Source: an uncultured bacterium
GTDB taxonomy: Bacteria > Patescibacteriota > Minisyncoccia > Phycocordibacterales > PALSA-1337
Assembly (NCBI GenBank): GCA_963848635.1
Contig: CAWKEA010000005.1
Location: forward strand, 15,275 to 79,274
DNA length: 64,000 nt
Reading direction: 5' to 3'
Notes under the pieces: generated by a model
The model's database searches: none
The model's input: the letters and a program-made list of their open reading frames with translations, nothing else
What the model was told of the DNA's origin: nothing
In this document: piece by piece, positions 1-64,000 of the stretch
Position numbering within the stretch: position 1 is the first letter of the stretch
Layout of the letters: each line of letters opens with the position of its first letter
Translations under genes and position numbers: made by a program

Positions 1-443
1 ATTCTGTGCAAGCCGAGTCATATGGCGCTCTAGTGCCAATCAGTCAGATCGGCAGTATCACCATCGAAGGCTCACGCACCATTCGCATCACTCCTTGGGA
101 TATGTCCCAAGCAAAGGCAGTCGAGAAGGCTATCGGCGCGGCCGACCTCGGTCTGTCTGTCTCTGTCGATGACAAGGGCCTTCGGGTCAATTTTCCGGAG
201 CTTACTTCGGAGCGTAGGGTAGAGATAGTCAAAGCGGCCAAAGAAAAATTAGAAGAAGCAAAAAAACAGGTCCGTGCCAGCCGCGATGAGACGATGAAAG
301 ACCTCCAAGCAAAAGAAAAGGCAGCAGCGCTCGGCAAAGACGACGCTTTTCGCTATCAAAAGGACGCTCAAAAGCTCGTCGATGAGGCGGTCAAAAAGCT
401 CGACGATGCTTTTGCAAAGAAAGAGAAAGAGATCTTAAATTAA
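1..443 (+). CDS. frr: ribosome recycling factor; 5' end cut by the window edge
   Basis: The translation (..RITPWDMSQAKAVEKAI..) matches the C-terminal two thirds of RRF. The reading frame is open to base 1. Confidence 0.85.
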   Translation, partial: SVQAESYGALVPISQIGSITIEGSRTIRITPWDMSQAKAVEKAIGAADLGLSVSVDDKGLRVNFPELTSERRVEIVKAAKEKLEEAKKQVRASRDETMKDLQAKEKAAALGKDDAFRYQKDAQKLVDEAVKKLDDAFAKKEKEILN

Positions 444-534
444 GAACCAATGTCGGTCTTTAATGCTCTAATGGTTGCGCGAGCATATCTTGCGTTGATC
501 GGCATGCTCTCGCTGACTGATCATTTTTATCTGT

Positions 535-750
535 ATGGATATCTATAAAATCCTCATTTTGATCGGAACTGTCTTCGGTTTTTTCGGCGCTTGCATCGCA
601 TATCTGATAACTTTGAACGAGTATAAAAGGCGCGATATTCCTGGCATGAACTATATAGTCGAATCCTTTAAAGTAGCGGCATTCACTTTTGTGTTTTTTC
701 TTGCCCTCTGCATCGCGCTCGCTTTTATATTCGCAAAACTAAATCTTTGA
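535..750 (+). CDS. hypothetical small membrane protein
   Basis: A 71-aa ORF with two hydrophobic helices lies between frr and rseP on the same strand. No recognisable family. Confidence 0.3.
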   Translation: MDIYKILILIGTVFGFFGACIAYLITLNEYKRRDIPGMNYIVESFKVAAFTFVFFLALCIALAFIFAKLNL

Positions 751-838
751 TCGTTCCGGACTAACAAAAAAAGATCTTTATGCTCAAAAACAGCGCTATT
801 TCTTTGGCAATCGACAGGGTAATGATATACTTTCCACT

Positions 839-1975
839 ATGTTAGAGACCGTTGTCATTTTCATCATCGTCCTCGCCGCGCTCATATTCGTGCACGAACT
901 CGGGCATTTCATCGCCGCGAGGAGCTTTGACATCAGAGTAGACGAATTCGCCCTTGGTTTTGGACCAAGGCTATGGTCGTGGAAACCAAAAAACAGCGGA
1001 TTTTGGGGTGAAACGACGTATGCCATAAACGCCATACCGTTCGGCGGGTTTGTAAAGATATTCGGCGAGAATCCAGACGACGAGTCAATGACCGGCGCCG
1101 ACAGCGGGAGGAGCTTTGTCAACGCGGCGCGCTGGAAGCAAGCGACCGTTCTCGTCGCCGGCGTCCTCGGCAATTTCATATTCGCGTGGTTCCTAATCGC
1201 CTTCGCCATGTCGATCGGCACGGCAGCGAGCCCCTCGGACTATCCGCAGTACGCGAACCGCATGACCGACGAGCGCATCATGATCGATGCTGTTTCGCAG
1301 GGCAGTCCAGCCGATAAAGCAGGTTTGAAAGAAGGGGACGTTATCGCCGGCCTTTCGGCTGCCGTTATTCCTCCCGGGCAGAGAATGACGGTTGAAGCGA
1401 TCCAGTCAGACATAGCTTCTTCGAGCGGCGCGACCCTCATCTTTTCGATCCTTCGCGATGGTAGGCATATATTCGTGAACACCGAGGCGGCCACTGGCAC
1501 GATCTCTGACAACCTCACTAGATACGCCGTGGGTATTTCTATGGATGACACTGCGACCTTGCGATTGCCTATCTACTTAGCCATATACGAAGGAGCGCGC
1601 CTGACATGGGCTTTCATGAATGAGATCGTTGTCGGTTTCGGAGCGCTTATCGCTGGTCTTTTCCAAGGCACAGCTTCCGTATCCGATTTGACTGGCCCAG
1701 TCGGTATTGCCAGCATGGTCGGCACTGCCGCACGCCTCGGCCTCTCATATCTCCTCATGTTCACCGCCTTCATCTCAATCAATCTCGGCATTGTGAATCT
1801 GATACCGTTTCCGGCGCTCGACGGCGGACGGCTTCTCTTTGTCATCATCGAAACGGTCATCCGCCGTCCGATAAAGGCCGCCATTGCCAATGCATTCAAT
1901 CTTGTCGGCTTCGTTCTTCTCATGTTGCTCATGGTATTTGTGACATATCGCGATATCTTAAGGCTGTTCAAGTAA
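839..1975 (+). CDS. rseP: RIP zinc metalloprotease RseP (site-2 protease family)
   Basis: HELGH zinc motif in an N-terminal TM helix, a PDZ-like middle domain and a C-terminal LDGG motif. In the usual position downstream of frr. Confidence 0.85.
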   Translation: MLETVVIFIIVLAALIFVHELGHFIAARSFDIRVDEFALGFGPRLWSWKPKNSGFWGETTYAINAIPFGGFVKIFGENPDDESMTGADSGRSFVNAARWKQATVLVAGVLGNFIFAWFLIAFAMSIGTAASPSDYPQYANRMTDERIMIDAVSQGSPADKAGLKEGDVIAGLSAAVIPPGQRMTVEAIQSDIASSSGATLIFSILRDGRHIFVNTEAATGTISDNLTRYAVGISMDDTATLRLPIYLAIYEGARLTWAFMNEIVVGFGALIAGLFQGTASVSDLTGPVGIASMVGTAARLGLSYLLMFTAFISINLGIVNLIPFPALDGGRLLFVIIETVIRRPIKAAIANAFNLVGFVLLMLLMVFVTYRDILRLFK

Positions 1976-1995
1976 AAAACGACCCATAAACACAA

Positions 1996-2045
1996 AACCC
2001 GCCTGTCTGCCGATAGGCAGGCTGAAGCGGGATTATGTTGTTATT
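1996..2045 (+). terminator. putative rho-independent terminator after rseP
   Basis: GC-rich imperfect hairpin cccgcctgtctgcc-gata-ggcaggctgaagcggg, followed by a T-rich stretch. Confidence 0.35.
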
Positions 2046-2099
2046 AACAAACCATAGGATTTCTCCTGTGACGTGCTAGGCCTGTTGGAGTAAAGCTCC

Positions 2100-3500
2100 T
2101 TCAGATTCCACCAGTCGAGTTGTTCGACATGTACATTATATCAAGCCGAATATTTATTCGTCAAGATATTGAATAACCCCACCCATCTTTGCACTTTTCT
2201 GGTAATTGATTCACATAATACTCGGAAGAGGTCAGCACTTCAAGCGGCACCAATTTGTTCTTGAAAGCACAGTGCACTCTTTTGGTGTTGTAGAAGGTCA
2301 AATATTCCTTCAACTTTTCATTAAATTTGGTAGTGTCATCAAAGAGTATGTTGACATTGTAATCAACGAACTCTTCTTGGATGGTACCATTGAAGCTCTC
2401 ACAGTGAGCATTCATCTTGGGAGTCTTCGGATATGTGTGGTAGTGAGTGATGTTGTTCTTTGTAAGTAAGGCGTCAAGATGTAGCTTGAATTCTGATCCG
2501 TTGTCAGTCAGTACATTCTTGATTTCATACGGAAACATCTGCATGATCAGGTAGAAGAAATGAGCAAACGTCTTTGAAGAATGTGACTTGGTAGCGATTG
2601 CGTAGGTAGTGCGTGAATATATGTCGATTGCAGTTAAAATGTACATCCTACGACCATTTCTCTGTTTCTCAATGGTATCGAGTGCCAAAACGTGTCCGGG
2701 GTACGTTGGCACCAAGTCCTTGGGCTTTCTAAGCACTTTCTTGCGATTGGTTTTCTTGATCTTGCCAAAGTGTGACACTTTCTGCGGGAATGTCCGGAGG
2801 CCACCCATGTCAGTGATTAGTCTTTCAATAGTTGATGGTTTTGGACACTTCTCAATTCCAAAAGCATCACAGAAGTCCAGAAGCAACGGGTATAGCTTTT
2901 CTGCGCCGAGGTTTGGATGATCGACCCGTAACTTCCGAAGCTCCTCAAGTATGCGGAAATCCCAAGTTCTTTTTCTCTTCTTTTGAGGTGTTCTTTTGCC
3001 AGGATTCAAGGCTTCGACTTTGCCATTGCCTTCATCCAATTTCTTCTTCCAATTGAACAAAGTCCGTCTGGAAACCTTGAATGCGTCCATGGCTGAATCG
3101 AGCCCATACTTACCCCAATGTATTAATATTTTGTACCTTTCCTGCGCTTGTTTGGTGATCATATGATGATACCTTACCGCGTAGTTCAAGACTGTGACAA
3201 ATCCTTTAATTCCCCTGCGTTTTGATTGTATTCTCATGTTGCGCCCATGTAATTAATGAGTGCAATATGTATCTGAGGTTAGTCAGATATAATCCATTTA
3301 GTGGACCTGGAGAGATTTGCACTCTCGGGCAAGCGGATAATAAGCCGTTGCCACAACTCTGTCATGCCCACAGTGATGATTTTTCATCACTGAACACAAT
3401 TATAAAGACTAGACTATTAAGAAAAGTTAAATTTTCCTAAAGATTTCTTAATAAAAAAGGTGCACCCAAGCATCGTTTCCTGAAACGAGCATATACAGCG
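2100..3500 (-). mobile_element. IS481-like insertion sequence; boundaries approximate
   Basis: AT-rich block, visibly lower GC than the flanks, containing a single transposase ORF. I could not find terminal inverted repeats by eye, so the ends are uncertain. Confidence 0.5.
2161..3237 (-). CDS. DDE transposase, IS481/IS3-superfamily (rve integrase core)
   Basis: N-terminal HTH-like region and a DDE core with DNGSEF and a downstream CESFNGT motif; this is the IS3/IS481 rve signature. 358 aa. Confidence 0.85.
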   Translation of the reverse strand: MRIQSKRRGIKGFVTVLNYAVRYHHMITKQAQERYKILIHWGKYGLDSAMDAFKVSRRTLFNWKKKLDEGNGKVEALNPGKRTPQKKRKRTWDFRILEELRKLRVDHPNLGAEKLYPLLLDFCDAFGIEKCPKPSTIERLITDMGGLRTFPQKVSHFGKIKKTNRKKVLRKPKDLVPTYPGHVLALDTIEKQRNGRRMYILTAIDIYSRTTYAIATKSHSSKTFAHFFYLIMQMFPYEIKNVLTDNGSEFKLHLDALLTKNNITHYHTYPKTPKMNAHCESFNGTIQEEFVDYNVNILFDDTTKFNEKLKEYLTFYNTKRVHCAFKNKLVPLEVLTSSEYYVNQLPEKCKDGWGYSIS

Positions 3501-3527
3501 GTTTTTTGGCGTGGTATCATTAAAATC

Positions 3528-4079
3528 ATGAAAATAGAAGTCGAAACTAGGTTTTTGGATATAGACAAAGCTGCTTTGATCTCGAAATTAAAGGCTTTGA
3601 AAGCAGTCGACTATGGCGAGGTCAAGCTCGACGAGGTCATATTTTATGACAAGGATCTCAAATGGCTAGAAGAGCACAGGCTTGTAAAGCTCAGAAAAAA
3701 AGGCGACAAAATCAGCCTGACATACAAGCAGAACAAGAGCCAGCAAGTCGACAGTACGAAAGAGATCGAATTCAACGTCTCGAGCATGGAGGAAGCAGCA
3801 GTTTTCTTAAAGGAGCTGGGGTTAGTCGCCTACAGGACGATCGAAAAGCGCAGGCATTCTTTCACGCTCGACGATGTGACCTTGGACATAGATACTTGGC
3901 CAAAGATCCCGACCTATGTAGAGCTGGAAGGAGGCTCGGTCGATGAATTGAAGTCTGTCGCCGGCAAGCTCGGATTTGTATGGGAAAACAGATTCGACAA
4001 AGATCCGCGGTACGTATTCAAAAAATACGGCTATGACTTCGACAAGATAAAGACGGTCACTTTCGATAGATTCGAATAA
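3528..4079 (+). CDS. CYTH-domain protein (triphosphate tunnel metalloenzyme / class IV adenylate cyclase-like)
   Basis: N-terminal MKIEVETRF gives the ExExK signature of CYTH/CyaB-type enzymes. About 180 aa, typical for the family. Confidence 0.55.
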   Translation: MKIEVETRFLDIDKAALISKLKALKAVDYGEVKLDEVIFYDKDLKWLEEHRLVKLRKKGDKISLTYKQNKSQQVDSTKEIEFNVSSMEEAAVFLKELGLVAYRTIEKRRHSFTLDDVTLDIDTWPKIPTYVELEGGSVDELKSVAGKLGFVWENRFDKDPRYVFKKYGYDFDKIKTVTFDRFE

Positions 4080-4083
4080 CATC

Positions 4084-4611
4084 ATGGAAGGGATAAATCT
4101 GGAAAATTTTCCGAAAAAGGAGGAAGAGTTGGAGAAGCTCGTCGAGTCTTCCGATGTCGCCGTCGATGCTGAAAGCGGATTGGCATTGGTGGTCATCAAA
4201 CCTGACGCTTTCTCAAAAAAAGACCAGATAGTCAAGAGGCTTGAAAGCTCTGGCTTGTACATCGTGAGAAAGAAGATGAGGAAGCTACCTGACGATTTTG
4301 TGATCGGACAGATGTATGGGACTGACATGCCGAAAGGCATTGAGGAGGAAACATTGAAGCACTTCAATTCTGGCCCGTCAGAGATCATATTGGTGAATGG
4401 CGGACCGAATATCCTGAATAAAATTGTTAAAGTGACAGGCGAACATACGGATCCGAACAGATGCGACGAATCCAGCATCAGGTATGCCTTTGGAGAGCAT
4501 TTCATGAGAGAGGCAAATGACGGCAGTCAATATTCAAGGAATGCCATTCACAGGGCAAAGAATGAGAAAGAACGCACAGAGGATTTGGAAAAGTTCAAGC
4601 CGCTCCTTTGA
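4084..4611 (+). CDS. divergent nucleoside diphosphate kinase-like protein
   Basis: VVIKPDAF, SGPSEIILVNG and NAIHRAKN segments align with the NDK fold motifs IKPD, SGPVV..LEG and N.IHGSDS. The catalytic His is present. Confidence 0.45.
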   Translation: MEGINLENFPKKEEELEKLVESSDVAVDAESGLALVVIKPDAFSKKDQIVKRLESSGLYIVRKKMRKLPDDFVIGQMYGTDMPKGIEEETLKHFNSGPSEIILVNGGPNILNKIVKVTGEHTDPNRCDESSIRYAFGEHFMREANDGSQYSRNAIHRAKNEKERTEDLEKFKPLL

Positions 4612-4637
4612 TTTGTATGTTAAAATATTGAGATAAA

Positions 4638-5456
4638 ATGAAAGCCTCTTTCACCCACTATTCCCATCGAAGCAGGCGCGCGCACAAGGTGTCTCTCTTG
4701 GAGAAGTTGGCGCTCTGGTTCCTCATACCGATCATTTTGATCGGCCTCACGGTCGCTGCTATCGAACTCGCAGGAGTCGATATCGGGGCAGATTTCAGCA
4801 ATGTGCCGATCATCTATCTGTGCACTGCCTTCTTGTTCTCCTTTGCCAGGCTTTTTGTCGCCTACATCTTCTCGCTCGTCATCGGCGTCATCCTGGCCAT
4901 TCTCATCTTGCGCTCGCATGTCTGGGAGCGGATCCTCATCCCTGTCTACGATGTGCTCGAATCGGTGCCCGTCCTCGTCTTCTTTCCCGTCATCATCCTC
5001 TTCTTCATCCATTACAATCTGCTCAACAGCGCAGCCATTTTCATCATCGTCCTCACTATGATCTGGAGCATCGTCTTTGCGTCGATCGGCGGCCTGCACG
5101 TCATACCCGAGGACGTCATGTACGTGCCAAAGATATTTGGCCTGACTCGGCTCCAATCGTTCCGCAAAGTGATCTTGCCAGCCCTATTCCCGTCGATAGT
5201 CACGGGCTCGCTCCTGGCCTGGGCGGCCGGCTGGAACATTCTCATCGTGGCCGAGGTATTGCATACGTACGTGCCGGCAGGGCAGAATGTCAGCGATGTC
5301 TTCGGTATCGGCAGCGTACTCGTCCAAGCGTCGTCATCCGGCGATCAATCGCTGTTTTTATGGTCGATCATTGTCATTGTTGCGGCGATAACGCTTATCA
5401 ATGTGTTTGTCTGGCAGAGGCTGTTGAAGTATGCGGAGAGATTCAAATTCGATTAA
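4638..5456 (+). CDS. ABC transporter permease (NitT/TauT-type, SsuC-like)
   Basis: Six predicted TM helices and an EAA-like loop region, immediately upstream of the ATPase gene. Confidence 0.7.
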   Translation: MKASFTHYSHRSRRAHKVSLLEKLALWFLIPIILIGLTVAAIELAGVDIGADFSNVPIIYLCTAFLFSFARLFVAYIFSLVIGVILAILILRSHVWERILIPVYDVLESVPVLVFFPVIILFFIHYNLLNSAAIFIIVLTMIWSIVFASIGGLHVIPEDVMYVPKIFGLTRLQSFRKVILPALFPSIVTGSLLAWAAGWNILIVAEVLHTYVPAGQNVSDVFGIGSVLVQASSSGDQSLFLWSIIVIVAAITLINVFVWQRLLKYAERFKFD

Positions 5457-5583
5457 TTATGAAATCACAAATTCGAACTTACAATCTCCAAATGAATCCC
5501 GATATCCAATGTTCAAAACGTTTGGGATTTGCGGTCTGTAATTTATTTGGAACTTGTCATTTCAAATTTGATGCTTTAAAAAT

Positions 5584-6330
5584 ATGACCAAACCAATCCT
5601 TACTTTTTCCAATGTTTCGTACAAATACCACAACGGCTCGGCCGATGTGCTCCACGATATCTCTTTTTCGCTAGAAAAGAATTCCTTTACCATCCTCGTC
5701 GGCCCGTCCGGTTGCGGCAAATCGACATTGATCAAGCTCGTCGCGGGCCTCACAGAGCCTTCTGCAGGCTCGCTCAACGCGCCGAAAAAGATGGCTATGG
5801 TCTTCCAGAATGGAACGCTTTTGCCGTGGTATTCGGCGCTCGATAATGTCATTTTGGCACTTGCTTCTGTACAAGATGACATCTCGTACACAAAGAAAAA
5901 GCGCGCTCTTGAAGCCCTAGCCCTCATGAATATAAAGGAGCTCGCAGATTCGTATCCGCGCAGCCTCTCCGGCGGCCAGCGCCAGCGCGTCGGCATCGCG
6001 CGCGCCCTCGCGGCAGAGCCGGAACTGCTCCTCCTCGACGAGCCTTTTTCTGCGCTCGATGCAGAAACGACTGAGGCCCTGCATCGCGAACTTCTGGAAA
6101 TATGGAAAACTCGTGGCATCAGTATTCTTATGATCTCGCACTCATTAGAAGAAGCCGTCACGCTCGGCGAGCGCATCCTGGTTATGCACGATGGCCGGTT
6201 GGTCCATGAGCATATCGTCCAGCTCGATTATCCGCGCGACCCGACAACCGAAACATTTGGCATGTATATCGCCTCCATCAGAAAAGAATTGAAGGAAAAG
6301 AGAAGAAGCGTCAGAAATGCGCAGGATTGA
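5584..6330 (+). CDS. ABC transporter ATP-binding protein (SsuB/TauB-like)
   Basis: Walker [13 protein letters not shown] signature LSGGQRQR and Walker [13 protein letters not shown]. Confidence 0.9.
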
Positions 6331-6371
6331 GCAATCTTGCCTTTTTCAGCCATATTTGCTACATTGTTTCT

Positions 6372-6632
6372 ATGAAAAAAGACATACATCCAAAGGACTA
6401 CCGCAAGGTCATCTTCCACGACAACTCCAATGACGTGGATTTTCTGATTGCTTCAACTATAAAATCGACAGAAAAGGCCAAATGGCATGATGGCGTCGAA
6501 TATCCGATGGTCACCGTCGAAATCTCCTCGTCCTCGCACCCTTTCTATACCAACCAGGAAAAGATGATGGACGCCGCTGGACGCGTCGAAAAATTCAAAG
6601 CGCGCCAAGCAAAGGCCACAAAGAAGAAGTAA
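6372..6632 (+). CDS. rpmE: 50S ribosomal protein L31
   Basis: Starts [10 protein letters not shown] and continues ..HPFYT..; canonical L31. The start is taken at the internal Met of the longer ORF. Confidence 0.85.
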
Positions 6633-6640
6633 ATAGATAG

Positions 6641-6706
6641 TAGAAATAGAAAATAGAATAATGCGAGCATGCTCGCACCCCTTCTATTTTCTGATTCTAT
6701 TTTCTA
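6641..6706. terminator. complex palindromic terminator-like structure after rpmE
   Basis: Perfect 14-bp palindrome gcgagcatgctcgc at 6664-6677. It is nested in longer arms: agaaatagaaaatagaa pairs with ttctattttctgattctattttct. Confidence 0.45.
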
Positions 6707-6717
6707 CTTCTATCTCT

Positions 6718-7695
6718 ATGAACTGGGAAGAACTCAAAAAAAATCACAAGACGGCGTTTCTGGCCGAGATGCACGACAAGCTCTTAAAAGACGAAAAAGA
6801 GGTTTTGGAAATGGCCAAGGATCCTGCAATGAAGGACATGGCTGAAGCTGATCTCAGGAGCCTTGCAGAGCAGAAAAAGAACGTCGAAGACCAGGTTCAG
6901 GCGATCCTCGATTCAGAAAAAGAAGAGATCGAAGTACCGAACGAGCTTATCTTGGAAGTGCGCGCCGGCGCGGGCGGCGAAGAAGCCGCATTGTTCGCCG
7001 AAAAGCTGGTGCAGATGTACAGGGCTTATGCGGTGACGAAAGGCTGGCAGACAAAGATCGTGGAAGAGTCGCGTAGTTCGCTCAAGGGCTACAAGGAGGC
7101 ATCTCTTGAAGTGAAAGGCAAAGGCGCATACGACGATCTTCGCTGGGAAACGGGCGTCCATCGCATACAGCGCGTGCCAGAAACGGAAAAATCCGGCCGT
7201 ATACATACGTCGACCGCGGCTGTGGCTATCTTGCCTATCCGTAAAAAGACAAAGCTCGTCATTCCGCCGGCCGATCTTGAGATGGAATTCTCTCGCGCCG
7301 GCGGCAAGGGCGGCCAGAACGTCAACAAAGTCGAGACGGCCGTGCGCCTCGTCCACAAACCAACTGGCCTTGACGTTCGCGTCACGGCGGAGCGTTCGCA
7401 GAGCGCTAACCGCGAGCGTGCAATGCAGATTTTGACCGCAAAGATCGAAGCTCGACAGGAGGAAGAGGCCGCCCTGAAATTCAGCGCCAACAAGAAAGCC
7501 CAGCTCGGCACTGGCGACCGCTCTGAAAAGATCCGTACGTATAACATTTTGCAGGACCGTATAACTGACCATCGCATAAAACAAAGCTGGCATAACATCG
7601 AGACGATCTTTGAGGGTGGGCTCGACCCGATCATCGACGCATTGCATGAATTCGAAAGGACAGGAAAAGTGGGGAATGAGGAAGGGGAGGAATGA
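6718..7695 (+). CDS. prfA: peptide chain release factor 1
   Basis: GGQ motif ([14 protein letters not shown]) and [13 protein letters not shown], which is RF1-type rather than the SPF motif of RF2. Confidence 0.85.
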
Positions 7696-7707
7696 TGTAA
7701 AAATTTG

Positions 7708-7743
7708 AAAAAAGCCTGCTTGCAAGTGAGCGGGCTTTTTTGT
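7708..7743. terminator. bidirectional rho-independent terminator
   Basis: The hairpin aaaaaagcctgcttgcaagtgagcgggcttttttg has an A-tract before it and a T-tract after it. It sits between the convergent prfA and P-loop genes. Confidence 0.5.
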
Positions 7744-7797
7744 TAAAGAAAAGCGCGCATCCATTTGAAGGAATGCGCGCGATTTTGATTGGACTGG

Positions 7798-8499
7798 TCA
7801 ACAAGCGGCTTGCGGCCTCATTGCTGCGAACACATCAAACAATTGCTGGGGACGTGCTGGTTCGGATTTGGTTTTCAGCGATCGCGAAAGAACAGGTACG
7901 ACTTTTTCAGGCTTGGCTCCATCAAGGAATTTGCGAGCTTCCGTCCTCTTATCGAGGATTTGATGGCCCATTGACCGTCTCTCAACACTCGTGATGGCCA
8001 TTCGCGACACGATATGTCTTGCGCGGTCATAAAACTTGCCGGAAGCGCCCACCCAAACGAATTGACCGCTGTGTTGTCTATCGAATTTCATGGCCAAGCC
8101 GTAGATTGCGTTCCTCTCGTCGTCTTTGCGATCGACGAGGACAAGCCGTGCCCCAGGGCACGCTTCGAGCAGGATAGACATGTGCTCATCGTTTTCGGGG
8201 AAGCCACAGATAACCAGATGCCGAAGAGGCGGTTGGCCAGTGGGGACGTCTTGCAAAGCATTGATGAACCCCGCTGTAAGAAACGCTGACCGTGCTATCT
8301 GCTGGTCGGTTGATCCTTCCGTCTCATCGTAAATTTCAGCAGTGGGCGGAACAGAGCTACCAAGGTTCACAAACCGAAATCCGCTGAGATAGACTGCTGA
8401 TCGGCGCAAGCCTTCGAGGAGGATGCTTTTGCCGCAATTTTCCGGTCCAACGAGTGCCGTGATCCCGATTTGGCCGCATCCTGTCTTGCATATTTCCAT
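7798..8499 (-). CDS. hypothetical P-loop NTPase
   Basis: Walker A-like LVGPENCGKS and a later hydrophobic-D/E stretch (LVLVDRKDDE). No confident family assignment. It is divergent from pilB. Confidence 0.45.
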   Translation of the reverse strand: MEICKTGCGQIGITALVGPENCGKSILLEGLRRSAVYLSGFRFVNLGSSVPPTAEIYDETEGSTDQQIARSAFLTAGFINALQDVPTGQPPLRHLVICGFPENDEHMSILLEACPGARLVLVDRKDDERNAIYGLAMKFDRQHSGQFVWVGASGKFYDRARHIVSRMAITSVERRSMGHQILDKRTEARKFLDGAKPEKVVPVLSRSLKTKSEPARPQQLFDVFAAMRPQAAC

Positions 8500-8722
8500 A
8501 TGTATCGATATTTAATTTTGGTTGATTTTTGTGTCTAACCAGTCCATATTTGGAACTTGCTGGAAAGAACTGTTACGAGAGAGTATATTACCATACTTAT
8601 TTAAAAAAGCAAACTCGTTATTATCGGCTATTTTTCACGGCTTAAAATATAGTACAGCTACGCGACGGGCATGCCGATAGTTATTCTTTAACTTTTCTTT
8701 AGAATTATTTTAACTTTATTTA

Positions 8723-9853
8723 ATGACAATTCTCTATAATTTCAGCATGCAGTTGACCATACAGCCCGATGGAAAGGCATTTGAGGCACTCGATGCGATC
8801 ATCGAATATGCCGTCGTTCACGGCGCTTCTGATGTCCATATCGATCCTGAAAAGGATGCTCTTGCCGTGCGCATGAGGATCGACGGCGTCTTGATACATT
8901 GCGCCACGGTCTCTTTGTCGTTCCACCAGGAACTGATCGCACGGATCAAGGTTCTGGCAAGATTGAGGCCTGACATACATCTGCTCGCCCAGGATGGCCG
9001 GTTTTCATATTCAAAAGAATCGTTTGGCGCTGTCGTCGATATGCGAGTTTCGATCATTCCGACTCATTTCGGCGAAAACGCGGTCATAAGGGTCTTGGCA
9101 GGCGGTAAAAATACGACAAGGCTCTCGTCTCTCGGCTTTTCACCTGACAACGAATCTACCATCCGTGAAGCGCTGACTCGCACTCAAGGCATGATACTCG
9201 TCACTGGACCGACCGGCAGTGGCAAAACGTCGACAATGTATGCCATGCTCCGAGAGCTTGTTTCTGAACAGCTATCCATCGTCACTCTCGAAGATCCGAT
9301 CGAGTATGCCATTCCCGGCATCCGGCAGATAGCTGTCGACCACCGCTATGGGATCAATTTTTCCAACGGTTTGCGCTCGCTCGTGCGCCAAGATCCAGAT
9401 GTCATAATGGTCGGCGAGATCCGCGACAAAGAGACGGCGCAGATAGCCACAAACATCGCTCTAACCGGCCACCTAATTATTTCAACGCTTCATACTGCCA
9501 ATGCTCTCGGCTCTGTAGTTCGTTTGGCGGATCTTGGCATTGATCCATATCTTATCGCGCACACTCTCTCTATCGTCATCGCTCAGCGCCTTATCCGCAC
9601 GCTGTGTATGACCTGCGACGGCATTGGGTGTCCCAGCTGCTTCCAAAAAGGCTACCGCGGCAGAACGGTGATAGCCGAAGTGCTTGAGATCGACGACGAG
9701 ATGCGCGCTTATATCTCGATAAAGATGCCCTTGGCTGAAATTGCCCGCCATGCTCGCGTCAAGGGCATGGTCACCATGCGCGATCATGCCGCGGAAAAAA
9801 TCGATTGGGGAGCGACAACCCTTGAAGAAGTCAAACGAGTATTGGATCTGTAA
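8723..9853 (+). CDS. pilB: type IV pilus / type II secretion assembly ATPase (PilB/GspE family, short form)
   Basis: Walker A GPTGSGKTST, Asp box, His box (TLHTANA) and a C-terminal tetracysteine CMTCDGIGCPSC. Confidence 0.85.
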   Translation: MTILYNFSMQLTIQPDGKAFEALDAIIEYAVVHGASDVHIDPEKDALAVRMRIDGVLIHCATVSLSFHQELIARIKVLARLRPDIHLLAQDGRFSYSKESFGAVVDMRVSIIPTHFGENAVIRVLAGGKNTTRLSSLGFSPDNESTIREALTRTQGMILVTGPTGSGKTSTMYAMLRELVSEQLSIVTLEDPIEYAIPGIRQIAVDHRYGINFSNGLRSLVRQDPDVIMVGEIRDKETAQIATNIALTGHLIISTLHTANALGSVVRLADLGIDPYLIAHTLSIVIAQRLIRTLCMTCDGIGCPSCFQKGYRGRTVIAEVLEIDDEMRAYISIKMPLAEIARHARVKGMVTMRDHAAEKIDWGATTLEEVKRVLDL

Positions 9854-9863
9854 GATATCGGGC

Positions 9864-10994
9864 ATGCAGAGCGCTCGTCATGATTATTACCGATCGATGA
9901 CGCGCGCAAATTGCACTATGTTAAAAAATCTCATCAAAAAAATAAAATGTCCCAGACTCTCCATGAAGGAACAAGCGCTTTTTGCCGATCGGCTTGCTCT
10001 CCTCCTCGGCGTATCGATGTCATTGCCAGAATCAATAGCGGCATTGCGGCATACTTTTGGCGCGCGGCGAGAATTATCTTTGATTGACCTTCAGCATCGC
10101 CTTACCGACGGCTCGAGCTTTGAATCAGCCCTCCATGCTTCTCGTCTTGGCTTTTCCCGCATGATCATCCTGGCCGCACGAATCGGTGAACGGAGTGGCA
10201 CCCTTTCTGATTCGCTTCATGCGGCCGCCGGACGGATCGAGCGCGGCCGTGGCGTCAAAAGCGCCTTGATCTCGACGCTGACATACCCAATCATCATTTT
10301 TATTGTCTCATCTGCCGTCATTGCTTTTCTTGTCTTCTTCATAATGCCGAGGATTATGCCGACCATCCAAAGCCTTCATGTGCCGTTGCCGGCTGTCACT
10401 GTATTTTTCATATCGATATCGCATTTTCTCGCCAGCGAATGGTGGAAAATCGCTCTAGAAGCCATTTTGGCCGCGTATCTTATTTTTTTCTTTTACAAGA
10501 AATCTGTCTCATCCAGGAATTTTATCCAGAGATGCATCTTATGGATCCCGATCGTCTCAAAGGCCATCCGTGCCCACACGCTCTCTGAAATATTCGATAC
10601 GATTTCGACGCTTGTTTCAGCAGGCTGTCCTTTCATTGAAGCCGCGGCTGAAACTGGTCATTCCATCAGCCTTATCCCGTACCAAAAGGCCTTGTCGGAT
10701 GCCGTCGCTCATATGCAAAGCGGATCTGGATTTTCATCCATGCTGAGGCGTCGTGCACGCCTATTTCCTTCTCTTGCAGTCGATAGCATCGCTATCGGTG
10801 AACAGACAGGGAACATGGAGATCGTCTTGCCGCAGATAAGCGATCACTATAGCCGCGAGTTGCAGTCTGCGTTGGCTGGTTTTTCAAGGCTGATCGAGCC
10901 CGCCCTCATGATCGCCGTCGGAATCATCGTCGGCGCCGCGGCCTTATCGATCGTCCTGCCAATATATGAGATTTCACAGCATCTGTCTGGATAA
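9864..10994 (+). CDS. pilC: type IV pilus platform protein (PilC/GspF family)
   Basis: Two GspF-like repeats with three TM segments, directly downstream of pilB. The start is taken at the ATG at 9864, just after the pilB stop. Confidence 0.8.
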   Translation: MQSARHDYYRSMTRANCTMLKNLIKKIKCPRLSMKEQALFADRLALLLGVSMSLPESIAALRHTFGARRELSLIDLQHRLTDGSSFESALHASRLGFSRMIILAARIGERSGTLSDSLHAAAGRIERGRGVKSALISTLTYPIIIFIVSSAVIAFLVFFIMPRIMPTIQSLHVPLPAVTVFFISISHFLASEWWKIALEAILAAYLIFFFYKKSVSSRNFIQRCILWIPIVSKAIRAHTLSEIFDTISTLVSAGCPFIEAAAETGHSISLIPYQKALSDAVAHMQSGSGFSSMLRRRARLFPSLAVDSIAIGEQTGNMEIVLPQISDHYSRELQSALAGFSRLIEPALMIAVGIIVGAAALSIVLPIYEISQHLSG

Positions 10995-10999
10995 CAGCA

Positions 11000-12334
11000 A
11001 TGTCGAAATATGCACCATTATCAGGTTTTCTTGTTCTAGAAGCGATGATCGCGCTCGCCTTGTTTTCTATATGCGTCAGTTCGACGATAGTCCTGTCATG
11101 GAGCTCGCACAGGATGTTCGATGAGGCATATGAAAGACAGGCGCTTCTAAGCTCGCTCTCGTCAGTGATAGCAGACCCATCACGCATTGATCCTGAATCT
11201 GTTCGTTACACATACGGAAACGACGCGACAATCACGACGATCTCTTCTTCTACAGATCAGATCGCTGTCGGAAGCACCTCCATCTCATTTTCCATCCTCG
11301 AGCCTGACACTTTTTCCGCATACGGCAAAGACACATGTCCGCCCACCCTCGATTTTTTGAACCAGATATCATTGCCGATAACTGTTCCTCTTCCGATATC
11401 GCCAGCAAATCTCATCACAGGCTTGTCCGTAAAAGACGGTTTTGCCTATATATCGACTAACTCAAAAAACGCCACTGACCCTGATCTATTCATCATCGAT
11501 GTACGCGACCTGGAGAGCCCAAAGATCGTCTCGTCATTGGACACCGGTCCAGGTCTCAATGCTCTTGCTGTCGCCGGACCATATGTATTCGGGGCAAATG
11601 AGAGTTCGACTGACCAGCTCCAGGTCATTGATATCCATGATCGTTCTCACCCTATGCTCGTGGCTCAGGCAAAAGTGCCGCTCGATATCTCTTCGTCCTC
11701 CGCGCCCTATGGCTCAGCTGTCTTCTATGACAAAGGCTTCATCTACCTCGGCACCGAGAAAGGCGACAGCCCAGAATTCACGATATGGAACGTCGCCGAT
11801 CCTATCCATCCGACCCTGGCAGGCAGATATGAGATAGGGAACAAGGTCGAAAAAATAGCCGTCCAAGGCACCCGCGCATATGTTGGTGGTACGGGTTCCA
11901 ATCAGCTCATTTTTTTCGATATTTCCAACCCGACGAATCCTTCGCTCGTCGACATTGCGGCGTTGCCGGGCTTTCAGACCCAGAGCGCCGAGGCGCTCGA
12001 CGTGTTCGAAGGTGATACAGCGCTCGGCCGCGACACAGGCGGCTTCGACAATAAGGCTAATCCAGAGTTCATCCTCTTTGATACGAATATGATGGAAAAA
12101 AGCTCATTCGATGAACCCGGCGGTATCTACGGCATCATCGCACGACCGCCATATTTTATCGTCTTGACTCGCCGCTCATCAGATCAATTGCGCTTTGACA
12201 GCGAAAATGGCACGACCAGCGACGCGTACGACATTCCCGGTTCTCCTGTCGCATTATCGTGCGATTGGGGAAACATATATATTGCATCGAACAACCAACC
12301 GACTATCTCTTTGATCAAAGATCTCCATGATTAA
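11000..12334 (+). CDS. prepilin-like protein with a large beta-propeller-like (LVIVD-type repeat) domain
   Basis: N-terminus LSG/FLVLEAMIALALF is a class III (type IV prepilin) signal with Gly at -1 and Glu at +5, followed by a hydrophobic helix. The C-terminal 400 aa contain repeated ..AV.G.YV.G.....L.V.D.. blocks reminiscent of LVIVD propeller repeats. Confidence 0.55.
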   Translation: MSKYAPLSGFLVLEAMIALALFSICVSSTIVLSWSSHRMFDEAYERQALLSSLSSVIADPSRIDPESVRYTYGNDATITTISSSTDQIAVGSTSISFSILEPDTFSAYGKDTCPPTLDFLNQISLPITVPLPISPANLITGLSVKDGFAYISTNSKNATDPDLFIIDVRDLESPKIVSSLDTGPGLNALAVAGPYVFGANESSTDQLQVIDIHDRSHPMLVAQAKVPLDISSSSAPYGSAVFYDKGFIYLGTEKGDSPEFTIWNVADPIHPTLAGRYEIGNKVEKIAVQGTRAYVGGTGSNQLIFFDISNPTNPSLVDIAALPGFQTQSAEALDVFEGDTALGRDTGGFDNKANPEFILFDTNMMEKSSFDEPGGIYGIIARPPYFIVLTRRSSDQLRFDSENGTTSDAYDIPGSPVALSCDWGNIYIASNNQPTISLIKDLHD

Positions 12335-12341
12335 AATCCAC

Positions 12342-12530
12342 ATGAACATAAACAGGCGACAAAAATATGTCTGGACATCTGACAGTTCAGGGTTCACCTT
12401 GGTCGAGGTGATCGTCTATATAGCGATCTTCAGCATGATAGCTGTCACCTTGATTTCGCTTGCATATATTTCGTCCGTGGAAGACCACAAAACGATCCAA
12501 GCTGTGATAAATGCGTATGAAAATATTTGA
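12342..12530 (+). CDS. small type IV pilin / pseudopilin
   Basis: DSSG/FTLVEVIVYIAIFSMI is a textbook prepilin cleavage motif (G, F+1, E+5) followed by the N-terminal helix. Confidence 0.55.
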   Translation: MNINRRQKYVWTSDSSGFTLVEVIVYIAIFSMIAVTLISLAYISSVEDHKTIQAVINAYENI

Positions 12531-12927
12531 TTGGAACACACAAAAAAATAAGACCCGGCAAACTCATATTCGAGGCTTCATGGCCGTCATCCTGGTCATA
12601 TCTTTCATGCTTGTGACAATGCTTGCTTCTCTCGGCGCTTTTGCTGTGGCAGAAAGCTATGATGACTCTGTGTCGCGCCGCGAACATAGGATGAGGGCTG
12701 GGATCGATGCGAGTTCGTGCGTCTCAGTTGCCCTGCTGGCCTTCGCCCATGATTATTTCTATACAGCAAAGAATCAAGCCGTGACTTATTTTTCCTGCAG
12801 TATAGTCTCCGCCGTCAGAAGCGGATCGGTGATATCGATTGCCGCCTCAGGCTATGATGGCGGCATCACTGAATCGATTTCAGCTAGAGCAGAAGATAAC
12901 GGCAGGTCCATCACTACGGACGAATAA
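12511..12927 (+). CDS. putative minor pilin-like protein
   Basis: IRG/FMAVILVISFMLV resembles a degenerate prepilin N-terminus with no Glu at +5. It is the last gene of the pilus cluster. Confidence 0.35.
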   Translation: MRMKIFDWNTQKNKTRQTHIRGFMAVILVISFMLVTMLASLGAFAVAESYDDSVSRREHRMRAGIDASSCVSVALLAFAHDYFYTAKNQAVTYFSCSIVSAVRSGSVISIAASGYDGGITESISARAEDNGRSITTDE

Positions 12928-12959
12928 TGGCTCCCTGATCGAGAGGTATGATCGGCGAT

Positions 12960-13656
12960 TCAATCCATCACATTCCACCAGCCGGATATATGTCCACGGC
13001 CAACGATGCGAACCACAGCCTCCAAATCGTCGGTTATCGTAAAAAGACCCATGTCTTCTTCGCTTATCGTATGATGGTGCTCAAGCATCTTGGCCTTCAT
13101 CAGATCCCGCAAAGGCTCCCAGAAAATCCTTGCCGACGAGAATGATCGGCACACGGGGTATCTTTTCTGTTTGGGTGAGATTGAGGATATTGAACAGCTC
13201 GTCCGAGGTGCCGTAACCGCCGGGAAAAAAGACAAATGCCTCGGCCGAGAACGTCAACATGGCTTTTCTGATGAAAAAATAATTGAATTTGTAGCTCTCT
13301 TGCACGTATTTGTTCGTGACCTGGCCTCGAGGAAAATTTATAGTCAACCCCAACGTCGTGCCTCCTGCTTCGGACGCCCCTTTCGACGCCGCCTCCATGA
13401 TGCCGGGCCCTCCGCCGGTCACGATAGTATAGCCCAGCTCTCTGACTATTTTTGCCGCAAGCTTTTCAGCCTGCTGAAAATGGAAGCTGTCTGGCTTTGA
13501 CCTGGCCGAGCCGAATACGACCACCGATCTTTGATATTTTTTCAGGATCTCAAAGCCTGCCTTGAACTCCTTGCCGATTTCACGGATATGGTCGTATATG
13601 TTCTTGTTGATCTCATCCGGCGATAGCTGGCCGGGATATTTTGCCTCTGGTTTCAT
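12960..13656 (-). CDS. LOG-family protein (cytokinin riboside 5'-monophosphate phosphoribohydrolase-like); frameshifted near 13120-13127
   Basis: The TIVTGGGPGIMEAA and PGGYGTSDEL motifs are in the 13081-13656 ORF. The conserved C-terminus (FWEPLRDLMKAKMLEHHHTISEEDMGLF..) continues in a different frame, in ORF 12960-13235. A 1-bp indel in a T/A run at about 13123 links them. Confidence 0.6.
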
Positions 13657-13746
13657 AGTGCAAGTATAGACGAGAATGACAAAAAATAAAAGGCAAAAGC
13701 GGCTTTTCGATTTCTGTCTTTTATCATTCTGGTGTATCATCCTCTC

Positions 13747-15021
13747 ATGCCGTTCTCATTCCGCATAGAAAATAAATTGAAGGGGACTCGCGCTCGCGCC
13801 GGTCTCATCCGGACGCCGCATGGCGACATCAAAACGCCAGCCTTTATCGCCGTTGGCACCAAGGCTACGGTCAAGGCTCTGACGCCGGATACGCTTGAAT
13901 CTATCGGCGTAGAAGCCGTGTTGGCGAATACGTATCATCTCTACCTAGAGCCAGGCCAGGAGATATTGAAAGCCGCGGGTGGTTTTGCGCCATTCATGAA
14001 CTGGAAAGGTCCGACCATGACTGATTCCGGCGGTTTTCAAGTCTTTTCGCTCGGCGCCGCCTATGAAAAAGGAAAGTCAAAAGTCGGGAACACCAAAACT
14101 GCTTTCGATACTGCAGTTTTCTCTGGCCGTGCAGAACACGTTTCGGAGGATACAATCCGTCCCGATAGGGTCGTTCATTGCTCGCCAGTTCCCGATGATT
14201 CAATTCTATCTCCTCATTCCTCCCTGGCAAAAATTGACGAGAACGGCGTCGCCTTCACATCCGTCATCGATGGCAGTCCTCATTACTTTACCCCTGAAAA
14301 ATCTATACAGATCCAGCACGATCTCGGCGCCGACATCATCGTAGCTTTTGACGAGTGCACTGCAGTAGACGAGCCTTTTGAATATCAAAAAGAGGCCATG
14401 GAACGAACGCATCGCTGGGCCGCTAGGAGCCTAGCCGAGCATAAAAGGCTCGGCGGCGAACAGGCGCTCTCTGGCGTCGTCCAAGGCGGCCGTTTCGAAG
14501 ATCTGCGCAAGCAAAGCGCGCGAGCGATCTCCTCGATGGATTTCGATGGCTTTTGCATCGGCGGCTCATTCGACAAAGACGATATATACAAGGCTGTCGA
14601 ATGGGTCACTGACATCTTGCCGGAGGAAAAGCCGCGGCATCTTCTCGGCATGGGCGAGATCATCGACCTCTTCGAGGGCATCGAGCGCGGCATTGATACA
14701 TTTGATTGCGTCTCTCCGACGCGCCTTGCTAGGAATGGCGCATTATATACTCGCCACGGCCGTATCAATATCTTGAACGCTCAATATGTCCGAGATCTTT
14801 CACCGATAGATTCCGAGTGCGGCTGTCCCGCTTGTAAAAATTATTCTCGCGCTTACATCGCGCACCTTTTCAGGGCAAGGGAAATACTCGCCTCCGTTTT
14901 AGCCAGCCAGCACAACCTTTATTTTATCGTCAATCTGGTCAAGGAGATGAGAGACAGTATACTCGATGGGACTTTTTTGTCTTTCAAGGAAGAATATTTG
15001 AAGAGATATCATGCAAACTAA
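13747..15021 (+). CDS. tgt: queuine tRNA-ribosyltransferase
   Basis: DSGGFQ motif, a zinc-site CGCPACKNYSRAYIAHL and overall TGT architecture. It carries an insertion of about 50 aa. Confidence 0.85.
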   Translation: MPFSFRIENKLKGTRARAGLIRTPHGDIKTPAFIAVGTKATVKALTPDTLESIGVEAVLANTYHLYLEPGQEILKAAGGFAPFMNWKGPTMTDSGGFQVFSLGAAYEKGKSKVGNTKTAFDTAVFSGRAEHVSEDTIRPDRVVHCSPVPDDSILSPHSSLAKIDENGVAFTSVIDGSPHYFTPEKSIQIQHDLGADIIVAFDECTAVDEPFEYQKEAMERTHRWAARSLAEHKRLGGEQALSGVVQGGRFEDLRKQSARAISSMDFDGFCIGGSFDKDDIYKAVEWVTDILPEEKPRHLLGMGEIIDLFEGIERGIDTFDCVSPTRLARNGALYTRHGRINILNAQYVRDLSPIDSECGCPACKNYSRAYIAHLFRAREILASVLASQHNLYFIVNLVKEMRDSILDGTFLSFKEEYLKRYHAN

Positions 15022-15052
15022 CATCTTCTGCTTTATTTTTTTGGATAGGCCT

Positions 15053-15904
15053 CTATTTTATCGCAATACCATATGCCGGCGCTTCCTCCGCGTATAGCTC
15101 TTTGACTGTTCCCATGCTGATATATTGGTTGTATATGCGGACTTGGTCTATCGAACCAGTGAAATTCTCTCCTGTGCCGTCAGATCTTTGGCCAATGTAG
15201 CCAGCATAGGTGTTATTAGTTGAAATGCCAAAGCTCGATGGCGATGTGTAGGCGTTTGGAACTATTTTTCCATTCACATAGAATGTACCGGCATCGGTCG
15301 CTCCGTTTTTTGTATAGACTATCTGGGTCCATGTGTTGACAGGCACATAACCGCCCCCTGTACAAGCAACGTACACACCAGGCTTGTATACCTCGATGCT
15401 TCCGTATGCATAGCAACTGACGGAAGACGAGTTGATTCCAAAGGTAAATTCTCTGCTTATATTTTGGATCGAAAAGATAGTTTGGCGGTCGTATGCTGGA
15501 TCAGTGGTCTTTACCCATGCCGAGATAGTGAATACATCGCTATTTTGTCCAATAGTATTGAGTGAATTAGGTACGTTAATAATCGCGTACCCATTTACTC
15601 CGTTGAATGCAAGCGCGCTTCCTGAGACACCCGGCGTCCATGTCGCTCCTGACGCAGATAACACTGCGTTGTTATTGTTCCCTGATGTGTCATATGCTGT
15701 CGTGCCGCTATTTTCATCAAAATTCCACAGAGCTACCGCATTGGCGCCAAGAGAATGGTAGACAGCAGTATCAAACTCCAGAGAGGCGGCAGTCATTCCT
15801 TTTGTCCGCGCGTTACTGAGTGCCGCGAGAATAATGCTCGACAAAAGACCTATTATTGAGATGACGACGAGAAGCTCGATGAGGGTAAAGCCGCGCGATT
15901 TCAT
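15053..15904 (-). CDS. type IV pilin with C-terminal LamG/concanavalin-like lectin domain
   Basis: N-terminus MKSRG/FTLIELLVVISIIGLLSSIILAAL is a canonical prepilin. The C-terminal 250 aa are rich in G/T/S beta-strand sequence with the LamG-like pattern (WNFDENSG.., TISAWVKT). Confidence 0.7.
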   Translation of the reverse strand: MKSRGFTLIELLVVISIIGLLSSIILAALSNARTKGMTAASLEFDTAVYHSLGANAVALWNFDENSGTTAYDTSGNNNNAVLSASGATWTPGVSGSALAFNGVNGYAIINVPNSLNTIGQNSDVFTISAWVKTTDPAYDRQTIFSIQNISREFTFGINSSSVSCYAYGSIEVYKPGVYVACTGGGYVPVNTWTQIVYTKNGATDAGTFYVNGKIVPNAYTSPSSFGISTNNTYAGYIGQRSDGTGENFTGSIDQVRIYNQYISMGTVKELYAEEAPAYGIAIK

Positions 15905-15911
15905 AGTTTTT

Positions 15912-16919
15912 TTATAGTTCTTTCGGTCTATAATCAACCGGTGCTTTCTTTAGCCAATCTTCCAGCTCTTGGCGAGATAGAAGGCCTTCTTGGGCGCCGA
16001 TATATTGCACGACCGAAGCAGAATTAATGGGAGCCCAGGCAAGAGCCTCGAGCGACGTTTTTCCGAGAGCGAGCGCGGCGACGAAAGTTGAAGAAAATGC
16101 GTCTCCCGCACCAGTGCGCTCATAAGGCGGTTTCGGATCGGGGTAGAGCGGCATGAGATATAACTTGCCCTGGTCGAAAAGATATGCACCATTTGGTCCA
16201 TCGGTGAGAAGCACTATTTTGGGACCGAGAGCCGCAAGCCGCTCGCACAGGTTTTTTATGTCACGACTGCCTTCTGACGCGCCGAGTATCCTCTGTGCCT
16301 CCTCGACATTCACTGCAAAGACCTCCGTACGCGCATAGATCCTTTTTAATTTTTCTATGCCAAGCTCCATCTGAAACGTTCCGGGCTGAAAAGCGAGCTT
16401 GACATCGCTATTTCTTTCAAGATACTTCGCGATTTCGTCATGAAAGGGTGCAGAGGATACCCCCATCGATGACAGATAGAGCCATTTCGGCGCGGAAAAT
16501 TTCGGCAGAGAATAATCGAAATCTTCATGTTTGACAAGGATCGTCCGTTCGGCTCCATACCAAAGGACGTAATGGTAGTTGGTTTTTTTGCCTTTTTGCT
16601 CGGCTATAAAATCCGTCGAGACTTCGTTCGATCGAAGGGTGCGCTCGCATTCCTTGCCGCGTTCGTCTTTGCCGACGTTCGTCACAAGCGCCGCCGGAAG
16701 CCCGAGCCGAGCCGCCGCCACAGCGGCATTTGCCGCGTTGCCGACGCCTGCGATGACTGTATCGAATTCAAATGGGATCTTGTCGCCGAATTTCATGCAT
16801 ATCTCGCAGTCCTTGTCGTCAAGCCTGCAATTGACGTGAGCATCTTTTAATTTGACGAACGCGTCGATGACGACATCGCCTATAGCGATAAAATCGCTTT
16901 TTTTCTTGAAAATAGACAT
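15912..16919 (-). CDS. PfkB-family carbohydrate/nucleoside kinase
   Basis: N-terminal GDVVID and a C-terminal GAGDAF anion-hole motif typical of ribokinase-like kinases. Confidence 0.8.
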   Translation of the reverse strand: MSIFKKKSDFIAIGDVVIDAFVKLKDAHVNCRLDDKDCEICMKFGDKIPFEFDTVIAGVGNAANAAVAAARLGLPAALVTNVGKDERGKECERTLRSNEVSTDFIAEQKGKKTNYHYVLWYGAERTILVKHEDFDYSLPKFSAPKWLYLSSMGVSSAPFHDEIAKYLERNSDVKLAFQPGTFQMELGIEKLKRIYARTEVFAVNVEEAQRILGASEGSRDIKNLCERLAALGPKIVLLTDGPNGAYLFDQGKLYLMPLYPDPKPPYERTGAGDAFSSTFVAALALGKTSLEALAWAPINSASVVQYIGAQEGLLSRQELEDWLKKAPVDYRPKEL

Positions 16920-17011
16920 GCCGTAATTATAGCAAACAATTGCAAAAAATCCTGGGGATATTGTCCTTTTTTCATATTCAGATATGGGAAACAGTATGAT
17001 ACAATGAAATC

Positions 17012-17905
17012 ATGAAATCGCTCAAAGAACACATCCTCGAAACCCGCACGAACGGCGTCGCTGTCGGCCACTTCAATATCTCGACCATTGACGGCATCTG
17101 GGCGGTAGCAGATGCGGCAAAGGAGCTTGATGTCCCCGTCATCATCGGCGTCTCGGAGGGCGAACGCGATTATATAGGTGTTAGACAGGCTGTAGCTGTC
17201 GTTAAATCGATCAGGGAGGATCGTAGCCAGCCAATATTTATAAATGCAGACCATACGTATAGCTATGAAAAGATAGTCGAGGCCGTCGATGCTGGATTCG
17301 ACGCGGTTATCTTTGATGCGGCAAAGCTACCGTTTGAGGAGAATGTGGCCGCGACAGTGAAATGCCTTGCCTATGCCAAGAAAAAGAATCCGAGCATCGT
17401 ATTTGAGGCCGAACTCGGCTATATCGGCCAGTCATCTCAGGTGTTAACGGCTGTTCCGGCCGGTGTGCAGTTGACGCTTCCTGACGAGGCAAGGCGTTTT
17501 GTCGAGTTGACCGGCATCGATATGCTCGCTCCGGCCGTCGGTAATTTTCACGGGCTCCTCGAAGCTGGCATGTCAGCGACGCTGGCGGCGAAAAAGATCG
17601 ACCCAAAGCGCATCAAGGAGATCAGCGAGGCCACAGGCCTTCCGCTTGTCCTCCATGGAGGCTCCGGTCAGGGTGACGATCTCGTCCAAAAGGCGATCAA
17701 AGCCGGCATCAATATTGTCCATGTCAATACCGAGCTTCGGGTCGCTTATCGGACAGGTTTGATGAAGTCGCTGTCAGAAAATCCAGACGAGGTCGCCCCT
17801 TACAAATACATGAAACCGGCCAAATTGGCCATGCAAGCTGTTATTATGCAAAAACTCAAGGTTTTCAACATGATCTCGTTGCCACCAACAAGCAAAATGC
17901 TATAA
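17012..17905 (+). CDS. fba: class II fructose/tagatose-bisphosphate aldolase
   Basis: Overall similarity to class II FBA: GHFNISTIDGI.., LHGGSGQ, and a metal-binding His/Asp pattern. Confidence 0.75.
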   Translation: MKSLKEHILETRTNGVAVGHFNISTIDGIWAVADAAKELDVPVIIGVSEGERDYIGVRQAVAVVKSIREDRSQPIFINADHTYSYEKIVEAVDAGFDAVIFDAAKLPFEENVAATVKCLAYAKKKNPSIVFEAELGYIGQSSQVLTAVPAGVQLTLPDEARRFVELTGIDMLAPAVGNFHGLLEAGMSATLAAKKIDPKRIKEISEATGLPLVLHGGSGQGDDLVQKAIKAGINIVHVNTELRVAYRTGLMKSLSENPDEVAPYKYMKPAKLAMQAVIMQKLKVFNMISLPPTSKML

Positions 17906-17912
17906 TGCCGTC

Positions 17913-18140
17913 ATGTCTGACGAAGTCCAATTTGATACTGATGTGCAGAACAGTTCCATGTACCGGCCATCGCCGACAGCAGGGTTCGGACAAGTTGCAG
18001 TCGGTGAGGCCTCGGGCATGGCGGGTTGGCTCATACGGCATGGCTTTGCGAAAACTCCCGCGGCCGCGCAAGGCATCATGGCCGCTATCGTCGTCGTAAA
18101 CATCGTTGCAATATTTATCATAATAAAATATTTTCTATGA
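17913..18140 (+). CDS. hypothetical small membrane protein
   Basis: A 75-aa ORF with a C-terminal TM helix. No family recognised. Confidence 0.3.
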   Translation: MSDEVQFDTDVQNSSMYRPSPTAGFGQVAVGEASGMAGWLIRHGFAKTPAAAQGIMAAIVVVNIVAIFIIIKYFL

Positions 18141-18241
18141 AGACACCTCAGGCAAAATTGCCCTTATCCATCTACATCGTCCTCATTTTGGCTTTCGTGG
18201 GAAATGTCGTCGCAACGTATCTGATCATAAGATTCTTATAA
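18137..18241 (+). CDS. hypothetical very small membrane protein
   Basis: A 34-aa internal-Met ORF (MKTPQAKLPLSIYIVLILAFVGNVVATYLIIRFL) with a single TM helix. Confidence 0.2.
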   Translation: MKTPQAKLPLSIYIVLILAFVGNVVATYLIIRFL

Positions 18242-18348
18242 GATCCCGCGCTACGCGATAAAGGTAACCTACAAATTGTCCGCTCTATATTTTCAAGATA
18301 GTGCACGGATATTTGCATTTTCCGGGCTATGAGTGTAATATACCAACC

Positions 18349-19050
18349 ATGTTGTCATTAATCGTCGAACGCCGTCAGATCGGCAAAGCTGGCGTCAAAA
18401 ATGAAAGTCTCCGAAAGACGGGCAAAATTCCGGCTGTCTTTTACGGTCCAAAGGAAAAATCGACCTCAGTAGCCGTTTCTTTGGCTGAGTTCAAAAAAAT
18501 CTGGAGAAACGCGGGCGAATCGTCGGTCGTCGTCCTCAAAGACGGCACAAGCGAGCACGAGGCTCTCATTCATGATGTCGACATCCATCCTGTCACGGGA
18601 ATCCCTCGTCATGCCGATTTTTATGTCATTGAAAAAGGCAAGAAAGTCAAAGTCCGCACTCCTATCGTATTTGAAGGCTTTTCTCCTGCCGTAAAAGACA
18701 AAGGCGGCATTTTGGTCAAAGTTTTGCGCGATATCGAGATCGAAGCAGCGCCAAAAGACCTCCCTCATGAGATAAAAGTAGACATTTCGTCTCTCGTCGA
18801 GCTGAATAGCGCTATCCATGCATCGGACATACAGTTGCCTCACGGCGTCACCCTCGTCACCAAGGCCGAAGAGATCGTGGCTTCCATAGCTGAAGCAAAA
18901 GAAGAAGTCGAGGAAGCGCCTCAGGCAATCGACATGTCGACCATCGAAGTCGCCACAAAGGGCAAGGAGGTCAAGGAAGGCGAGGCTGGCGCGGTTGCAA
19001 ATGAAAAGGAGGGCACAAAAGGCGCTCCCGCAAAAGAAGATAAAAAATAG
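18349..19050 (+). CDS. rplY: 50S ribosomal protein L25 / general stress protein Ctc
   Basis: The N-terminal L25 domain (RQIGKAGVK..LRK.GKIPAVFYG) is followed by a Ctc-type extension ending in a Lys/Glu-rich tail. Confidence 0.8.
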   Translation: MLSLIVERRQIGKAGVKNESLRKTGKIPAVFYGPKEKSTSVAVSLAEFKKIWRNAGESSVVVLKDGTSEHEALIHDVDIHPVTGIPRHADFYVIEKGKKVKVRTPIVFEGFSPAVKDKGGILVKVLRDIEIEAAPKDLPHEIKVDISSLVELNSAIHASDIQLPHGVTLVTKAEEIVASIAEAKEEVEEAPQAIDMSTIEVATKGKEVKEGEAGAVANEKEGTKGAPAKEDKK

Positions 19051-19075
19051 ACAGGGAGCGGCAAGACAAGAAATT

Positions 19076-19103
19076 AGACGTCCCAAAATCGGGCGTTTTT
19101 TTG
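19076..19103 (+). terminator. putative rho-independent terminator after rplY
   Basis: Hairpin gacgtccc-aaaatc-gggcgt followed by ttttttt. Confidence 0.4.
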
Positions 19104-19171
19104 ATCGATGCATCTTTTAAAGCTCCTCGAGCTTTTCGGCGCCCATCTCTTGAGATTTTACGTGATATAAT

Positions 19172-20545
19172 GTGCCTATGGATTTTTTACGCACCAGAAC
19201 CGCTCTTTTCTCGTTTTCTTTTTTTTATTCCTTTCTATTCTTTCTTTTACCTGCTGTCCACGCTCAAACGATGGCCTCCACAGCCTCGACTCAAGCGGCT
19301 TTGCAAGCCGAGCTTACCCAGGTAGAGGCTGAGGAAACCGCGGCTCAGACTCAATTGGAAAGCGCGCAGAACCAGACTGCATCCATCCAAAAAGACATCA
19401 ATGTATTGACCGCACAGATCAACGCCGCCAATCTCAAAATAAAGCAGGAGAATCTCATAATCCAGACCCTCGGCCAGAATATAAATCAGAAGCAGTCGAA
19501 TATCAACCAGCTTGAAGATCAAATCAGCAAAGGACATCAAACGCTCAGCGCTATCCTTGTCAAAATAAACGAGGCGGGCAATATCAACATCCCCGACATA
19601 CTTTTCAACTCGACCAACCTGGCGCAAACGATGTCGAGCTTTGACGGCTTCCAATCTGTTCAACAGGCTCTCGCGCAGACGTTCGAACAATTACGGTCCA
19701 ACGAGAGCGAGAATCAGAGCGAAAAAAACCAACTGACGACCCAGCAGAATCAAGAAGAAGACGCCAAGGCTGTCATTCAACAGCAAGAGTCCACTGTCCA
19801 GCTGGCGCAAAACCAAAAGCAACAGCTCTTGTCCGTCAGCAAGGAAAGCGAGAGCGCCTATAGCCAGCTCGTAACAGAAAAGAAGCAGAAAGCGGCGCAA
19901 ATACGCGCGGCGCTCTTCAACCTCGCCGGAACGAACGCGATATCATTCGGTGATGCTTTGAGCTATGCCAACACGGTTTATGCTGTCACTGGCGTGCCGC
20001 AGGCTTTTCTCCTCGCTATTCTGACCCAAGAAACCGGCATAGGAAAGAACGATGGCACCTGCTATCTGACGAATCCGAACGATGGCTCGGGCATCAACGC
20101 AAAAAACGGCGATATCGTATCGAATGTCATGAAGCCTTCGCGCGACGTCCAGCCATTCTTGACGATCACTCAATCGCTCGGATTGGACTATAAATCGATG
20201 CAGGTATCATGCCCGCAATCCATAGGCTACGGCGGCGCCATGGGTCCGGCACAATTCATCGCTTCGACATGGACACTCCTCATCAATAGGCTCGAGACTG
20301 CTCTTGGCATATCCACAGCACCTGATCCATGGCACCCGCTTGACGCATTCATGGCGTCCGGCCTGTACCTTTCCGACCTTGGCGCGGATTCGACCAGCTA
20401 TACCGCGCAAAAGAACGCCGCCTGCAAATATTATTCAGGTCATTCTTGCGGCGTTGTCTCGGGAGCGACTTCTTATGGGAATAGCGTCATGTCATTGGCA
20501 AATTCGATCCAGACGAATGAGATAGATCCGTTGAACGGACTCTAG
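19172..20545 (+). CDS. secreted coiled-coil protein with C-terminal lysozyme-like/transglycosylase-like domain (putative cell-wall hydrolase)
   Basis: Signal peptide, then about 230 aa of Q/N/A-rich heptad-like coiled coil, then a Cys-containing globular domain whose AILTQETGIG segment resembles the catalytic-Glu region of the lysozyme-like superfamily. Confidence 0.45.
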   Translation: MPMDFLRTRTALFSFSFFYSFLFFLLPAVHAQTMASTASTQAALQAELTQVEAEETAAQTQLESAQNQTASIQKDINVLTAQINAANLKIKQENLIIQTLGQNINQKQSNINQLEDQISKGHQTLSAILVKINEAGNINIPDILFNSTNLAQTMSSFDGFQSVQQALAQTFEQLRSNESENQSEKNQLTTQQNQEEDAKAVIQQQESTVQLAQNQKQQLLSVSKESESAYSQLVTEKKQKAAQIRAALFNLAGTNAISFGDALSYANTVYAVTGVPQAFLLAILTQETGIGKNDGTCYLTNPNDGSGINAKNGDIVSNVMKPSRDVQPFLTITQSLGLDYKSMQVSCPQSIGYGGAMGPAQFIASTWTLLINRLETALGISTAPDPWHPLDAFMASGLYLSDLGADSTSYTAQKNAACKYYSGHSCGVVSGATSYGNSVMSLANSIQTNEIDPLNGL

Positions 20546-20590
20546 GAATTGGGCTAATTTTCACTTATCCACAGGACAGAGCTTGCAAGT

Positions 20591-20602
20591 GAACGATTGT
20601 TC
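20591..20602. promoter_or_regulatory. putative LexA (Cheo-type) box GAAC-N4-GTTC
   Basis: gtGAACgattGTTCac is a 16-bp palindrome. It lies about 270 bp upstream of lexA and 40 bp upstream of a small ORF. Confidence 0.45.
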
Positions 20603-20643
20603 ACTTATACTATATCTATTATAGGTTAAGCAATAAAAAAGCC

Positions 20644-20850
20644 ATGAGTAGCTATAAAACATTCAAGGTGATCAAAAGCGAGCTCGCAAAGCTCAATCAT
20701 AGGATAGATCTCAAGATCATCCAGGGAGTTCCATATTACAATGAGGCGCGCCGGCACAAATTCTTGCGCGCACAGTTACAGGACCTTTCTCTGCGAAAAA
20801 GTCCTTGGTTGCGGAGTTCGCTTCGGTTCGCCAGCCTGTTTATGTTCTGA
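20644..20850 (+). CDS. hypothetical small basic protein, possibly SOS-regulated
   Basis: A 68-aa ORF between the LexA box and lexA on the same strand. No family recognised. Confidence 0.25.
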   Translation: MSSYKTFKVIKSELAKLNHRIDLKIIQGVPYYNEARRHKFLRAQLQDLSLRKSPWLRSSLRFASLFMF

Positions 20851-20871
20851 CCTTCGTGTTTTAATACAAGC

Positions 20872-21438
20872 ATGAATAACCACAAAGACAAGATATTTGG
20901 TTTTTACGCCACCAACAAGCGCATGCCGAGCTATGCGGAGATCATGCGCCTCGTCGGTTTCAAGTCAAAGAACGCAGTCTACAAGCTCGTCAATCGTCTT
21001 GTCGCTGAAGGCATCGTCCTGAAAGACAAGACTGGTCGCCTTATACCCAGCCGCCTTTTTGGCGAGGTGCCACTGCTTGGTCTCGTCGAAGCTGGTTTCC
21101 CATCAGTAGCCGAAGAGACGCCGCTCGATAGTCTGAGTCTTGATGATTATTTGATCGAAAAGAAAGACAAGACATATCTATTAGAGGTAAAAGGGGACTC
21201 GATGATCGATGCCGGCATCCGTGAGGGTGATTATGTTCTGGCTGAGCGAGGCAAGGAAGCCCGACCAGGCGATATCGTCATAGCATGTGTCGATGATGGT
21301 TGGACGATGAAATATCTGCGTCACGATAAATCAGGCAAGCCTTTCCTCGAGCCTGCGAACAAAAAATACCAGCCGATATATCCCGAACAGTCGCTCGATA
21401 TAGCCGCGGTGGTGAGGGGGGTAGTGAGGAAATATTGA
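20872..21438 (+). CDS. lexA: LexA repressor
   Basis: N-terminal winged HTH and a C-terminal S24 peptidase domain with the VKGDSM serine motif and a downstream Lys. Confidence 0.85.
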   Translation: MNNHKDKIFGFYATNKRMPSYAEIMRLVGFKSKNAVYKLVNRLVAEGIVLKDKTGRLIPSRLFGEVPLLGLVEAGFPSVAEETPLDSLSLDDYLIEKKDKTYLLEVKGDSMIDAGIREGDYVLAERGKEARPGDIVIACVDDGWTMKYLRHDKSGKPFLEPANKKYQPIYPEQSLDIAAVVRGVVRKY

Positions 21439-21448
21439 TTATTTTTAT

Positions 21449-22105
21449 ATGTATAACCGCGCTAAACTTCATTTTAAAAAAGCTGACCCAATCCTGTACC
21501 AGTCAGCCCAACTGCACGATATCGCCGATATCCGACGTTCAAAGGACGTCTTTGGAGATCTTATACGTGCAATCGTGAATCAGCAACTTTCTAGCAAAGC
21601 CGCAGATACTATTTATAGCAGGCTCGAATCTCTTGTTCATAACAGATCCAAAAGCAAGGAGGGAAGAGGGAAGTTTGGAAAAAGCAGATCTCCTGTCCTT
21701 GATCCAAGGTCGATCGCTGGCCTAAAGGCGTCCTCTCTACGAAAATGCGGCCTTTCTAGCGCCAAAGCCGCTACAATCAAAGGCGTGGCAAAAGCGATCA
21801 TCGACGGAGAAATCGATCTTTCCACGATCCACACACTTACCGATGAAAAAATCATCGACCTTTTGACTTCATTAAAAGGCATCGGCCAGTGGACTGCGGA
21901 AATGATCCTGATGTCCTCGCTTGGCCGTATCGATATTTTTTCTAAAGGCGATCTTGGCCTGCGCAAAGGCATCATGCGTCTCTACGGGTTAAAAAAGATG
22001 CCGAGCGATATGACAATGGAAAGACTGGGCAAGGCTTGGTCGCCATATCGCACTTATGCGGCGCGTCTCTTATGGAAAGTTGCCGATGAAGCAAAGGACA
22101 AATAG
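21449..22105 (+). CDS. HhH-GPD family DNA glycosylase (3-methyladenine glycosylase II-like)
   Basis: Helix-hairpin-helix LKGIGQWTAEMILM followed by a Gly/Asp-rich loop (GDLGLRKG). About 218 aa. Confidence 0.7.
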   Translation: MYNRAKLHFKKADPILYQSAQLHDIADIRRSKDVFGDLIRAIVNQQLSSKAADTIYSRLESLVHNRSKSKEGRGKFGKSRSPVLDPRSIAGLKASSLRKCGLSSAKAATIKGVAKAIIDGEIDLSTIHTLTDEKIIDLLTSLKGIGQWTAEMILMSSLGRIDIFSKGDLGLRKGIMRLYGLKKMPSDMTMERLGKAWSPYRTYAARLLWKVADEAKDK

Positions 22106-22314
22106 CTGATATTATTCGGAACATCACTTCGCCTTTCAAATCTGAACGGGATGCTCTGCGTTGTCCTGTGCGTCATCTCAAGATCTCATAATGTGCGCCG
22201 TCTGGGATGAAGTGGAAACCTTTCTCACATTGAATAGTCTACCATAAACAGTAAACCCCAGACCGAATTGTCTGAGGTGAAGTTATACGCATATCTTCAA
22301 AGCGTTGCATGTTA

Positions 22315-22926
22315 TTACTTGCGATCTTTGTCTTCAGGCCTGTGCACGTTATCAACCCGAGTAAGTATGAGATCGTTCAGAGTCTCAACGCCTCGGAGGA
22401 AGCTCCTCAGGGAGCAGGCGTACTTGAATACACCAAGCTTATCTCCCTTAAGTAACCTCTGTTTGATCTCTTCCAGGCAACCCTGGGCAAATTCAAACCC
22501 TTCTCCGTCTCTGACCTTGAACTCAACGAGCTTGCAAAGTGCCAGATCAATATTTTCAATGATTTCACCTTTGAACTGTTCATTGAACTGACTGTTCTCG
22601 TTGATTGCTTGCTCTGCGAGGTTCCCCGCACGATCCGCAACATTTGAAGCGGCCATCCGGAAGTTACTGACTCCATCTTCGCTACCGTAGCAATCCCAGG
22701 CACGAAGCATGTTTCTGACCGCGAAGCACTTCTCGTAGGATTGGAGGAAGGCGATTTTCTCGATATCTTCCACTCCTTGCGGAACAATCTTATGACTGTC
22801 TGCAAGAATGGCGCGGACTACCCATTCACCACCAAGCTTATTGACCAATGCTTCAATCTGACCGAGGTTTAATTTACCGTATTTCATCTGTTTCCTTTCC
22901 TCGACGGTTGTCGAGAAACTTCTCAC
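22315..22926 (-). CDS. hypothetical protein
   Basis: A 203-aa ORF with no recognisable motif, located in the tRNA-proximal region. Confidence 0.35.
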   Translation of the reverse strand: MRSFSTTVEERKQMKYGKLNLGQIEALVNKLGGEWVVRAILADSHKIVPQGVEDIEKIAFLQSYEKCFAVRNMLRAWDCYGSEDGVSNFRMAASNVADRAGNLAEQAINENSQFNEQFKGEIIENIDLALCKLVEFKVRDGEGFEFAQGCLEEIKQRLLKGDKLGVFKYACSLRSFLRGVETLNDLILTRVDNVHRPEDKDRK

Positions 22927-23413
22927 TGCCCGTGAGTCGAGGGGGTTGCTTTCGCAACATCATTGCTAGATGACTTGGCCAAAGGTTTCGTCATAGCAGA
23001 GAATGGCCTAAAAATAAGCCGCTTTCTGCTATGACGAATGCAAGTAATTTCAATGTTCTATCCTAGTGTAAGTATAGCACCTTCTACACTATTTATCAAT
23101 ACTTTAACGATTTCGTCAAATATGTGTCTTAGTATGGCTCTATTAAGCCACCCTGTTAACCACAGTAGTCCTTCGCCCCCGCTCGACTATCTCTGAAGGT
23201 TAGGTGACTCATGGTCGCGGGCACTAGAAGTAGTGGATGTTCACTTCCTTCTCACGGAACCATATTCCGCCTGACGACGAGCAAAAGCGTAAAGTAATCG
23301 AAAAGTTACTTTGGAACCTTTCGATCAAAAATCAAACCGTTGCTCAACACAGTTTCAAAAGCCCTTATTCCATTCTCGCTAAATCACCCAAAACAGGCGA
23401 TAATTTAACAATG

Positions 23414-23495
23414 TGCCGGGGAGAGGACTTGAACCTCCATGGATTACTCCGCTTGCTCCTAAAGCAAGTGCGTCTGCCAATTTCGCCACCCCGGC
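23414..23495 (-). tRNA. tRNA-Leu(TAG)
   Basis: Manually folded. Acceptor GCCGGGG/CCCCGGC, anticodon loop TTTAGGA, long variable arm, T-loop TTCAAGT. No encoded CCA. Confidence 0.8.
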
Positions 23496-23854
23496 GATAG
23501 TGATTCAAAAGCATCATCAACATGAGCAGGCATGCCTTCACATTATCATGTTTTACGAAGCCTTCCAATTGTTTGACCTTCAATCGACATTTTAATCTTA
23601 TTTAATAGATACATCTCTGCTATGTTCTGAAATAACAGATCCACTTGTATATATCCACAAGGTCTTGCCGGAAATTTAACTATATGTTAGAATATTTTCA
23701 GAGCACATTCGTCTTGGTTCTTCGATGCGAGCTTGAGTGCGACCCGACGCAGAACCGATGCGAGCTCTAGAACCCGATGACCAGACCGGGAGCCCCCTTT
23801 TCGAAAGATTGGGGGGTTTTTATATGCAAAAATTATCAACTCCGAGGCCTTTTG

Positions 23855-23927
23855 TGCGCCCAGTAGGGATCGAACCTACGACCTTATCCTTAAGAGGGAT
23901 CTGCTCTACCAGCTGAGCTATGGGCGC
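23855..23927 (-). tRNA. tRNA-Lys(CTT)
   Basis: Acceptor GCGCCCA/TGGGCGC, D-loop AGCTGGTA, anticodon loop CTCTTAA, T-arm GTAGG-TTCGATC-CCTAC. Confidence 0.8.
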
Positions 23928-24271
23928 GTTATCGTGATTACACCTCCATATTTTAGTATGGTTATGTTGAAAACTACTCAACGATCATGTTTCGGAAGCA
24001 ATCTAAAATTTAGCAGATTTTCAGGGGTTGTGCAATGTTTATTCCGGCTAGCGAGGAACGTGTGGACGAGTATTCTCGTACACAACGTCCGACAATTTAG
24101 TAAAATCCCTACTGGGTCGACGACGGATCAAACGAGTAAATACTCCGCAACTTGCTGCGCTAAGTAGCGAAGCTTCCATTTAATATCTCGTCAGCTTGTT
24201 GCGAGGCAGTTTATTCAAGTACAATTTTTATAAATAATAGGTTATAATCTTAGAATGACACTATCATTTAA

Positions 24272-27200
24272 ATGAAAACGATCGACCCTATTCTTGGTTT
24301 TGACAGAATTAATCTTATCGGAACTAAAAAAGCACGGTGGAGTACGATCGCACTATTCACGTTCATGTTTTTGGTGGGAGGTTTTCTTTTTGATATCAAT
24401 GGGGCCCAAGCGGCCACGAGTATATATTATTCAGTTGGTTCCAGCAATACTACCGATTACAAGACTGGCTCTCCCACAATTTCCATCGATGGAAGTGGCA
24501 ATGCAACATTTTCAGTCGCCCAGACAAATAATTCGATGGGTGTCGGCGATGTTATCAATTATAACGGCCAACAAGCCTATGTCACAGCCAAGACATCGAC
24601 CTCTATTTGGACAGTCGAAACTGCCATTGGCGCTTTGCCTCCGGCAACATCACCCGTACCTGTAACATCGATTACGCATGTTTTTAGTACTCTCAAAAGC
24701 GCACTGGGCGATGGGATTGCAGGCAATGTCACATCATCAAATTTCCTCAATACCTCCGACCTCGTAGCTAACAACTATGTCCTTAACGTTTCGCTTTATA
24801 ATGACACAGGAACACCAGAGACTGGAGATGGTAATATGACAATTGGAGGTTTTACGACGAGCGCCATCAACCATATATACATATACACTCCAACATCGAC
24901 AACCACCCAAGTGAACGCTAGCCAGCGACATAAAGGTGTATTTAATACTGCGATTGGCTATGCGCTTCAGGTCCCGGTCAATGCATATATTCTGACTATC
25001 ACCAATCCATATGTGACGATCGATGGCGTTCAAATAAATAATACCAACGGTCGCGGGTCGCTTTCATTGAACAACAATACTACTCTATCCAATGACATCA
25101 TTTTGGGTTCTGGGGATTATACACTCATATATGCCAGAGTGAATGACGTCGTGATGTATAATAATGTGATACAAGGCCCCAATACTATCGCCATTGATGC
25201 GGAGACAGCAGGTCAAACTGACTGGATATACAACAACACTTTTTATAACGTAGGCACAGCTATAGCGCTCAGCAATTGCAGTTTTGGTACGCAAATCAAA
25301 TTGATAAACAATATTTTTGCGTCAACAACTGCTCCCATGTCAGGTGCAGGCACCTGTGCGGCAGCGGGTTCAGATTATAACTCTACCGACGCAAGCTCAT
25401 TGGATTATTCTGTGACAGGAGGAGGCAATGTTCATGACCGCGTCAATCAGACATTTAATTTTTATGATCTTGCGAATAGCGATTTCGATCTGACGATATC
25501 AGATACAGGCGCCCTTGACCTCGGTACATCATCGCCATCGAATGATCCGGTGGTTCCATTTTCAACAGATATCTTAGGCACCAATCGTCCACAAGGGCCT
25601 GCATGGGATATCGGCGCGTTCGAGTACTTGCCATCGACATATGCAACCACTCCACCAGGTCTTTCCGGCGGTTCACCGGGTGGACAAATAGCCTACGGCA
25701 CAGCATCCCTTACTGTTTCCGTTAACACTAATGAGAATGCCACTTGCAAGTATGATGTTGTGGCTGGCACAGCGTACGCGTCTATGCCATACACATTCAC
25801 CAGTACCGGCGGAACGACTCACAGTTCAGCAATTTCTGGTCTACAAAATGGTCACGTATACAACTATTATGTCCGATGCCAAGACGCTTCTGGCAACACT
25901 AACATCAATGATTATGTGATTTCGTTCGAAGTGAATCAGGGCGTCGACGGTATCGTCTATGCTACGAGCTGTTCAAAGGAGGATACTAACTATGCCATGT
26001 CATTCGTCAATGCCGGCGACACGCTCAAGATCCCTGCGGGTGTTTGCGGCGGATACTCGTCATCCTTTGGTTTGGGGATATACAAAGCCATAACAGTTCA
26101 AGGAGCTGGAGAAGGGCAAACCATCATTGAAATAGCCTCGACTACGTCTGGAACATATTTTAATGGTGCCATCATACCTATTTATGCAGCTGCTACTGTC
26201 AGAGATTTGACCATCGAGACTGATACTTCTGGAAATAGCGGAACAGCCTTTACCGTAAATGCCAGCGGTTTTCGTATCACCAATGTCCAATATATTGACC
26301 AGACTCCCGCAGACACTGGTTATTTCGTCGGAGTCAGATCGGGCGTATATGGTCTTATCGATCACGATAGCGTAACTGGTGGAGCGGGTAACGATGAGCT
26401 TATTGTCGTCTACGGCCCTACAGACTCTTGGCAGACGCCGAATACCATGGGTAAATCTGAAGCACTTTATATCGAGGACTCTACGTTCAACAATAGCGGA
26501 TATGTTACTGATTGCAACTCAAATAGCCGATGTGTGGTTCGCCATAATGTCATCACTGGGCCTATAAAAGTAGACGGTCACGGCAAGGCAAGCGATACGC
26601 CTCCACGTGGCGTGAGACAATACGAGACATATGACAATACATGGACAAGCAGTGCGACCGCGTGGGCCGCAATAGAGATGCGAGGCGGTACGGGTATTAT
26701 ATTTGGTAATAAAGTGACGAATCAATCGCCTGGTGCAAATGCAGGATGGTTCTTTCTCACTGATTATGCGTACGGCGCGGCATGGCCAAACTTTGGTAGC
26801 GTATATCAATGTCTTAATAATTATCCCGTAGATGATCAGATCGGTGTCGGCGAAGACGCCAAGGTAGCCGCTAGCGAGCCATACTATATCTGGGGCAATA
26901 CTTTTGGTGGTTCTGCCTGGACGAGATCATTCAAGGCGATTCCTCCCACAAGTGTCAGCGGTTGTTCGGTGACGTTCACTGAAAGTCAAGTTATACAGTC
27001 TAACCGTGATTTTTACGCTGATGCAGGTTTTGATACGAATACTGGTTTGACCAGCGGTCCATTCTCATCTATTCCTTCGACGTGTACGATAGGATTTGGT
27101 TACTGGGCTACCGATCGAGGAGGGGACTGGGATGCATCTATTGGGACATCGAGCGCATCGAACGATGGCAGTCTGTATAAATGCACATCTACTAATACAT

Positions 27201-29425
27201 GGACTGATTCATATACGCCCTATGCATATCCGGATTACCTTACTGCTACTTCGACCACAGGAACTGGCCTTGTCGATATAGGAGCAGGGGCAAGAATGTT
27301 CGGCAATGGCATGTTTTATGGCCTCGCGACGTCGTCTGCATCAGGCGTATTTGCGAATATAGCAGTTTTACCAGCCATCAGCACTCCAGATGTCTGGGTT
27401 GATCTGTCGATATCGGCTTGGAATAAAACCGGTACAAGAGAAAAAACATGGACAGAAAGCTCTTGGAGCATGGGAACTACATCATCAAACCACACAATCG
27501 GGGATCTTGCCAGTAATACTGCGTACAAGATCACAATAGATGGCATGATTGCTTCAACCACCACAGCCGGTCCTGATTGCATTTCAGGCATCTGTACCTC
27601 GGATTCCTCTGGAAAGATATATTTCAACTATTCGGGAGGATATTCAACGCATACATTTGACGTATCGCCTTATGTTAACGGATCAATCACACTGTCCACA
27701 CTCCTTACCCCCGCTTTCTCTAGTATCACCGTTACAAGCGTCACAGCCTCAAGCACTATCACTGCAGGTGGCGGAGCTTCATCGACTGTAGAAGGTTTTA
27801 ACTACGGGACTACAAGCGCATATGGCCTAACTGCTTCCACAACAGGCACTTTCGGCATCGGTAATTTCACTCAAAATATAACAGGATTAGCGTGTAATAC
27901 TCCATATCATGTCCAGGCATTTTCCATTAATTCTGCGGGGGTTGGCATCTCATCTGATGCGACGTTCACTACGAGCGCGTGTGCAGTCACTTATACTCTT
28001 TCGTACACAGCAGGCAGTAATGGAACGCTCTCAGGCTCATCGACTCAGGTCGTACCGGGAAACGCAAACGGTACAGCTGTTACTGCACTACCGAACTCAG
28101 GATACTACTTTGTTAATTGGTCAGATGGTTCAACAACAAATCCTCGCAGTGATAGCAACGTCATTGCCAATGTGGCAGTCACGGCCAATTTTTCCTTGAT
28201 AGCGACCGTTCCGGTTCTTTCAACCCTCGCCGCGAGCGGCGTTTCCGCATCGAACGCCACTCTGAACGCGCATATTCTATCGACAGGCGGAGCTAACGCA
28301 ACGCAGTCTGGATTCGCATATGGCACAGTATCAGATCTTTCAACAGTAATCGCTACGACAACCCTAGGAGCTCAAATAGGTCCCGCAACCTTCAACCAAA
28401 CCTTTACCGACCTCACTCCTAACCTCACCTATTATTTCCGCGCATACGCAGTGAACTCTGCGGGAACGACGATGGGCTCAATCCTTTCCTTTATCACAAA
28501 CAACAATTCAGTATATGCCGACGTGGGAGGCACTGTCACCGGCCTTGCAGGCACTCTCGTGCTCCAAGACAACTCTACTGACAATCTTTCGCTTACTTCG
28601 AATGGATCGTTTAGCTTTGCCACTCCTCTTGTCAATAATTCCTCGTATAGCGCCACTGTTCTCACTCAACCATCTGGACAAACATGCTCCGTATCAAACG
28701 GATCCGGAACAGTCTCGGGGATCGCTGTGACAGGGATCACTGTTGTCTGTGCAGATAATCAGGTTACTAATCCAATTGTATATTCAAATGGCGGTGGCGG
28801 TGGGGGTGGCGGTGGCGGCGGAAGCGTCTCTCCAACAGTCCTTTTGCCGATTCTTGCTACAAGTTCCACCGCAAAGACATATATCGATTCGTTTATCACT
28901 CCGACTTATGCCGGTGCAATAGGGAATAATGTCCGATCCCTCCAGAAATTCCTTATCGCACAGGGATTGCTTGATCCTTTTGACGTAACAGGATTCTTCG
29001 GGCCATTGACCAAGGCCGCCGTTATCAAGTTCCAGATTAAAAATAGAATTATCGCTTCCGCTTTAAGTCCCGGCGCTGGGGCAGTGGGACCGAGGACTAT
29101 TGCGGCGATCAATTCGCTCATTTCGAGCACTGCTCTTGTTGCAACGACGACACCGCCTCAAGCCAGCGTTTCTTCCATAAGATTAATATTCAACGCAAAT
29201 CTGTCCTTGGGTTCAATCGGAGCAGAAGTTAAAGCACTCCAGGAATACCTCAATGCTAAAGGCTACAATGTCGCTTATACAGGGGTTGGTTCGCCAGGAA
29301 AGGAAACTACCGAGTTTGGATATGCGACACGAGCAGCGCTCATCAGATTCCAGAATGCGCACGGAATTTCTGCCTCAGGAGATTTTGGACCGATAACAAG
29401 AGCGTATATAAAAAATTTCGGATAA
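24272..29425 (+). CDS. giant cell-surface protein (1717 aa): N-terminal TM/signal, right-handed beta-helix-like region, Fn3/Ig-like repeats, poly-Gly linker, two C-terminal peptidoglycan-binding repeats
   Basis: N-terminal hydrophobic segment; NxxN/NN-rich beta-helix-like repeats (NNTFYNVGTAIALSNC, IINNIFAS); several 90-100 aa T/S-rich Ig-like modules; an 11-residue Gly run at about 28790-28825; two PG_binding_1-like repeats at the C-terminus (..LQKFLIAQGLL....GFFGPLTKAAVIKFQ and ..LQEYLNAKGY....FGYATRAALIRFQ). Confidence 0.8.
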   Translation: MKTIDPILGFDRINLIGTKKARWSTIALFTFMFLVGGFLFDINGAQAATSIYYSVGSSNTTDYKTGSPTISIDGSGNATFSVAQTNNSMGVGDVINYNGQQAYVTAKTSTSIWTVETAIGALPPATSPVPVTSITHVFSTLKSALGDGIAGNVTSSNFLNTSDLVANNYVLNVSLYNDTGTPETGDGNMTIGGFTTSAINHIYIYTPTSTTTQVNASQRHKGVFNTAIGYALQVPVNAYILTITNPYVTIDGVQINNTNGRGSLSLNNNTTLSNDIILGSGDYTLIYARVNDVVMYNNVIQGPNTIAIDAETAGQTDWIYNNTFYNVGTAIALSNCSFGTQIKLINNIFASTTAPMSGAGTCAAAGSDYNSTDASSLDYSVTGGGNVHDRVNQTFNFYDLANSDFDLTISDTGALDLGTSSPSNDPVVPFSTDILGTNRPQGPAWDIGAFEYLPSTYATTPPGLSGGSPGGQIAYGTASLTVSVNTNENATCKYDVVAGTAYASMPYTFTSTGGTTHSSAISGLQNGHVYNYYVRCQDASGNTNINDYVISFEVNQGVDGIVYATSCSKEDTNYAMSFVNAGDTLKIPAGVCGGYSSSFGLGIYKAITVQGAGEGQTIIEIASTTSGTYFNGAIIPIYAAATVRDLTIETDTSGNSGTAFTVNASGFRITNVQYIDQTPADTGYFVGVRSGVYGLIDHDSVTGGAGNDELIVVYGPTDSWQTPNTMGKSEALYIEDSTFNNSGYVTDCNSNSRCVVRHNVITGPIKVDGHGKASDTPPRGVRQYETYDNTWTSSATAWAAIEMRGGTGIIFGNKVTNQSPGANAGWFFLTDYAYGAAWPNFGSVYQCLNNYPVDDQIGVGEDAKVAASEPYYIWGNTFGGSAWTRSFKAIPPTSVSGCSVTFTESQVIQSNRDFYADAGFDTNTGLTSGPFSSIPSTCTIGFGYWATDRGGDWDASIGTSSASNDGSLYKCTSTNTWTDSYTPYAYPDYLTATSTTGTGLVDIGAGARMFGNGMFYGLATSSASGVFANIAVLPAISTPDVWVDLSISAWNKTGTREKTWTESSWSMGTTSSNHTIGDLASNTAYKITIDGMIASTTTAGPDCISGICTSDSSGKIYFNYSGGYSTHTFDVSPYVNGSITLSTLLTPAFSSITVTSVTASSTITAGGGASSTVEGFNYGTTSAYGLTASTTGTFGIGNFTQNITGLACNTPYHVQAFSINSAGVGISSDATFTTSACAVTYTLSYTAGSNGTLSGSSTQVVPGNANGTAVTALPNSGYYFVNWSDGSTTNPRSDSNVIANVAVTANFSLIATVPVLSTLAASGVSASNATLNAHILSTGGANATQSGFAYGTVSDLSTVIATTTLGAQIGPATFNQTFTDLTPNLTYYFRAYAVNSAGTTMGSILSFITNNNSVYADVGGTVTGLAGTLVLQDNSTDNLSLTSNGSFSFATPLVNNSSYSATVLTQPSGQTCSVSNGSGTVSGIAVTGITVVCADNQVTNPIVYSNGGGGGGGGGGGSVSPTVLLPILATSSTAKTYIDSFITPTYAGAIGNNVRSLQKFLIAQGLLDPFDVTGFFGPLTKAAVIKFQIKNRIIASALSPGAGAVGPRTIAAINSLISSTALVATTTPPQASVSSIRLIFNANLSLGSIGAEVKALQEYLNAKGYNVAYTGVGSPGKETTEFGYATRAALIRFQNAHGISASGDFGPITRAYIKNFG

Positions 29426-29608
29426 AAAATATTAGCATCTGTCTCCATATCTAAAGGAGGACCAACAGTCGCTACTACAGATTCGCTCTCGACAGCGAGA
29501 AGCATGAACTTGCGACAATGATGTGAACTGGTCTTTAGAGACCAAAAAGATAGCAAGACATAACCCAAATAAGGGTTTTGATGCTCTTTTTTGGGGTCCA
29601 TTTCAATG

Positions 29609-29692
29609 TGCCCGGGGTGGGAATCGAACCCACAACTCCTTACGGAGATAACATTTTAAGTGTTACGTGTCTACCAGTTTCACCACCCGGGC
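29609..29692 (-). tRNA. tRNA-Leu(TAA)
   Basis: Acceptor GCCCGGG/CCCGGGC, anticodon loop CTTAAAA, long variable arm, T-loop TTCGATT. Confidence 0.8.
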
Positions 29693-30011
29693 GCTTGTTT
29701 TTATTTTTACCACGATGTGTCGGCTTCAAGCTATGACAATGAGGACACAAAATCCTAAGATTTTCGATGCGATTGTCGTGTCTATCTCCATGTACATGGT
29801 CAAGTTCAAGTGGAATTCTACCATCTTGAGACTTTTTTGCCCAACCGCATTCTTCGCACATAGGCAATTTTATCTTTTCAATGAACAAACGCTTCTTGAG
29901 CTTGAAGCTTTGGAAATCGTTGTTTTCTATAAGAATGTTTGATAAGGGGACCTTCGTCATATATCGACCACGCAAACCCTTATTCCAAGCATATCCAGTA
30001 AAATGCGACAT
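29640..30011 (-). CDS. HNH endonuclease
   Basis: HNH motif LELDHVHGDRHDNRIENLRILCPHCH. The last 17 codons and the stop overlap the 5' half of tRNA-Leu(TAA). The start is trimmed to an internal Met so that it does not overlap tRNA-Cys. Confidence 0.55.
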   Translation of the reverse strand: MSHFTGYAWNKGLRGRYMTKVPLSNILIENNDFQSFKLKKRLFIEKIKLPMCEECGWAKKSQDGRIPLELDHVHGDRHDNRIENLRILCPHCHSLKPTHRGKNKNKRPGGETGRHVTLKMLSP

Positions 30012-30035
30012 ATCAGGATTGTATTCAGTATTAAA

Positions 30036-30109
30036 TGGAGGCCACGGCGAGAATCGAACTCGCGATAACGCTTTTGCAGAGCGTCGAATTACCACTTTTC
30101 TACGTGGCC
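30036..30109 (-). tRNA. tRNA-Cys(GCA), CCA encoded
   Basis: Acceptor GGCCACG/CGTGGCC, discriminator U73 (characteristic of tRNA-Cys), anticodon loop CTGCAAA, T-loop TTCGATT, 3' CCA present. Confidence 0.8.
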
Positions 30110-30204
30110 ATATCTATTCTATAAAGCCCTTACTGCCTAAAGTCTACAAGATCGACTCGCTGTATCATAGCATTATACTTTAAAAAATTTAAGGACTTTC
30201 GACC

Positions 30205-30534
30205 TTACTGACTTGAATGGCTTATCTCATCGATCCTCTGACGGTTCTTTTCGCCGATATCGATGGCAAAAGAGAAGCGCGGCGCGCGGCGCATCTTGAC
30301 TTTTTTCATGAAATAGAGGCGCAGGTCGCTGGCCTTGCGCTGTACGAATTCGAGGGCGTCGTCTTCCTTTTCAGTCGGGAGAACCGAGATGAGGATGCGC
30401 GCATTGGCCTCGGTGTCGGACAGCTGGACGCCGGTGACCGTGATGAGCGAATCGTGGTTCGCTTCGCGCACGAGGTATTCCGCCGCTATCTCGCGGATGT
30501 ATTCGGCCAGTCGGTTGTGCTTTTGGATGTTCAT
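30205..30534 (-). CDS. rbfA: ribosome-binding factor A
   Basis: RbfA-like sequence of about 110 aa, in the conserved position immediately downstream of infB. Confidence 0.8.
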   Translation of the reverse strand: MNIQKHNRLAEYIREIAAEYLVREANHDSLITVTGVQLSDTEANARILISVLPTEKEDDALEFVQRKASDLRLYFMKKVKMRRAPRFSFAIDIGEKNRQRIDEISHSSQ

Positions 30535-30561
30535 GTAGATAGATTTAAGATTCAACTATTT

Positions 30562-32208
30562 TTACTTCTTCTCCACTATATGGAACGTCTCGAGACGATC
30601 GCCGACAGCAAGCGAGACTTTGATGTCCGATAAAAGCGCGCCGAATTCGTAGCCCTCGCGCACTTCGTCGGCCTTGATCTTGTTCTGTTGTAGCTCGCGG
30701 ATGCGTCCACGGCCGATCTCGCCGCCGCGGCGCAGGACTTTGACGTCGCCGCCTTTTTTCATCGAACCCGACTCGACTTTGCCGCCGACGATCTGCTTTT
30801 CCTTTCCTGTGCCGAAGATGGCAAGCACTTTCGCTTCGCCCAACTTTTCATCGATATACTCCTTTGGCTTGCGTTCGACGGCGACCGAGCGCACGAAATC
30901 TGTCAATTCATAGATGACCTTGAATATGCGCGCATTCAGGCCTGACCTCTCGATGACGCCAGCGGCTTGGACATCGATCGGAACATTGAAGCCGACGATG
31001 ATAGAATCTCCGTCGCTCATGGCCGTCTTCGCATCTTTCTCATTTATGTCGCCGATGCCTTCATCGATGATCCGTATCTCCACATGATCGAATACGATCT
31101 TTTGGAGCTCATGATGGATACCATCGAGGGAGCCTGACGAATCGGCGCGTACGATGAGCGGGATGACGACAGTTTTGATCTCTTCGATAGGCTGATCAGT
31201 AGAGGCAAGCGCAAGAGAAGCGTTTTTACCAGCGGCATTTTTTTCAACATTCGAGCCTCGAAATGCATTTTCCGTGACCTTCGGCTTTCGGTCATTATTT
31301 CCCTCGATATATCGTTCTGCCTCCTTTTTTGTGCTGAATGAGGTGAAGGAAGATCCAACGATCGGAAGATCGCTCCAACCGACGACGCGCGCCGGACGCC
31401 CTGGACCTATCTCGGCCTCTTGGACGCCTTTGAAATTCTCAAGTATCCGCACTGGCGCAAATGCCGTTTCCGTCGCGATGAAAGAGCCTTTTTTCAGGGA
31501 GCCGTTCTCAATGATGAGCGTGGCGGCTATGCCTTTCTTCTTGTCGAGGTCTGCTTCGATGACCAAGCCGGCAACTGGAGCATTCGGGTCGTATGAGAGG
31601 TCTTCCATATCGGAGAGCAGATATATCATGTCAAGGAGGTCGGGGATGCCCGTTCCATGAGTAGCAGAGATCTCGGCCACGGGCACATCGCCGCCATAGC
31701 CTTCGACGTAGATCTCATTTTCGGCAAGAGTCTGTCTCGTCTTCTCGACATTCGCGCCCGGTTTATCGATCTTGTTTATGGCGACCACATACGGAAGTTT
31801 GGCGTATTTTATGCAGTTGAGTGCTTCGACCGTCTGCGGTTTGACGCCGTCTTCAGCCGAGACGATAAGGATCGCTATATCAGCCGCATTGGCGCCGCGC
31901 TCGCGGATGCCGCAAAAAGCCTCATGCCCAGGCGTATCGATGAACGTGATGCGACGCTCGCCGTCTTTGTGCGACATGACGGCTTCATATGCGCCGATCG
32001 ATTGAGTGATGCCGCCCGCTTCGCCCGCGACGATATTGGTCTTTCTGATATAGTCGAGAAGAGTGGATTTGCCGTGATCGATATGACCCATGACGACGAC
32101 GACCGGCTGACGCCGCGATCTCAAGGCTGTGGCGGCCAAAGGTTTCGCCGTCGTGCCTTTCAATGGCGTCTTTTCTTGAGCATTCTTCTGAGGGGCATTA
32201 TTTTGCAT
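30562..32208 (-). CDS. infB: translation initiation factor IF-2 (short N-terminus)
   Basis: G domain with GHIDHGKSTLLD, DTPGHEAF and NKID, followed by IF-2 domains. Only about 45 aa precede the G domain. Confidence 0.9.
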   Translation of the reverse strand: MQNNAPQKNAQEKTPLKGTTAKPLAATALRSRRQPVVVVMGHIDHGKSTLLDYIRKTNIVAGEAGGITQSIGAYEAVMSHKDGERRITFIDTPGHEAFCGIRERGANAADIAILIVSAEDGVKPQTVEALNCIKYAKLPYVVAINKIDKPGANVEKTRQTLAENEIYVEGYGGDVPVAEISATHGTGIPDLLDMIYLLSDMEDLSYDPNAPVAGLVIEADLDKKKGIAATLIIENGSLKKGSFIATETAFAPVRILENFKGVQEAEIGPGRPARVVGWSDLPIVGSSFTSFSTKKEAERYIEGNNDRKPKVTENAFRGSNVEKNAAGKNASLALASTDQPIEEIKTVVIPLIVRADSSGSLDGIHHELQKIVFDHVEIRIIDEGIGDINEKDAKTAMSDGDSIIVGFNVPIDVQAAGVIERSGLNARIFKVIYELTDFVRSVAVERKPKEYIDEKLGEAKVLAIFGTGKEKQIVGGKVESGSMKKGGDVKVLRRGGEIGRGRIRELQQNKIKADEVREGYEFGALLSDIKVSLAVGDRLETFHIVEKK

Positions 32209-32331
32209 CGTATTTTGAGAGGGAAGTTCGAAATTAGAGTCTAGCAGAAAAAGACTGGTTTGACAAATAAAATATGAAATGGTAATAGGAGGAGCATGGC
32301 GGTTTCTCCTTCTCCTTCTCTTTTTACTTTT

Positions 32332-32808
32332 TTACTTCAGCTTTTCTTTCGCTTTTTCGATCGCCTCTTTTTCTTCTCCTGACAATTCATATTCTGAAGC
32401 ATGGCTCCTGAGCGGCTTGCCAAAGACACTGACGCTGTCGCGCGAATAGAGGCTTGATATGACGACGCCATCGCCTGATTCATTTATAAAAGCCGTGGCA
32501 AAGCTCTGGTTGCCTCCGCCGCCAGCGGCACGGAACGGGTTAAAGCGAACGGTATGGACGGCTTGGACGCTTTTTTTCAGACGATGCTCAACGCTGACCA
32601 GGTATTCTTCGAGGTTGGAGCGGAATCTTTCGAGCGTCTCAGCTCGGCTCGCCAGACTGACTATGGAATCGCCGATCGATGTGGCATTTTTGTCCGCCAA
32701 AAACTTTTTGAGCTTCATGTCAAGATAGACTATATATCCCGTCAGGGCGAGTATGATCACCGAAAGGACGATGAGCGAAATGGTAGTCGTATCGAATGAA
32801 ATGTTCAT
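32332..32808 (-). CDS. hypothetical membrane-anchored protein (DUF4446-like)
   Basis: A single N-terminal TM helix, a coiled-coil region and a Gly run. It resembles a family commonly found downstream of infB in Gram-positive and CPR genomes; this is a tentative call. Confidence 0.35.
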   Translation of the reverse strand: MNISFDTTTISLIVLSVIILALTGYIVYLDMKLKKFLADKNATSIGDSIVSLASRAETLERFRSNLEEYLVSVEHRLKKSVQAVHTVRFNPFRAAGGGGNQSFATAFINESGDGVVISSLYSRDSVSVFGKPLRSHASEYELSGEEKEAIEKAKEKLK

Positions 32809-32979
32809 GTGGTCGATTATAGCATGTCGGAACTTATAAAAATTCAAAGATGTGAATAATGATGCAAGAAAAAACCGCGCAGTTACCCGCGCGGCCTTGA
32901 TTTTTGTGGAAGAGATTACCCGAGTTTTTTAATTTATGTCAAGTATTTTTACGTGGCCGAAAAGAGTATATTTAGGGCC

Positions 32980-34152
32980 ATGAAGGCCATATATCTCGAC
33001 TATGCATCTATAACCCCGCTCGATCCTCTTGTTTTGAGAGAAGTAAACAAGTGGAGCAAGGAGCCCTTGAACCCTTCTTCTATCCATTCGCTCGGCGTCA
33101 AGGCAAAGAGCGCGCTCGATCGCGCGCGGAAAACCACAGCGGAATTTTTGAATGCGCATGATGATGAGATCGTTTTCACATCTGGCGGCACAGAAGCGAA
33201 CGCTCTTGCTCTTCTAGGCACCGCTCGTGCGGCGCATCGAAACGGCTTTGCAAAGCCGCATTTGATAATCTCCGAGATAGAGCATTCTTCTATCATCGAA
33301 ACAACTGACATGCTCGAAAGACATGGCGTCCTAGTTACAAGGCTGTCAGTCGATACGAACGGCCTTATCTCGCTTGAAGAATTGAAGAAAGCCATAAAGC
33401 CCGAAACGTTTCTTGTTTCGATCATGGCCGCTAACAATGAGATCGGAACCATCCAGCCGATCCGTGAGATCGCAAAGGCGATACGGGACTATAGAAAAAA
33501 GGCTTTTGACGCTCCTGGAGCGGACCAGGATAGCACTGCAAAGTATCCGCTTTTTCACACAGACGCATGCCAGGCGATCCTTTATGGAGAGCTCAATGTC
33601 GAAAAGCTTGGCATTGATCTCTTGACTCTCGATGCGAGCAAAGCATGCGGGCCACGCGGCGCTGGAGCGCTGTATATAAAGAGGGGAACGCTGATAGAAC
33701 CTCTCATCTATGGCGGCGGCCAAGAAAGGGGACTGCGCTCCGGCACAGAAAATATCCCAGGCATTATGGGCTTTGCAAAATCTCTCGAGATTGCTAGAAA
33801 AAATATGAAAAAGGAAAGCGAAAGAATAGAAGAGCTCCGACAATCTTTTGAAAGGGAAGTCAAGAAAATCCGACCGGATGCGGCCGTAAACGCCGCCGAT
33901 GCGCCTCGCGTGCCGCATATCTCGAATATCTCGTTTCCCGGCGTCGATGCCGAGATGCTCGTCTTGCGCCTCGACGCGAAAAGCATCGCCGTCTCGACGA
34001 AATCCGCTTGCTTGCGCGATGAGGACGAATCGTATGTCCTGTGCGCTATTGGCGTTGATTCGAAATCATCCATACGTTTTTCTTTCGGCAAATGGACGAA
34101 AAAAGGTGATGTAACAAGGGCATTAAGCATCCTGAAAAAATTCCTTATGTAG
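32980..34152 (+). CDS. cysteine desulfurase / class V aminotransferase (IscS/NifS-like)
   Basis: SGGTEANALAL, HTDACQA, a PLP-lysine context LDASKACGPRGAGALY, and a C-terminal catalytic Cys (SACL). Confidence 0.8.
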   Translation: MKAIYLDYASITPLDPLVLREVNKWSKEPLNPSSIHSLGVKAKSALDRARKTTAEFLNAHDDEIVFTSGGTEANALALLGTARAAHRNGFAKPHLIISEIEHSSIIETTDMLERHGVLVTRLSVDTNGLISLEELKKAIKPETFLVSIMAANNEIGTIQPIREIAKAIRDYRKKAFDAPGADQDSTAKYPLFHTDACQAILYGELNVEKLGIDLLTLDASKACGPRGAGALYIKRGTLIEPLIYGGGQERGLRSGTENIPGIMGFAKSLEIARKNMKKESERIEELRQSFEREVKKIRPDAAVNAADAPRVPHISNISFPGVDAEMLVLRLDAKSIAVSTKSACLRDEDESYVLCAIGVDSKSSIRFSFGKWTKKGDVTRALSILKKFLM

Positions 34153-34272
34153 ATCGGTCCATATACAATGGTCGCATTTACGGGAGAACGTAGCATGAAG
34201 CATGCATCGACGATAAAGTAAAAGCCGCTGGTGTTAGGAGCGGCTGACCGTGCGCATGCTTTGTGACAACTG

Positions 34273-34659
34273 CTAAGCAAAACAAGGAACGCCCGTGTCG
34301 CAAGCGTTTTTCTTTTTCAAGGGCAATGCGGATATCGACAGACGAAATCCCTCGAAAGTCTCGTGTCTTTCAAAAATGCCGCACTCCGCCAGACAGTCGA
34401 ACCATTCCTCGACCTTTCCCTGGAACAGAACGAGAGCCCCCTCACTCGGCTCACCAGGGATGCCGGTATCTTGGTATCTGTCGAGAAGATTGATTTTCTC
34501 GATCAGCCATGCTTTGATCCGATCTTTCAGCTCCAGGGAAACATTCCCTGAACACAATATTTCCGGCATTTCTTCGGTGAACCACTTTGGCAAAGAATCA
34601 TTTCCCACGATATGCCAGAATCCTTCGACGTCTGACGTGGATATGATGATATCGTTCAT
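34273..34659 (-). CDS. hypothetical protein
   Basis: A 128-aa acidic ORF with no recognisable family. Confidence 0.3.
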   Translation of the reverse strand: MNDIIISTSDVEGFWHIVGNDSLPKWFTEEMPEILCSGNVSLELKDRIKAWLIEKINLLDRYQDTGIPGEPSEGALVLFQGKVEEWFDCLAECGIFERHETFEGFRLSISALPLKKKNACDTGVPCFA

Positions 34660-35085
34660 TTTTCTCCTCTATGGTTTATGGTTATGGCCTTTATCTATTC
34701 GATAGGATATTCCTTCCAAGCCTGATGTCAATGTTTAAAAGGGGATAAGCAGAATATGCATGCGTGCCTTACAAAAGGCGTCAAGATAACATCTTGACAT
34801 GGGACGATGCGAGAAAAAAGCGAGGCGCTTACGGCGTCTCGCTTGTTGGGTGCCTGATAACTTTATATCATACAGTTATTGTAATGTCAATATTGCACTC
34901 ATTCAAAAGTATGATAAAATCCAACCAACTTCGCAGATTGAGTTCTGCCTGACAGCGAAGGATTAGAAAAAGACTTCGGTGTCAACTACCCTCCAATAAT
35001 TCAGAGTTCAGCCGTTTTCGTTTGCGAAAGCGTTTTTTACGTTATGCATCGTATTCATTTATTTATTATCTAATTTTAATATCAA

Positions 35086-38313
<3,228 letters not shown>

Positions 38314-38323
38314 CAATAAAAAC

Positions 38324-41300
38324 ATGACTACAACACTCAACAACAAAAAGACGACGATGGAGATACGCGATTTCGACATCGTCAAGCTGTCGCTCGCGTC
38401 GCCGGAAAAGATAGTCGAATGGTCGTATGGCGAGGTGACAAAGCCCGAAACGATCAACTACCGCACGCAACGATCGGAAAAAAGCGGCCTGTTCGATGAG
38501 AAGATCTTCGGACCCGATCGCGATTACGAGTGCTACTGCGGCAAGTATCGCGGCATCCGCTACAAGGGCATCATCTGCGAGAAATGCGGCGTCGAACTGA
38601 CGCGCAGTATCGTGCGCCGCGATCGCATGGGCCACATCGAGCTGTCCGTGCCCGTTTCGCATATCTGGTTCCTCCGATCCATGCCGTCGCGCATCGGCCT
38701 CATCATGGGTCTTCCGACGGCCGACCTTGAAAAGGTCATATATTTTGCAGGCTACATAGTATCCAAAGTCTACGAGGATGAAAAGGAGAAGTTCCTTAAA
38801 GACCTCGATAGCGAATATAAATCAAAGGTAAAGGGCGCGAATGACGACAAGACGAAAGAAGCTCTCAAAGAGCTCCTCGTAAATGCGCGCCGCGAGATCG
38901 AGTCCATCGTCGAAGGCTTTGTCATGGACGAAGCCGTCTTCCATAAATATTCGATGAAATATGGCAGTGTTTTCGAAGCAGGCATAGGGGCCGAGGCTAT
39001 CTACACTATTCTCAAAAATATAGATCTCAAAAAGCTAAAGGCGAATCTTGAGAAGGAGCTCGAGAGCGCGGGATCGCTCGAACATGAAAAGCTCTCTCGC
39101 CGTCTTTCTCTCGTCAAATCGATGATCAAATCGAATTCCCGTCCCGAATGGATGTTCCTCGTGCGCATTCCAGTCATACCGCCAGCGCTTCGCCCAATGG
39201 TCGCCCTCGATGGCGGCAGATTTGCCACATCCGACGTCAACGACCTCTATCGCCGCGTCATCAACCGCAACAATCGTTTGGTCAAGCTCAAGGAGATTCA
39301 CGCTCCTGACGTCATCCTCCGCAACGAGAAACGCATACTCCAAGAAGCAGTCGACGCCCTCATCGATAGCTCGATTCGTCACGGCAGTGCGAACGCGGCG
39401 CAGTCCGCTTTTGCCCAAAAGCACGCCCTCAAATCGCTTTCAGATAATATAAAGAGCAAGCGCGGCCTCTTCCGCCAAAACCTCCTCGGCAAACGCGTCG
39501 ACTATTCCGGACGTTCCGTCATCGTCGTCGGCCCGGAGCTCCACCTCAACCAGTGCGGCCTGCCAAAGCACATGGCGCTCGAATTGTTCCGCCCGTTCAT
39601 CATCAAAGGCCTCCTTCAGCGCGAGCTCGCCTACAATATCCGCGGCGCGGGGCGCCTCATCGACGACCAGGCAAAAGAAGTCTGGGAGATCTTGGAAGAA
39701 GTGATCAAGGACAAGTACGTGCTTCTCAATCGCGCTCCTACCTTGCACCGCCTCGGCATCCAAGCCTTCAAACCGATCCTCATCGAAGGCAATGCCATCC
39801 AGGTGCACCCGTTGGTCTGTACCGCTTTCAACGCCGACTTTGACGGCGATCAGATGGCTGTCCACGTTCCGCTCGGCATCGAAGCTCAAGCAGAAGCTCG
39901 CGAGATCATGGCTTCGGACAAGAACATCCTCAAGCCTGGCAACGGCGATCCAACTATCATCTCAAAGCTCCTCGACATCGTCCTCGGCTGTTTCTGGATA
40001 ACCAAGACTGTCGAGAAAGGCACAGGCGAAGGCAAGGTATTCGAAAGCCCGGCTGATGCGTGTCTCGCACGAGAGTATGGCATCGTGGACTATCGTTCAA
40101 AGATCAAGGTCATGCCGGATGATTCTCAAAAATACGCCCAATTCGAAGGGAAGCTCTTCGAAACGACAGTCGGCCGCATCCTCTTTAACAATATCCTGCC
40201 GGCTGATTATCCATTCATCAACAAAGAGATCAACAAAGACAAGCTTTCCGGCATCATCGACGACCTCATAACCGCGCGCGGCGTCGGAGAGATTCCCGCC
40301 ATTCTCGACAAGGTCAAGGCGTTCGGCTTCTATTACGCCACGTATTCCGGCACAACATGGGGCATCGACGACATCGTCATCCCGAAAGGCAAGAACGAAG
40401 TCATCGGCAAAGCAAAGGTCCAGAGCGAGCTCATCGGGAAGCAATATGACGAAGGCCTTTTGACAGAAGAAGAGCGCGTCAGAAAAAACATAGAACTGTG
40501 GCACAAGGCAAAGAGCGACATCGAGAAGCTCATCCCTGGTTCGCTCGACAAGATGGGCCCTGTCTACGATATGATCACATCAAAAGCCCGCGGTTCGCTC
40601 TCCCAGATCGTCCAGATGGCCGGAATGAAAGGCCTTATCGCTTCCACTTCTGGCGAGATCATCGAGTTCCCGATCCTATCATGCTCAAAGGAGGGTTTGA
40701 CTCCTATCGAATATTTCATCACCACTCACGGCGCGCGCAAGGGTCTGACCGATACGGCTTTGAACACTGCAAAGGCCGGCTACTTGACTCGCAAGCTCTT
40801 CGTCGTGGCGCAGGACGTCATGATCAGCGAAGACGATTGCGGCACAAAAGAGAGCATCATCATAAAGAAACAGAGCGCTTCCGGCATAGAGATACCGCTA
40901 TCCAAGAACATCCGTGGCCGTGTCCTTGCCGAAGACATAGAATCTACTGACGGCAAAGTCATGTTCAAGAAAGGCCATCTTCTTTCAAAAGGGGAGGCAC
41001 AAGCAGTCGAGGCGGCTGGCATCACTTCCGTCCATGTCCGCTCGCCGCTCTCATGCAAGACGATCCGCGGAGTGTGCGCCCAATGCTACGGGCTTGACCT
41101 CGGCAAGAACGAGATGATCGCTCTCGGCGAGGCGGTCGGCACCGTCGCCGCTCAAGCCATCGGCGAGCCTGGCACACAGCTCACGATGCGTACCTTCCAC
41201 TCTGGCGGTGCGGCATCAGCGGCAGGCGACATCACAGCCGGTCTGCCTCGAGTCGAAGAGATATTCGAAAAGCGCAGTCCGAGAAATCCAGCGGTCGTCG

Positions 41301-42037
41301 CCACTGTCGACGGCATGGTTTCCGAGATCCGCGACATGAACAAAGAGAAAGTGCTCGTCGTCATCCCTGATATAGGCCATATCGCTCCTACAAAATCCAA
41401 GTCAAAGAAAAAAACGTCTGAGGATGGAAAGACCGAGGCAGTCGAATACCACTTCCACTATCGCCGCACGCCGTTCGTCAAAGTCGGCGACAAGGTAAAG
41501 AAGGGCGAGCTTTTGACTGACGGATCGGCTGATATCGACGAGATATTCGCCAATGCCGGATCAGATCGGGCGAAGGAATACGTCATCAGCGAAGTCGGAA
41601 AGATCTATGAGCTTCAAGGCGAGACTGTGTCGCGCAAGCATATCGAAGTCATCGTCAAGCAGATGTTCAGCAGAAAGCGCATCGCCGACGCAGGCGACAC
41701 GAATCTGGCGGACGGCATGGTCGTCGATGATCTTCAGCTGGCCGAAGAGAACAAGAAAGCGAAATCCGCCGACGGTTCCTCAGCCACCGCGGAGCCTATC
41801 GCTCTCGGCATCACCGAAGTATCGCTGTCGCGCAAGAGCTTCCTCTCCGCGGCATCATTCCAGCACACGACTCGCGTCCTCATCGGCAATGCCGTCCGAG
41901 GCGCCGAGGACGATCTGCAAGGCCTCATGGAGAATGTCATCATCGGCCGTCTCATTCCCGCCGGCACCGGTTACCCTGGCTCTCCAAAAGCGGCCATGAT
42001 TGAGAAAATCCGCCCGAAGGAGACGATCACTGAATAA
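38324..42037 (+). CDS. rpoC: DNA-directed RNA polymerase beta' subunit
   Basis: Zn finger CYCGKYRGIRYKGIICEKCGVE, the catalytic NADFDGDQMAVHVP, trigger-loop and C-terminal motifs. Intact 1237-aa ORF. Confidence 0.9.
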   Translation: MTTTLNNKKTTMEIRDFDIVKLSLASPEKIVEWSYGEVTKPETINYRTQRSEKSGLFDEKIFGPDRDYECYCGKYRGIRYKGIICEKCGVELTRSIVRRDRMGHIELSVPVSHIWFLRSMPSRIGLIMGLPTADLEKVIYFAGYIVSKVYEDEKEKFLKDLDSEYKSKVKGANDDKTKEALKELLVNARREIESIVEGFVMDEAVFHKYSMKYGSVFEAGIGAEAIYTILKNIDLKKLKANLEKELESAGSLEHEKLSRRLSLVKSMIKSNSRPEWMFLVRIPVIPPALRPMVALDGGRFATSDVNDLYRRVINRNNRLVKLKEIHAPDVILRNEKRILQEAVDALIDSSIRHGSANAAQSAFAQKHALKSLSDNIKSKRGLFRQNLLGKRVDYSGRSVIVVGPELHLNQCGLPKHMALELFRPFIIKGLLQRELAYNIRGAGRLIDDQAKEVWEILEEVIKDKYVLLNRAPTLHRLGIQAFKPILIEGNAIQVHPLVCTAFNADFDGDQMAVHVPLGIEAQAEAREIMASDKNILKPGNGDPTIISKLLDIVLGCFWITKTVEKGTGEGKVFESPADACLAREYGIVDYRSKIKVMPDDSQKYAQFEGKLFETTVGRILFNNILPADYPFINKEINKDKLSGIIDDLITARGVGEIPAILDKVKAFGFYYATYSGTTWGIDDIVIPKGKNEVIGKAKVQSELIGKQYDEGLLTEEERVRKNIELWHKAKSDIEKLIPGSLDKMGPVYDMITSKARGSLSQIVQMAGMKGLIASTSGEIIEFPILSCSKEGLTPIEYFITTHGARKGLTDTALNTAKAGYLTRKLFVVAQDVMISEDDCGTKESIIIKKQSASGIEIPLSKNIRGRVLAEDIESTDGKVMFKKGHLLSKGEAQAVEAAGITSVHVRSPLSCKTIRGVCAQCYGLDLGKNEMIALGEAVGTVAAQAIGEPGTQLTMRTFHSGGAASAAGDITAGLPRVEEIFEKRSPRNPAVVATVDGMVSEIRDMNKEKVLVVIPDIGHIAPTKSKSKKKTSEDGKTEAVEYHFHYRRTPFVKVGDKVKKGELLTDGSADIDEIFANAGSDRAKEYVISEVGKIYELQGETVSRKHIEVIVKQMFSRKRIADAGDTNLADGMVVDDLQLAEENKKAKSADGSSATAEPIALGITEVSLSRKSFLSAASFQHTTRVLIGNAVRGAEDDLQGLMENVIIGRLIPAGTGYPGSPKAAMIEKIRPKETITE

Positions 42038-42099
42038 TGATCGACTTTCATTAATTAAAGTAAAACAAGGCCTGTCAGCAGGCAGGAAAAGAAAGACAA

Positions 42100-42127
42100 A
42101 AAGCGGCACGTCGAAGCCGCTTTTTTG
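42100..42127 (+). terminator. rho-independent terminator after rpoC
   Basis: aaaaagcggc-acgtcgaa-gccgcttttttg is a 6-bp GC stem plus a T-tract. Confidence 0.6.
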
Positions 42128-42204
42128 CTTATATATATTTACGACACAAAATTTTTGTCAGCACGAGTTTACAATATCATCGTGCTTGATATAATTATGC
42201 CACG

Positions 42205-42852
42205 ATGAACACTCCCTTTGAAGAAAAAATGGCAACTCGGCTAGAGTCGATGACGTCGCATCTTGAATCGATCACTCGATCGATCGGTAAACTTGCCACA
42301 AAAGACGAACTAAACATCGCAGTTTCCAAGCTATCAACAAAGGACGAGCTGAGTATCGCAGTTTCCAAGCTATCAACAAAGGACGAGCTGAGTATCGCTG
42401 TTTCAAAACTTGCAACAAAAGATGAACTAGATACAGCTGTTTCTAAACTTGCAACAAAAGATGAACTGAGTATCGCTGTTTCTAAACTTGCAACAAAAGA
42501 TGAATTAGATACAGCTGTTTCCAAGCTATCAACAAAGGACGAGCTGACCATCGCTGTTTCCAATCTTGCAACGAAGGATGAGATGACGGATACCATTAAT
42601 GATGCAGTCGACAGTTTAGCCGGAGCCGTAAAGAAAGGCTTCGATGAAGTCCATGAAAAATTCACAGAAATTGACGAGAGGTTCACAAAAGTAGACGAGA
42701 GGTTCGATTCTTTGGAGAGAAAAGTCGATCGTATGAACGATAGCTTCACCAACCAGCTCGATTACTTCCAGCTCTACTATCCGACACGAAAAGAGTTCGT
42801 GGATCTTGATTCTAGAATGACGAGAGCCGAGAGAAAATTAAAAATACGGTAG
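42205..42852 (+). CDS. hypothetical protein with nine tandem 11-residue repeats (LATKDELSIAVSK-type) and a C-terminal coiled coil
   Basis: The translation shows (K)L(A/S)TKDEL(S/D/N/T)(I/T)AVS repeated nine times with period 11, followed by ERFTKVDERFDSLERKVDRM heptads. Confidence 0.6.
   Translation: MNTPFEEKMATRLESMTSHLESITRSIGKLATKDELNIAVSKLSTKDELSIAVSKLSTKDELSIAVSKLATKDELDTAVSKLATKDELSIAVSKLATKDELDTAVSKLSTKDELTIAVSNLATKDEMTDTINDAVDSLAGAVKKGFDEVHEKFTEIDERFTKVDERFDSLERKVDRMNDSFTNQLDYFQLYYPTRKEFVDLDSRMTRAERKLKIR
42287..42583 (+). repeat. 33-bp tandem repeat, about 9 copies in two alternating sequence variants, coding
   Basis: Units such as gtttccaagctatcaacaaaggacgagctgagtatcgca and gtttctaaacttgcaacaaaagatgaactagatacagct alternate head to tail. 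Confidence 0.85.
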
Positions 42853-42860
42853 ATATTGAT

Positions 42861-44276
42861 TTAATCCTGCTTTTTCCTCAAAACGCTTCCATCGCTCGTA
42901 TCCTTGACCTCGTAGCCGCGGGATTCGATCTCGTGGCGCAAGGCGTCTGATTTTTGCCAATCTTTCGCGGCTCTAGCTTCATCGCGAGCTTCCAGAAGAG
43001 CGAAAACATCTGGAGGCAATGATTCGATGCTCGCCGGAGAATCATCGAGCTTTTCCACAACCGATAAACCAAGACCGAGGACGCGATCAAAATCGAGCAA
43101 CGTAGCGCGCTTGTCGGCAGTGGAGAGATGATGATCTTTTATCAATTGCCAGACCAAGGCGATGGCTTCAGGCATGTTTAAGTCGTCATTTATGGCTCTA
43201 CGGAACTTTTCCTGGTAATTTCCATCAATGACTCCTGCTTTGTCTGATTTAAAGCCGATAAAAGCCTCGGCGAGGCGTATAAATGCGTTTTGCGACGCAA
43301 GGACTGCCTCCAACGAGAAATTGACCAGAGAGCGATAATGAGCAGTCAAAAGCCAATATCTATATGCGAGCGGCGAGACGCGGTTCTCTTCGAGGTCGGC
43401 CAGTTTGAGGAAATTATTCTTTGATTTCGACATCTTCTCGTCGCGCACGTTCATAAATCCGCCATGGATCCAATAGTGAACGTACGGCTTGTCTGTCGCA
43501 GACTGGCTCTGGGCGATCTCGTTCGTGTGATGAGGAAAAATGAGGTCGGTGGCGCCGGTGTGGATGTCGATCGTCTCGCCAAGCGCCTTCATTGCCATAA
43601 CCGAACACTCAATATGCCAGCCAGGTCGTCCAGCACCGAATGGGGCGGCCCAAGACGGTTCGGTGTCTTCAACCGCCGGCTTTTCTTCCTTGCTCTCCTC
43701 CTTATCACTAAACTTCCACAGTGCGAAATCTTGCGGCGACTCCTTGTCGTATTCGTCGTTTGCGATGCGGCTTTTTCTCTCTGCCGCAAGCTTCAGATGT
43801 GCAAGCTCTCCGTATCCTTTTACTTTTTCGATGCTCATATATACTCCGTCATCCGCTTTATACGCAAAGCCCTTCTCGATCAGCTTTCCGATGAGCGCGA
43901 TCATGCCATCGATATTCTCCGTTGCGCGCAAGAGGATATTGGGCGTCAAGATGTTCAACGTATGTATGTCATTGAGAAAGACCTTTTCGTAGTGCCGAGT
44001 AAGTTCACCCAAGGGCTTCTTCTCGGCCTGCGACCTGCGGATCGTCTTGTCATCAACGTCTGTGATATTCATCACTTGCGTCACCTCATAATCGTTGTAT
44101 TCAAAGACTCGTCGGACGAGGTCATCCATTATGAACGTGCGCAGATTTCCAATATGCGCCGTATCGTAGACAGTCGGCCCGCAATTATATATGCCGACCT
44201 TGCCAGCTCTGATCGGCTTGAACAGATCTTTTTTGCCGGAGAGAGTGTTGTAGAGATGCATTTCAGAATTGTTCAT
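42861..44276 (-). CDS. cysS: cysteine--tRNA ligase
   Basis: Class I HIGN (CGPTVYDTAHIGN) and KMSKS motifs with CysRS-specific regions. The true start may be the Met five codons in. Confidence 0.9.
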   Translation of the reverse strand: MNNSEMHLYNTLSGKKDLFKPIRAGKVGIYNCGPTVYDTAHIGNLRTFIMDDLVRRVFEYNDYEVTQVMNITDVDDKTIRRSQAEKKPLGELTRHYEKVFLNDIHTLNILTPNILLRATENIDGMIALIGKLIEKGFAYKADDGVYMSIEKVKGYGELAHLKLAAERKSRIANDEYDKESPQDFALWKFSDKEESKEEKPAVEDTEPSWAAPFGAGRPGWHIECSVMAMKALGETIDIHTGATDLIFPHHTNEIAQSQSATDKPYVHYWIHGGFMNVRDEKMSKSKNNFLKLADLEENRVSPLAYRYWLLTAHYRSLVNFSLEAVLASQNAFIRLAEAFIGFKSDKAGVIDGNYQEKFRRAINDDLNMPEAIALVWQLIKDHHLSTADKRATLLDFDRVLGLGLSVVEKLDDSPASIESLPPDVFALLEARDEARAAKDWQKSDALRHEIESRGYEVKDTSDGSVLRKKQD

Positions 44277-44372
44277 TGAATTATTATATCAGTCGAAAGT
44301 GCCGAGTCAAAAGTCAATGCAAGAATTTCTGACGTAATGGGCTTTTGGCTAAGTACTCGGGACTTTCGACTT

Positions 44373-45293
44373 TTACAGCCATTTCTTCTTTCTAAAATAC
44401 CATACCATGAACAATCCCAAGATGACCATGATGCCGCAGATTATCCAAAAATCGTTTGGTTGGCCGACGATCGGCGTATGGACGGTATTCATCGAAAAAA
44501 GCTCGGCGAACAAAGACAGTGGAAACGTCACGAAAGCCACCACAGTCAGTATCTTCATCGTCTCATTCTGTTTTGTGTTGAGAAGGGAATCATTGGTCTC
44601 TCTCAGCTCCTTTGCCAACTCATGGCCGTTGACCACAGCATCGCGAACCATAGAAAAGTTCTCTTTTATGTCGGACACATAGGGCCCGAATGTCTGGTCA
44701 AAGAAACCTCTCTTGGCTTTATCGAGGGATTCCAGCGTCTCGAAATGAGCGCGGCATGTCTGGCGGAAGTCGAGCAGTTCCCGTGATAGACCCGAAATGA
44801 CCTCGACCATCTCTTTTTCCTCGCCGGCGAATATACTATCCTCTGCGGCCGACAATTCCGCGTTCACTGATTCGATATTGTGGCGCATGTGGTGATACAT
44901 CCGCAGGGTTATGTAGTAGAAGAGATGTCCAGCATGGTCCTCGATCTTTTCTTTTTCCAGAATCGAATTCGTCTCGATGGCCTTGGCGAAATTTTCGAGT
45001 GATTCGATGGCTTTGTAATGGGCAGTGACGACAAAGTCCTTGCCGATGACAAAATCGATCTCATGGTTGATGACGACATGATGGCCATCGCGCTTTATGC
45101 GCACAGGGAACTGCAATATGAGATAAACGTAGTCCTGATAGATGACAGCTTTTGAGGATTCTGAGGGGCCGAGAAGCTCACGTGCGACGAGATGATGCAG
45201 TTTATGGGACTCGGCCACCGACTGCACTTCTTCGGCAGTCGGATTTTGCAGGTCCGTCCAGGAGACTTGGCCATACGTGTATGTTTTGATCAT
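44373..45293 (-). CDS. CorA-family magnesium/cobalt transporter
   Basis: Two C-terminal TM helices with the SMN variant of the G-M-N signature (FSMNTVHTP) and a CorA-like cytoplasmic domain. The start is taken at an internal Met to avoid overlap with the divergent protease gene. Confidence 0.75.
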   Translation of the reverse strand: MIKTYTYGQVSWTDLQNPTAEEVQSVAESHKLHHLVARELLGPSESSKAVIYQDYVYLILQFPVRIKRDGHHVVINHEIDFVIGKDFVVTAHYKAIESLENFAKAIETNSILEKEKIEDHAGHLFYYITLRMYHHMRHNIESVNAELSAAEDSIFAGEEKEMVEVISGLSRELLDFRQTCRAHFETLESLDKAKRGFFDQTFGPYVSDIKENFSMVRDAVVNGHELAKELRETNDSLLNTKQNETMKILTVVAFVTFPLSLFAELFSMNTVHTPIVGQPNDFWIICGIMVILGLFMVWYFRKKKWL

Positions 45294-45372
45294 TGTTTCA
45301 TTATAGAGGGAAAAATGAGAAACGTCGAGTTGCTTATTAACAGCACTTTTGGGATAATAGTGCATCACATCA

Positions 45373-46647
45373 ATGGGCAGATATCCGATCAACACAAAAG
45401 TCGCAATCGCCATCATCGCGGCGGTTGTTTTAATTGCCATCTCTTTTTTCTTTGGCCGACATGAAGGCAGTCAAGAGACATTCAACAGCCTAGTTCCGGC
45501 TGGAGATTCGAGCCTCATCAGCCAGCAGGAGTTCGCCCCATTTTGGCAGGCTTGGAGTCTCCTCCAACAGAAATACGTGCTCGCGACATCGACAGCCACA
45601 GATACTCAAAACAAAGTCTATGGCGCCATCGAAGGCATGGTCGCTTCCGAAGGCGATCCGTACACGGTTTTTTTCCCGCCGGAAGAGAATTCTTTGTTCC
45701 AATCATCTATCGCAGGAACATTCCAGGGAGTCGGTATGGAGATTGATCAAAAAGTCGGCAATATCGTCGTCATAGCTCCGCTCAAGGGAAGTCCCGCCGA
45801 GAAAGCTGGCATAAAAACAGGAGATACTATTGTCTCTATCGATGGAAAATCAACAGGTGGTATGGCTGTCGATACCGCCGTTAACCTTATCAGAGGGCAA
45901 AAGGGCACAACGGTTCATTTATCCGTCCTCCACCAAGACGCGACGGCGCCAGTGGCGATCAACATAGTTCGAGACACAATCGATATCCCCACGATCGATA
46001 CCGAGGTCGAAAACGGCACTGGGAGCTCCTCAGCGACATCGACTGCCTCCGCCGCAGGCCTCCAGCCGAACGGGATCTTCATAATAAAACTGTACGAATT
46101 CACAGCTGATTCTCCTGATCTTTTTCGCGCCGCTCTGCGACAGTTTGTAGAGAGCGGGTCGCACAAGCTTGTCCTCGATCTGCGCGGCAATCCGGGCGGC
46201 TATCTCGAAGCGGCATGGGACATGGCTTCTTATTTCCTACCGGCTGGAGATGTTGTCGTCACCGAAGACTTCGGCAAGAACGGCTCGCCGCAAGTCTATT
46301 ACAGCAAAGGCTACAATATATTCAACAAGAGCCTCGATATGGTCATTCTTGTCGATAGCGGCACAGCATCAGCGGCAGAAATCCTGTCCGGCGCGCTCGA
46401 ACAGCACGGCATAGCAAAGCTGGTCGGCACAAAAACATTCGGCAAAGGATCGGTCCAGGAGCTCATCAATCTGACGCCTGACACGTCGCTCAAGGTCACG
46501 GTTGCTCGTTGGCTGACTCCAGATGGCACCAATCTGTCTGAGAATGGGCTCGTGCCTAACTTCGTCGTACCGCTCACAGCTACGTCGTCGCCGTCGAACG
46601 ATCCACAGATGGCAAAGGCTGTGCAGTTGTTGCAGGCAGAAAAATAA
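45373..46647 (+). CDS. S41 family C-terminal processing peptidase with PDZ domain
   Basis: N-terminal TM anchor, PDZ-like segment (GIKTGDTIVSIDGKS), and a S41 catalytic region (GNPGGYL..., VDSGTASAAEIL, K in TFGKGS). Confidence 0.8.
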   Translation: MGRYPINTKVAIAIIAAVVLIAISFFFGRHEGSQETFNSLVPAGDSSLISQQEFAPFWQAWSLLQQKYVLATSTATDTQNKVYGAIEGMVASEGDPYTVFFPPEENSLFQSSIAGTFQGVGMEIDQKVGNIVVIAPLKGSPAEKAGIKTGDTIVSIDGKSTGGMAVDTAVNLIRGQKGTTVHLSVLHQDATAPVAINIVRDTIDIPTIDTEVENGTGSSSATSTASAAGLQPNGIFIIKLYEFTADSPDLFRAALRQFVESGSHKLVLDLRGNPGGYLEAAWDMASYFLPAGDVVVTEDFGKNGSPQVYYSKGYNIFNKSLDMVILVDSGTASAAEILSGALEQHGIAKLVGTKTFGKGSVQELINLTPDTSLKVTVARWLTPDGTNLSENGLVPNFVVPLTATSSPSNDPQMAKAVQLLQAEK

Positions 46648-46759
46648 TGAGACAGGAACGCAAAACTCAAAGTTCAAAACTCAAAATTGAGGTCTAAAAT
46701 CAGCCATTTTTCTTAAGTTTTGCACTTTGAGTTTTGAATTAATTTATAATTTAACCACC

Positions 46760-47203
46760 ATGAAAATCATTTTACTCAAAGACGTCCCAAAGCTCGGCAA
46801 GAAATATGAGGTCAAGAACGCCTCAGACGGCCATGCCATAAACTTGCTCATTCCGCGCGGATTCGCCATTCCCGCCACGCCGGAGAATCTGCATCGCATC
46901 GAAACAGAGAAAGCAAAATATGAAGGGGAACGGAAAGTCCACGAAACCCTTCTCGCCGAAAATCTGAAGGCTCTCGAGGACACTGTCTTGACTGTTTTCG
47001 GCAAAGCGAGCGACAAAGGCCACCTCTTTGCTAGCCTTCACGCGACTGACATCGTCGCCGCGCTCGCCACACAGGCGCACATACAGATCGATTCGTCGTT
47101 CATCCAGCTCGAGCATCCTATAAAAGAAGTCGGCGATCATATAATCGAAGTAAAAGGGGAAGGGAAGTCGACCAAGTTCAAAGTCATCGTGAAAGTTGCG
47201 TAA
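46760..47203 (+). CDS. rplI: 50S ribosomal protein L9
   Basis: MKIILLKDVPKLGKKYEVKNASDGHAINLLIPRGFA is the canonical L9 N-domain. Confidence 0.85.
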   Translation: MKIILLKDVPKLGKKYEVKNASDGHAINLLIPRGFAIPATPENLHRIETEKAKYEGERKVHETLLAENLKALEDTVLTVFGKASDKGHLFASLHATDIVAALATQAHIQIDSSFIQLEHPIKEVGDHIIEVKGEGKSTKFKVIVKVA

Positions 47204-47364
47204 TACAAGACGCTACTTTCTTTTTGAATCGTATGATCATACGATTCGGCTGGCATCAAAAGAATTATACGGCTATGATTCGTGAAAAATCGTATGATTC
47301 TACGACTCAAAATACCTTCGTTTTGAAAGAGCATACTGATCCCCCGTCTTGAATTCCGCACATC

Positions 47365-47392
47365 AAAAAAGCCCGATCATTGGGGCTTTTTT
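47365..47392. terminator. bidirectional rho-independent terminator between convergent rplI and rpmA
   Basis: aaaaaa-gccc-gatcatt-ggggc-tttttt has an A-tract on one side and a T-tract on the other. Confidence 0.6.
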
Positions 47393-47423
47393 GATTTTCT
47401 TACTAGAAATTTTGTTCACTCAA

Positions 47424-47696
47424 TTATATGACGTGAACGATCTTTTTCCTGACCACATCGCTGTTAAAGCTCGTCTTTCTCTTTGTTCCAAATTGGACAG
47501 TGCCGTCCTTGAGCGCGAAGAGGGTATAGTCCTTGCCAACGCCGATGTTCTTACCAGGCATGATGACTGTGCCGCGCTGACGGACGATAATCTCGCCAGC
47601 CAAGGCTTTTTGGCCATTATTGAGCTTTACGCCAAGGTATTTTGGCTGTGAATCTCGGTCGTTTTTTGTTGTGCCTGCTGATTTCTTATGCGCCAT
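47424..47696 (-). CDS. rpmA: 50S ribosomal protein L27
   Basis: [24 protein letters not shown]... is the canonical L27 N-terminus. Confidence 0.9.
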
Positions 47697-47891
47697 GGTT
47701 TTGCTTTATTTGTCCCGTAAGTCTATCAAATAAGCCAGAAAAAGGCAAGGAAAAGGGAAGAATGAGACCAAAATCATAGATAGCCGAATACCCAATGATC
47801 ATGGATTCTATACTTCTTTACTTTTAGCTTAAACCATGGTGCAAAAACCCTTATTTTGAGCCATATTTTAATGTTTTGACGTCAAAAATCC

Positions 47892-47920
47892 TTGACAAGA
47901 TATTTGAAAGGTGCTAGGAT
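47892..47920 (+). promoter_or_regulatory. candidate sigma70-type promoter (TTGACA-17 bp-TAGGAT) upstream of the transglycosylase gene
   Basis: The sequence ttgacaagatatttgaaaggtgctaggat leaves a 5' leader of about 110 nt. The leader contains a short palindrome, ataagca-cc-atgcttat. Confidence 0.35.
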
Positions 47921-48035
47921 AGTGTCACTACGAGGCTCATAAGCACCATGCTTATAAAGCCCCGTTTTAATTTATTGTGACAAACGAGAAGCATATGAGA
48001 AGGTAATCATTCTCATATTGTTCGAGTGCCGTCAC

Positions 48036-48524
48036 ATGAAAGTAACCATTATGATCGAACTTACAACCAGCATAGCTTTCCTTGTATCGTCCATATACGG
48101 CTCCGGTTCAGCAAGTACCGCTGTTGCAAGCACGACCAGTGCAGCAATTGCCTCTACGACAGCCGATTCAATAGCTACGACAACCCAAGAAACAGTCATG
48201 GACCGTAGCGCTGTGGAGGCATATATCAAAGCAGAATACACAGATACGCCTATATTGATCGCTATAGCCCAGTGCGAATCGAATTTCAGGCAATTCAACC
48301 CGGACGGCACTGTTGTCCGAGGAAAGATTGATGATCACGATGTCGGCGTCATGCAGATCAATGAGACATATTGGCTTCCAAAGTCAAAATCGCTCGGCGA
48401 TGACATATATACGATTGAAGGCAATGTAGCCTATGCCAAATACTTGTATGCAAAAAACGGCACGGATCCTTGGAATTCATCGGCAAAATGTTGGAGCCAG
48501 AGCGCACCAATAGCCGAGAAGTAA
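48036..48524 (+). CDS. small secreted lytic transglycosylase (SLT/lysozyme-like domain)
   Basis: N-terminal hydrophobic/Ser-Thr-rich region, then AQCESNF (catalytic Glu-Ser), GVMQIN and AYAKYLY, which are hallmarks of family 1 lytic transglycosylases. Confidence 0.6.
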   Translation: MKVTIMIELTTSIAFLVSSIYGSGSASTAVASTTSAAIASTTADSIATTTQETVMDRSAVEAYIKAEYTDTPILIAIAQCESNFRQFNPDGTVVRGKIDDHDVGVMQINETYWLPKSKSLGDDIYTIEGNVAYAKYLYAKNGTDPWNSSAKCWSQSAPIAEK

Positions 48525-48611
48525 GGGTTCTTCTTCACAGATAAATTAGAATATCTCCCAACAAAAGCGGAATAGTGTCCGCTTTTGTTTTGCATATCAC
48601 ATAAAGAAATC

Positions 48612-49562
48612 TTACTGGAAAAAACCCAAAAACGTCATCGGGTCGATTGATACGCCTCGAATCCTGATAGTCAGGTGAAGATGCGGCCCTAGTGCATAGC
48701 CGGTGTCGCCGCTGAGACCTATTATTTGGCCCCGAGCCACCGCATCGCCGACATTGACGTCTATTCGAGACAGATGCATGTAAAAGGAAAGGATGCTGAG
48801 TCCATGATCTATAACAATCGTATTGCCATAAATGCCGAGATACTGCGCGTAAATGACCCTGCCAGTGTTTATAGCCATGACGGGCGTGCCTGTCGCCGCT
48901 TTGAAGTCTGTTCCTTTGTGGGGAATCGACAAGGATCCAGTCAGGCGGTCATAGCCATATGGATCAGTGACGATCGGATTGACGACAGGGAAATCGAATG
49001 GACCTGACCACAAAGCCTTGTCCGAGGCATGGAGACTATTGAGGACCGCATTGTCGGAAGCCATCGAGCTTTCGACATTCTGCTGGCCTTGCGGCGTGTT
49101 GCCGCCCAGCTTGTCTGGTATGCCAAGGGGTGCTGTCACATATGGCCGACCGACGACGGTAAGGGTTTTCTTCAAGATAAGATCAGTCGATGATCCTGCC
49201 ACATGAATGATGGCGCGGATGGCATATGCGCCGGGCGGATAATTGAGGTCGATGCCTACGAATGCGATCTGCTTATTCGATCCATAGCCCGTAGTGCGGA
49301 GCATAGTGCCGTCGAAAGTCAGACTTAATAATGTGCTCGACGCATTGTTTATGTTCGCAAGACGGATCAAAACCGGCTGGCCTTGGATCACACGATCAGA
49401 TGAAAGGGCAAGAACAGGCTGTAATATGACTTTGGAGGCGCTTTTCATTGTAGTACTGGAAGCAATCGAAGATACGTCTCTTTGATCCCCAGTGCCAACA
49501 TTCTTTTTTGGAAAAATAATTATAACTAATAAAAATAATAAGCAGATGATCGCAGCTGTCAT
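48612..49562 (-). CDS. M23 family metallopeptidase (LytM domain) with N-terminal membrane anchor
   Basis: HKGTDF and HLHLTI motifs (the HxxxD and HxH zinc ligands of M23) and an N-terminal TM helix. Confidence 0.8.
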   Translation of the reverse strand: MTAAIICLLFLLVIIIFPKKNVGTGDQRDVSSIASSTTMKSASKVILQPVLALSSDRVIQGQPVLIRLANINNASSTLLSLTFDGTMLRTTGYGSNKQIAFVGIDLNYPPGAYAIRAIIHVAGSSTDLILKKTLTVVGRPYVTAPLGIPDKLGGNTPQGQQNVESSMASDNAVLNSLHASDKALWSGPFDFPVVNPIVTDPYGYDRLTGSLSIPHKGTDFKAATGTPVMAINTGRVIYAQYLGIYGNTIVIDHGLSILSFYMHLSRIDVNVGDAVARGQIIGLSGDTGYALGPHLHLTIRIRGVSIDPMTFLGFFQ

Positions 49563-49676
49563 AAGCCTAGGAAGATTTATATTTTGTCGATCCGAATTTT
49601 TTTTCACAACCACTAAATTGTAGCATAGGGCAGGGCAATCATTGATAATTAAAAAGGCCATCCCTTTATATCCTAT

Positions 49677-49717
49677 GTCGCACAATATAGATTGTTGGTA
49701 GGGTGTTTATATGCTGT
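49677..49717 (+). repeat. direct repeat copy 1 (about 40 bp), immediately upstream of the M23 peptidase gene
   Basis: gtcgcacaatatagattgttggtagggtgtttatatgctgt is near-identical to copy 2 at 51713-51752. Confidence 0.8.
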
Positions 49718-49731
49718 TGAGAGTGTTAGTG

Positions 49732-50130
49732 CTACGCGCTTATTATTATCTTTGAAATAGTAGACTTGATTCTTTTTTCGTAGCTTGATTCAAGTTTCTC
49801 AATCTCTGCGTAATACTCATCCCAAATCTTATTTCGTGCATCATAATCCGCACGATCAACCGTAGCTAATTTTTCGTCTAAAACTTTATCAAGCGAGTCT
49901 TCTTGTAATTTTATTTCTTTATCAAGCTCTGATGACAATGATTCAAAATCAGCAGTGGCTTTTTCGTATTTATCTCCATAAGTATTTATTTTTTCAATCA
50001 AAAAATCTTCAAAAACACCTTGTACTTCCGGAATAGATACTCCTTTATTTAACGCTTCAATCAACTGACGTTTTTTATCAGTTTCGATGAAAGAAATGTC
50101 TATATAATTAGCTAATTGGTCTTTATTCAT
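49732..50130 (-). CDS. hypothetical coiled-coil protein
   Basis: A 132-aa K/E/D-rich ORF inside the AT-rich cassette. Confidence 0.4.
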   Translation of the reverse strand: MNKDQLANYIDISFIETDKKRQLIEALNKGVSIPEVQGVFEDFLIEKINTYGDKYEKATADFESLSSELDKEIKLQEDSLDKVLDEKLATVDRADYDARNKIWDEYYAEIEKLESSYEKRIKSTISKIIISA

Positions 50131-50134
50131 AAAA

Positions 50135-50980
50135 TTATGTTACGGCTTCCGCAAACGCATTTGCACCGCTCAAAGTTGTTCGCACAGTGTTAAACAAAAA
50201 CTTACCTCCTTTTGTAAGAGTCTTTGCGGCGTATTTGGTTCCTTCCCAACCAACTTTCGCGGCACCTGCGATACTTGGATCTCTGGCAAATCTATAGCCA
50301 GAACCCACAAAATCTCCGAGAGGCTTACCAAAAACGGTTTTTAATGTTTCGACACCGCTTTTCTTGAAACTTTCCATTGAATTGTCGAATTTTAATTTTG
50401 ATTCAAAACGGCGCTCATGTTTTTCAAACATATCATGTTCAAGTAGTGCTTGGCCTATATCCCCTCCCGAGTCTGGATCAAGAAGAGCTGACATTATATC
50501 GGGATTATTGGCTACCTTTGGATCATTGCGGAATTTTTCCAATAAAGCATCAAAGTTTTTTACCCCCTCGGCTGAATCTCTTAGTACAGCTTGTTTCGGC
50601 TTCTTTTTGTAATTTTGCTGATAATATTGCTCGACTGCTTGTTGATCTTGGGGTGTCGTGTTTACAAATTGTTTTGGTTGAGTCAAGGCTCTTTGTTTAG
50701 CGGTTTTCTTTAACATATCGATGCCCGCACCACCGGTAAGTTCTCTCAATGCGGCTTCAAACGATTTCATGCCTCCAGATCCTCGTTCAAATGCTTTGCG
50801 TGAACCGACCTCGTTTTTGGCGTATTGAAGGTACTCCATAAAAACCCTTTTTTGAGCTTGATCGGGCGGTATATTGTATTTTTGGGCATAAGCTTGAATC
50901 TTCTCTTTAAATTGAGAACCCTCGTCCGTTCCGATGATTTTTTTGCCCAAATCCTTTATGGCTTCAAACGATTTACTCAT
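50135..50980 (-). CDS. hypothetical protein
   Basis: A K/Q-rich soluble ORF of about 280 aa inside the AT-rich cassette. No family recognised. Confidence 0.45.
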   Translation of the reverse strand: MSKSFEAIKDLGKKIIGTDEGSQFKEKIQAYAQKYNIPPDQAQKRVFMEYLQYAKNEVGSRKAFERGSGGMKSFEAALRELTGGAGIDMLKKTAKQRALTQPKQFVNTTPQDQQAVEQYYQQNYKKKPKQAVLRDSAEGVKNFDALLEKFRNDPKVANNPDIMSALLDPDSGGDIGQALLEHDMFEKHERRFESKLKFDNSMESFKKSGVETLKTVFGKPLGDFVGSGYRFARDPSIAGAAKVGWEGTKYAAKTLTKGGKFLFNTVRTTLSGANAFAEAVT

Positions 50981-51094
50981 AGGGTAAATTATAGCTACTT
51001 TAGAGATATTAGCAACAATAAGCACGCTGGTCGTTTTAGATTATAAATGTTAATATTTGTAGTATTAATAAGTAGTGAAAATATATTTAATAAT

Positions 51095-51262
51095 ATGAGA
51101 AATATTAATTTTGAAACACCGAGTCCTGAAGTTAAAGAAGCGACTGAAAAAGCAGAAAAAGAACGCGAGGAGGAACATGTAAAGAATCGAATGGGAAGCA
51201 TTCTCGTTGAGAAAGACGGTAAGCTTAAGAGGCTCGATGGTAAGGAAATTGAGGAGAAATAA
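51095..51262 (+). CDS. hypothetical small acidic protein
   Basis: A 56-aa ORF (internal Met of a longer ORF), rich in E/K. Confidence 0.2.
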   Translation: MRNINFETPSPEVKEATEKAEKEREEEHVKNRMGSILVEKDGKLKRLDGKEIEEK

Positions 51263-51314
51263 TTCTTTTATATAAAAATTAAGCGAGTAGTTGTGAGCTA
51301 CTCGCAAATAGGGG

Positions 51315-51569
51315 TTAAGGTTTTTGTTTTTTCTTCTTTTGGCCGCACGCTTCTGACAGGCCATGGAAGATGTCCGCGAGGATTTTGAATATGTGCATCA
51401 GAATCCACCGCACGATACTTGTGAGTTGTTTAAACTCCCAAGCGACTATTTTGTTTGCCTTGTCCGCTTTGCCTCCGCCAACGATCAAGCCTATTCCATA
51501 CGACATGACCATGATGACTAAGACGAAGCTGATAAGCTGCGCAAAGAACTGACCAAATGTAGTGTTCAT
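51315..51569 (-). CDS. hypothetical small membrane protein
   Basis: An 84-aa ORF with two TM helices and a Lys-rich tail. It lies directly downstream of direct repeat copy 2. Confidence 0.4.
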   Translation of the reverse strand: MNTTFGQFFAQLISFVLVIMVMSYGIGLIVGGGKADKANKIVAWEFKQLTSIVRWILMHIFKILADIFHGLSEACGQKKKKQKP

Positions 51570-51712
51570 CTGCCACAGAGTATAGCACAGCTTTGTTTTT
51601 AAGTCAAGACCTTGAAAATCAACTTTTTACTTATCCCCCACTCCCCCATTGACGTATAAGAAAAACTGTACGACACTGGAATACATAGGACTTATCTTGT
51701 TATTCTGGCGTT

Positions 51713-51752
51713 GTCACACAAGTATGATTGTTGGTAAGGTGTTTATATGCTG
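51713..51752 (+). repeat. direct repeat copy 2
   Basis: gtcacacaagtatgattgttggtaaggtgtttatatgctgt has 1 mismatch in the 28-bp core relative to copy 1. Confidence 0.8.
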
Positions 51753-51767
51753 TACAGACGTATTTAT

Positions 51768-51806
51768 ATAATAGAAAATCCCGGTCTGTGGTAAGGCCGG
51801 GATTTG
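51768..51806 (-). terminator. putative rho-independent terminator (minus strand)
   Basis: On the minus strand: aaatcccgg-ccttaccacaga-ccgggattt followed by tctatt. Confidence 0.4.
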
Positions 51807-51833
51807 AACAAATATTGACATTCATTGTCGTGG

Positions 51834-52169
51834 TCAGGGAAAAATGGCAAAGCCCTTTGATCTTACTCTATGAATAATCTTTGTCTTGTATTCAACTGCA
51901 AACCATAAACGGTCTTTCGAGGCGATTAAGTTCTTTAATTTAAAGTCCGTAGGAAATGCATCTTGTGAGCCAGTCTGGCCATGGATATAGACAGGTTCTC
52001 CTTCATAGGCAACGGTTTGACCATAATCGTCATCCACATACGTTTGCCTCGATACTCTATATCGAGTGTCGGAGCACTTGGAATATATCCAGCAAATAAT
52101 GTCGGCGCAATGAATTGATTGGCATCGCCACAGATAATGATGGAGTGAGGATCGATACCCCGTAAACAT
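51834..52169 (-). CDS. hypothetical protein
   Basis: A 111-aa ORF followed by the terminator-like hairpin. No family recognised. Confidence 0.3.
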   Translation of the reverse strand: MFTGYRSSLHHYLWRCQSIHCADIICWIYSKCSDTRYRVSRQTYVDDDYGQTVAYEGEPVYIHGQTGSQDAFPTDFKLKNLIASKDRLWFAVEYKTKIIHRVRSKGFAIFP

Positions 52170-52172
52170 CCT

Positions 52173-52478
52173 TTATTGAGGACTAGGCAATTGATTACCG
52201 TTTGTATTTGGAATCGGCATCTGTCCGTTCTTGATATTTTCAAGATTGTTGAGAGCCGGCGTCCAGATGTCAGTGACGAAGATATTCCAAAGATATTCTG
52301 CCGGTGCCCGGAGATAGGTGTCCCAAATGTTCACTGCCCCTGTCCAAATATATGAAATGTTGTCCTGTGTCGTCGGATTCTGCACTGCCTGCCGCACGCT
52401 GATGCCGTAATAGCCGAGAACTATGAGGGCTATGAGGATGAGTATGAGCAATTTGATCAGGCCCCTGTTGCTTTTCAT
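52173..52478 (-). CDS. hypothetical membrane-anchored protein
   Basis: N-terminal TM helix (LIKLLILILIALIVLGYY) and a Trp-rich extracytoplasmic part. Confidence 0.4.
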   Translation of the reverse strand: MKSNRGLIKLLILILIALIVLGYYGISVRQAVQNPTTQDNISYIWTGAVNIWDTYLRAPAEYLWNIFVTDIWTPALNNLENIKNGQMPIPNTNGNQLPSPQ

Positions 52479-52564
52479 GATACAACCATTATAGCTCGTT
52501 TCAATCTTATGTGTGCAAAAGTTATTCACAGGGCTATCTCAAAAAGGATCGGATTCTGCGCAAG

Positions 52565-54034
52565 CTATCGGATATTTTTCAAAGAGCTCCGGGCGATTTC
52601 GAGGCGCTTGAGCGTTTCTTCCTTGCCAAGTATCGAAGCGGAAACAAATGGATCAGGCGATTTGTCGCGGCCAGTCAGCGCAAAACGCATGGGCCAAAGG
52701 ACGTTTCCTTTGCCTTTTTCTTCCGCATATGGCCAAATCGCGTTCTTTATCTCTTCAGAAGAAAAACCCTTGAGCCCGGCCAGAGATTCGATGATTTTTT
52801 CAAGATGAAGGGAAGCGGCGGCGGCCGTGTCCCCTTTCCATGGCAGTTTCTTTGCGTCATAAGCAGACAGTTCAGTTACGAAGCCGAGCTCTCCCTCCCC
52901 TTTGAACATATTTGCGACATCTCCAAAGGTGTGAGCGCGATCACGGAAAACCGGCAGGGCTTTTTTTATCATATCATCGCTTGCAAAGACATCGGAGTCA
53001 TTCTCTAAGACTTTTTTCGCTTGATCGAGGTAATCCACATCGCTCAGCTTATTCATATATTGCTTGTTCATCCACTTGAGCTTTTCCTCATCGAACGATC
53101 CGCCGGCTTTTTGGACTTTTGACAGATCGAATGCGGCAATGATGTCATCCTGGGCCATAATTTCCCTATCGCCGCCCGGATTCCAGCCGATCAGCACGAG
53201 AAAATTGAAGAACGCCGCAGGCAGGTAGCCTTCGTGGGCATATTCGAGGACGTCTTTCGCGCCGTCGCGTTTGCCGAGCTTTTTTGTCCGATCGTCGCGA
53301 AGGATAGGAGGCAAGGTCGCGAAGGATGGCGGCCGTATGCCGAGAGCTTCGTACATGCTCAGGTAATTCGGGGTGCTCGAGATGAATTCGTCGCCGCGCA
53401 AGACATGCGTCACGCCCATGGCATCATCATCGATGATATGAGCGAAATTGTATGTAGGATACCCGTCGCTCTTGATGATGACAAAATCATCGAGTGCCTC
53501 TTCGCCCGCCTCGAGATCGCCACGCACGATATCATGCCAATGGTAGCGCTTTATCTCGGGCACCTTGAAACGGAGCGGTTTGGTGCCGTCCCATGCTGTG
53601 AATTTTTCCGGCCGATGGTCCCTAAAGAGAAATGCGGTCTTTGAAGCCTCCGCCTGCTTTCGAAAAGCCTCGACTTCCTCTTCCGTATAAGGATCGGGAT
53701 ATGCAAGACCTTTATCGATGAGGATTTGAGCGGCTTTCTTGAATGTGTCCAAGCGCTCTGATTGTATACATGAGCCAAAAGGACCCGGCTTGTCAGGGCC
53801 ATAATCCCAGTCGATACCGATCCATTTCAAGGATTCCTGGATGTGCTCTATCGATCCCGGGACTTCCCTTTTCTTGTCTGTGTCTTCGATGCGCAAGATG
53901 AAAGTGCCTTCGTTTTTCCTTGCCCATAACCATGCAAAAAGAGCCGTGCGGACGCCGCCGATGTGCATGAAACCAGTCGGTGAGGGCGCAAAGCGAGTGA
54001 CGACTTTATCTGAAGATGCAGACTTGTTCACCAT
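52565..54034 (-). CDS. gltX: glutamate--tRNA ligase
   Basis: RFAPSPTGFMHIGG (the HIGH-type motif) and a KMSKS-equivalent region. 489 aa with GluRS architecture. Confidence 0.9.
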   Translation of the reverse strand: MVNKSASSDKVVTRFAPSPTGFMHIGGVRTALFAWLWARKNEGTFILRIEDTDKKREVPGSIEHIQESLKWIGIDWDYGPDKPGPFGSCIQSERLDTFKKAAQILIDKGLAYPDPYTEEEVEAFRKQAEASKTAFLFRDHRPEKFTAWDGTKPLRFKVPEIKRYHWHDIVRGDLEAGEEALDDFVIIKSDGYPTYNFAHIIDDDAMGVTHVLRGDEFISSTPNYLSMYEALGIRPPSFATLPPILRDDRTKKLGKRDGAKDVLEYAHEGYLPAAFFNFLVLIGWNPGGDREIMAQDDIIAAFDLSKVQKAGGSFDEEKLKWMNKQYMNKLSDVDYLDQAKKVLENDSDVFASDDMIKKALPVFRDRAHTFGDVANMFKGEGELGFVTELSAYDAKKLPWKGDTAAAASLHLEKIIESLAGLKGFSSEEIKNAIWPYAEEKGKGNVLWPMRFALTGRDKSPDPFVSASILGKEETLKRLEIARSSLKNIR

Positions 54035-54177
54035 GCCAGTATAGCAAAAGGCACCAGAAAAATCGACCTAACAAGCCATATCTTACCCTCTTCAACCCTC
54101 ATTATTCTCAAACAAAAACCGACTCCAAGGCCGGTTTTTGTTTAATAAACTTTCTGATTGTAATGGCTTTGACTCGA

Positions 54178-54693
54178 TTATCCCTTTGTCTCTGGAACAT
54201 TCGCGAGAGCGTGGAACGTCTCTGTTATCGGACTTCCATGAGAATCGTTGATCAAGGAGTCCTTCGTTATGTCGAACTTTTGATTGCCAGCGGAATCCAA
54301 ATAGAGCGATGCATAGTAAAGTCCGCCATCAACGGTTGGAGACGAGAGGGTAACTTTGCCCGGATTTATGCCTGCGTCAAAATATTGCGTGCCAATGACT
54401 GCGCCCGGGGTGCCCCCATTGTCGCTCTGGATGACGACGAAGCCCGGCGACGCGAGACGTACGGACGAGATATAGACGACATTGCCAGGATATTGATCGG
54501 TAACGACGATGCTATTTGCTTCAGTCGAGGCGGGAGCCGTGGCGGAAGGCGTGCTCTCGCTCTGTGAGGCCTGATTGCTCGACGAGCCATTCTTGCTAAA
54601 AAGCCAATAACCCAAGATAACGATTATGACGATGACGATGATCGTTACCACCCACTGCCAAGGCTTGATCCCTGATGAATTGTCTGGTTGCAT
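54178..54693 (-). CDS. hypothetical membrane-anchored extracytoplasmic protein
   Basis: N-terminal TM helix, a Ser/Thr/Ala-rich linker and a beta-rich C-terminal domain. Confidence 0.45.
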   Translation of the reverse strand: MQPDNSSGIKPWQWVVTIIVIVIIVILGYWLFSKNGSSSNQASQSESTPSATAPASTEANSIVVTDQYPGNVVYISSVRLASPGFVVIQSDNGGTPGAVIGTQYFDAGINPGKVTLSSPTVDGGLYYASLYLDSAGNQKFDITKDSLINDSHGSPITETFHALANVPETKG

Positions 54694-54758
54694 TTTTTTA
54701 AAGTGATTAAATATGCTGATAATTCGACTTATTAGAGTAATGCGTACAGTATACCATT

Positions 54759-55898
54759 TTAGGCTTCATGTTCAAGTGACAAGTCAAGTATGACTTCGGC
54801 TATCTTTGTGGCCGCATCCGGCTTGGCGAATCCAGCGGCGCTTTGGCTCATGAGCTCGCGGATCCGCGGGTTAGCCATGACCCTGTCTATTTCGGCCACG
54901 AGGATGTGAGAAGTGAGGTTATTCTCCTCGATGACGATGGCCGCGCCTGTTTTTGCGTAATCAAAGGCATTCGCAGTCTGGTCATGGCTGATCGATTCGG
55001 GCAAAGGGATGATGATTGATGGTTTCTTCCATAAAGCTATCTCGAATATGCTCGATCCCGCTCTCGAGACCACGATGTCAGCGGCGCCTGCCGACATGCG
55101 CATGGCCAGATCGTTCAAGTAATCAAAAGGATGATATCGGTAGCCGTACGCATTATCCTTTAGGATGGCTTTGGCGGTCTCCTTGACATCTTCGAAATTC
55201 TTGCGGCCGGTCTGATGGATGATCTGGTATCTTTTTATGAGCTCGGGCAGAGCGTCGAGTATCGTATCGTTTATCGATTGCGCGCCTTGAGATCCGCCGA
55301 TGACGAGGATGACAGGCGTTGCTTCCTCGAGGTTGAGGAATTCATGAGCGCCGTTCGTGAGCGGCGCGGCGACTTCTTTTCTGACAGGATTTCCTGTCAG
55401 AGCAACGACTGATTTTTCTGAGGCTTTCTTGAAATAATCAGCGGCTGAGGGGTACGAAACGGCTATCCTCTTTGCGAATTTCCCTGCCCAAGCATTGACT
55501 CGTCCAGGGCTCGAATCGGATTCATGGATGACGACCGGAATGCGAAGGATCCTGGCCGCGACCATGGCAGGAAAGCTCTCATAACCTCCCTTACCGAAGA
55601 CAATGTCGGGATATATGTTGTACATCTTTATGATGGCTAGAAATATGCCGCTTGCAGTCTTGAAGGAATCCGTGAAATTAAGCAAAGAAAAATATCGGCG
55701 GATCTTTCCAGCTGGCACATAGACGAACTCTATCTGGTGATCGAAGAGTGCCCGCGGATTATAGCGCTGTGCGGCCATGAAATACAGCTTCGGCTTGAGC
55801 AGGCGCTTCTCCACCACTTTGTCCTCGATGGCTTCTGCTACGGCTATGATCGGATAGAAATGCCCGCCTGTGCCGCCGCCGGTAAATAAGATTTTCAT
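54759..55898 (-). CDS. murG: undecaprenyldiphospho-muramoylpentapeptide beta-N-acetylglucosaminyltransferase
   Basis: MKILFTGGGTGGHFYPIIAVAE N-terminus and a GT28 C-terminal domain. Confidence 0.9.
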   Translation of the reverse strand: MKILFTGGGTGGHFYPIIAVAEAIEDKVVEKRLLKPKLYFMAAQRYNPRALFDHQIEFVYVPAGKIRRYFSLLNFTDSFKTASGIFLAIIKMYNIYPDIVFGKGGYESFPAMVAARILRIPVVIHESDSSPGRVNAWAGKFAKRIAVSYPSAADYFKKASEKSVVALTGNPVRKEVAAPLTNGAHEFLNLEEATPVILVIGGSQGAQSINDTILDALPELIKRYQIIHQTGRKNFEDVKETAKAILKDNAYGYRYHPFDYLNDLAMRMSAGAADIVVSRAGSSIFEIALWKKPSIIIPLPESISHDQTANAFDYAKTGAAIVIEENNLTSHILVAEIDRVMANPRIRELMSQSAAGFAKPDAATKIAEVILDLSLEHEA

Positions 55899-55940
55899 GG
55901 AACAATTATAATACTATTTTCAAAATCGCACTATATGGGA

Positions 55941-57033
55941 TTACTTGGCATGTCTCGACACGTTAGCTACGATGCCGGAAGCGGACATAGCCAATATGAG
56001 GGCGGTCCCGCCATGTGAGACAAAAAGCAATGGGATGCCGAGACAATGGCACGAGACCTATCTCGGAAGCCATATTCATGAATGACTCGACGATCACCAG
56101 GATAGCGATGCCCGATACGAGCAGGCCGCCAAAGGCATCGGGCGCCCGCGCGGCTATGCGCAGACACATTATGGCGAAAAAAATGAACAATATGACGAGC
56201 ACGGTAGTGCCGGCAAAACCGAATTCCTCGCCGACGACCGCAAAAATAGAGTCGCCTACAGGCTCCGGCAGATAGCCGAATTTCTGTATGCTCTGGCCGT
56301 ATCCGCGTCCGAAAAGCCCTCCTGATCCAACGGCAATAAGAGACTGTTGAAGCTGGTAGCCTGCTCCCTGCGGATCGCTAGAAGGCGCGATATACGTCAT
56401 GATGCGTTCGCGAGCATACGGCCGGAACAATGCTACGAGGCCAACGACTGCGATGATCGCTAGGATGGCAACGCTGATGTGCCGCACTTTTCCGCCGGCT
56501 ATGATGAGCTGGCCAAGGCCTGTAACGAATATGATGACAAAGGTATCAGTATCGCGTTGAGACAAAAGCAACGCTCCTGTGACAGCCATAAGTATAAGGA
56601 ACGGCAAAAGACCTGACTTGAAATCCTTGATCCTGTCTTTTTTATGGGCCAGCCACGCGGCAAAATATATGATGAATGCGATCTTCAGGAATTCGGAAGG
56701 TTGGAACGTGACTGATCCGATATATATCCATCTCGACGCCCCGCCGTGAAAGAGAGATAGGTCAGGTATGAAAAGGACCAGATTGAGCAGTATCGCCGCC
56801 GCGAACAGATAAAATGCATAACGGCGGAAAAATGTATAGTTGATCTTTGAAAAGACGTAAAATGCCGCGAGACCGATGATGAGGCCGACCGCTTGGGTGA
56901 ACAAGACGGATTTTGTCGTCGGGCCGGTTTCCGTCAAGAGACCGAGCGATGCGGAAGAAAAGATGAAAAAACCGGCGAACGCGAGCACAAGCACGAGAAT
57001 CAAGTACGATTTTTCAATTGGAGCACGGGACAT
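55941..57033 (-). CDS. ftsW: FtsW/RodA/SpoVE-family peptidoglycan glycosyltransferase; 1-bp frameshift near 56040 breaks the C-terminus
   Basis: The frame of ORF 55963-57033 ends ..MASEIGLVPLS then RHPIAFCLTW... The conserved C-terminus GIPLLFVSHGGTALILAMSASGIVANVSRHAK* lies in the +1 frame, ending at 55941. An extra C at about 56040 separates the two. Confidence 0.8.
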
Positions 57034-57115
57034 GAGTCTATAATAGCATAAAAGAATTTCTAACTGATCTGATTACAAAAAGTTTCTCCGGCAAATTAGG
57101 TAATTCGAAATCAGG

Positions 57116-57688
57116 CTAATCAACCTGATCTGGTTTCTCTGAAACCCCGTTCGTCTGCTTGAATGATTCGATGTCTTTTCTCACGGCTTCATATTCCGGC
57201 AGATCGGCGGCTTTCGATATTCCGAGATGAGATAGGAGGTCAAGAGTCGTCTTATAGAGAAAGCTCCGTGCATCGTCCGGATTGTCCGCCCGCTCAACAA
57301 GGCCTCGGATGAGAAGCGACCGCACTATGAACTGAGAATTGACGCCGCGGATGTAGTCGATGTCCGCCCGCGATATGGGACCTTGATACAACACGATGGA
57401 GAGAGTCTCCAGGCCTGCTTTGCCGAGATCTCTCGTCAATTCATCCTTTGCAAGCTGTTCGATGAGATGCGAAAGCTCTTTTGCAGTGCCGAGCATGATA
57501 TCCTCGTCCGTCTGGACGAGCGTCACTCCCCTGCCGACAAGGCTTTTTTCGAGCTCGGCAACGCCGGCTCTGACTTCAGGCTCGGATATCTTCGTCGAAT
57601 CAGTCGAAAGCAGAGAAGCGAGCTTTTTTATGCTGACAGGCTCAGCTTTCCAAAAAAGGATAGCTTCTATTTTCGCGCTTAGGTTCAT
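57116..57688 (-). CDS. scpB: segregation and condensation protein B
   Basis: The N-terminal IEAILFWKAEPVSIKKLA matches the ScpB winged helix. About 190 aa, downstream of scpA. Confidence 0.8.
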   Translation of the reverse strand: MNLSAKIEAILFWKAEPVSIKKLASLLSTDSTKISEPEVRAGVAELEKSLVGRGVTLVQTDEDIMLGTAKELSHLIEQLAKDELTRDLGKAGLETLSIVLYQGPISRADIDYIRGVNSQFIVRSLLIRGLVERADNPDDARSFLYKTTLDLLSHLGISKAADLPEYEAVRKDIESFKQTNGVSEKPDQVD

Positions 57689-57798
57689 ATGATGATTATA
57701 GTAAAAAGATGGCTATAAAGGAAGCGCTAAAAAATCGTCTAAGAAGACTTATTCTTGCAGTGCGCGCAGATCAAAAAAGAGGCTGTTGTATGAAGGCG

Positions 57799-58518
57799 TC
57801 AATACCGTGGCACGCCGACTTCCTTTGTCTCCATCTGGATGTCGCCAAAATTCGATTCCTGCGTCACATTTACGACGCCCTGCTTGACTAATTCGAGCAT
57901 CGCGAGAAAACTGACGATGAAATTGACCCTGTCGCCTTTGTGCTCGCCGGCAAAATCCTTGAAGCTCATGCGGAGCTGTGTCTGTATCCGTTGCGTGAGA
58001 TCGCCTATCATATCCTCGAGGCTTACGACCTTTTTGACCATGACTTCCGGTAGTCTCTCTTTTTTCGGCAGACGCTTGATGAGATCTTGGAGCGACGACA
58101 AAACTCTTTCAAGGGTGAAATCCGGCGACGGCGCAAAGACGGGCTCCATCCTTCTTGCCTTCTGGGGAAATATCATCATGTCGCCGAAAATCTTTTCGAT
58201 CTGCGCGCTCGCATCCTTTATCCTCTTGTAGATCTTGAGCCTCGTTTCGAGGTCATGAATGTCGCCTTGCTCCTCCTCTGTAAGGTTCAATTGAGGCAAG
58301 AGGGAGCGTGATTTGATGAGGAGGAGCGTGGAAGCGATCAATATGAAATGGGCGGATTCTCCCATCGGCAGATTCTCGAACTGCTGGATATGCGCTATGA
58401 AATCATCGGTGACCTTTGAGAGCGACAGGTCGTTTATGAAAAATTTCCTCTTCTCGATGAGGTCGAGGAGAAGGTCGAGCGGCCCTTCAAAATTGTTCGT
58501 TTTAATGGTGAATGGCAC
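57799..58518 (-). CDS. scpA: segregation and condensation protein A
   Basis: NFEGPLDLLLDLIEKRKFFINDLSL is the ScpA N-terminus. Confidence 0.8.
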   Translation of the reverse strand: MPFTIKTNNFEGPLDLLLDLIEKRKFFINDLSLSKVTDDFIAHIQQFENLPMGESAHFILIASTLLLIKSRSLLPQLNLTEEEQGDIHDLETRLKIYKRIKDASAQIEKIFGDMMIFPQKARRMEPVFAPSPDFTLERVLSSLQDLIKRLPKKERLPEVMVKKVVSLEDMIGDLTQRIQTQLRMSFKDFAGEHKGDRVNFIVSFLAMLELVKQGVVNVTQESNFGDIQMETKEVGVPRY

Positions 58519-58532
58519 GGCAGTGGCAAAAG

Positions 58533-59498
58533 CTAAGCAAGAACGCCTATCGCCTTTTTCGCTTCCTCAAGCTTGGCGTCAGCGATCTTTTTTGCAGCGA
58601 TTCCCCCTTTTTCCAAAATCTTCAAGACTTTTTTCGGGTCTTTTGCCAATTCGGCGCGGCGCTCGCGCATAGGTCTGATAAAGGCGTCGATGTCCTCGAT
58701 CAAAGCTTCCTTCAGTATCTTATACTTGCCCTTATTCGCATCGTAGACAGGCTTGAGCTCTGCTTCAGCCTTGAATAATTTGTGGATGGCATAGACATTC
58801 GCCGGTATGCCGCCGGCCTCTGGACCGCCTGAATCCGTCACAATAGACATGACAGCCTTTGTTATCTCGTCGCGGCTGGCAAAGAGCGGAATGGTGTTGC
58901 TATAGCTCTTTGACATCTTGCGACCGTCAATGCCAGGAACGATAGCGACATGGTCAAGGATAAGCGGCTCGGGCAGTTTGAACATCTCGGCCTTGAAAGC
59001 AAAATTGAATTTTTGCGCGATATCTCGGGCATATTCGACGTGTTGCTTTTGATCCTGCCCGACAGGCACAACATCTGTTCCATAAAGAAGGATATCCGCC
59101 GCCATGAGCACTGGATAGTTGAAAGTGCCGACATTTATTTCTTTGCCCTTCGCTTGAGCGTCCTTGAAAGCGTGCGCACGCTCGAGGTATGGCACTGTCA
59201 CGATCGTATCGAATATCCATGCGAGCTCTGTGTGCGCCGAAACGTCAGATTGTTTGAAGAGAATCGATTTTTTTGGGTCAAGGCCGATAGCGAGATAATC
59301 AAGAGCGAGCTCGAGCGTCAACTTGCGCATCTCTTCCTTGTCTTGGATCAAGTTCAACGCATGGTAATCTGCAATAAAAAGAAAACAGTCATAATCGCCG
59401 GTATTCTGCAGATCGACGAATTGCTTCATCGCGCCAAAGTAATTGCCGATATGAGCCTGACCGGTAGGCTTGACGCCAGAAAGTAAGGTTTTTTTCAT
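58533..59498 (-). CDS. trpS: tryptophan--tRNA ligase
   Basis: SGVKPTGQAHIGNYFGA (HIGH) and KMSKS motifs. 321 aa. Confidence 0.9.
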   Translation of the reverse strand: MKKTLLSGVKPTGQAHIGNYFGAMKQFVDLQNTGDYDCFLFIADYHALNLIQDKEEMRKLTLELALDYLAIGLDPKKSILFKQSDVSAHTELAWIFDTIVTVPYLERAHAFKDAQAKGKEINVGTFNYPVLMAADILLYGTDVVPVGQDQKQHVEYARDIAQKFNFAFKAEMFKLPEPLILDHVAIVPGIDGRKMSKSYSNTIPLFASRDEITKAVMSIVTDSGGPEAGGIPANVYAIHKLFKAEAELKPVYDANKGKYKILKEALIEDIDAFIRPMRERRAELAKDPKKVLKILEKGGIAAKKIADAKLEEAKKAIGVLA

Positions 59499-59566
59499 AC
59501 ACTGAATGATACCAAAAAATAGTTGATTATGCCAAATGAGGCAGGGTGGGCGTATGACACCGCTTT

Positions 59567-60523
59567 TTATATCCCCTCCCCCTTCAATCCTTCAATCAAT
59601 TCTTTCGCCTTCTTGCTCAATTTTCGAGGCATTTCGACATGTGTGACAACGAGGAGGTCGCCGCGGTTTGTATGTGGATTGCCGGTAAATGCGCCGCGTG
59701 TCTCGTAAGGCACGCCCTTGCCCTTGATGCGCAGTATCTCGCCATGGCTCGTGCCGGCGGGAATCTGGAGCTCGATCGTGCCGTCGACTTCCGGATTCAA
59801 AGCCTTTATATCTATCGCACCGCCAGTCAAGGCAGTCGTCAGCTTTACCGGCAGATCCATGACAAGATTGAGGCCTTCCTTTCGGAACGTCGGATGCGTC
59901 TCGACCCAGACACGGACGATGAGGTCGCCGGGGCCCCCGTCGCCCTCTTCGCCTTTGCCTGCGACCCGCAGACCTTGGCTATTCTCGATGCCAGGCGGGA
60001 TCTTGACTACCAGCTTCTCCTTGCGGCCGCCGATCGAGAATTCCTTTTCAACTCCAAAGATCGAGTCTTTGAAGGAGATTTGCACATCTACCGTGACGTT
60101 TGCCCCTTTTCGCGGCCTGTGCCTGCCTCCTCCGCCGCCAAAAAAATCGCCAAAGAGGTCGCCGATGTCGAATTCAAACGACTGGCCATTAAAATTGCCA
60201 CCCTGTGTGAATTGAGAAAAGTCAAAGCCACCGAATCCCTGACCGCCGTTGAAGCCGCCAAAGCCGCCTTGAAAACCGCCGGCTCCTTGGTTAAAGCCAG
60301 CGCCGCCAGGCCCTGCCGAGCCGAACCGATCATATTGTGCTCGTTTATTATCATCCGACAATATGGCGTAGGCCTCGCTGGCCTCCTTGAACTTTTTCGA
60401 GGCTTCTTCATTGCCTTTATTCTTGTCGGGATGATATTTATGCGCGAGCTTGTAGAAGGCTTTTTTCAGCTCGTCTTTTGTGGCTGTCTTTTCGACGCCG
60501 AGTGTTTTGTAGTAATCTTTCAT
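59567..60523 (-). CDS. dnaJ: DnaJ-family co-chaperone lacking the zinc-finger domain (CbpA/type II-like)
   Basis: J domain with HPD (HKYHPDKN), G/F-rich linker and C-terminal substrate-binding domains. No CxxCxGxG repeats. Confidence 0.8.
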   Translation of the reverse strand: MKDYYKTLGVEKTATKDELKKAFYKLAHKYHPDKNKGNEEASKKFKEASEAYAILSDDNKRAQYDRFGSAGPGGAGFNQGAGGFQGGFGGFNGGQGFGGFDFSQFTQGGNFNGQSFEFDIGDLFGDFFGGGGGRHRPRKGANVTVDVQISFKDSIFGVEKEFSIGGRKEKLVVKIPPGIENSQGLRVAGKGEEGDGGPGDLIVRVWVETHPTFRKEGLNLVMDLPVKLTTALTGGAIDIKALNPEVDGTIELQIPAGTSHGEILRIKGKGVPYETRGAFTGNPHTNRGDLLVVTHVEMPRKLSKKAKELIEGLKGEGI

Positions 60524-60524
60524 A

Positions 60525-60791
60525 TTAATAGATTTGATCGTGCGATCCCATTCCGCGCAACGTAACGCTCTCTTCATCTAATGTGAATGTTATCCGCATA
60601 TCATAACCAACTCTGCACGCATGCAAATCTTTGAGCGCCCCATGAAGCCTGTGTGTCTTGAGCGACGGAGAGAACACATCTTTCTCGAGAAGCCGCACGA
60701 CGGATGACCATTTTTTCTTTATCGCAGGATTCTTACGCAGTATGTCGCGTGATAGCCTAACAAATGCCGGAGTTGCATAAACAGTTCGCAT
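60525..60791 (-). CDS. type II toxin-antitoxin system toxin, RelE/ParE family
   Basis: The C-terminal LHGALKDLHACRVGYDMRITFTLDEESVTLRGMGSHDQIY matches the RelE/ParE core (R-VG-Y-RI-Y ... H-IY). Confidence 0.6.
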   Translation of the reverse strand: MRTVYATPAFVRLSRDILRKNPAIKKKWSSVVRLLEKDVFSPSLKTHRLHGALKDLHACRVGYDMRITFTLDEESVTLRGMGSHDQIY

Positions 60792-60805
60792 GGCATTATG
60801 TAGTT

Positions 60806-60994
60806 TTACAATCCCCTAGTGACTTCCGCGATGAGTGCATTTGCCGAGGTGTATTTTTTGGCTTTGCCGTTGCGGACCTCCCAGTCAGATTGCATCATTT
60901 CCAATTGAAAGAATTGCTTGCGCAGTTCGCTAATCATACTTGAGATCCTTTTTGATTGCTTCTTTATTTTTGTTGTAGTTGTAGCAATTTTCAT
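60806..60994 (-). CDS. putative cognate antitoxin (small ORF immediately upstream of the toxin)
   Basis: A 62-aa ORF separated by 14 bp from the toxin gene on the same strand. No strong family motif; the assignment is by position only. Confidence 0.3.
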   Translation of the reverse strand: MKIATTTTKIKKQSKRISSMISELRKQFFQLEMMQSDWEVRNGKAKKYTSANALIAEVTRGL

Positions 60995-61360
60995 AGGTTT
61001 ATTCTAACAATTTGGTCCTCATTTGCCTACTTGACACACATATTATTATGTGATAAGTTTTCATTAGTTTCGCAAGGCTGAGTAGGCTTTGCATCGGTTC
61101 ATTGAATCAAAACTTTTTGGAATAATTGCCTGGTAGCCTTGATAATAATTCTTTTCCAAAGGCCCTCGTTCGCTCTCCCGACCCACCAACCAGTGGATTC
61201 GGGAAAGCCGACGAGGGTCCTTTTCTTTTTCAGTGTCCATAAAAGTCGGCAAGATTATTGTCAACTTTTTGAAGTGGCAAAGAGCGCTATCCCTCTACTT
61301 CTTCTCCTTAAACTCGGCCCTGCTTCGCTAAAGCTACGCAGGACCTATTCGTATTTCGAG

Positions 61361-63277
61361 TTATTTCTTTTCTTTGAACTCGGCATCCTTCACATTATCT
61401 GCACCGCCTTCCCCGCCAGAATTCTGGCCACCTGCTTGACCGGCTTGGCCAGCTTGCGGGCCACCCTGCGGCGCTTGCTGTTGCATATACTGCCCTATCT
61501 TCTGAATCTCATCCGACAACGCACTTGTCGATGCTTTTATGGCTGCGAGGTCTGGCGTTGTCGAATCTTTGACGCGCTTCAAATCTGCGACTTTGTCCTC
61601 GATCAACTTGCGCAGATCGGCCGGCACTTTGTCGCCAGCGTCTTTGAGGGCCTTTTCGGCAGTATAGACGAGCTGTTCAGCGATGTTCTTTGCTTCGACA
61701 GCGTCCTTTTTTGCAGAATCAGCTGCGGCGTTCAATTCCGCGTCCTTTTTCATCTTCTCCACTTCTTCTTTTGAAAGGCCGGATGAAGCAGTGATTTTGA
61801 TGGAATTCGACTTCCCTGTCGCTTTGTCTTTTGCCGACACATTCAATATGCCGTTCGCGTCGATGTCGAAAGTGACTTCGATCTGCGGCATTCCGCGCGG
61901 CGCCGGAGAGATGCCGCCGAGATTGAACTGGCCAAGCGATTTGTTGTCAGCAGCGAGCGGGCGTTCGCCTTGTGTGATATGTATCGTCACTTCTGTCTGA
62001 TTGTCAGCGGCCGTCGAGAACGTCTGCGAGCGCTGTGTCGGCACAGTCGTGTTCTTTTCGATCAATTTCGTCGCCACGCCGCCCATGGTCTCGATGCCGA
62101 GCGACAGCGGAATGACATCGAGGAGAAGCACGTCATGAACATCGCCTCCGAGGATTCCTCCTTGGATAGCGGCGCCTACCGCAACCACCTCGTCTGGATT
62201 GACGCTCATATTCGGCTCCTTGCCAAAATATGCTTTCACTGCAGCCTGAATAGCAGGCATGCGCGTCTGGCCACCGACGAGGATAACTTCGTTGAGATCG
62301 CCAACTTTGAATGGTGATGCGTCCATTGCTTGCTTTGTTTTCGCCATGGCGCGATCGATGAATTCTGCACAGAGATTTTCGAGCTGTGCGCGGGTAAAGG
62401 TGACGAGCAAGTGCTTCGGCCCGTCAGCTCCGCTCGTTATGAACGGGATGTTTATTTCCGTCTGCATGGCCGTCGACAATTCGATCTTTGCCTTTTCTGC
62501 CGCTTCATCGAGGCGTTGCAGTGCAAGGGCGTCCTTCTTCAGATCGACGCCGTTCTCTTTCATAAAGGTGTCCGCGAGCCAATTGACTATCTTTGCATCA
62601 ATGTCGCGACCGCCGAGATGGCTGTCGCCATCGGTCGATTTGACTTCGATCGTATCGGCGCCGACTTCGAGCACGCTGATATCGAAGGTTCCGCCGCCGA
62701 AGTCGAAGACTGCGATCTTTTCGTCCTTTTTCTTGTTAAAGCCGTAGGCCAAGGCTGCCGCTGTCGGCTCGTTGATAATGCGTTTGACGTCGAGCCCGGC
62801 GATCTGGCCGGCGTCTTTTGTTGCCTGGCGCTGGCTATCGTTAAAGTAAGCCGGCACAGTTATGACCGCCTCTGTTATCTTTTCTCCGAGGCGCGTTTCG
62901 GCGTCTGTCTTTAATTTCTGCAGGATCATCGCGCTGACTTCCTCAGGACGCATCCATTTACCGGCGAGGTTCACTTCGATGCCGCCCGACGCCGATTTGC
63001 GCGTCTCGAATGGCACGTTCTTGATGTCTTTCTGCACGCCTGGATCGTCATACGTGTGACCCATAAAGCGCTTGATCTGAAAGATCGTATTTTTCGGGTT
63101 CGTCACAGCCTGCCTCTTTGCAAGGAGGCCGACGAGCCGTTCGCCTGTCTTTGACTGCGCGACTATCGAAGGCGTCGTTCGCGCGCCTTCTGCATTTTCG
63201 AGGACCTTTGGCGTTCCGGCTTCCATGACGGCTACTGCCGAGAACGTCGTTCCGAGGTCTATTCCTATTATTTTTGA
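61361..63277 (-). CDS. dnaK: molecular chaperone DnaK (Hsp70)
   Basis: [22 protein letters not shown] and full Hsp70 architecture with a C-terminal G/Q-rich tail. Confidence 0.9.
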
Positions 63278-63402
63278 CATGATTTTGATATTTGACAATT
63301 AATGAGTAATATGCTAATCTATTTCCAGTTCTATTAACCTTAACAATTGCTCGTTTGACCAAGTAAACACTTGGAGGTTAGAGCAAAAGAAAGATTTTTG
63401 TT

Positions 63403-63675
63403 ATGAATGATAATTGGTGGAATATGTTGGCTGCCATCTTTATTCTCATCGTTTGTGTAGTTGTGGTAAGTATCCTTTTGTCGGTGTTAGTCGTGGAACC
63501 CCTACAAAGACGAAAATTTAATAAGGAGATGATTCACCTACACGGTCTGATTATGGATGACCCCAATTCAGATCCTGCCCTGGTCAAAGCAAGCGAGGAA
63601 GTGCGGCAACTCATCAAACTTGATAATCGAGTCCGTGCTCGGCTATCTCCCTTCCGTTATTTGCGACGGAATTGA
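63403..63675 (+). CDS. hypothetical small membrane protein
   Basis: A 90-aa ORF with one TM helix. No family recognised. Confidence 0.3.
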   Translation: MNDNWWNMLAAIFILIVCVVVVSILLSVLVVEPLQRRKFNKEMIHLHGLIMDDPNSDPALVKASEEVRQLIKLDNRVRARLSPFRYLRRN

Positions 63676-63807
63676 GAGCAACTGATTCACAAAGCGGTTT
63701 GGCATATGTCGGCCGCTTTTTCTTTTCCCTGTCTGCCGACAGACAAGCCAACTTTTTAATGAACTGCTTACCCGATGGCCTAGGGTGGTGGTATACTTTT
63801 TCGAGGC

Positions 63808-63837
63808 ATGTTTACAATGTATATACATTGTAAACAT
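63808..63837. promoter_or_regulatory. 30-bp perfect palindrome, candidate operator
   Basis: ATGTTTACAATGTAT|ATACATTGTAAACAT is perfectly self-complementary. Confidence 0.4.
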
Positions 63838-64000
63838 CGACTAAAAGAACATACGCCTACCCCACCTGCTCAACATTTTTTGTACGGTTCACCCCAAGTA
63901 TCTAAGCCTGCTTTTTTGAAGTTGAAGGCCTACTTTTCAATAACCTCCACAATCTTTGCCGGGCTTCTCTGCCCTTTCACCAACTTGACCGACTGGTTTG

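What the first reader, a model, noticed from the sequence alone, without database searches (positions are those of the whole stretch)
8723..12927. Type IV pilus module with unusual modular pilins (beta-propeller-like fusion) downstream of PilB-PilC
PilB and PilC are followed by three genes with prepilin-type N-termini. The first (11000-12334) has the class III signal G/FLVLE fused to about 400 aa of repeated LVIVD-like propeller blocks. That is far larger than a structural pilin, so it is a candidate tip adhesin. The other two are a canonical 60-aa pilin and a degenerate pilin lacking Glu+5. A further pilin with a LamG/lectin-like head is encoded separately at 15053-15904. No prepilin peptidase or PilM/N/O/T genes are in the window. 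Pilin-adhesin fusions of this kind are how episymbiotic CPR bacteria are thought to attach to hosts or take up DNA. The propeller fusion may be an uncharacterised adhesin class.
Basis: partly seen in the sequence, partly recalled or inferred. Interest (0 to 1): 0.55.

Follow-up and report, generated by a model that had tools for sequence, protein, structure and literature searches.

The report
Pilus operon with propeller-tipped pilin
This is a compact type IV pilus operon from an ultra-small (Patescibacteria) bacterium in which one pilin carries a seven-bladed propeller, probably shown at the pilus tip to grip a target; the design is real and widely conserved, but this kind of pilin fusion is already catalogued.

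Summary
Window 8723-12927 is one tight operon. It encodes a T2SSE assembly ATPase without an N-terminal domain, a T2SSF platform protein and three pilin-like proteins.

- **Mini-pilin (67 aa):** the mature form is a 45-residue helix only.
- **LamG pilin (15053-15904, minus strand):** also real.

I analysed 62 related Patescibacteria loci. The ATPase and platform genes lie upstream of the propeller pilin in 56. The Glu5-less pilin lies downstream in 57.

The most likely reading is a GspH/I/J/K-like priming and tip complex of minor pilins that displays the propeller as a ligand-binding head. The ligand and the function were not tested. No pilD, pilT or pilMNO gene is in the window.

Pilin-LVIVD and pilin-LamG fusions are already catalogued (Raynaud 2021). 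A propeller-bearing minor pilin that aids host binding is known in Saccharibacteria (PilX2). This is a new member of a known kind, of moderate interest.

The parts
8723..9853 (+). Assembly ATPase (PilB/GspE/ComGA class), 376 aa. It lacks the N-terminal N1/MshEN domain. It has Walker A (GPTGSGKT) and a compact CxxC-x4-CxxC motif.
   Evidence: Pfam T2SSE scores 356.9 bits over residues 21-372. NCBIfam alignments start at GspE profile position 113 and PilB position 185, whereas the ComGA profile is covered 2-266 of 267. All scores are below the equivalog cut-offs.
9861..10994 (+). Platform protein (PilC/GspF/ComGB class). The ORF opens at 9741 (TTG). Plausible starts are 9861, 9894 and 9963.
   Evidence: Pfam T2SSF, 132.6 bits in 2 stretches. 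GspF 212.9, PilC 161 and ComGB 110.8 bits, all below cut-off. An independent gene call gives 343 aa.
11000..12334 (+). Modular minor pilin, 444 aa. Leader is residues 1-9 (11000-11026), with cleavage predicted after Gly9. The pilin module is residues 10 to about 125: alpha-1 helix 12-58 plus three strands 68-102. The seven-bladed LVIVD beta-propeller is residues 127-439 (11378-12316).
12327..12530 (+). Mini-pilin, 67 aa. The mature form (FTLVE...INAYENI) is 45 residues, essentially the alpha-1 helix alone. It overlaps the upstream gene by 8 nt.
   Evidence: Pfam N_methyl 30.3 bits. Weak GspI, ComGE and ComGF matches. In the related loci the middle pilin is 100 aa or less in 28. Mature lengths are 44-54 aa with conserved C-terminal motifs. 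The same position holds a pilin of about 160 aa in 22 more distant loci.
12511..12927 (+). Glu5-less minor pilin (GspK/GspI/S. sanguinis PilA-like cap or nucleator), 138 aa. The start may be 12517. It has two invariant cysteines (C70, C96).
15053..15904 (-). Separate modular pilin, 283 aa. It has a canonical major-pilin-like N-terminus (MKSRG|FTLIELLVVISIIGLL) and a Laminin_G_3 (concanavalin-like lectin) head.
   Evidence: Pfam N_methyl 32.3 bits plus Laminin_G_3 71.2 bits. Its N-terminus matches major pilins in the PDB. It is the only window sequence resembling the conserved pilin of about 150 aa found downstream of the operon in relatives, and only over about 60 N-terminal residues.

Best explanation
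The region is a reduced version of a type IV filament operon that is conserved across Paceibacteria/Parcubacteria-type Patescibacteria. The fuller version in relatives runs: ATPase, platform, GspH/ComGD-like pilin, propeller pilin, pilin of about 160 aa, Glu5-less pilin, conserved pilin of about 150 aa.

Shown here:
- The ATPase and platform protein are of the assembly type.
- The three downstream proteins all have pilin N-terminal helices.
- The largest carries a seven-bladed LVIVD propeller behind a minimal pilin module.
- The last lacks Glu5 and has a GspK/GspI-like fold.

Inferred mechanism:
1. A prepilin peptidase encoded elsewhere cuts after the conserved glycine of each protein.
2. The Glu5-less pilin sits at the very top, because it cannot neutralise the N-terminus of a subunit above it.
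3. The propeller pilin and the mini-pilin dock beneath it through their helices. Together they form a priming and tip complex on the platform protein. This resembles GspH/I/J/K in type II secretion and PilA/B/C in Streptococcus sanguinis.
4. The ATPase then drives polymerisation of a major pilin underneath. That pilin is not in this window; the LamG pilin is the only other pilin present.
5. The propeller is pushed outward and acts as the ligand-binding head of the filament, most likely for attachment to a host or partner cell surface.

No retraction ATPase accompanies the operon.
For: - Gene identities and tight packing. Independent gene calls agree.
- The class III motif is conserved: G9 and E14 in at least 90% of 37 homologues.
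- Synteny in 62 Patescibacteria loci: ATPase and platform upstream in 56, Glu5-less pilin downstream in 57, all three in 52.
- A strongly conserved pilin of about 150 aa lies within 1 kb downstream in 37 loci.
- Weak family hints place the flanking pilins of the fuller operon in ComGD/GspH, ComGF/ComGE and GspG/ComGC-like classes, in that order.
- Published precedents: the S. sanguinis PilA (no Glu5, GspI-like) plus modular PilB/PilC tip complex (PMC9934059); modular pilins predicted to sit at the tip (PMC8179133); and TM7x PilX2, a propeller-bearing minor pilin whose deletion roughly halves host binding (PMC11623550).
Against: - Nothing tests binding, tip location or complex formation. No multimer model could be run.
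- Pfam N_methyl and TIGR02532 do not recognise the 444-aa N-terminus.
- A profile of the pilin modules reaches PDB pilins only at E 0.14-1.3.
- No prepilin peptidase and no clear major pilin are in the window.
- The assignment of subunits to H/I/J/K positions rests on gene order and sub-threshold scores.
Confidence: 0.65

Rival explanations
1. It is a Com-type DNA-uptake pilus. The minimal gene set (ATPase without an N1 domain, platform, a few pilins, no PilMNO or PilT) builds a short competence pilus. The propeller, or the filament itself, captures DNA for nucleotide scavenging.
For: - The gene content resembles comGA-GG.
- The ComGA profile is covered end to end, 2-266 of 267, at 236 bits.
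- Weak ComGD, ComGE and ComGF hits appear in the matching gene order.
Against: - ComGA (236 against 300) and ComGB (110.8 against 240) fall below the equivalog cut-offs, and GspE and PilB score higher.
- The YncE match is no better than generic WD40 matches.
- In TM7x, mutants of the propeller-bearing system T4P-2 kept normal competence.
- No comEA, comEC or dprA gene lies beside the operon in the window or in three annotated relatives.
Confidence: 0.15
2. It is a short pseudopilus or surface-display device rather than a long pilus. The three minor pilins alone form a stub that holds the propeller just outside the membrane, with no dedicated major pilin. It would work as a type II secretion-like piston or as a fixed receptor.
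For: - This window has only the three minor-pilin genes after the platform gene.
- GspE and GspF are the best-scoring NCBIfam models.
- The best fold match of the cap pilin is GspK.
Against: - 37 of 62 relatives carry a highly conserved pilin of about 150 aa with a GspG/PilA-like N-terminus directly downstream. That looks like a major subunit.
- Patescibacteria lack an outer membrane and secretin (established knowledge), so classic type II secretion does not apply.
- The GspE and GspF cut-offs are not met.
Confidence: 0.12
3. The 444-aa protein is an ordinary membrane-anchored or Sec-exported surface propeller protein. Its N-terminus only resembles a prepilin signal by chance.
For: - Pfam N_methyl and TIGR02532 fail to hit it.
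- LVIVD proteins without pilin N-termini exist in cyanobacteria, Bacteroidota and archaea.
Against: - Gly-1 and Glu+5 are conserved in at least 90% of homologues down to 23% identity.
- The helix is 47 residues long and is followed by a small sheet, as in pilins.
- The gene sits between a platform gene and other pilin genes in more than 50 genomes.
Confidence: 0.04

Closest known systems
PilX2 of the thin T4P-2 pilus of Nanosynbacter lyticus TM7x (Saccharibacteria), Grossman et al. 2024, PMC11623550
   Same: [quoted passage not shown] It is proposed as the tip adhesin. Its deletion lowers host binding from about 10.6% to 4.6% of host cells.
   Different: - The PilX2 propeller is built of RCC1 repeats, and no PilD-type signal was predicted for it. 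Here the blades are LVIVD repeats and the G|F...E5 motif is canonical and conserved.
- The TM7x system has PilM2/N2/O2, and its pilins lie in a separate locus. Here the machinery is only an ATPase and a platform, and the pilins follow directly.
- No sequence comparison with PilX2 could be made.
PilA-PilB-PilC minor-pilin tip complex of Streptococcus sanguinis type IV pili, PMC9934059 and PMC8179133
   Same: - It is an operon of three minor pilins. One lacks Glu5, has a degenerate signal and a GspI-like fold. The others are modular pilins carrying a bulky adhesive module on a short pilin moiety.
- The complex is proposed to nucleate assembly and cap the filament.
- S. sanguinis PilC carries a concanavalin-like lectin module, as does the window's LamG pilin.
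   Different: - The modules there are vWA and lectin, not a propeller.
- There is no helix-only subunit.
- There is no detectable sequence similarity.
- The S. sanguinis system also has PilT and PilMNO-like parts, according to the literature. This was not checked here.
GspH/I/J/K (and ComGD/E/F/G) core minor pilin complex of type IV filaments
   Same: - The gene order is a run of minor pilins ending in a Glu5-less subunit.
- The upstream pilin in the fuller operons gives weak ComGD/GspH hits.
   Different: - The Glu5-less protein is 138 aa and lacks the alpha-domain insertion that makes GspK bulky.
- No Pfam or NCBIfam GspH/I/J/K or ComGD-GG model reaches its cut-off.
- One subunit is reduced to a bare helix, and another carries a propeller of about 310 residues.
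PilY1/PilC tip adhesin of type IVa pili
   Same: It has a seven-bladed beta-propeller presented at the pilus tip on a complex of minor pilins (as described).
   Different: - PilY1 is a large non-pilin protein that docks onto the minor pilins. Here the propeller is covalently fused to a pilin.
- No PilY1 family hit was found in Pfam.
Catalogued modular pilins IPR012902-IPR013211 (LVIVD) and IPR012902-PF13385 (LamG), Raynaud et al. 2021, Dataset S1
   Same: The domain architectures are the same. LamG is the commonest, with 229 proteins. LVIVD with 1 to 13 repeats accounts for about 30 proteins, including an 860-residue Falkowbacteria protein. IPR013211 is the LVIVD repeat.
   Different: - That catalogue is a list of InterPro architectures, with no operon context, structures or function.
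- Most members of the family described here would be missed by it, because N_methyl (IPR012902) does not hit their N-termini.

Membership tests
Type IV filament superfamily (T4F) | Assembly ATPase of the T2SSE (PilB/GspE) family | tested here: met
   Pfam PF00437, 356.9 bits against a cut-off of 24.9.
Type IV filament superfamily (T4F) | Polytopic platform protein of the T2SSF (PilC/GspF) family | tested here: met
   Pfam PF00482, 132.6 bits in two stretches.
Type IV filament superfamily (T4F) | Pilins with a class III signal: short basic leader, Gly-1, hydrophobic helix, Glu+5 | tested here: met
   N_methyl HMM is met for the 67-aa and LamG pilins. For the 444-aa protein the motif is met and conserved, but the HMM does not hit it.
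Type IV filament superfamily (T4F) | Dedicated prepilin peptidase (PilD/ComC, Peptidase_A24) | not testable with these tools
   None was found among the window ORFs scanned, nor within 8 kb either side in three relatives. The rest of the 515,952-bp contig could not be read.
Type IVa pilus | PilM/PilN/PilO alignment proteins and PilT retraction ATPase | tested here: not met
   There is no second T2SSE paralogue in the window or in the 6-kb flanks of the 62 related loci analysed. No PilM/N/O hits appear in the annotated flanks. These genes may lie elsewhere in the genome.
Com (competence) pilus | ComGA and ComGB equivalog scores | tested here: not met
   ComGA 236.3 bits against a cut-off of 300. 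ComGB 110.8 bits against 240.
Com (competence) pilus | Minimal machinery: ATPase without an N1 domain, no PilMNO or PilT, a run of minor pilins ending in a Glu5-less one | tested here: met
   The ATPase aligns from GspE profile position 113 and covers the ComGA profile 2-266 of 267. Gene content is shown.
Type II secretion system | GspE and GspF equivalog scores; secretin GspD and GspC/L/M | tested here: not met
   GspE 409.9 bits against 630.25. GspF 212.9 bits against 424. No such neighbouring genes are present.
Modular type IV pilin (sensu Raynaud et al. 2021) | N-terminal pilin module joined to an extra, independently folding domain | tested here: met
   AF2 model: helix 12-58 and strands 68-102, then a propeller at 127-439. 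Pfam LVIVD. The LamG pilin has N_methyl plus Laminin_G_3.
LVIVD repeat family (PF08309 / IPR013211) | Score above the Pfam gathering threshold | tested here: met
   47.7 bits against 20.2, with one stretch at 282-318. Five LVIVD-type strands are visible by eye.
GspK / PilX / ComGG class minor pilin | Pilin fold with no Glu5 | tested here: met
GspK / PilX / ComGG class minor pilin | Family HMM match and the GspK alpha-domain insertion | tested here: not met
   No Pfam or NCBIfam hit. At 138 aa there is no room for the insertion.
PilY1/PilC tip adhesin | Non-pilin protein with the PilC/PilY1 C-terminal propeller domain | tested here: not met
   No such Pfam hit. The protein has a pilin N-terminus.

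The most novel reading that the evidence does not exclude
The operon could define a Paceibacteria-wide type IV filament whose priming complex has been rebuilt. The small GspI-position pilin would have acquired a seven-bladed LVIVD propeller as the lineage's main partner-recognition head. In one large clade, including this genome, the neighbouring subunit would have shrunk to a 44-54-residue helix-only pilin with a conserved acidic tail. That would be the smallest known pilin with a type IVa-style G|FxxxE signal. If it polymerises, it might even build an ultrathin filament. On this reading the unannotated Glu5-less pilin family (3,334 cluster representatives) would be the universal cap of these filaments.
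Probability: 0.2. Interest if true: 0.6.

Novelty: new member of a known kind. Interest (0 to 1): 0.4.

Why it matters
How Paceibacteria and Parcubacteria recognise and hold on to their partners is almost unknown. Some of them parasitise methanogenic archaea, and very few are cultured.

A propeller-bearing pilin that is conserved with its own assembly ATPase, platform and cap pilin in at least 52 species-level genomes is a concrete candidate for the recognition device. It could be expressed and tested for ligands.

The work also gives a fold-based identity to a large unannotated protein family, the Glu5-less cap pilin (3,334 cluster representatives, with no Pfam or NCBIfam model). It shows too that a pilin can be pared down to a bare helix and still be conserved. 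Neither point changes the general picture of type IV filaments, in which minor pilins at the tip carry grafted binding modules.

Tried and rejected
- **PDB sequence searches:** none for the 444-aa protein. None for the 138-aa family profile. Only sub-threshold pilin hits for the profile of the pilin modules (E 0.14-1.3).
- **Genome scan:** the full 37-sequence alignment was too divergent. A closer 24-sequence alignment worked.
- **Operon boundaries:** promoter and terminator scans were no better than shuffles (8 against 6.4, and 9 against 4.4) and say nothing about boundaries.
- **Search for pilD and pilT:** attempts to read the parent 515,952-bp contig returned only short Logan contigs or nothing.
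- **Missing major pilin:** I looked in the window for an orthologue of the conserved 150-aa downstream pilin. Only the first 60 or so residues of the LamG pilin resemble it. I therefore do not claim that the LamG pilin is this operon's major subunit.
- **DNA-binding lead:** the YncE fold match was considered as a lead. I rejected it as non-specific, because dozens of WD40 proteins score the same.

Full report
**What is there**

Window 8723-12927 holds five + strand genes that abut or overlap.

- The 376-aa product is a T2SSE ATPase (Pfam 356.9 bits).
  - NCBIfam alignments begin at GspE profile position 113 and PilB position 185, so the N-terminal domain of those ATPases is missing.
  - The ComGA profile is covered end to end.
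  - All equivalog cut-offs are missed.
- The next ORF is a T2SSF platform protein (132.6 bits). Its start is uncertain: 9861, 9894 or 9963. An independent gene call on a Logan contig gives 343 aa.
- Three pilin-like genes follow. A six-frame scan finds only three proper G-F-x-x-x-E N-termini in the 64 kb: two of these genes plus the minus-strand gene at 15053-15937.
- The window has no second T2SSE or T2SSF paralogue.
- G+C content is even across the region, so it does not look like a recent insertion.

**The 444-aa protein**

- Its N-terminus MSKYAPLSG|FLVLE has a short basic leader, Gly-1, Phe+1 and Glu+5.
- Pfam N_methyl and TIGR02532 do not hit it. Only a weak ComGE match appears (E 0.0048).
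- A search of 5.8 billion proteins returned 65 relatives, about 50 of them full-length at 415-500 aa. All named ones come from Patescibacteria.
- In a 37-sequence alignment reaching 23% identity, G9 and E14 are at least 90% conserved.
- Pfam LVIVD scores 47.7 bits against a cut-off of 20.2.
- The AlphaFold2 model has pLDDT 87.6 and pTM 0.80. It shows a helix at 12-58, three strands at 68-102, then 28 strands forming seven four-stranded blades at 127-439.
- Five blades end in an LVIVD-type strand followed by a D-x-x-x-P loop.
- C113 and C421 are invariant in the closer set. They may tie the pilin module to the last blade. That is inference only.
- There is no PDB relative by sequence.

**The two small proteins**

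The 67-aa ORF has N_methyl (30.3 bits).
- Its mature product is 45 residues, essentially alpha-1 alone.
- In the related loci the middle pilin is 100 aa or less in 28.
- In these small pilins the mature part is 44-54 residues, with a conserved C-terminal INAYE or DYELLIxNFHE motif. It is therefore a real, selected gene.
- In 22 more distant loci the same position holds an ordinary pilin of about 160 aa.

The 138-aa protein has no family hit.
- A profile search found 115 relatives.
- An exhaustive search found 3,334 cluster representatives at E<=1e-3 and 1,393 at E<=1e-10.
- The family N-terminus is G-[FY]-[IV]-A-[LI]-T, never with Glu5. Two cysteines are invariant.
- Its model (pLDDT 89.3) is a long helix on a 4-5-stranded sheet.

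**Conservation of the operon**

- Three relatives with precomputed annotation show the same order. Housekeeping genes flank the operon, and no peptidase A24, PilT or PilMNO lies within 8 kb.
- A scan of one genome per GTDB species gave 67 loci.
- Of the 62 Patescibacteria loci analysed, the ATPase and platform lie upstream of the propeller pilin in 56, the Glu5-less pilin lies downstream in 57, and all three are present in 52.
- 17 loci carry an extra pilin of about 150 aa before the propeller pilin.
- 37 loci carry a very conserved pilin of about 150 aa within 1 kb downstream.
- In the fuller operons the first pilin gives weak ComGD/GspH hits, the third gives weak ComGF/ComGE hits, and the last gives GspG/ComGC/PilA-type hits. 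All are below cut-off.
- The order thus parallels H-I-J-K or GD-GE-GF-GG, with the propeller on the second subunit.
- The window's clade has lost the first pilin and shrunk the third.
- The conserved downstream pilin is absent from the window. Only the first 60 or so residues of the LamG pilin resemble it.

**The LamG pilin**

The gene at 15053-15904 (minus strand) carries N_methyl plus Laminin_G_3 (71.2 bits). Its N-terminus is of the major-pilin type. It lies among housekeeping genes: tgt on one side and a PfkB kinase on the other.

**Most likely mechanism**

- By analogy with GspH/I/J/K and with S. sanguinis PilA/B/C, the three proteins most likely form a priming and tip complex after processing by a peptidase encoded elsewhere.
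- The Glu5-less subunit would sit on top, and the propeller would be exposed as a binding head.
- A major pilin would polymerise beneath them, driven by the ATPase.
- The shown steps are gene identities, folds, motif conservation and synteny.
- The inferred steps are processing, complex formation, tip location and ligand binding.
- Rival readings are a Com-type DNA-uptake pilus, a short pseudopilus, or a non-pilin surface protein. They are less well supported, for the reasons given under each.

**Comparison with what is known**

- Raynaud et al. 2021 listed 1,219 modular pilins in InterPro.
  - IPR012902-PF13385 (LamG) is the commonest architecture, with 229 proteins.
  - About 30 proteins combine IPR012902 with one to thirteen IPR013211 repeats.
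  - IPR013211 is the LVIVD repeat.
- Grossman et al. 2024 showed that TM7x PilX2, a minor pilin with a heptabladed RCC1 propeller, is needed for normal host binding by the thin T4P-2 pili.
- Paceibacteria attached to methanogens carry pilBCDMT clusters with many pilins. A PilD encoded elsewhere in this genome is therefore plausible.
- In the held literature I found no description of this particular operon, the mini-pilin or the Glu5-less family.

**Verdict**

The finding is real and correctly read. It is a new member of a known kind, the modular minor pilin at a type IV filament tip. The operon-wide conservation, the helix-only pilin and the large unannotated cap-pilin family are modest additions. 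Interest is 0.4.

Noticed in passing
window 35086-38313 (about 37735 and 37918): rpoB is read in three frames. RpoB-like text leaves the main frame after ...PLGVPSRMN and returns at ...[12 protein letters not shown] about 185 nt later. That means two compensating single-base indels. Assembly errors are the most likely cause, and they would warn of other indels in the window. The pilus genes match an independent Logan contig exactly.
   Followed up: partly
window 7798-8499 (-): A 233-aa protein with a P-loop (GPENCGKS) and no Pfam or NCBIfam family is transcribed divergently from the pilus ATPase. It sits in the same position in L004 and L005, at 31-34% identity. It may be a conserved accessory or regulator of the operon in this clade.
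   Followed up: partly
related loci, e.g. L011 7941-8429, L015 7941-8441, L041 6575-7033, L005 12238-12747: A very conserved pilin of about 150 aa (GFTLIEILVVIGIIAVLAAVVLVAINPARQFKLARDSQR...ISVTR, with two Cys) lies within 1 kb downstream of the operon in 37 of 62 loci. It is the probable major pilin. It is missing from this window.
   Followed up: partly
window 12511-12927 and proteins P0066-P0329: The Glu5-less pilin belongs to a family with 3,334 cluster representatives at E<=1e-3 and 1,393 at E<=1e-10. It has no Pfam or NCBIfam model.
   Followed up: yes
window 24272-29425 (+): A 1,717-aa predicted surface protein with two C-terminal PG_binding_1 stretches, a Flg_new_2 (InlB B-repeat-like) domain and an fn3 trace. 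It could be another cell-surface or host-interaction protein.
   Followed up: no
window 42205-47203 versus L001 9880-13530: The block of a repeat-rich coiled-coil protein (STKDELSIAVSKL repeats), cysS, an S41 peptidase and ribosomal protein L9 lies directly after the pilus operon in L001. In the window it lies 30 kb away, which indicates a rearrangement between relatives.
   Followed up: no
window 2161-3237 (-) and 29640-30095 (-): An rve-family integrase or transposase with an HTH_32 domain, and a stand-alone HNH endonuclease. These are mobile-element traces in an otherwise housekeeping region.
   Followed up: no
L004 4860-6702: In this relative the pilus ATPase gene is split into three T2SSE-matching ORFs. 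A 245-aa ORF of no known family lies between it and the platform gene. The ATPase may be a pseudogene, or the split may reflect assembly errors.
   Followed up: no

What the first reader, a model, noticed from the sequence alone, without database searches (positions are those of the whole stretch)
24272..29425. 5.15-kb giant surface protein with beta-helix, Ig-like repeats, an 11-residue glycine run and tandem C-terminal peptidoglycan-binding domains, flanked by tRNA clusters
A single 1717-aa ORF sits between tRNA-Leu(TAG)/tRNA-Lys(CTT) upstream and tRNA-Leu(TAA)/HNH/tRNA-Cys downstream. Its architecture suggests an envelope-anchored fibre or adhesin attached through peptidoglycan-binding repeats rather than LPXTG or an S-layer anchor. 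The domains in order are an N-terminal TM segment, an N-rich right-handed beta-helix-like region, several T/S-rich Ig/Fn3-like modules, a Gly11 hinge and a PG_binding_1 x2 tail. tRNA-flanked placement plus roughly 1.3 kb of non-coding DNA upstream (22930-24270) is typical of an accessory or hypervariable locus.
Basis: partly seen in the sequence, partly recalled or inferred. Interest (0 to 1): 0.5.

Follow-up and report, generated by a model that had tools for sequence, protein, structure and literature searches.

The report
Wall-tethered two-beta-helix surface protein, CPR bacterium
This is a real 1717-residue secreted protein of an ultrasmall Paceibacteria (CPR) bacterium, with two beta-helix heads, a stalk of Ig-like domains, a glycine hinge and a peptidoglycan-binding tail; it is an accessory gene dropped into the middle of a conserved four-tRNA array, and it belongs to a kind of CPR surface protein that has already been described.

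Summary
The features confirmed are:
- ORF 24272-29425 (1717 aa)
- an 11-glycine run
- two C-terminal PG_binding_1 domains
- the four tRNAs
- the HNH gene

- The N-terminal hydrophobic segment looks like a cleavable Sec signal peptide (AQA|A).
- There are two right-handed beta-helix modules, not one.
  - Module 1 (aa 48-455) occurs as 3-7 tandem copies in giant CPR proteins.
  - Module 2 (aa 558-990) belongs to a large family with no Pfam, NCBIfam or PHROG model. The family has 2574 50%-identity clusters at E<=1e-30. It has invariant Glu/Asp/His/Arg residues and a pectate-lyase-like fold, which suggests an enzyme.

**The tRNAs**
The two "flanking tRNA clusters" are one ancestral array: infB, tRNA-Cys, Leu(taa), Lys(ctt), Leu(tag). 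This order is kept in 33 of 45 related genomes. There the Leu(taa)-Lys(ctt) gap is 52-1718 bp; in the window it is 5680 bp.

**Evidence that the gene is accessory**
- None of the 80 related infB loci carries the gene at that position.
- Its five closest relatives sit in four different genomic contexts, one of them a mobile element.
- Its GC3 is 0.43, against 0.55-0.71 for core genes in the window.

**Verdict**
It is most likely a wall-tethered protein that binds or degrades glycans. It is a new member of a known kind, and interest is modest.

The parts
24272..29425 (+). Complete ORF, 1717 aa: a secreted multidomain protein with a peptidoglycan-binding tail
   Evidence: The identical protein and DNA occur in an independent assembly. 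Closest full-length relatives are 44-50% identical Paceibacterota proteins that NCBI names 'peptidoglycan-binding domain-containing protein'.
24272..24412 (+). aa 1-47: probable Sec signal peptide, with a basic n-region (KKAR), hydrophobic aa 24-42 and AQA|A
   Evidence: It is the only hydrophobic segment in the protein. Relatives show the same hydrophobic stretch followed by small residues directly before 'A(T/S)xIYYSVG'. No signal-peptide predictor was available, so cleavage is inferred.
24413..25636 (+). aa 48-455: beta-helix module 1, an N-terminal beta-sandwich plus a right-handed beta-helix that ends in the choice-of-anchor-Q motif WDIGAFEY
   Evidence: AF2 pLDDT 88.9. Foldseek finds Rhombotarget A and PL6 alginate lyase with TM 0.36-0.38. 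NF041518 scores 25.8-27.7 bits against a cutoff of 25. The module occurs as 3-7 tandem copies in giant Moranbacteria/Parcubacteria proteins at 30-40% identity.
25646..25936 (+). aa 459-555: Fn3/Ig-like spacer domain
   Evidence: Pfam hits are below threshold (Arylsulfotran_N, Pur_ac_phosph_N). The domain is 45-54% identical to repeated domains of P0039, P0075 and P0079, which carry fn3/PF16656 annotations.
25943..27241 (+). aa 558-990: beta-helix module 2, an enzyme-like member of a large unannotated family. Invariant residues are E709, W720, G727, E735, D747, R757, H770, R782, E785, R804, N813, P852, Q856, G858, P870 and Y981
27242..27691 (+). aa 991-1140: S/T-rich region with no assigned family
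   Evidence: It is shared only with P0001-P0004, and Pfam gives only a faint Fn3-like hit. No structure was predicted for it.
27698..27985 (+). aa 1143-1238: Fn3-like domain
   Evidence: It is 35% identical to aa 1311-1412 (E 1.5e-16) and matches fn3-annotated repeats in P0015, P0043 and P0057.
27992..28201 (+). aa 1241-1310: Flg_new_2 (divergent InlB B-repeat) domain
   Evidence: Pfam PF18998, 44 bits against a cutoff of 23.6.
28202..28498 (+). aa 1311-1409: Fn3 domain
   Evidence: Pfam fn3, 28.1 bits against a cutoff of 25.
28523..28771 (+). aa 1418-1500: probable Ig-like domain
   Evidence: It is 41-61% identical to tandemly repeated units in P0016, P0034, P0050 and P0069 and matches phrog_24736 of unknown function. 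There is no Pfam hit.
28790..28822 (+). Gly11 hinge (aa 1507-1517), encoded by mixed GGN codons
   Evidence: Relatives have G10 (P0002), G5 (P0084), G4 (P0003), SGGGSSSG (P0032) or nothing (P0001, P0004) at the same place.
28907..29086 (+). aa ~1546-1605: first PG_binding_1 domain
   Evidence: Pfam PF01471 gives two stretches. The SleB N-terminal match covers aa 1546-1596. The domain is 37% identical to the second copy.
29219..29404 (+). aa 1650-1711: second PG_binding_1 domain
   Evidence: It also matches PDB 1lbu (muramoyl-pentapeptide carboxypeptidase) at E 0.0027.
23413..23495 (-). tRNA-Leu(tag), the last member of the conserved array
23854..23927 (-). tRNA-Lys(ctt), the third member of the array, now 5680 bp from tRNA-Leu(taa)
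29608..29692 (-). tRNA-Leu(taa), the second member of the array
29640..30095 (-). HNH endonuclease ORF in the Cys/Leu(taa) gap. As listed, the ORF overlaps both tRNAs, so the real start is probably the internal Met (MSHFTG...)
   Evidence: Pfam HNH, 26.5 bits. Sequence. Homologues lie directly 5' of tRNA-Leu(taa) in 7 related loci.
30036..30109 (-). tRNA-Cys(gca), the first member of the array, next to infB
30562..32208 (-). infB (548 aa), the conserved anchor gene upstream of the tRNA array

Best explanation
The gene encodes an exported, non-covalently wall-tethered surface protein of a Paceibacteria (CPR/Patescibacteria) cell.

**Proposed mechanism**
1. A Sec signal peptide is probably cleaved after AQA47.
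2. The C-terminal pair of PG_binding_1 domains holds the protein on the cell's own peptidoglycan. The window carries murG, ftsW and an M23 peptidase, so the cell makes a wall.
3. The Gly11 hinge and a chain of about six beta-sandwich domains (Fn3, InlB-B-repeat and Ig-like) form a flexible stalk.
4. The stalk holds two right-handed beta-helix modules away from the wall.
   - Module 2 is the likely working part. It would be a polysaccharide-binding and probably polysaccharide-cleaving domain (lyase- or hydrolase-like) that acts on a partner cell's or the environment's glycan.
   - Module 1 is a CPR-specific beta-helix that other CPR proteins string in tandem. It probably adds binding surface or reach.

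**Origin**
The gene is accessory. It was inserted, on the opposite strand, between tRNA-Leu(taa) and tRNA-Lys(ctt) of a four-tRNA array that lies compactly next to infB across related genomes.

**Shown:** the domain content, the folds, the conservation pattern, the split array, the lack of synteny and the atypical composition.
**Inferred:** export, cleavage, binding to the cell's own wall, catalysis and the target.
For: **Domains and folds**
- PG_binding_1 x2, Flg_new_2 and fn3; choice-of-anchor Q.
- Both large modules are modelled with high confidence as right-handed beta-helices. Their structural neighbours are polysaccharide lyases, epimerases, hydrolases and tailspikes.

**Module 2 looks catalytic**
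- 16 columns are invariant across 98 sequences from several phyla. They include E709, E735, D747, R757, H770, R782, E785 and R804.
- E735, R757, R782 and R804 are spaced 22-25 residues apart, which is one helix rung. This fits a conserved charged groove, although that reading is an inference from spacing and the DSSP string.
- Family members are mostly stand-alone secreted proteins of 420-500 aa.

**Anchoring**
- The hydrophobic segment is N-terminal only, and there is no LPXTG motif.
- Peptidoglycan synthesis genes are in the window.
- A Gly or Gly/Ser hinge before the PG-binding tail recurs in relatives.

**Accessory status**
- The array order is conserved in 33 of 45 loci. The Leu(taa)-Lys(ctt) gap is 52-1718 bp there and 5680 bp here.
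- No homologue lies near infB in any of the 80 loci.
- Relatives sit in four unrelated contexts, one inside a mobile element.
- GC3 is 0.43 against 0.55-0.71.

**Literature**
Highly expressed extracellular proteins with PG-binding and Ig-like domains have been reported in Paceibacteria and proposed to mediate host attachment (PMC10936435).
Against: - No catalytic mechanism or substrate can be assigned. Identity to every solved beta-helix enzyme is 11-15%.
- No CAZy-type Pfam model matches.
- Gene neighbourhoods of stand-alone family members were uninformative, apart from one with uxaA- and uxaB-like neighbours.
- PG_binding_1 domains in other proteins usually direct wall hydrolases to their substrate, so the tail could bind a foreign wall rather than the cell's own.
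- Signal-peptide cleavage was not predicted with a dedicated tool.
- There are no expression data for this gene.
- No integrase or att-like repeats flank the insertion, so how it was acquired is unknown.
Confidence: 0.55

Rival explanations
1. The protein is a purely adhesive fibre. Both beta-helix modules are non-catalytic binding surfaces, as in the S. pneumoniae adhesin PfbA, and the protein only attaches the CPR cell to a host or a surface.
Against: Module 2 is 40-55% identical across distant phyla and has invariant Glu, Asp, His and Arg residues. That degree of conservation is unusual for adhesins, which diverge fast, and is typical of active sites. Most family members are short, stand-alone secreted proteins with no stalk or anchor.
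Confidence: 0.2
2. The PG_binding_1 tail targets a foreign wall, either a host or prey bacterium or free muropeptides, rather than the producer's own. Either the N-terminal segment stays uncleaved as a membrane anchor and the protein bridges the two cells, or the whole protein is released as a diffusible enzyme.
For: PG_binding_1 commonly serves as the substrate-targeting module of wall-acting enzymes; the matches here are to SleB and to muramoyl-pentapeptide carboxypeptidase. The hydrophobic core is 18-19 residues long, enough for a signal anchor. Paceibacteria are thought to be episymbionts or parasites (PMC10936435).
Against: An AQA motif lies exactly at the start of module 1 and is conserved in relatives. 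The layout of functional head at the N-terminus, then stalk, hinge and wall-binding tail at the C-terminus is the usual one for proteins tethered to the producer's own wall. The producer has its own peptidoglycan.
Confidence: 0.12
3. It is a housekeeping autolysin or wall-remodelling enzyme that acts on the cell's own envelope polymers.
For: It has a PG_binding_1 tail, and one relative pair lies beside a type IV pilus cluster, where wall remodelling might be needed.
Against: It has no known peptidoglycan-hydrolase domain. It is absent from most related genomes, is not syntenic and has atypical composition, none of which is expected of a housekeeping function.
Confidence: 0.05
4. It is a remnant of a phage or mobile element: a tailspike-like depolymerase left at a tRNA integration site.
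For: Tailspikes and capsule depolymerases are among the fold neighbours. The gene sits among tRNAs. Relative P0018 lies in an element with a relaxase-like gene, a TrwB-like ATPase, a primase and a serine recombinase.
Against: The two beta-helix modules have no PHROG match. There are no phage or integrase genes and no att repeats at the locus. A Sec signal peptide, a PG-binding tail and an Fn3 stalk are cellular surface-protein features, not virion features.
Confidence: 0.03

Closest known systems
Extracellular proteins with PG-binding and Ig-like domains in Ca. Paceibacteria (Kuroda et al., mBio 2024, PMC10936435), and NCBI's 'peptidoglycan-binding domain-containing protein' of Ca. Paceibacterota (P0001, P0004)
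   Same: They come from the same lineage. They are secreted, carry a PG_binding_1 tail and have Ig/Fn3-like spacers. P0001-P0004 share module 1, Fn3, module 2 and the stalk at 44-50% identity.
   Different: This protein has two PG_binding_1 copies and a Gly11 hinge, where P0001 and P0004 have one copy and no Gly run. It also lies in a different genomic position. Nobody has tested the function of any of these proteins.
Giant multi-module beta-helix proteins of Moranbacteria/Parcubacteria (P0005-P0040, 1200-3000 aa)
   Same: Module 1 (aa 48-455) is the same repeat unit at 30-40% identity, including the terminal WDIGA(D/F)E choice-of-anchor-Q motif.
   Different: Those proteins hold 3-7 tandem copies, often with Laminin_G_3 domains, and mostly lack module 2 and the PG-binding tail. 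This protein has a single copy.
Pectate-lyase-like right-handed beta-helix enzymes (PL6 alginate lyase and chondroitinase B, AlgE mannuronan C5-epimerases, GH28 polygalacturonases, GH87, phage tailspike depolymerases)
   Different: Identity is 11-15%. No family-specific Pfam model matches. Catalytic motifs cannot be aligned with the tools available. Module 2 belongs to its own large family, which no library describes.
PfbA, the LPXTG-anchored beta-helix adhesin of Streptococcus pneumoniae (PDB 3zpp, 4mr0)
   Different: PfbA is attached covalently by sortase through LPXTG. This protein has no LPXTG and uses PG_binding_1 domains. Identity is 12-13%.
Homing endonucleases inside tRNA gene clusters (phage T4 SegB, PMC2330249), and homing endonucleases and introns in CPR rRNA and tRNA genes (PMC11270868, PMC13011429)
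   Same: The array that holds the gene also holds a free-standing HNH gene. In relatives the array gaps carry LAGLIDADG and HNH genes.
   Different: Nothing shows that an endonuclease moved the giant gene. The link rests on position alone.

Membership tests
PG_binding_1 (Pfam PF01471) | Sequence match above Pfam's gathering score | tested here: met
   75.2 bits against 23, in two stretches; 82.4 bits on the isolated tail.
PG_binding_1 (Pfam PF01471) | Binds peptidoglycan | not testable with these tools
   This needs a sacculus pull-down with aa 1540-1717.
Right-handed parallel beta-helix (pectate-lyase-like superfamily) | Three-stranded rungs wound into a right-handed helix, with structural similarity to known members | tested here: met
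Right-handed parallel beta-helix (pectate-lyase-like superfamily) | Pfam Beta_helix (PF13229) match | tested here: not met
   This protein has no hit. Some homologues do: P0102 scores 28.4 bits, and several module-1 proteins hit.
CAZy polysaccharide lyase or glycoside hydrolase families with a beta-helix fold (PL6, PL1/3/9, GH28, GH87) | Significant sequence similarity to family members or family-specific models | tested here: not met
   No Pfam or NCBIfam hit. The only PDB sequence hits are to the N-terminal cap of AlgE epimerases. Structural alignments show 11-15% identity.
CAZy polysaccharide lyase or glycoside hydrolase families with a beta-helix fold (PL6, PL1/3/9, GH28, GH87) | Catalytic residues in place (a Brønsted base and acid, or catalytic carboxylates) | tested here: inconclusive
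   Invariant E709, E735, D747, H770, R757, R782 and R804 exist, but they could not be superposed on known active sites.
Choice-of-anchor Q domain (NCBIfam NF041518) | Match above the curated cutoff | tested here: met
   25.8 bits on the whole protein and 27.7 bits on module 1, against a cutoff of 25, at aa 419-452. The margin is small.
Fn3 and InlB B-repeat spacer domains | Pfam matches above the gathering score | tested here: met
   Flg_new_2 scores 44 against 23.6 and fn3 scores 28.1 against 25. The other beta-sandwich units fall below threshold and are supported only by homology to annotated repeats.
Sortase (LPXTG) substrates | LPXTG motif followed by a C-terminal hydrophobic segment and a basic tail | tested here: not met
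   The only LPxxG string is LPNSG at aa 1273, inside a domain. There is no C-terminal hydrophobic segment.
SLH-anchored S-layer proteins | SLH domains | tested here: not met
   Pfam finds no SLH match at E<=1.
Sec signal peptide (SPase I type) | n-, h- and c-regions with small residues at positions -3 and -1 | tested here: inconclusive
   By inspection: KKAR, hydrophobic aa 24-42, then AQA|A, with the same pattern in relatives. No dedicated predictor was available.
tRNA-associated genomic island or insertion | Present at a tRNA site here and absent from the same site in relatives | tested here: met
   The array is conserved in 33 of 45 loci with a gap of 52-1718 bp, against 5680 bp here. No homologue lies near infB in 80 loci.
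tRNA-associated genomic island or insertion | Atypical base composition | tested here: met
   GC3 is 0.427, and 0.41-0.44 in every module, against 0.55-0.71 in the window's core genes.
tRNA-associated genomic island or insertion | Integrase gene and flanking direct repeats (att sites) | tested here: not met
   There are no repeats of 14 nt or more bracketing the gene and no integrase in 22900-30300. The nearest rve integrase is at 2161-3237.

The most novel reading that the evidence does not exclude
Module 2 (aa 558-990) defines a new and widespread family of polysaccharide-active enzymes. The family holds thousands of clusters across Acidobacteriota, Verrucomicrobiota, Proteobacteria and CPR, and no Pfam, NCBIfam or CAZy-type model covers it. 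CPR bacteria have mounted it on a wall-tethered stalk to cut a partner cell's surface glycan. In addition, the tRNA array next to infB is a lineage-wide landing pad, populated by homing endonucleases, through which such host-interaction genes are exchanged.
Probability: 0.3. Interest if true: 0.55.

Novelty: new member of a known kind. Interest (0 to 1): 0.3.

Why it matters
CPR/Patescibacteria live attached to other cells, and apart from type IV pili the molecules that mediate this contact are poorly known. This protein is a clear, complete example of the large wall-tethered surface proteins thought to be involved.

It also points to two things that can be tested:
- A very large beta-helix family with enzyme-like conservation and no annotation. 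It is a candidate new carbohydrate-active enzyme family.
- A conserved tRNA array beside infB that collects varied cargo across Paceibacteria: homing endonucleases, a toxin, wall-related proteins and, here, a 5-kb surface protein. It could serve as a marker locus for tracking accessory-gene turnover in these genomes.

None of this overturns current views.

Tried and rejected
- **Metagenome scan with the whole protein.** It returned only domain-level hits to the Flg_new_2 and PG_binding regions. No closer full-length relatives or strain variants were found.
- **Synteny search through infB.** The nearest genomes have infB only 43-56% identical. The timing of the insertion therefore cannot be narrowed, and 'hypervariable' could not be tested.
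- **Poly-Gly length variation.** Only two assemblies carry the gene and they are identical. Reads could not be inspected.
- **Gene neighbourhoods of stand-alone module-2 homologues.** No consistent polysaccharide-utilisation context emerged. One Verrucomicrobial locus has uxaA- and uxaB-like neighbours, which is too thin to name a substrate.
- **Family libraries.** PHROGs gave nothing for either beta-helix. NCBIfam gave nothing for module 2.
- **Flanking DNA.** There are no att-like direct repeats or inverted repeats bracketing the gene. Rfam at a relaxed threshold on 22900-24300 found only the two tRNAs. tblastx of the flanks against 130 loci matched only tRNAs.
- **Promoter and terminator scan.** The counts did not exceed shuffled expectation.
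- **Motif literature search.** Searching for the family's C-terminal motif YPHPL found nothing relevant.
- **Readings considered and rejected.** An S-layer protein (no SLH domain, low GC3, accessory), a sortase substrate (no LPXTG) and a prophage tailspike (no phage genes or PHROG hits).
Full report
**1. Observation**

The window holds an ATG-initiated ORF at 24272..29425 on the plus strand, coding for 1717 residues.
- The glycine run is real: 11 Gly at aa 1507-1517 (nt 28790-28822). It is written with mixed codons, so it is only an imperfect 6-nt repeat.
- ARAGORN and Rfam both find four tRNAs, all on the minus strand: Leu(tag) 23413-23495, Lys(ctt) 23854-23927, Leu(taa) 29608-29692 and Cys(gca) 30036-30109.
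- An HNH ORF lies between the last two.
- The same 10,704 bases (window 24252-34955) were assembled independently from run ERR10755936 at 100% identity. The ORF is therefore not an assembly artefact.

**2. The organism**

The neighbours are cellular core genes: a LexA-like S24 peptidase, an HhH-GPD glycosylase, a short infB, rpoB/rpoC, cysS, gltX, dnaK/dnaJ, murG, ftsW and type IV pilus genes. The best protein and infB matches come from Candidatus Paceibacterota/Parcubacteria, including Nomurabacteria, Taylorbacteria and Zambryskibacteria. The nearest infB is only 56% identical, so no close genome is available in the species collection. The presence of murG, ftsW and an M23 peptidase shows that the cell makes peptidoglycan.

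**3. Architecture**

| Residues | Feature | Evidence |
|---|---|---|
| aa 1-47 | Basic stretch, the protein's only hydrophobic segment (aa 24-42), then AQA\|A | |
| aa 48-455 | Beta-helix module 1 | |
| aa 459-555 | Fn3/Ig-like domain | |
| aa 558-990 | Beta-helix module 2 | |
| aa 991-1140 | S/T-rich region, unassigned | |
| aa 1143-1238 and 1311-1409 | Two Fn3 units, 35% identical to each other | |
| aa 1241-1310 | Flg_new_2 domain, 44 bits | |
| aa 1418-1500 | Probable Ig-like unit | |
| aa 1507-1517 | Gly11 | |
| aa ~1546-1605 and 1650-1711 | Two PG_binding_1 domains, 37% identical; 75-82 bits against a cutoff of 23 | |

There is no LPXTG signal, no C-terminal hydrophobic segment and no SLH domain.

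*The N-terminus.* In relatives, and in tandem copies of module 1, the module starts with 'A(T/S)xIYYSVG' right after such small residues. A cleaved Sec signal peptide is therefore more likely than a membrane anchor. This is an inference, because no predictor was available.

*Module 1.*
- AlphaFold2, given 38 aligned modules, produces a confident model (pLDDT 88.9): a small beta-sandwich followed by a right-handed beta-helix.
- Its structural neighbours are Rhombotarget A and PL6 lyases, at fold level only.
- It ends in the choice-of-anchor-Q motif, just above the NCBIfam cutoff.
- The same module occurs 3-7 times in tandem in giant Moranbacteria/Parcubacteria proteins of 1200-3000 aa, at 30-40% identity.

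- It is 40-55% identical to hundreds of mostly stand-alone proteins of 420-500 aa from Acidobacteriota, Verrucomicrobiota, Gammaproteobacteria, MYXO-CTERM proteins and CPR.
- A full HMMER scan of 1.84 billion cluster representatives finds 2574 at E<=1e-30.
- No Pfam, NCBIfam or PHROG model covers it.
- The model is very confident: pLDDT 93.6, pTM 0.93.
- Sixteen alignment columns are invariant in 98 sequences. They include E709, E735, D747, R757, H770, R782, E785 and R804.
- Several of these residues are one helix rung (22-25 residues) apart. I read this as a conserved charged groove. That reading comes from spacing and the secondary-structure string, not from coordinates.

**4. Genomic setting**

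This is the most informative result. I fetched 80 loci around infB from related genomes and scanned them for tRNAs.
- In 45 loci all four tRNAs are present.
- In 33 of those 45 they follow infB in the order Cys(gca), Leu(taa), Lys(ctt), Leu(tag) on one strand. This is exactly the order and relative strand seen in the window.
- In those 33 loci the array spans 405-2835 bp (median 1186), and the Leu(taa)-Lys(ctt) gap is 52-1718 bp (median 328).
- In the window the array spans 6697 bp and the gap is 5680 bp, filled by the giant gene on the opposite strand.

The two 'flanking tRNA clusters' are therefore one ancestral array split by an insertion. The loci with the most similar infB that reach tRNA-Lys (L009, L010, L013) have gaps of 58-70 bp.

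Further evidence that the gene is accessory:
- None of the 80 loci has a homologue of the gene near infB.
- The closest full-length relatives lie elsewhere. P0001 and P0004 lie between ligA and gatC beside a type IV pilus cluster. P0003 lies between a pseudouridine synthase and a thioredoxin-reductase-like gene. P0018 lies inside an element with a Replic_Relax protein, a TrwB-like ATPase, an OLD nuclease, a primase-like gene and a serine recombinase.
- The gene's GC3 is 0.427, uniform over all modules, against 0.55-0.71 in the window's core genes.
- No integrase or att-like repeats flank it, so the route of insertion is unknown.

The gaps of the same array in relatives hold varied cargo:
- LAGLIDADG and HNH endonucleases
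- a PemK toxin
- 3D-domain proteins
- HTH proteins
- an Lnb_N protein
- by sequence inspection only, an ABC ATPase and a P-type ATPase

The array is therefore a recurrent insertion site.

**5. Mechanism**

The best reading is a secreted protein held on the producer's own wall by its PG_binding_1 pair. A glycine hinge and a stalk of about six beta-sandwich domains present two beta-helix heads. Module 2 is the probable working part, binding and probably cleaving a polysaccharide. Module 1 adds a CPR-type binding surface.

| Status | Items |
|---|---|
| Shown | domains, folds, conservation pattern, insertion, composition |
| Inferred | export, cleavage, binding to the cell's own wall, catalysis, target |

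Rivals:
- A non-catalytic adhesin. The PfbA similarity supports it. The strong cross-phylum conservation and invariant charged residues argue against it.
- A tail that targets a foreign wall, with the protein either bridging two cells or released.
- An autolysin. This is unlikely: there is no hydrolase domain and the gene is accessory.
- A phage depolymerase remnant. This is unlikely: there are no phage genes or PHROG hits, and the layout is that of a cellular surface protein.

**6. Comparison with what is known**

NCBI already names the nearest relatives 'peptidoglycan-binding domain-containing protein'. Kuroda et al. (mBio 2024, PMC10936435) reported highly expressed extracellular proteins with PG-binding and Ig-like domains in Paceibacteria and proposed host attachment. 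The protein is therefore a new member of a known kind.

It works like Gram-positive wall-associated enzymes and adhesins. It is not a sortase substrate, not an SLH protein and not a member of any defined CAZy-type family (membership tests).

The Gly hinge recurs with variable length in relatives: G10, G5, G4, a Gly/Ser stretch, or none. This fits a linker under loose constraint. No length variation could be seen for this gene itself.

**7. Verdict**

Interest is modest (0.3). The parts worth following up are the large unannotated enzyme-like beta-helix family and the tRNA array next to infB as an insertion hotspot.

Noticed in passing
window 35086-38313 (junction near 37860-37900): rpoB is broken by a frameshift. 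ORF 35086-37833 ends early, and the canonical sequence (…[38 protein letters not shown]…) continues in another frame into ORF 37936-38313, which carries the end of Rpb2_6 and all of Rpb2_7. This is either an indel error in the assembly or a genuine frameshift in an essential gene.
   Followed up: partly
window 29640-30095 (-); L024, L012, L039, L060, L044, L031, L032: A free-standing HNH endonuclease gene sits directly 5' of tRNA-Leu(taa), and its 3' end runs into the tRNA. Homologues (42-85% identical) occupy the same spot in 7 of 80 related loci. In L012 and L031 the HNH gene and the tRNA are inverted together. The sporadic distribution looks like a homing endonuclease tied to this tRNA. The window's copy appears to be truncated at the N-terminus.
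   Followed up: partly
L007-L086, between tRNA-Cys(gca) and tRNA-Leu(tag) downstream of infB: The gaps of the conserved four-tRNA array carry different cargo in different Paceibacteria: LAGLIDADG endonucleases (L062, L015, L019), a PemK/MazF toxin (L035, L018), 3D-domain proteins (L046, L052, L084), HTH proteins, an Lnb_N protein, an ABC ATPase, a FemAB-like protein and a P-type ATPase. The array behaves as a lineage-wide insertion hotspot.
   Followed up: partly
L005 (Logan ERR10755936 contig) = window 24252-34955: The independent short-read contig is 100% identical but stops 20 nt upstream of the giant gene's ATG. The break could reflect a repeat, a coverage drop or population variants at the upstream edge of the insertion.
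   Followed up: no
L136 (contig of P0018), 1-24440: A 1479-aa relative (module 1 + Fn3 + PG_binding_1) lies inside what looks like an integrated mobile element: a DNA methyltransferase, an OLD-family nuclease, a TrwB/DUF87 ATPase, Replic_Relax, a DnaG-type zinc-ribbon protein and a serine recombinase.
   Followed up: no
window 2161-3237 (-), within 2001-4000: An rve-family integrase/transposase gene lies in a stretch of low G+C (0.427, against about 0.49 for the window). It is probably an insertion sequence.
   Followed up: no
window 8723-12334 and 15053-15937: Type IV pilus genes (a T2SSE ATPase and a T2SSF platform protein), an LVIVD-repeat protein, and a pilin with an N-methylation motif fused to a Laminin_G_3 lectin-like domain (GC3 0.47, also low). 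In two relatives the homologue of the giant gene lies right beside the type IV pilus cluster.
   Followed up: no
window 23793-23821 (+): A G+C-rich hairpin (CCCCC, a 13-nt loop, GGGGGG) followed by TTTTT lies between tRNA-Leu(tag) and tRNA-Lys(ctt), on the strand opposite to the tRNAs. It looks like a terminator, but no gene lies upstream of it. The pattern scan missed it because of the long loop.
   Followed up: no
L087 9605-12734: In a Verrucomicrobial genome (Nibricoccus sp.) the stand-alone module-2 homologue P0178 lies next to altronate-dehydratase-like (GD_AH) and mannitol-dehydrogenase-family (UxaB-like) genes. These belong to hexuronate catabolism, a faint hint of a uronic-acid polysaccharide substrate.
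   Followed up: no

Follow-up and report, generated by a model that had tools for sequence, protein, structure and literature searches.

[quoted passage not shown] (2016, eLife, PMC4786415), carry the consensus [aliphatic]-A-T-K-[polar]-[D/E]. According to that paper, when a hexad is inserted into a trimeric coiled coil, three residues exit the helix and form a triangular beta-layer across the three chains; the beta-layer restarts the register at e, and may come after position c (a nonad) or after position g (a hexad). The expected pattern is one of heptads interrupted by an extra 6 residues (hexad) or 2 residues (nonad), with the register restarting at e. The proteins found there with this element are described as homotrimers, the SLH domain excepted. 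Nonad arrays and single hexads have been solved structurally, the T6 construct having crystallised as a trimer with a beta-layer, and a pure hexad array is reported as one that could not be constructed (PMC4786415).

The gene described here lies in a stretch of 64,000 nucleotides of Patescibacteriota DNA, hereafter the window. [quoted passage not shown] The explanation we favour, with modest confidence, is that it encodes a small helical coiled-coil protein which would form a trimeric, length-variable beta-layer rod and act as a structural spacer or scaffold.

The gene, its tandem array and its product

A preliminary description had reported a gene following rpoC with a tandem repeat inside its reading frame. 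Both are real, and the repeat is strong and in frame. The ORF is intact from ATG to TAG and begins 167 nt downstream of the rpoC stop codon, which lies at 42037. The gene divides as follows:

42205-42852, plus strand: coding sequence of a 215-aa all-helical coiled-coil protein, the end coordinate counting the stop codon (ORF list, homologues, syntenic orthologue)
42205-42288, plus strand: N-terminal segment, residues 1-28 (predicted helix 5-28; hydrophobic period 3.63)
42289-42600, plus strand: tandem array of eight 39-bp / 13-residue units (Tandem Repeats Finder period 39; units in register)
42601-42774, plus strand: conserved core, residues 133-190 (family alignment, AlphaFold2, Tandem Repeats Finder, hydrophobic period)
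42775-42786, plus strand: Y-Y-P-T, residues 191-194, a predicted helix break (AlphaFold2 break at 191-194)
42787-42849, plus strand: C-terminal helix, residues 195-215, RKEFVDLDSRMTRAERKLKIR (predicted helix 195-212)

The array had been counted as nine units of 33 bp and 11 residues. Tandem Repeats Finder gave a period of 39 bp, with 7.6 copies and 80% matches at 42289-42586; it also lists period-78 and period-117 rows for the same array, and a 33-bp period is absent from its output. Placed in register, the array consists of seven good units (42289-42561) and a degenerate last one (42562-42600), together 104 residues with the unit consensus K-L-[A/S]-T-K-D-E-L-x-x-A-V-S. The sequence earlier put forward as an 11-residue consensus, L-A/S-T-K-D-E-L-x-x-A-V-S-K, itself has 13 positions. 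When the protein was matched to itself over residues 21-140, the score reached 0.67 at a lag of 13 residues but only 0.02 at a lag of 11.

The units were also said to occur in two near-identical, alternating DNA variants. Two codon variants do exist, AAACTTGCAACAAAAGATGAA and AAGCTATCAACAAAGGACGAG; however, their order is A-S-S-A-A-A-S, which is no alternation. Units agree at 34-37 of 39 positions within a variant and at 26-32 of 39 between variants (67-95% identity overall), and exact repeats of 44, 31, 31, and 30 bp occur inside the array. Third codon positions account for 122 of the 175 differences between units. Scored by codon in the sense frame, 101 differences are synonymous and 39 nonsynonymous; this excess of synonymous differences argues for selection on the peptide. 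G+C at third positions is 0.34 in the repeat and 0.51 in the remainder of the gene, against a window mean of 0.567. A foreign origin, as low G+C might suggest, was rejected, since the non-repeat part lies within 1 sd of the window mean.

Residues 1-28 comprise the heptads LESMTSH and LESITRS, followed by I-G-K (positions a, b, and c), which precedes the first unit and enters the first beta-layer in a nonad-type setting. The number of N-terminal heptads differs in two homologues (P0003 and P0017). The core runs from D-x-L-A-G-A-V-K-K-G-F-D-E-V through heptads of the form F-x-x-[I/V/L]-[D/E]-x-x to F-T-N-Q-L-D-Y; its columns A, A, K, K, G, E, N, Q, and L are invariant in the family alignment, its pLDDT in AlphaFold2 is about 90, and it contains a 21-bp tandem repeat of its own (42661-42705, Tandem Repeats Finder period 21). 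The heptads, a hydrophobic period of 3.57, and a single predicted helix over residues 124-190 bear out the earlier claim of a heptad coiled coil toward the C-terminus. With Phe at a and Ile/Val at d, the C-terminal heptads could fit other oligomers too. At the Y-P-T site, x-P-[T/S]-[K/R]-x-[E/D]-[F/Y] is kept among homologues; Y-P-T followed by R-K-E-F is likely a ninth, variant beta-layer (a putative assignment) or an N-cap. The L, D, R, and E columns of the C-terminal helix are conserved in the family alignment. The predicted product contains the peptides FTNQLDYFQLYYPTR and GFDEVHEK. It was correctly described as having no signal peptide, and it has no membrane segment either; the maximum Kyte-Doolittle mean over 19 residues is 0.68.

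Beta-layer motif and predicted structure

All eight units read L-[A/S]-T-K-D-E, which is the beta-layer consensus, with Ser replacing the central Ala in three of them. The 13-residue unit corresponds to a hexad plus a heptad (6 + 7), with Leu at a and Ala at d of the helical part; written in register, it is a beta-layer (L-A/S-T) followed by ten helical residues, e f g a b c d e f g. Among close family members, successive motifs are 13 residues apart in 22 cases and 9 residues apart in 19, the two spacings that the beta-layer rule allows. Canonical coiled-coil segments flank the array, with hydrophobic periods of 3.63 (residues 1-28) and 3.57 (residues 124-190), and long helices are predicted in both.

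In the AlphaFold2 monomer, which is of moderate confidence in the repeats (pLDDT 61-78; pTM 0.29), the array consists of helices of 10-11 residues broken at each L-A/S-T and at YYPT. The breaks fall at residues 29-32, 44-45, 57-58, 70-71, 82-84, 95-97, 108-110, and 121-123; DSSP gaps lie on L-A/S-T in each of the eight units, and the helix resumes at Lys. The hydrophobicity power over residues 29-123 is 1.3 at a period of 3.667 (11/3), 3.2 at 3.6, and 100 at 4.33 (13/3). On these values a continuous amphipathic helix cannot pass through the repeats.

The repeats and their flanks are best read as a parallel homotrimeric alpha/beta coiled-coil rod. Each unit would supply a six-residue beta-layer element (L-A/S-T-K-D-E) and one heptad (L-x-x-A-V-S-K), and by analogy with the solved structures three parallel chains would build a stiff rod carrying eight beta-layers 13 residues apart. 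The array is flanked by heptad coiled-coil segments, and it is probably through the conserved C-terminal segment that the chains assemble and partners are bound. By our estimate each unit would lengthen the rod by roughly 2 nm. As for its role, a structural spacer or scaffold of variable length seems most likely.

The T-K-D-E sequence is, moreover, a classical box for capping helix N-termini. The units could accordingly be read as short helices split by T-x-x-E capping boxes with no trimeric beta-layers at all. The protein would then be a flexible, segmented monomer or dimer, or else stack as helix-turn-helix, and its repeats would serve as a flexible linker rather than a rigid rod. That T-K-D-E in the units fits such a box, and that the AlphaFold2 monomer has broken helices only, with no confident tertiary packing (pTM as above), speak for it. 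We nevertheless regard it as rather unlikely: every unit carries the full six-residue consensus, which goes beyond a cap alone, the spacings of 9 and 13 and the heptads at both ends are what the beta-layer rule predicts, and the proteins in which Hartmann et al. found the element are, with the exception already mentioned, reported as homotrimers. The original proposal, 11-residue repeats forming 11/3 amphipathic helices that bind lipids or surfaces in the manner of LEA proteins, apolipoproteins, and perilipins, is very improbable. The protein is highly charged in composition, and a few family members have weak, sub-threshold Pfam matches to Apolipoprotein and Phasin (E about 1e-3 to 4e-4), both of which would suit it. 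Against it, the period is 13, the self-match and the hydrophobic periodicity are near nil at 11 and 11/3 and high at 13 and 13/3 (values above), the AlphaFold2 helix is broken every 13 residues, and the C-terminal helix has only a narrow hydrophobic stripe, confined to heptad positions a and d in coiled-coil style. The proposed lipid or surface binding is therefore unsupported, the motif being the beta-layer consensus instead.

A bolder form of the beta-layer rod, which we consider improbable though worth stating, is that the array is a natural, perfectly regular alpha/beta fibre with a 13-residue hexad/heptad period, used as a strain-variable molecular ruler in ultra-small Patescibacteria; the gene and its promoter would form a self-contained cassette that differs between lineages in where it lies and in its C-terminal module. 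No description of a 13-residue alternating hexad-heptad geometry was found in the part of the structural work drawn on here (PMC4786415).

Family, promoter, and length variation

Searches returned 124 homologues, the best at 65% identity, and a near-identical orthologue on a syntenic contig. Judged by sequence, the gene is a member of a small unannotated family of Patescibacteria (Paceibacteria) whose near-consensus promoter is conserved and which occurs in several gene contexts. Pfam, NCBIfam, PHROGs, and PADLOC gave sub-threshold coiled-coil look-alikes only (DUF1664, 26 bits with a cut-off of 34.6; XkdX, SbcC, DruC, and ZorA). PF12644 and PF07798 (DUF3782 and DUF1640) are absent among the Pfam matches listed, none of which reaches its curated cut-off, and the Tcar0761 constructs were not among the matches listed in the PDB sequence search. 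The PDB matches to the protein, to the repeat alone, and to the family profile were generic coiled coils (influenza HA2, E 0.003-0.04; Swallow; a SadA fusion), which we took as analogy and not homology. A Foldseek search of the monomer model against the PDB gave no match. The viral contigs searched held no relative, hence no evidence for a phage origin, and the GTDB species genomes yielded two distant relatives only, both from Patescibacteria and both lacking LATK repeats.

The gene neighbours gave no functional clue. No paralogue was found within the 64-kb window, where a weak DnaJ match was dismissed as chance; the second match of the DNA pattern scan (L009) was likewise unrelated. A diversity-generating retroelement beside one homologue (L013) does not target that homologue, since the variable and template repeats belong to a different gene. 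Searches for literature on Tcar0761/DUF3782 after the 2016 paper, or on leaderless Patescibacteria genes, found nothing further.

Between rpoC and the gene lie three features:

42098-42125, no strand assigned: G+C-rich hairpin and T-run after rpoC, terminator-like, AAAAAGCGGCACGTCGAAGCCGCTTTTTT (terminator scan)
42143-42160, plus strand: conserved element GACACAAAA with an A/T tract (upstream alignment of seven loci)
42168-42195, plus strand: sigma-70-type promoter (promoter scan, 11/12 matches, TG before the -10)

The hairpin separates rpoC from the gene and is identical in a close strain whose syntenic metagenome contig (L010) is considered below. The predicted transcript start lies 0-3 nt ahead of the ATG, and the GACACAAAA element precedes it by about 45-60 nt; within the window this motif precedes a promoter only here, and its ACACA is invariant in the upstream alignment, which covers seven loci in five different gene contexts. 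Together with the A/T tract it resembles an UP element or a regulator site. The promoter consists of a -35 TTTACA (42168-42173), a 16-nt spacer, and an extended -10 TGATATAAT (42187-42195); GAAGTTTACA and TTGnTATAAT are kept across the seven homologous loci. With only 9 nt between the end of the promoter and the ATG, a leaderless or almost leaderless mRNA is predicted, and a near-consensus promoter of its own at the start codon suggests strong expression from such a message. A leaderless layout is not a peculiarity of this gene: no Shine-Dalgarno motif was found before it or before any of the 42 window ORFs checked, many of which have a -10 just before the ATG. Several database gene calls in the family begin within the promoter.

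The array has eight units in the window and four in L010, and the proteins have 215 and 163 aa; these copy numbers are taken from metagenome assemblies, and the window carries two frameshifts in rpoB. The length difference is exactly 4 x 13 residues. On either side of the array the coding sequence is 93-98% identical, and the intergenic region with the promoter is almost the same in both strains; the units at the ends of the array have been kept, and the inner ones are reshuffled. Across the family, members carry 1-9 copies of the motif at spacings of 9 or 13 residues. The copy-number variability expected from the repeat is supported by the two strains; it changes length in frame and is not phase variation of the on/off kind. 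From the window's own strain there is a short-read contig that breaks off within the array, which says no more than that assembly is difficult here. Slippage or unequal recombination would add or remove whole units in frame, which is possible because the 39-bp units have exact stretches of 30-44 bp in common.

Three other views of the locus were weighed. The locus had been called a possible contingency locus, and slippage that switches expression on and off would agree with a coding-region tandem repeat whose copy number differs between strains. Yet 39 bp is a multiple of three (3 x 13), so gain or loss of units changes protein length without switching; the eight-unit and four-unit alleles are both intact ORFs, and the promoter has no repeat and is identical in the window and L010. 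In its strict sense, then, a contingency locus is highly unlikely. Neutral minisatellite drift in a tolerant coiled coil, with rod length non-adaptive and no contingency device, is possible, if on the unlikely side: proteins of the family work with anything from 1 to 9 motif copies, no more than two alleles were observed, and at 67-95% identity between units change is probably slow, whereas the strong synonymous bias among units indicates a maintained peptide, and the end units are kept while inner ones are reshuffled between strains. Neutral drift fits the structural explanation and bears on selection for length alone. The last view concerns the opposite strand:

42195-42752, minus strand: antisense ORF of 185 aa, judged non-coding (by-product of the repeat)

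Expression of this ORF had been named as a finding that would overturn the earlier interpretation. It is open over 185 codons, and unit differences are partly synonymous in its frame too (71 synonymous, 51 nonsynonymous), since its third codon positions coincide with those of the sense frame. The bias is stronger in the sense frame, however. The antisense ORF shrinks with the array (133 aa in L010, 100 in L003, and 66 in L001), and the conserved C-terminal region lies outside its span. Protein conservation among homologues, at 45-72% identity, is found only for the plus frame, and the conserved promoter points to the plus-strand ATG. That the antisense ORF is a real gene is scarcely credible.

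Significance and comparison with known systems

For structural biology, the gene would offer a natural eight-fold array of beta-layers at 13-residue spacing, well suited to testing whether hexads and heptads can alternate in a regular alpha/beta fibre. The 13-residue LATKDEL spacing appears to be the commonest among the metagenomic proteins found, a sample biased in that it was picked with this query. For annotation, counting 13 residues and not 11 turns the prediction of a lipid-binding helix into that of a trimeric rod. For Patescibacteria, a small, length-polymorphic protein family is defined that is probably well expressed. Nothing here would overturn present understanding.

The closest described system is Tcar0761 of Thermosinus carboxydivorans (PDB 5APZ; PMC4786415). 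As described there, it has the beta-layer motif in common with our protein (MATKDD there, L-A/S-T-K-D-E here), as well as many tandem motifs, heptad coiled-coil flanks, and the lack of an enzymatic domain. However, Tcar0761 has 14 nonads (9 residues, beta-layer after c), whereas the units here have 13 residues with the beta-layer after g. The two come from different phyla, and the sequence searches revealed no significant similarity between them overall; the conserved C-terminal core AVKKGF...TNQLDY differs as well. The T6 construct, in which MATKDD stands between GCN4-N16V heptad adaptors, places one hexad in heptads and so equals one 13-residue unit of our array; it is a single engineered insertion, in contrast to a natural eight-fold array. 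MPN010/DUF16 of Mycoplasma pneumoniae (PDB 2BA2; PMC4786415) is described as a small soluble trimeric coiled coil that is encoded in a reduced genome and contains beta-layers internally. It includes hendecads and lacks a long tandem array, and no sequence relationship with our protein was demonstrated.

DUF3782, the N-terminal stalk of PD-(D/E)XK endonucleases, and DUF1640, membrane-anchored and CCDC90-like, carry ATK[D/E][D/E]L motifs, often at 13- or 9-residue spacing. Proteins of both kinds were matched via the repeats (P0074 and P0080 for DUF3782; P0024, P0033, and P0038 for DUF1640), with the similarity confined to the repeat; they have a nuclease domain or a C-terminal membrane anchor, whereas our protein has neither. 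On present sequence comparisons, the resemblance to DUF3782, DUF1640, and Tcar0761 is one of common structural motif and spacing, not of demonstrated common descent.

The streptococcal Alp/Rib and mycoplasma Vlp/Vsa surface proteins vary in size through in-frame changes in repeat number (VNTR-type), with length alleles between strains. They too gain and lose whole units in frame; however, they are exported and have near-identical, often longer units, whereas our protein has no export signal and its units are 67-95% identical. The repeats of LEA proteins, apolipoproteins, and perilipins are charged, helical, and tandem, as they are here, but their period is 11, in contrast to a period of 13 without the 3.67-residue hydrophobic periodicity in our protein.

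Reading frame, promoter and flanking genes

The gene between rpoC and cysS and the features before it are as follows.

42037: end of rpoC, leaving a 167-nt spacer to the ORF start
42098-42125: G+C-rich hairpin with a T-run, inside that spacer
42168-42195, + strand: promoter-like site, TTTACA, 16-nt spacer, TGATATAAT, 11/12 consensus matches
42205-42852, + strand: coding sequence, an intact ATG-to-TAG ORF of 215 codons

The end of the -10 box is 9 nt from the ATG, upstream of which no Shine-Dalgarno motif was found. The cysS gene is convergent, with only 8 nt (42853-42860) from stop to stop. The only terminator-like hairpins of this pair lie within the partner genes (42935-42947, + strand, and 42249-42233, - strand); judging from this layout, transcription of each gene may run into the other, giving antisense overlap.

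The upstream 70 nt are conserved across seven loci, in which ACACA, (G)AAGTTnAC (-35) and TTGnnATAnTT (extended -10) are invariant or nearly so, and the distance from the end of the -10 box to the ATG is 7-9 nt. Several database proteins start with MEVY or VEVY (ATG/GTG GAA GTT TAC). This text is the translated conserved promoter (GAAGTTTACA...TATAAT), so the starts of these proteins (P0001, P0008 and P0014; loci L005 1279-1320, L016 1143-1184 and L023 6947-6988, minus strand) are miscalled, and the ATG further downstream (MKP...) is the true start. A Shine-Dalgarno-like motif was found in 0/42 window ORFs, many of which carry TAnAAT 6-9 nt upstream of the start (examples in the start-site check were 42861-44276, 15912-16919, 54759-55898, 55963-57033 and 57116-57688); leaderless mRNAs seem to be in wide use in this organism.

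The preliminary description had allowed for an antisense ORF (42195-42752) being the expressed one. This was not borne out: the protein conserved in homologues is that of the + strand frame, and the conserved promoter is oriented toward the + strand ATG. Third codon positions account for 122 of the 175 differences among the seven good repeat units. Codon differences in the sense frame are 101 synonymous and 39 nonsynonymous, an excess indicating that the peptide was conserved while the DNA drifted; the antisense frame has a weaker synonymous bias (71 and 51). The antisense ORF stays open because the two frames have their third codon positions in common. Its length tracks the array (133, 100 and 66 aa at the homologous loci L010, L003 and L001), and it does not reach the conserved C-terminal region. 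We take the + strand frame to be the coding frame.

Third-position G+C is 0.426 in the gene (window mean 0.567, sd 0.074). The low value is due to the array (0.34), the remainder of the gene having 0.51; a foreign origin, for which this leaves no good evidence, was rejected. Elsewhere in the window, a 1717-aa ORF (24272-29425, + strand; third-position G+C 0.43) probably encodes a large protein of the cell surface, with peptidoglycan-binding, InlB B-repeat-like and fibronectin type III domains, and a 296-aa ORF (50135-51025, - strand) with no Pfam match has the window's lowest third-position G+C (0.34).

Period and predicted structure of the repeats

Tandem Repeats Finder returned a 39-bp period (7.6 copies, 80% matches, 42289-42586) and no 33-bp period on the array. 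In the protein self-match over residues 21-140, lag 13 scored 0.67 and lag 11 scored 0.02. Read in register, the array consists of:

42289-42561, + strand: seven good units, K-L-[A/S]-T-K-D-E-L-x-x-A-V-S
42562-42600, + strand: an eighth, degenerate unit, NLATKDEMTDTIN

The tandem repeat described earlier is thus real but was mis-measured: the units are 13 residues and 39 bp, not 11 and 33, and since the consensus given there itself has 13 positions, the period had been miscounted. Two codon variants do exist, but they do not alternate (order A-S-S-A-A-A-S). Units of the same variant are identical at 34-37/39 positions, and those of different variants at 26-32/39.

Hydrophobicity power over residues 29-123 was 100 at 4.33 residues (13/3), 3.2 at 3.6 and 1.3 at 3.667. 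A continuous amphipathic alpha-helix through the repeats, 11/3 or other, is therefore impossible, and the proposed 11/3, lipid-binding reading fails. The heptad C-terminus and the absence of a signal peptide were confirmed: residues 124-190 peak at 3.57 residues and include the heptads FDEVHEK / FTEIDER / FTKVDER / FDSLERK, and neither a signal peptide nor a membrane segment was found in the whole protein (maximum Kyte-Doolittle 19-residue mean 0.68). An AlphaFold2 monomer from a 21-sequence alignment (mean pLDDT 74.5) has helices at 33-43, 46-56, 59-69, 72-81, 85-94, 98-107 and 111-120, with a break at every L-[A/S]-T, followed by one helix at 124-190 (pLDDT about 90), a Y-Y-P-T break at 191-194 and a helix at 195-212.

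Variation between strains and across the family

A degenerate DNA pattern for the gene's N-terminus recovered the metagenome contig Ga0182030_10253084 (L010), which has the arrangement of the window: rpoC 3' end, gene, convergent cysS. The two are 93% identical in the rpoC 3' end, 98.4% in the gene's 3' part and 97.7% in the cysS part, with 1 mismatch in about 200 nt across the terminator, promoter and first 84 coding nt. The L010 protein has 163 aa and 3 + 1 units versus 7 + 1, a difference of exactly 4 x 13 residues. The end units correspond (L010 unit 1 to window unit 1, 37/39; unit 4 to unit 8, 38/39), while L010 unit 2 matches window unit 7 (38/39) and unit 3 is an apparent hybrid of window units 3 and 5. 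This reshuffling of the inner units implies several recombination or slippage events between the alleles, for which exact intra-array repeats of 44, 31, 31 and 30 bp give the substrate. Because the unit is 39 bp, copy changes stay in frame, and the variation is in length rather than an on/off switch. The predicted variation in copy number holds as an in-frame length polymorphism (8 units versus 4, as counted from assemblies).

A same-strain short-read contig (L021 4410-4744, Logan run ERR10755936; CysS 100% identical) ends inside the array, in unit 7; the array breaks short-read assembly, so the count of 8 is provisional. In rpoB (ORFs 35086-37833 and 37936-38313), two 1-nt frameshifts about 180 nt apart (37730-37920) place conserved RpoB text in one frame (...GVPSRMN), then another (...DGRTGEYFD), then the first again. 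Both are probably indels of sequence or assembly origin, a warning on base-level accuracy in the window.

Strain divergence is mosaic. Synonymous and nonsynonymous codon differences number 27 and 4 in 154 codons of the rpoC 3' end (41576-42037), 3 and 2 in 125 codons of the gene's non-repeat part, and 11 and 3 in 298 codons of cysS. Together with a 16-bp indel at about 42070-42085, where L010 is missing a small hairpin (GCCTGTCAGCAGGC) in the comparison of window 42038-42204 with L010 463-615, this pattern suggests a recombination boundary directly past rpoC.

Among 5.8 billion proteins searched, 124 matched. About 20 share a conserved core, beginning with D-D-L-A-G-A-V-K-K-G-F-D-E-V and F-x-x-[I/V]-D-E-[K/R] heptads and continuing with F-T-N-Q-L-D-Y, Y-P-T-[K/R]-x-E-F and L-D-x-R-x-K-K-V-E-K. 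Organism-named sources were Patescibacteria, Pacebacteria or Paceibacteria. The family is small: of 1.84 billion representatives searched with a profile, 7 scored E < 1e-30 and 68 < 1e-10. No viral relative was found, and no Pfam, NCBIfam, PHROGs or PADLOC family scored above its cut-off. Differences of whole units occur in three parts of the protein: the N-terminal heptads, the F-heptads and the LATK repeat units, whose motif is present in 1 to 9 copies. A subgroup (P0011, P0016, P0022, P0045, P0050 and P0055) joins the N-terminus and LATK units to another C-terminal module (...SATKTDLYEAETRLG...DHGPRIRxLEK).

Genomic settings of family members (X)
holB - X - frr: P0005, P0012
sigma-70 - X - mreB: P0004, P0014
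X - pth: P0001, P0002 (lepB upstream of P0001, opposite strand)
reverse transcriptase - X - MFS transporter: P0018
tgt - X - sugar kinase: distant loci L007, L008
X converging on cysS: window, L010, L023

Neighbouring genes gave no functional clue across these settings. In L023 (CysS 87% identical), the family member in the post-cysS position (6470-6988, - strand) has the promoter and N-terminus of the window gene, 9/13/9 LATK spacing and a different C-terminal module (SATKTDLYEAETRLG...DHGPRIRTLEK), which suggests module exchange within the family. An 858-kb contig (CysS 81% identical) has an unrelated 99-aa ORF at the cysS-side position and a family member between holB and frr. One homologue adjoins a diversity-generating retroelement (bAvd + reverse transcriptase; L013). 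The element's variable/template repeat pair (98 nt, 82% identical; L013 1919-2016 and 2257-2354) is aimed at a 1148-aa protein, at its C-terminus; that protein matches AAA_5 faintly, and the coiled-coil gene was rejected as the target.

Comparison with alpha/beta coiled coils

Hartmann et al. (2016, eLife, PMC4786415) studied trimeric coiled coils whose heptad repeat carries an insertion of 2 or 6 residues. In the structures, three residues exit the helix and join the other chains in a triangular beta-layer, with a 120-degree shift in the chain path, and helical structure resumes at heptad position e. A beta-layer is allowed after position c, giving a nonad, or after position g, giving a hexad. 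The consensus [aliphatic]-A-T-K-[polar]-[D/E] marks a family with Tcar0761 (14 nonads, IANMATKDD), DUF3782 and DUF1640, and the T6 construct, MATKDD between heptad adaptors, crystallized as a trimer with a beta-layer (PMC4786415).

On its sequence, the window's unit fits this rule. L-A/S-T would form the beta-layer, K-D-E would occupy positions e, f and g, and L-x-x-A-V-S-K would fill positions a to g, so that the 13 residues would combine a hexad and a heptad, Leu falling at a and Ala at d. The first unit is preceded by I-G-K (positions a, b, c), a nonad-type entry, and a ninth beta-layer, of variant form, may lie near the C-terminus at Y-P-T, just ahead of R-K-E-F. Motif spacings were 13 (n=22) and 9 (n=19) in close family members, and 13 (n=265), 9 (n=51) and 17 (n=30) in more distant matches, a sample biased because it was chosen by similarity to a 13-mer array.

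The chief alternative is a protein of segmented helices that lacks beta-layers, and against it stands the agreement of the unit with the beta-layer rule. The protein has no significant sequence match to the solved constructs or to either Pfam family (DUF3782, DUF1640); what we propose is therefore that it would function in the manner of an alpha/beta coiled coil, and homology is not claimed. We place the homotrimeric alpha/beta coiled-coil class slightly on the probable side. The best-supported reading is a soluble alpha/beta coiled-coil rod, homotrimeric, differing in length between strains and probably well expressed, for which a spacer or scaffold role would be the default. On that reading, the gene is an unannotated member of a known structural kind.

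Follow-up and report, generated by a model that had tools for sequence, protein, structure and literature searches.

A small integrase-less gene cassette at a putative dif site varies between strains of a tiny Patescibacteria bacterium

Xer-type tyrosine recombinases resolve chromosome dimers at dif, an AT-rich, intergenic target of about 28 bp in which two 11-bp arms form a partial dyad around a 6–8-bp center, and the XerD-side arm of known dif sites is the better conserved of the two. The pdif modules are small (1–5 kb), carry no recombinase of their own, occur in many contexts and often consist of two-gene operons. Those of Acinetobacter plasmids are described as bounded by XerC/XerD-type sites (PMC7399989). 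The chromosomal dif of Vibrio cholerae serves as the integration site of VGJphi, CTXphi and TLCphi, which are IMEXs (integrative mobile elements exploiting Xer) and have no integrase of their own. Once integrated, they lie between direct dif-like repeats, of which one is functional and the other a hybrid, and arrays and turnover occur at the site (PMC5357621). In Legionella, dif was discovered via the att duplication of LME-1, where one intact and one modified dif remain and the modified copy stabilizes the insert (PMC9765430). Our literature search found no dif described for Patescibacteria.

We analyzed a window of 64 kb (the whole stretch of DNA under study, 64,000 nucleotides, numbered from its first letter) from a tiny, Saccharibacteria-like member of the Patescibacteria, in which a small integrase-less cassette varies between strains, as comparison with relatives shows. 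The original prediction of two near-identical direct repeats roughly 2 kb apart was borne out: the copies at 49675–49717 and 51711–51753 agree at 36 of 43 positions in register, and a repeat search of the window returned them as one direct-repeat family (49676–49722 and 51712–51758, 47 nt, 83% identity ungapped, spacing 2036). Even with up to three mismatches allowed, the window contains the 28-nt core GATTGTTGGTARGGTGTTTATATGCTGT just twice; shuffled sequences do not contain it, and zero such copies are expected by chance. Exact stretches common to both copies are no longer than 11 and 16 nt. The 1,989 bp that separate the two copies have a GC content of 38.2%, compared with a window mean of 48.6% (2-kb windows, sd 3.1%), which ranks this segment 10th lowest among 1,241 windows; all of the lowest windows overlap the same segment, and the AT-rich island proposed earlier is hence real. 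The repeat search found no terminal inverted repeats in the cassette region, and a terminal-inverted-repeat transposon model was rejected.

Copy 1 contains an intact 28-bp dif-like site (49675–49702, minus strand), CCTACCAACAA-TCTATA-TTGTGCGACAT, which reads as XerC-like arm, 6-bp center and XerD-like arm. This 11-6-11 layout is intergenic, has an inner dyad (ACAA/TTGT) and 39% GC against a background of 48.6%, and its better-conserved arm is the XerD-like one. The arm dyad is 5/11 overall, and known difs reach 6/11 by the same count. In register, the site matches the dif of Bacillus subtilis at 18/28 and that of Escherichia coli at 17/28, which puts it in the top 4 and top 10, respectively, of the 127,946 28-mers of the window. 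The resemblance is modest, and a few unrelated 28-mers of the window equal it.

Conservation of the site was assessed across relatives. It is invariant over 26–30 nt in five lineages (the window, L002/L013, L011, L012 and L028), whose flanking coding DNA is 73–80% identical and whose immediate flanks cannot be aligned, and its neighbors differ between them (cassette B, a 518-aa ORF, an M23 peptidase gene present or absent, a 344-aa gene). L011 and L012 each hold a single copy, with the cassette absent, in the same syntenic convergent intergenic place, and in the distant genome L009 a XerD-like arm (10/11) lies at the syntenic spot between the SLT transglycosylase and TM genes. In all three, the site falls exactly between convergent 3' ends with no gene downstream. 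A relaxed site-pattern scan of 241 million metagenome records matched only three contigs, one copy each, at this locus; the window has one intact and one hybrid copy, and relatives have one copy per contig. The exact core is missing from all relative loci, but the relaxed pattern located conservation in the other half of the repeat only, and the idea of a repeat private to this genome was dropped. The site also lies at the sharpest gene-orientation switch in the window, where coding goes from ~77% plus-strand before 48.5 kb to 100% minus-strand between 48.6 and 63.3 kb. The cumulative GC-skew minimum falls at 47–51 kb; however, C>G bias at third codon positions tracks gene orientation and explains this minimum, so GC skew is uninformative for the terminus and was abandoned as a terminus test. 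Because the site stays intact with different cassettes or none, and between convergent gene ends, a host function fits it better than a role as the target of a parasite. Copy 1 is the conserved chromosomal site of this lineage and most likely its dif.

Copy 2 (51711–51738, minus strand) reads as a hybrid pseudo-site, CTTACCAACAA, TCATAC, TTGTGTGACAA. Compared with copy 1, its XerC-like arm matches at 10/11, its center at 2/6 and its XerD-like arm at 9/11. The center agrees only at the two XerC-proximal bases, which is also how the center of the VGJphi attP matches dif (PMC5357621), and the overall pattern is what one would expect if integration had left a hybrid site behind. The center, the XerD-like arm and the CG that follows resemble the second site of L002 (ACAAGCAACAA ATATAC TTGTGCGGCAA CG), and the derived bases common to the two suggest that the center and XerD-like arm of copy 2 were borne by the element. 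The copy-2 junction was seen in one assembly only.

On balance, we favor the reading that a non-autonomous cassette was inserted at dif by host Xer-type recombinases in the manner of an IMEX. The donor would have been a small DNA circle, equipped with a dif mimic but encoding no integrase, that recombined with the chromosomal dif, strands being exchanged where the XerC-like arm meets the central region. Of the two products, copy 1 would combine the XerC-like arm of the element with the native center and native XerD-like arm, an intact dif that would end up adjoining the M23 and SLT genes. Copy 2, the other product, would join the native XerC-like arm to the center and XerD-like arm of the element, and its mismatched center should hinder re-excision, so that the cassette would be locked in. 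Several features expected of an IMEX are present at the locus, namely no integrase of its own, direct dif-like flanks with mismatches, and empty-site polymorphism in relatives, although Xer action, the crossover point, the circular intermediate and the identity of the site as dif are matters that we infer from sequence. Pfam searches of ~30 ORFs of the window and a crude motif regex found no gene for Xer or another tyrosine recombinase, which counts against this reading; the only integrase-like gene in the window scan is an IS-type rve transposase 46 kb away. A further observation counts against the reading and is left unexplained by it: the copies stay identical for 15 nt beyond the XerC-like arm, at 49703–49717 (GTGTTTATATGCTGT on the plus strand; feature on the minus strand) and at 51739–51753 (minus strand). 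This flank of copy 1 is similar in L012 (11/15) and not in L002 or L011.

Comparison with close relatives delimits a strain-variable segment at 49701–52167, defined by contig ends and by divergence from L025 and L026. These two are 99.4% identical to the window from 53763 to 52168, where they diverge totally and carry a different cassette. Of two Logan contigs from one sample, L027 ends exactly at 52168 and L001 at 49700, the base that precedes the single arm mismatch distinguishing the two copies. A degenerate third site at the 52168 boundary was considered and rejected, as its 10–12/22 matches are at chance level. The stretch between the small membrane-protein gene (52173–52478) and the dif-like site is a hot spot that different strains fill with different cassettes. 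Upstream of copy 2, a terminator hairpin of an ORF remnant (51770–51806, minus strand; aaatcccgg...ccgggattt, then a T run) precedes the site, and the layout in L011 and L012 matches (terminator, ~35 nt, then site). The remnant itself, a putative frameshifted gene at 51834–52172 (minus strand; overlapping ORFs 51834–52169 and 51935–52243), lies inside the variable segment, had no family matches and is absent from L002, L012, L025 and L026.

The cassette is 89–92% identical to its counterpart in the L002 lineage, compared with 74–77% for flanking core genes, an HGT-like signal that suggests recent exchange. In L002, however, the ~35 nt between the 132-aa stop and the site cannot be aligned to the window, even though the cassette interior aligns, and such a junction would not be predicted by a simple model of the same element integrated twice. 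The suggestion that the repeats are attL/attR-like scars of an inserted element gained support from this identity contrast, from the single site in L011 and L012, from the other cassette in L025 and L026 and from the varied contexts of the cassette genes. The refuting conditions named in the original prediction also came out in favor of mobility: the repeat is no generic multi-copy motif, and relatives do not all carry the cassette at this locus. Two of its genes, encoding proteins of 281 and 132 aa, always travel together and were found in at least six genomic contexts, with neighbors elsewhere including trxB, miaA/tRNA, L9/L27, DnaK and IF3-L35-L20. In L003, L004/L010, L009 and L014 no dif-like site lies near the pair, which must therefore also move by other routes; the copies in L004, L010 and L014 adjoin the 3' ends of tRNA genes, parts of which are duplicated. 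In L008, a 17-nt perfect repeat flanks the module precisely; it matches known difs at ≤14/28 and was rejected as a second dif, but was retained as evidence that the module is bounded by direct repeats elsewhere. For the cassette in the window, a tRNA-linked att site was rejected (no tRNA lies within 18 kb), as was a phage origin (no relative of the 281-aa family in 2.9 M viral contigs). When viral contigs were scanned for the site pattern, the one match was unrelated and coding, and no free form of the cassette turned up in viral contigs.

Among described systems, the locus resembles the Vibrio IMEXs in having a cassette without an integrase, direct repeats of which one is intact and one hybrid, and a center mismatched on its XerD-proximal side (PMC5357621). 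The Vibrio elements, filamentous phages or their satellites, encode replication and morphogenesis functions, whereas the cassette here is 2 kb long with four small ORFs, lacks genes for replication or transfer as well as phage genes, has no relative among viruses, and its dependence on Xer is surmised. As with Legionella dif/XerL, a conserved site (~29 bp there) has a variable neighborhood and was duplicated by a mobile element (PMC9765430). LME-1, however, is a large phage-like element, and Legionella has perfect dyad arms and a single recombinase (PMC9765430); moreover, terminus proximity and recombination were demonstrated experimentally there (PMC9765430), whereas the site in the window is known from sequence alone. 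The gonococcal genetic island (GGI, difA/difB) is likewise bounded by a dif and a degenerate dif and is polymorphic in presence between strains (PMC5357621). In contrast to the cassette, the GGI spans 57 kb and encodes a T4SS, and its degenerate site differs in the XerD arm, while copy 2 differs mainly in the center and mildly in the XerD-like arm. The Acinetobacter pdif modules share the small recombinase-less format, the bounding dif-type sites, the many contexts and a two-gene operon, but they are plasmid-borne with inverted XerC-XerD/XerD-XerC sites; here the repeats are direct and chromosomal, at one conserved locus surrounded by core genes (neighbors SLT, M23, TM and GluRS), and assignment as a pdif module was rejected. 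Similarly, integron cassettes are compact or promoter-poor orphan-gene units that gather at one place and have a recombination site at their end, but the cassettes at this locus have their own promoters. An integron array was rejected, as there is no IntI, attI or attC and the repeat lacks an R''/R' (RYYYAAC/GTTRRRY) pair.

A broader proposal is offered tentatively. The site may be the first recognizable dif of Patescibacteria (Saccharibacteria-like), at which integrase-less cassettes of 0.5–2 kb, each with a dif mimic and a shared leader/promoter backbone, would hijack Xer and pile up, making dif the main strain-variable hot spot; one recurrent cargo would be a highly mobile, Saccharibacteria-wide operon encoding the 281-aa and 132-aa proteins, whose fold has no counterpart in the PDB. 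Should the site be dif, its 28 bp would give access to the replication terminus and to chromosome-dimer resolution in Patescibacteria (CPR). If the proposal is true, dif can be hijacked by cassettes that are much smaller and simpler than the phage and island IMEXs described so far, and this would account for strain-level variation in gene content in organisms with very few classical mobile elements. The site is also a landmark for locating accessory genes and checking assemblies of these genomes.

Several other explanations were weighed. The site could be, rather than the dimer-resolution site, the attB of a dedicated integrase encoded elsewhere (on a helper element or in another part of the chromosome), with the cassette as a passenger mobilized in trans (satellite-like or cassette-like). 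The 27-nt near-identical stretch shared by the repeats is typical of an attL/attR core, the cassette has no integrase, the tRNA 3' ends abutted by copies of the gene pair are classic integrase targets, and GC skew does not place the terminus at the site. Nevertheless, we consider this unlikely, since the site is intact between convergent gene ends in lineages with other cassettes or none, its register and better-conserved XerD-like arm fit dif, and no integrase lies next to it in any relative locus examined.

We regard as less plausible still that this is a hypervariable region swapped by homologous recombination after DNA uptake, using as conserved flanks the TM gene plus an upstream "leader" on one side and the site plus M23 gene on the other, with the repeat a by-product (a local duplication or gene-conversion tract) of no catalytic role. 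Such an exchange would suit the cassette interior, which resembles that of L002 up to an unalignable site-side junction, the conserved leader common to three different cargos, the identity running 15 nt past the site, and the type IV pilus genes in the window, which could serve DNA uptake. It leaves unexplained, however, the derived center and arm that copy 2 shares with the second site of L002 and the cross-lineage invariance of the 28-bp dif-like sequence, and exact duplications of 11 and 16 nt are too short for efficient RecA-dependent exchange. An assembly chimera, in which two alleles of a strain-variable locus were joined via a shared short sequence, is very improbable. In its favor, near-identical strains differ at the locus, its borders are where short-read contigs stop, and no independent contig spans copy 2; but the exact shared stretches are shorter than assembler k-mers, and independent assemblies from ENA, JGI and Logan all show the L002 lineage with the same arrangement of two sites.

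The last alternative also came from the original prediction, which offered a reading of the repeats as a duplicated promoter/operator co-regulating the M23 gene and the 84-aa gene in a lysin/holin-like, cell-wall-remodeling, defense or cell-envelope attack module with SLT. Each copy does lie upstream of a minus-strand gene, as predicted (112 nt before the M23 ATG for copy 1 and 142 nt before the 84-aa ATG for copy 2), M23 domains occur in phage endolysins, and the 84-aa protein is small and membrane-spanning with a basic tail. Of the two neighboring peptidoglycan hydrolases, the M23 domain is solid (E 1e-31), whereas the SLT call is weak (17.1 bits, below the Pfam cut-off of 21.3). This reading has the least going for it and is already largely refuted: neither promoter-like element falls within the repeat, and their distances from it differ (for M23, the extended −10 TGCTACAAT near 49625), there is no gene for the site to drive in L011, L012 or L009, L011 and L012 keep SLT and the site without M23 or the cassette, the 84-aa gene is limited to two lineages and lies 2 kb from M23 under a separate promoter, which does not suit a phage lysis cassette, the gene pair adjoins unrelated genes elsewhere, and the cassette genes have no phage relative and no holin, PHROG-lysis or defense match (the only PHROG match of the 84-aa protein is of unknown function, E 7e-4). 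The cassette cargo is unrelated to the neighboring peptidoglycan hydrolases.

The four cassette ORFs had been described as unrecognizable, and this held in family searches, which gave no significant match in Pfam, PHROG, NCBIfam, PADLOC or PDB sequences; no recombinase domain was detected in them (Pfam, PHROGs, NCBIfam, PADLOC). Their sizes are 132, 281, 55 and 84 aa, the second and third having been put at 280 and 56. Those for the 55-aa and 84-aa proteins are the two small accessory genes. The 55-aa acidic protein (51095–51262, plus strand) is encoded divergently from the 281-aa gene; a homolog in L008 is 72% identical and in the same divergent position, and the gene is missing from the L002 version of the cassette. 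The 84-aa small membrane protein (51315–51569, minus strand), which has a basic C-terminus and no family assignment, has only one other cluster, in the L002 lineage (93% identity). A terminator-like hairpin 3' of its gene (51283–51305, minus strand) is conserved in L002, as is its putative promoter (51579–51607, minus strand; TTGACT-17-TATACT, with TG before the −10), and high identity with L002 begins exactly at 51608, the edge of this promoter. Further upstream lies the leader (51617–51671, minus strand; GTTTTTCTTATAsGTCAAyrGGGGAG...), homologous blocks of which precede three cargos: those of the window, L025/L026 (a Cys-rich ORF) and L012 (the 518-aa ORF). The leader aligns with the second site of L002 and is possibly a decayed half-site or a common cassette backbone. 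An Rfam scan of 47–53 kb at a permissive E-value gave chance-level matches only, with no RNA family in the repeat or leader.

The remaining two genes are predicted to form a self-contained, leaderless two-gene operon. The 281-aa gene (50135–50980, minus strand) encodes a soluble, all-helical protein, the founding member of a family without a database match, and the 132-aa gene (49732–50130, minus strand), encoding an acidic, helical protein, is its obligate partner and follows it at every locus, even in L014, where the pair is 31% identical. The putative promoter of the 281-aa gene (50988–51015, minus strand; TTGCTA-16-TATAAT) leaves just 7 nt between the end of its −10 box and the ATG, which points to a probably leaderless mRNA, and a TAnAAT box lies 7–9 nt before the ATG in all seven loci carrying the pair. 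The pair comprises 86 clusters and has a confident AF2 model with a fold unlike any known, and we flag it as conserved yet mobile and uncharacterized in epibionts. Between the window and L002, the 132-aa gene differs by 36 synonymous and 14 non-synonymous codon changes, and both genes are under purifying selection.

The two near-identical direct repeats of the original prediction were recovered as the single long direct-repeat family between 47 and 54 kb (49676-49722 and 51712-51758; 47-nt units, 83% ungapped identity, spacing 2,036 bp). In register, 49675-49717 and 51711-51753 are identical at 36 of 43 positions, and a search of the 64-kb window for their 28-nt core, with up to three mismatches permitted, gave exactly two occurrences, compared with zero in shuffled sequence. 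The predicted AT-rich island was likewise evident: the 1,989 bp separating the copies have a GC content of 38.2%, the minimum of the window (mean 48.6%, sd 3.1% for 2-kb windows). This segment encodes four ORFs as described, namely a 132-aa gene (49732-50130, minus strand), a 281-aa gene (50135-50980, minus), a 55-aa gene (51095-51262, plus) and an 84-aa membrane-protein gene (51315-51569, minus), none of which had a significant match in Pfam, PHROG, NCBIfam, PADLOC or PDB sequences. The proposal that the repeats are attL/attR-like scars of an inserted accessory element gained support, and they very probably represent duplicated sites of recombination on either side of an accessory cassette.

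Copy 1 (49675-49702; minus strand CCTACCAACAA-TCTATA-TTGTGCGACAT) resembles dif, the Xer dimer-resolution site, in having two 11-bp arms, a 6-bp centre and an inner ACAA/TTGT dyad (39% GC). It matches Bacillus subtilis dif at 18/28 positions and, in the same register, Escherichia coli dif at 17/28, scores equalled by only 4 and 10, respectively, of the 127,946 28-mers in the window. The arm aligning with the XerD arm is invariant (10/11 even in a more distant relative, L009), and the outer bases of the XerC-like arm are variable (CC/CT/AT), a pattern usual for known dif sites. The site also lies at the main gene-polarity switch of the window: plus-strand genes make up ~77% of coding sequence before 48.5 kb, and coding from 48.6 to 63.3 kb is 100% minus-strand. 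Anatomy, conservation and polarity therefore support a dif-like identity, as judged from sequence. Cumulative GC skew reaches its minimum at 47-51 kb, but this was rejected as a terminus marker: C exceeds G at third codon positions throughout the window (third-position skew ~-0.2 in plus-strand genes and +0.15, on the top strand, in minus-strand genes), hence raw skew curves mirror gene orientation, not replication. No Xer gene was found among the window ORFs scanned, and our literature search found no published description of dif in Saccharibacteria or Patescibacteria. The Legionella dif was recognised from the LME-1 attachment site by the same criteria (PMC9765430).

Homology to the closest relative (L002) stops 7 nt beyond copy 1, where a 37-nt block is identical in both and the sequence on either side is unalignable. 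A search pattern from this block (CYTACCAACAATCNNNNTTGTGNGNCA), scanned over 241 million metagenome records, matched three contigs with one copy apiece: L013, of the L002 lineage, and L011 and L012. A contig whose M23 peptidase gene is 75% identical (L028) likewise begins with the site. The sequence CTATGTCGCACAATATAGATTGTTGGTA is invariant in five lineages (alignment A6), in which the coding DNA adjoining the site is only 73-80% identical. L011 and L012 lack both the cassette and M23, and their site is flanked by a terminator on one side and by the 3' end of a convergent SLT gene on the other; L009 has a related sequence at the same convergent junction between SLT and the small membrane protein (TM) gene.

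Copy 2 (51711-51738; CTTACCAACAA-TCATAC-TTGTGTGACAA) is a hybrid site, matching copy 1 at 10/11 positions in the XerC-like arm, 2/6 in the centre (just the two XerC-proximal bases) and 9/11 in the XerD-like arm. A second, weaker site 5' of the L002 cassette, ACAAGCAACAA-ATATAC-TTGTGCGGCAA-CG, has in common with copy 2 a derived ..ATAC centre, a ..CAA arm end and the following CG; these bases are therefore probably element-borne and homologous in both lineages. The XerD-side flank AGGAT is present in copy 1, L012 and L013 and absent from copy 2. In the model we propose, a chromosomal dif would recombine with an attP mimic by exchange at the border of XerC arm and centre, yielding an intact dif (copy 1) adjoining the conserved side and, at the far side, a hybrid whose centre is mismatched (copy 2). 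The predicted empty-site junction is ...ACAGCATATAAACAC-CTTACCAACAA-TCTATA-TTGTGCGACAT-AGGATA, and the circle junction would read from the 132-aa stop into ...ACAGCATATAAACAC-CCTACCAACAA-TCATAC-TTGTGTGACAA-CGCCAG. In the attP of VGJphi, likewise, four bases of the centre are mismatched on the XerD side (PMC5357621), and after integration of LME-1 or GGI one dif is intact and the other modified (PMC5357621, PMC9765430). Four sequence-level features that define integrative mobile elements exploiting Xer (IMEX) are seen here, in keeping with an element that behaves as an IMEX or as a cassette associated with dif.

Some observations fit this model poorly. Identity between the copies runs 15 nt past the XerC-like arm, and in L002 the 35-nt stretch separating the 132-aa stop from the site cannot be aligned with the window and resembles the flank in L011; the crossover point and element boundary are therefore only provisional. 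The 281-aa and 132-aa genes also move to places without a dif-like site, and no independent contig spanning copy 2 was found. A live alternative is that the cassette interior was later swapped by homologous recombination. Overall, we consider the full mechanism, integration of the cassette at dif by Xer-type recombination, slightly better supported than even chance.

The locus is a hot spot of variation among close strains. Contigs from ENA (L025) and JGI (L026) are 99.4% identical to the window across GluRS and the TM gene, then diverge completely 5 nt past the TM stop (window 52168) into another cassette. This alternative cassette (L025 1597-1922 and the L026 tail) includes a TTGACA...TAGATA promoter and a long 5' UTR containing a ribosome-binding site (GAAAGGAG), together with a Cys-rich small ORF (MADIKMPKSIPCLFEVSWQGRCN...) whose stop is not reached before the contigs end. 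A single sample yielded two Logan contigs whose ends coincide exactly with 52168 (L027) and with 49700 (L001), the latter being the base that precedes the sole G/A difference between the XerC-like arms; these ends fit a mixed population differing across 49701-52167. The interval contains only the 84-, 281- and 132-aa genes in L002, to which the window adds the 55-aa gene and a probably frameshifted ORF with a terminator (51834-52172). Relative to L002, the cassette is 89%-92% identical, whereas flanking core genes are 74%-77% identical, a contrast that points to recent exchange. L012 has a 518-aa orphan (164-1720) in the cassette position beside the dif-like site, with no Pfam, NCBIfam or PADLOC match. 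A ~55-nt leader (51671-51617) 5' of the cassette promoter is common to three different cargos and aligns with the second site of L002.

The cassette ORFs are genuine genes, and the 281/132 pair moves as one unit. Compared with L002, the 281-aa gene has 49 synonymous and 9 non-synonymous codon changes, and the 132-aa gene 36 and 14, respectively. Just four clusters among 5.8 billion proteins exceed 60% identity to the 281-aa protein, and a profile search of 1.84 billion representatives gave a family of 86 clusters, every one ~280 aa long. A 132-aa homologue follows the 281-aa gene in each locus recovered, an order kept in L014 although identity there is only 30%-31%. A TAnAAT box lies 7-9 nt 5' of the ATG in 7/7 loci with the pair; the operon therefore carries its own promoter, and its transcript is probably leaderless. 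The pair occupies at least six genomic contexts: between GluRS-TM and the site (window, L002); exactly between L9 and L27 (L009, on a contig whose gene order, Ctp-L9-L27-SLT, otherwise matches that of the window); beside trxB together with the 55-aa gene (L008, a Candidatus Saccharibacteria MAG); between miaA and a tRNA (L004, L010); near DnaK (L003); and between VanZ and a tRNA cluster (L014). Module GC remains ~40% irrespective of host background. Within the 281-aa gene, an exact 15-nt repeat (50753-50767 and 50960-50974) encodes a duplicated KSFEA motif (SKSFEAIKDLG/MKSFEAALREL), which suggests that the N-terminal helix is internally duplicated.

Other readings of the repeats fared less well. 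A duplicated promoter or operator is not supported, given promoters lying outside the repeat at unequal distances and three relatives with no gene 3' of the site; being conserved, single-copy and located at convergent gene ends in relatives, the site, on this arrangement, cannot be a promoter. A lysis, holin or attack module with M23 and SLT is not supported either, since SLT in L011 and L012 keeps the site without cassette or M23, the pair elsewhere adjoins unrelated genes, and no phage or defence signal was detected. The neighbouring M23 domain is solid and the SLT call is sub-threshold. M23 has an apparent extended -10 (TGCTACAAT, 49600-49640) and a possible leaderless GTG start ~50 nt 5' of the ATG used here. 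A remnant of the M23 promoter region (CTGCCCTA...) lies 3' of the site in L011 and L012, though the gene is absent.

Different insertion signatures accompany the pair elsewhere. In L008, a perfect 17-nt direct repeat (ACGATATTTATTGCAGT; 9643-9659 and 11256-11272) brackets the 55/281/132 module; it differs in sequence from the window repeat and contains an ATAA-N6-TTAT dyad, and its first copy overlaps the stop codon of trxB. Sharing ≤14/28 positions with known dif sites, it was rejected as a dif. The tRNA 3' end lies within 5 nt of the 132-aa stop in L010 (11249-11311); in L004, a degenerate copy of that end follows the stop equally closely (11248-11267 versus 11531-11550) and the genuine tRNA lies another 283 nt away, an arrangement that bears the sequence signature of integrase-type insertion at a tRNA. 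In L014 (4741-5170), a tRNA gene 3' of the distant 278/138-aa pair has three tandem partial copies of its 5' half before it (period ~94 nt) and a duplicated 3' end after it, and looks like another insertion hot spot. The insertion in L009 begins 20 nt past the L9 stop; the L9-L27 spacer of the window (47204-47423) contains a 25-nt inverted repeat (47222-47246/47288-47312, 88% complementary).

An IS-type transposase (2161-3237, minus; rve integrase core and HTH_32) lies 46 kb from the cassette, with which it has no terminal-repeat relation, and no other integrase-like gene was found in the window. In L002, tRNA-RbfA-IF2-DUF4446-aminotransferase (window 29.6-34.1 kb) is directly joined to MurG-DUF7282-GluRS-TM-cassette (window 55.9 to 49.7 kb, inverted), indicating a large rearrangement between the lineages with one end near the dif-like site. 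The window also encodes a giant surface protein of 1,717 aa carrying peptidoglycan-binding domains at its C-terminus (24272-29425, plus), a type IV pilus ATPase/platform cluster (T2SSE, T2SSF; 8723-12334, plus) and a pilin-like protein that has an N-methylation motif and is fused to a Laminin_G_3 lectin domain (15053-15937, minus), predicted features that fit an epibiont lifestyle and DNA uptake.
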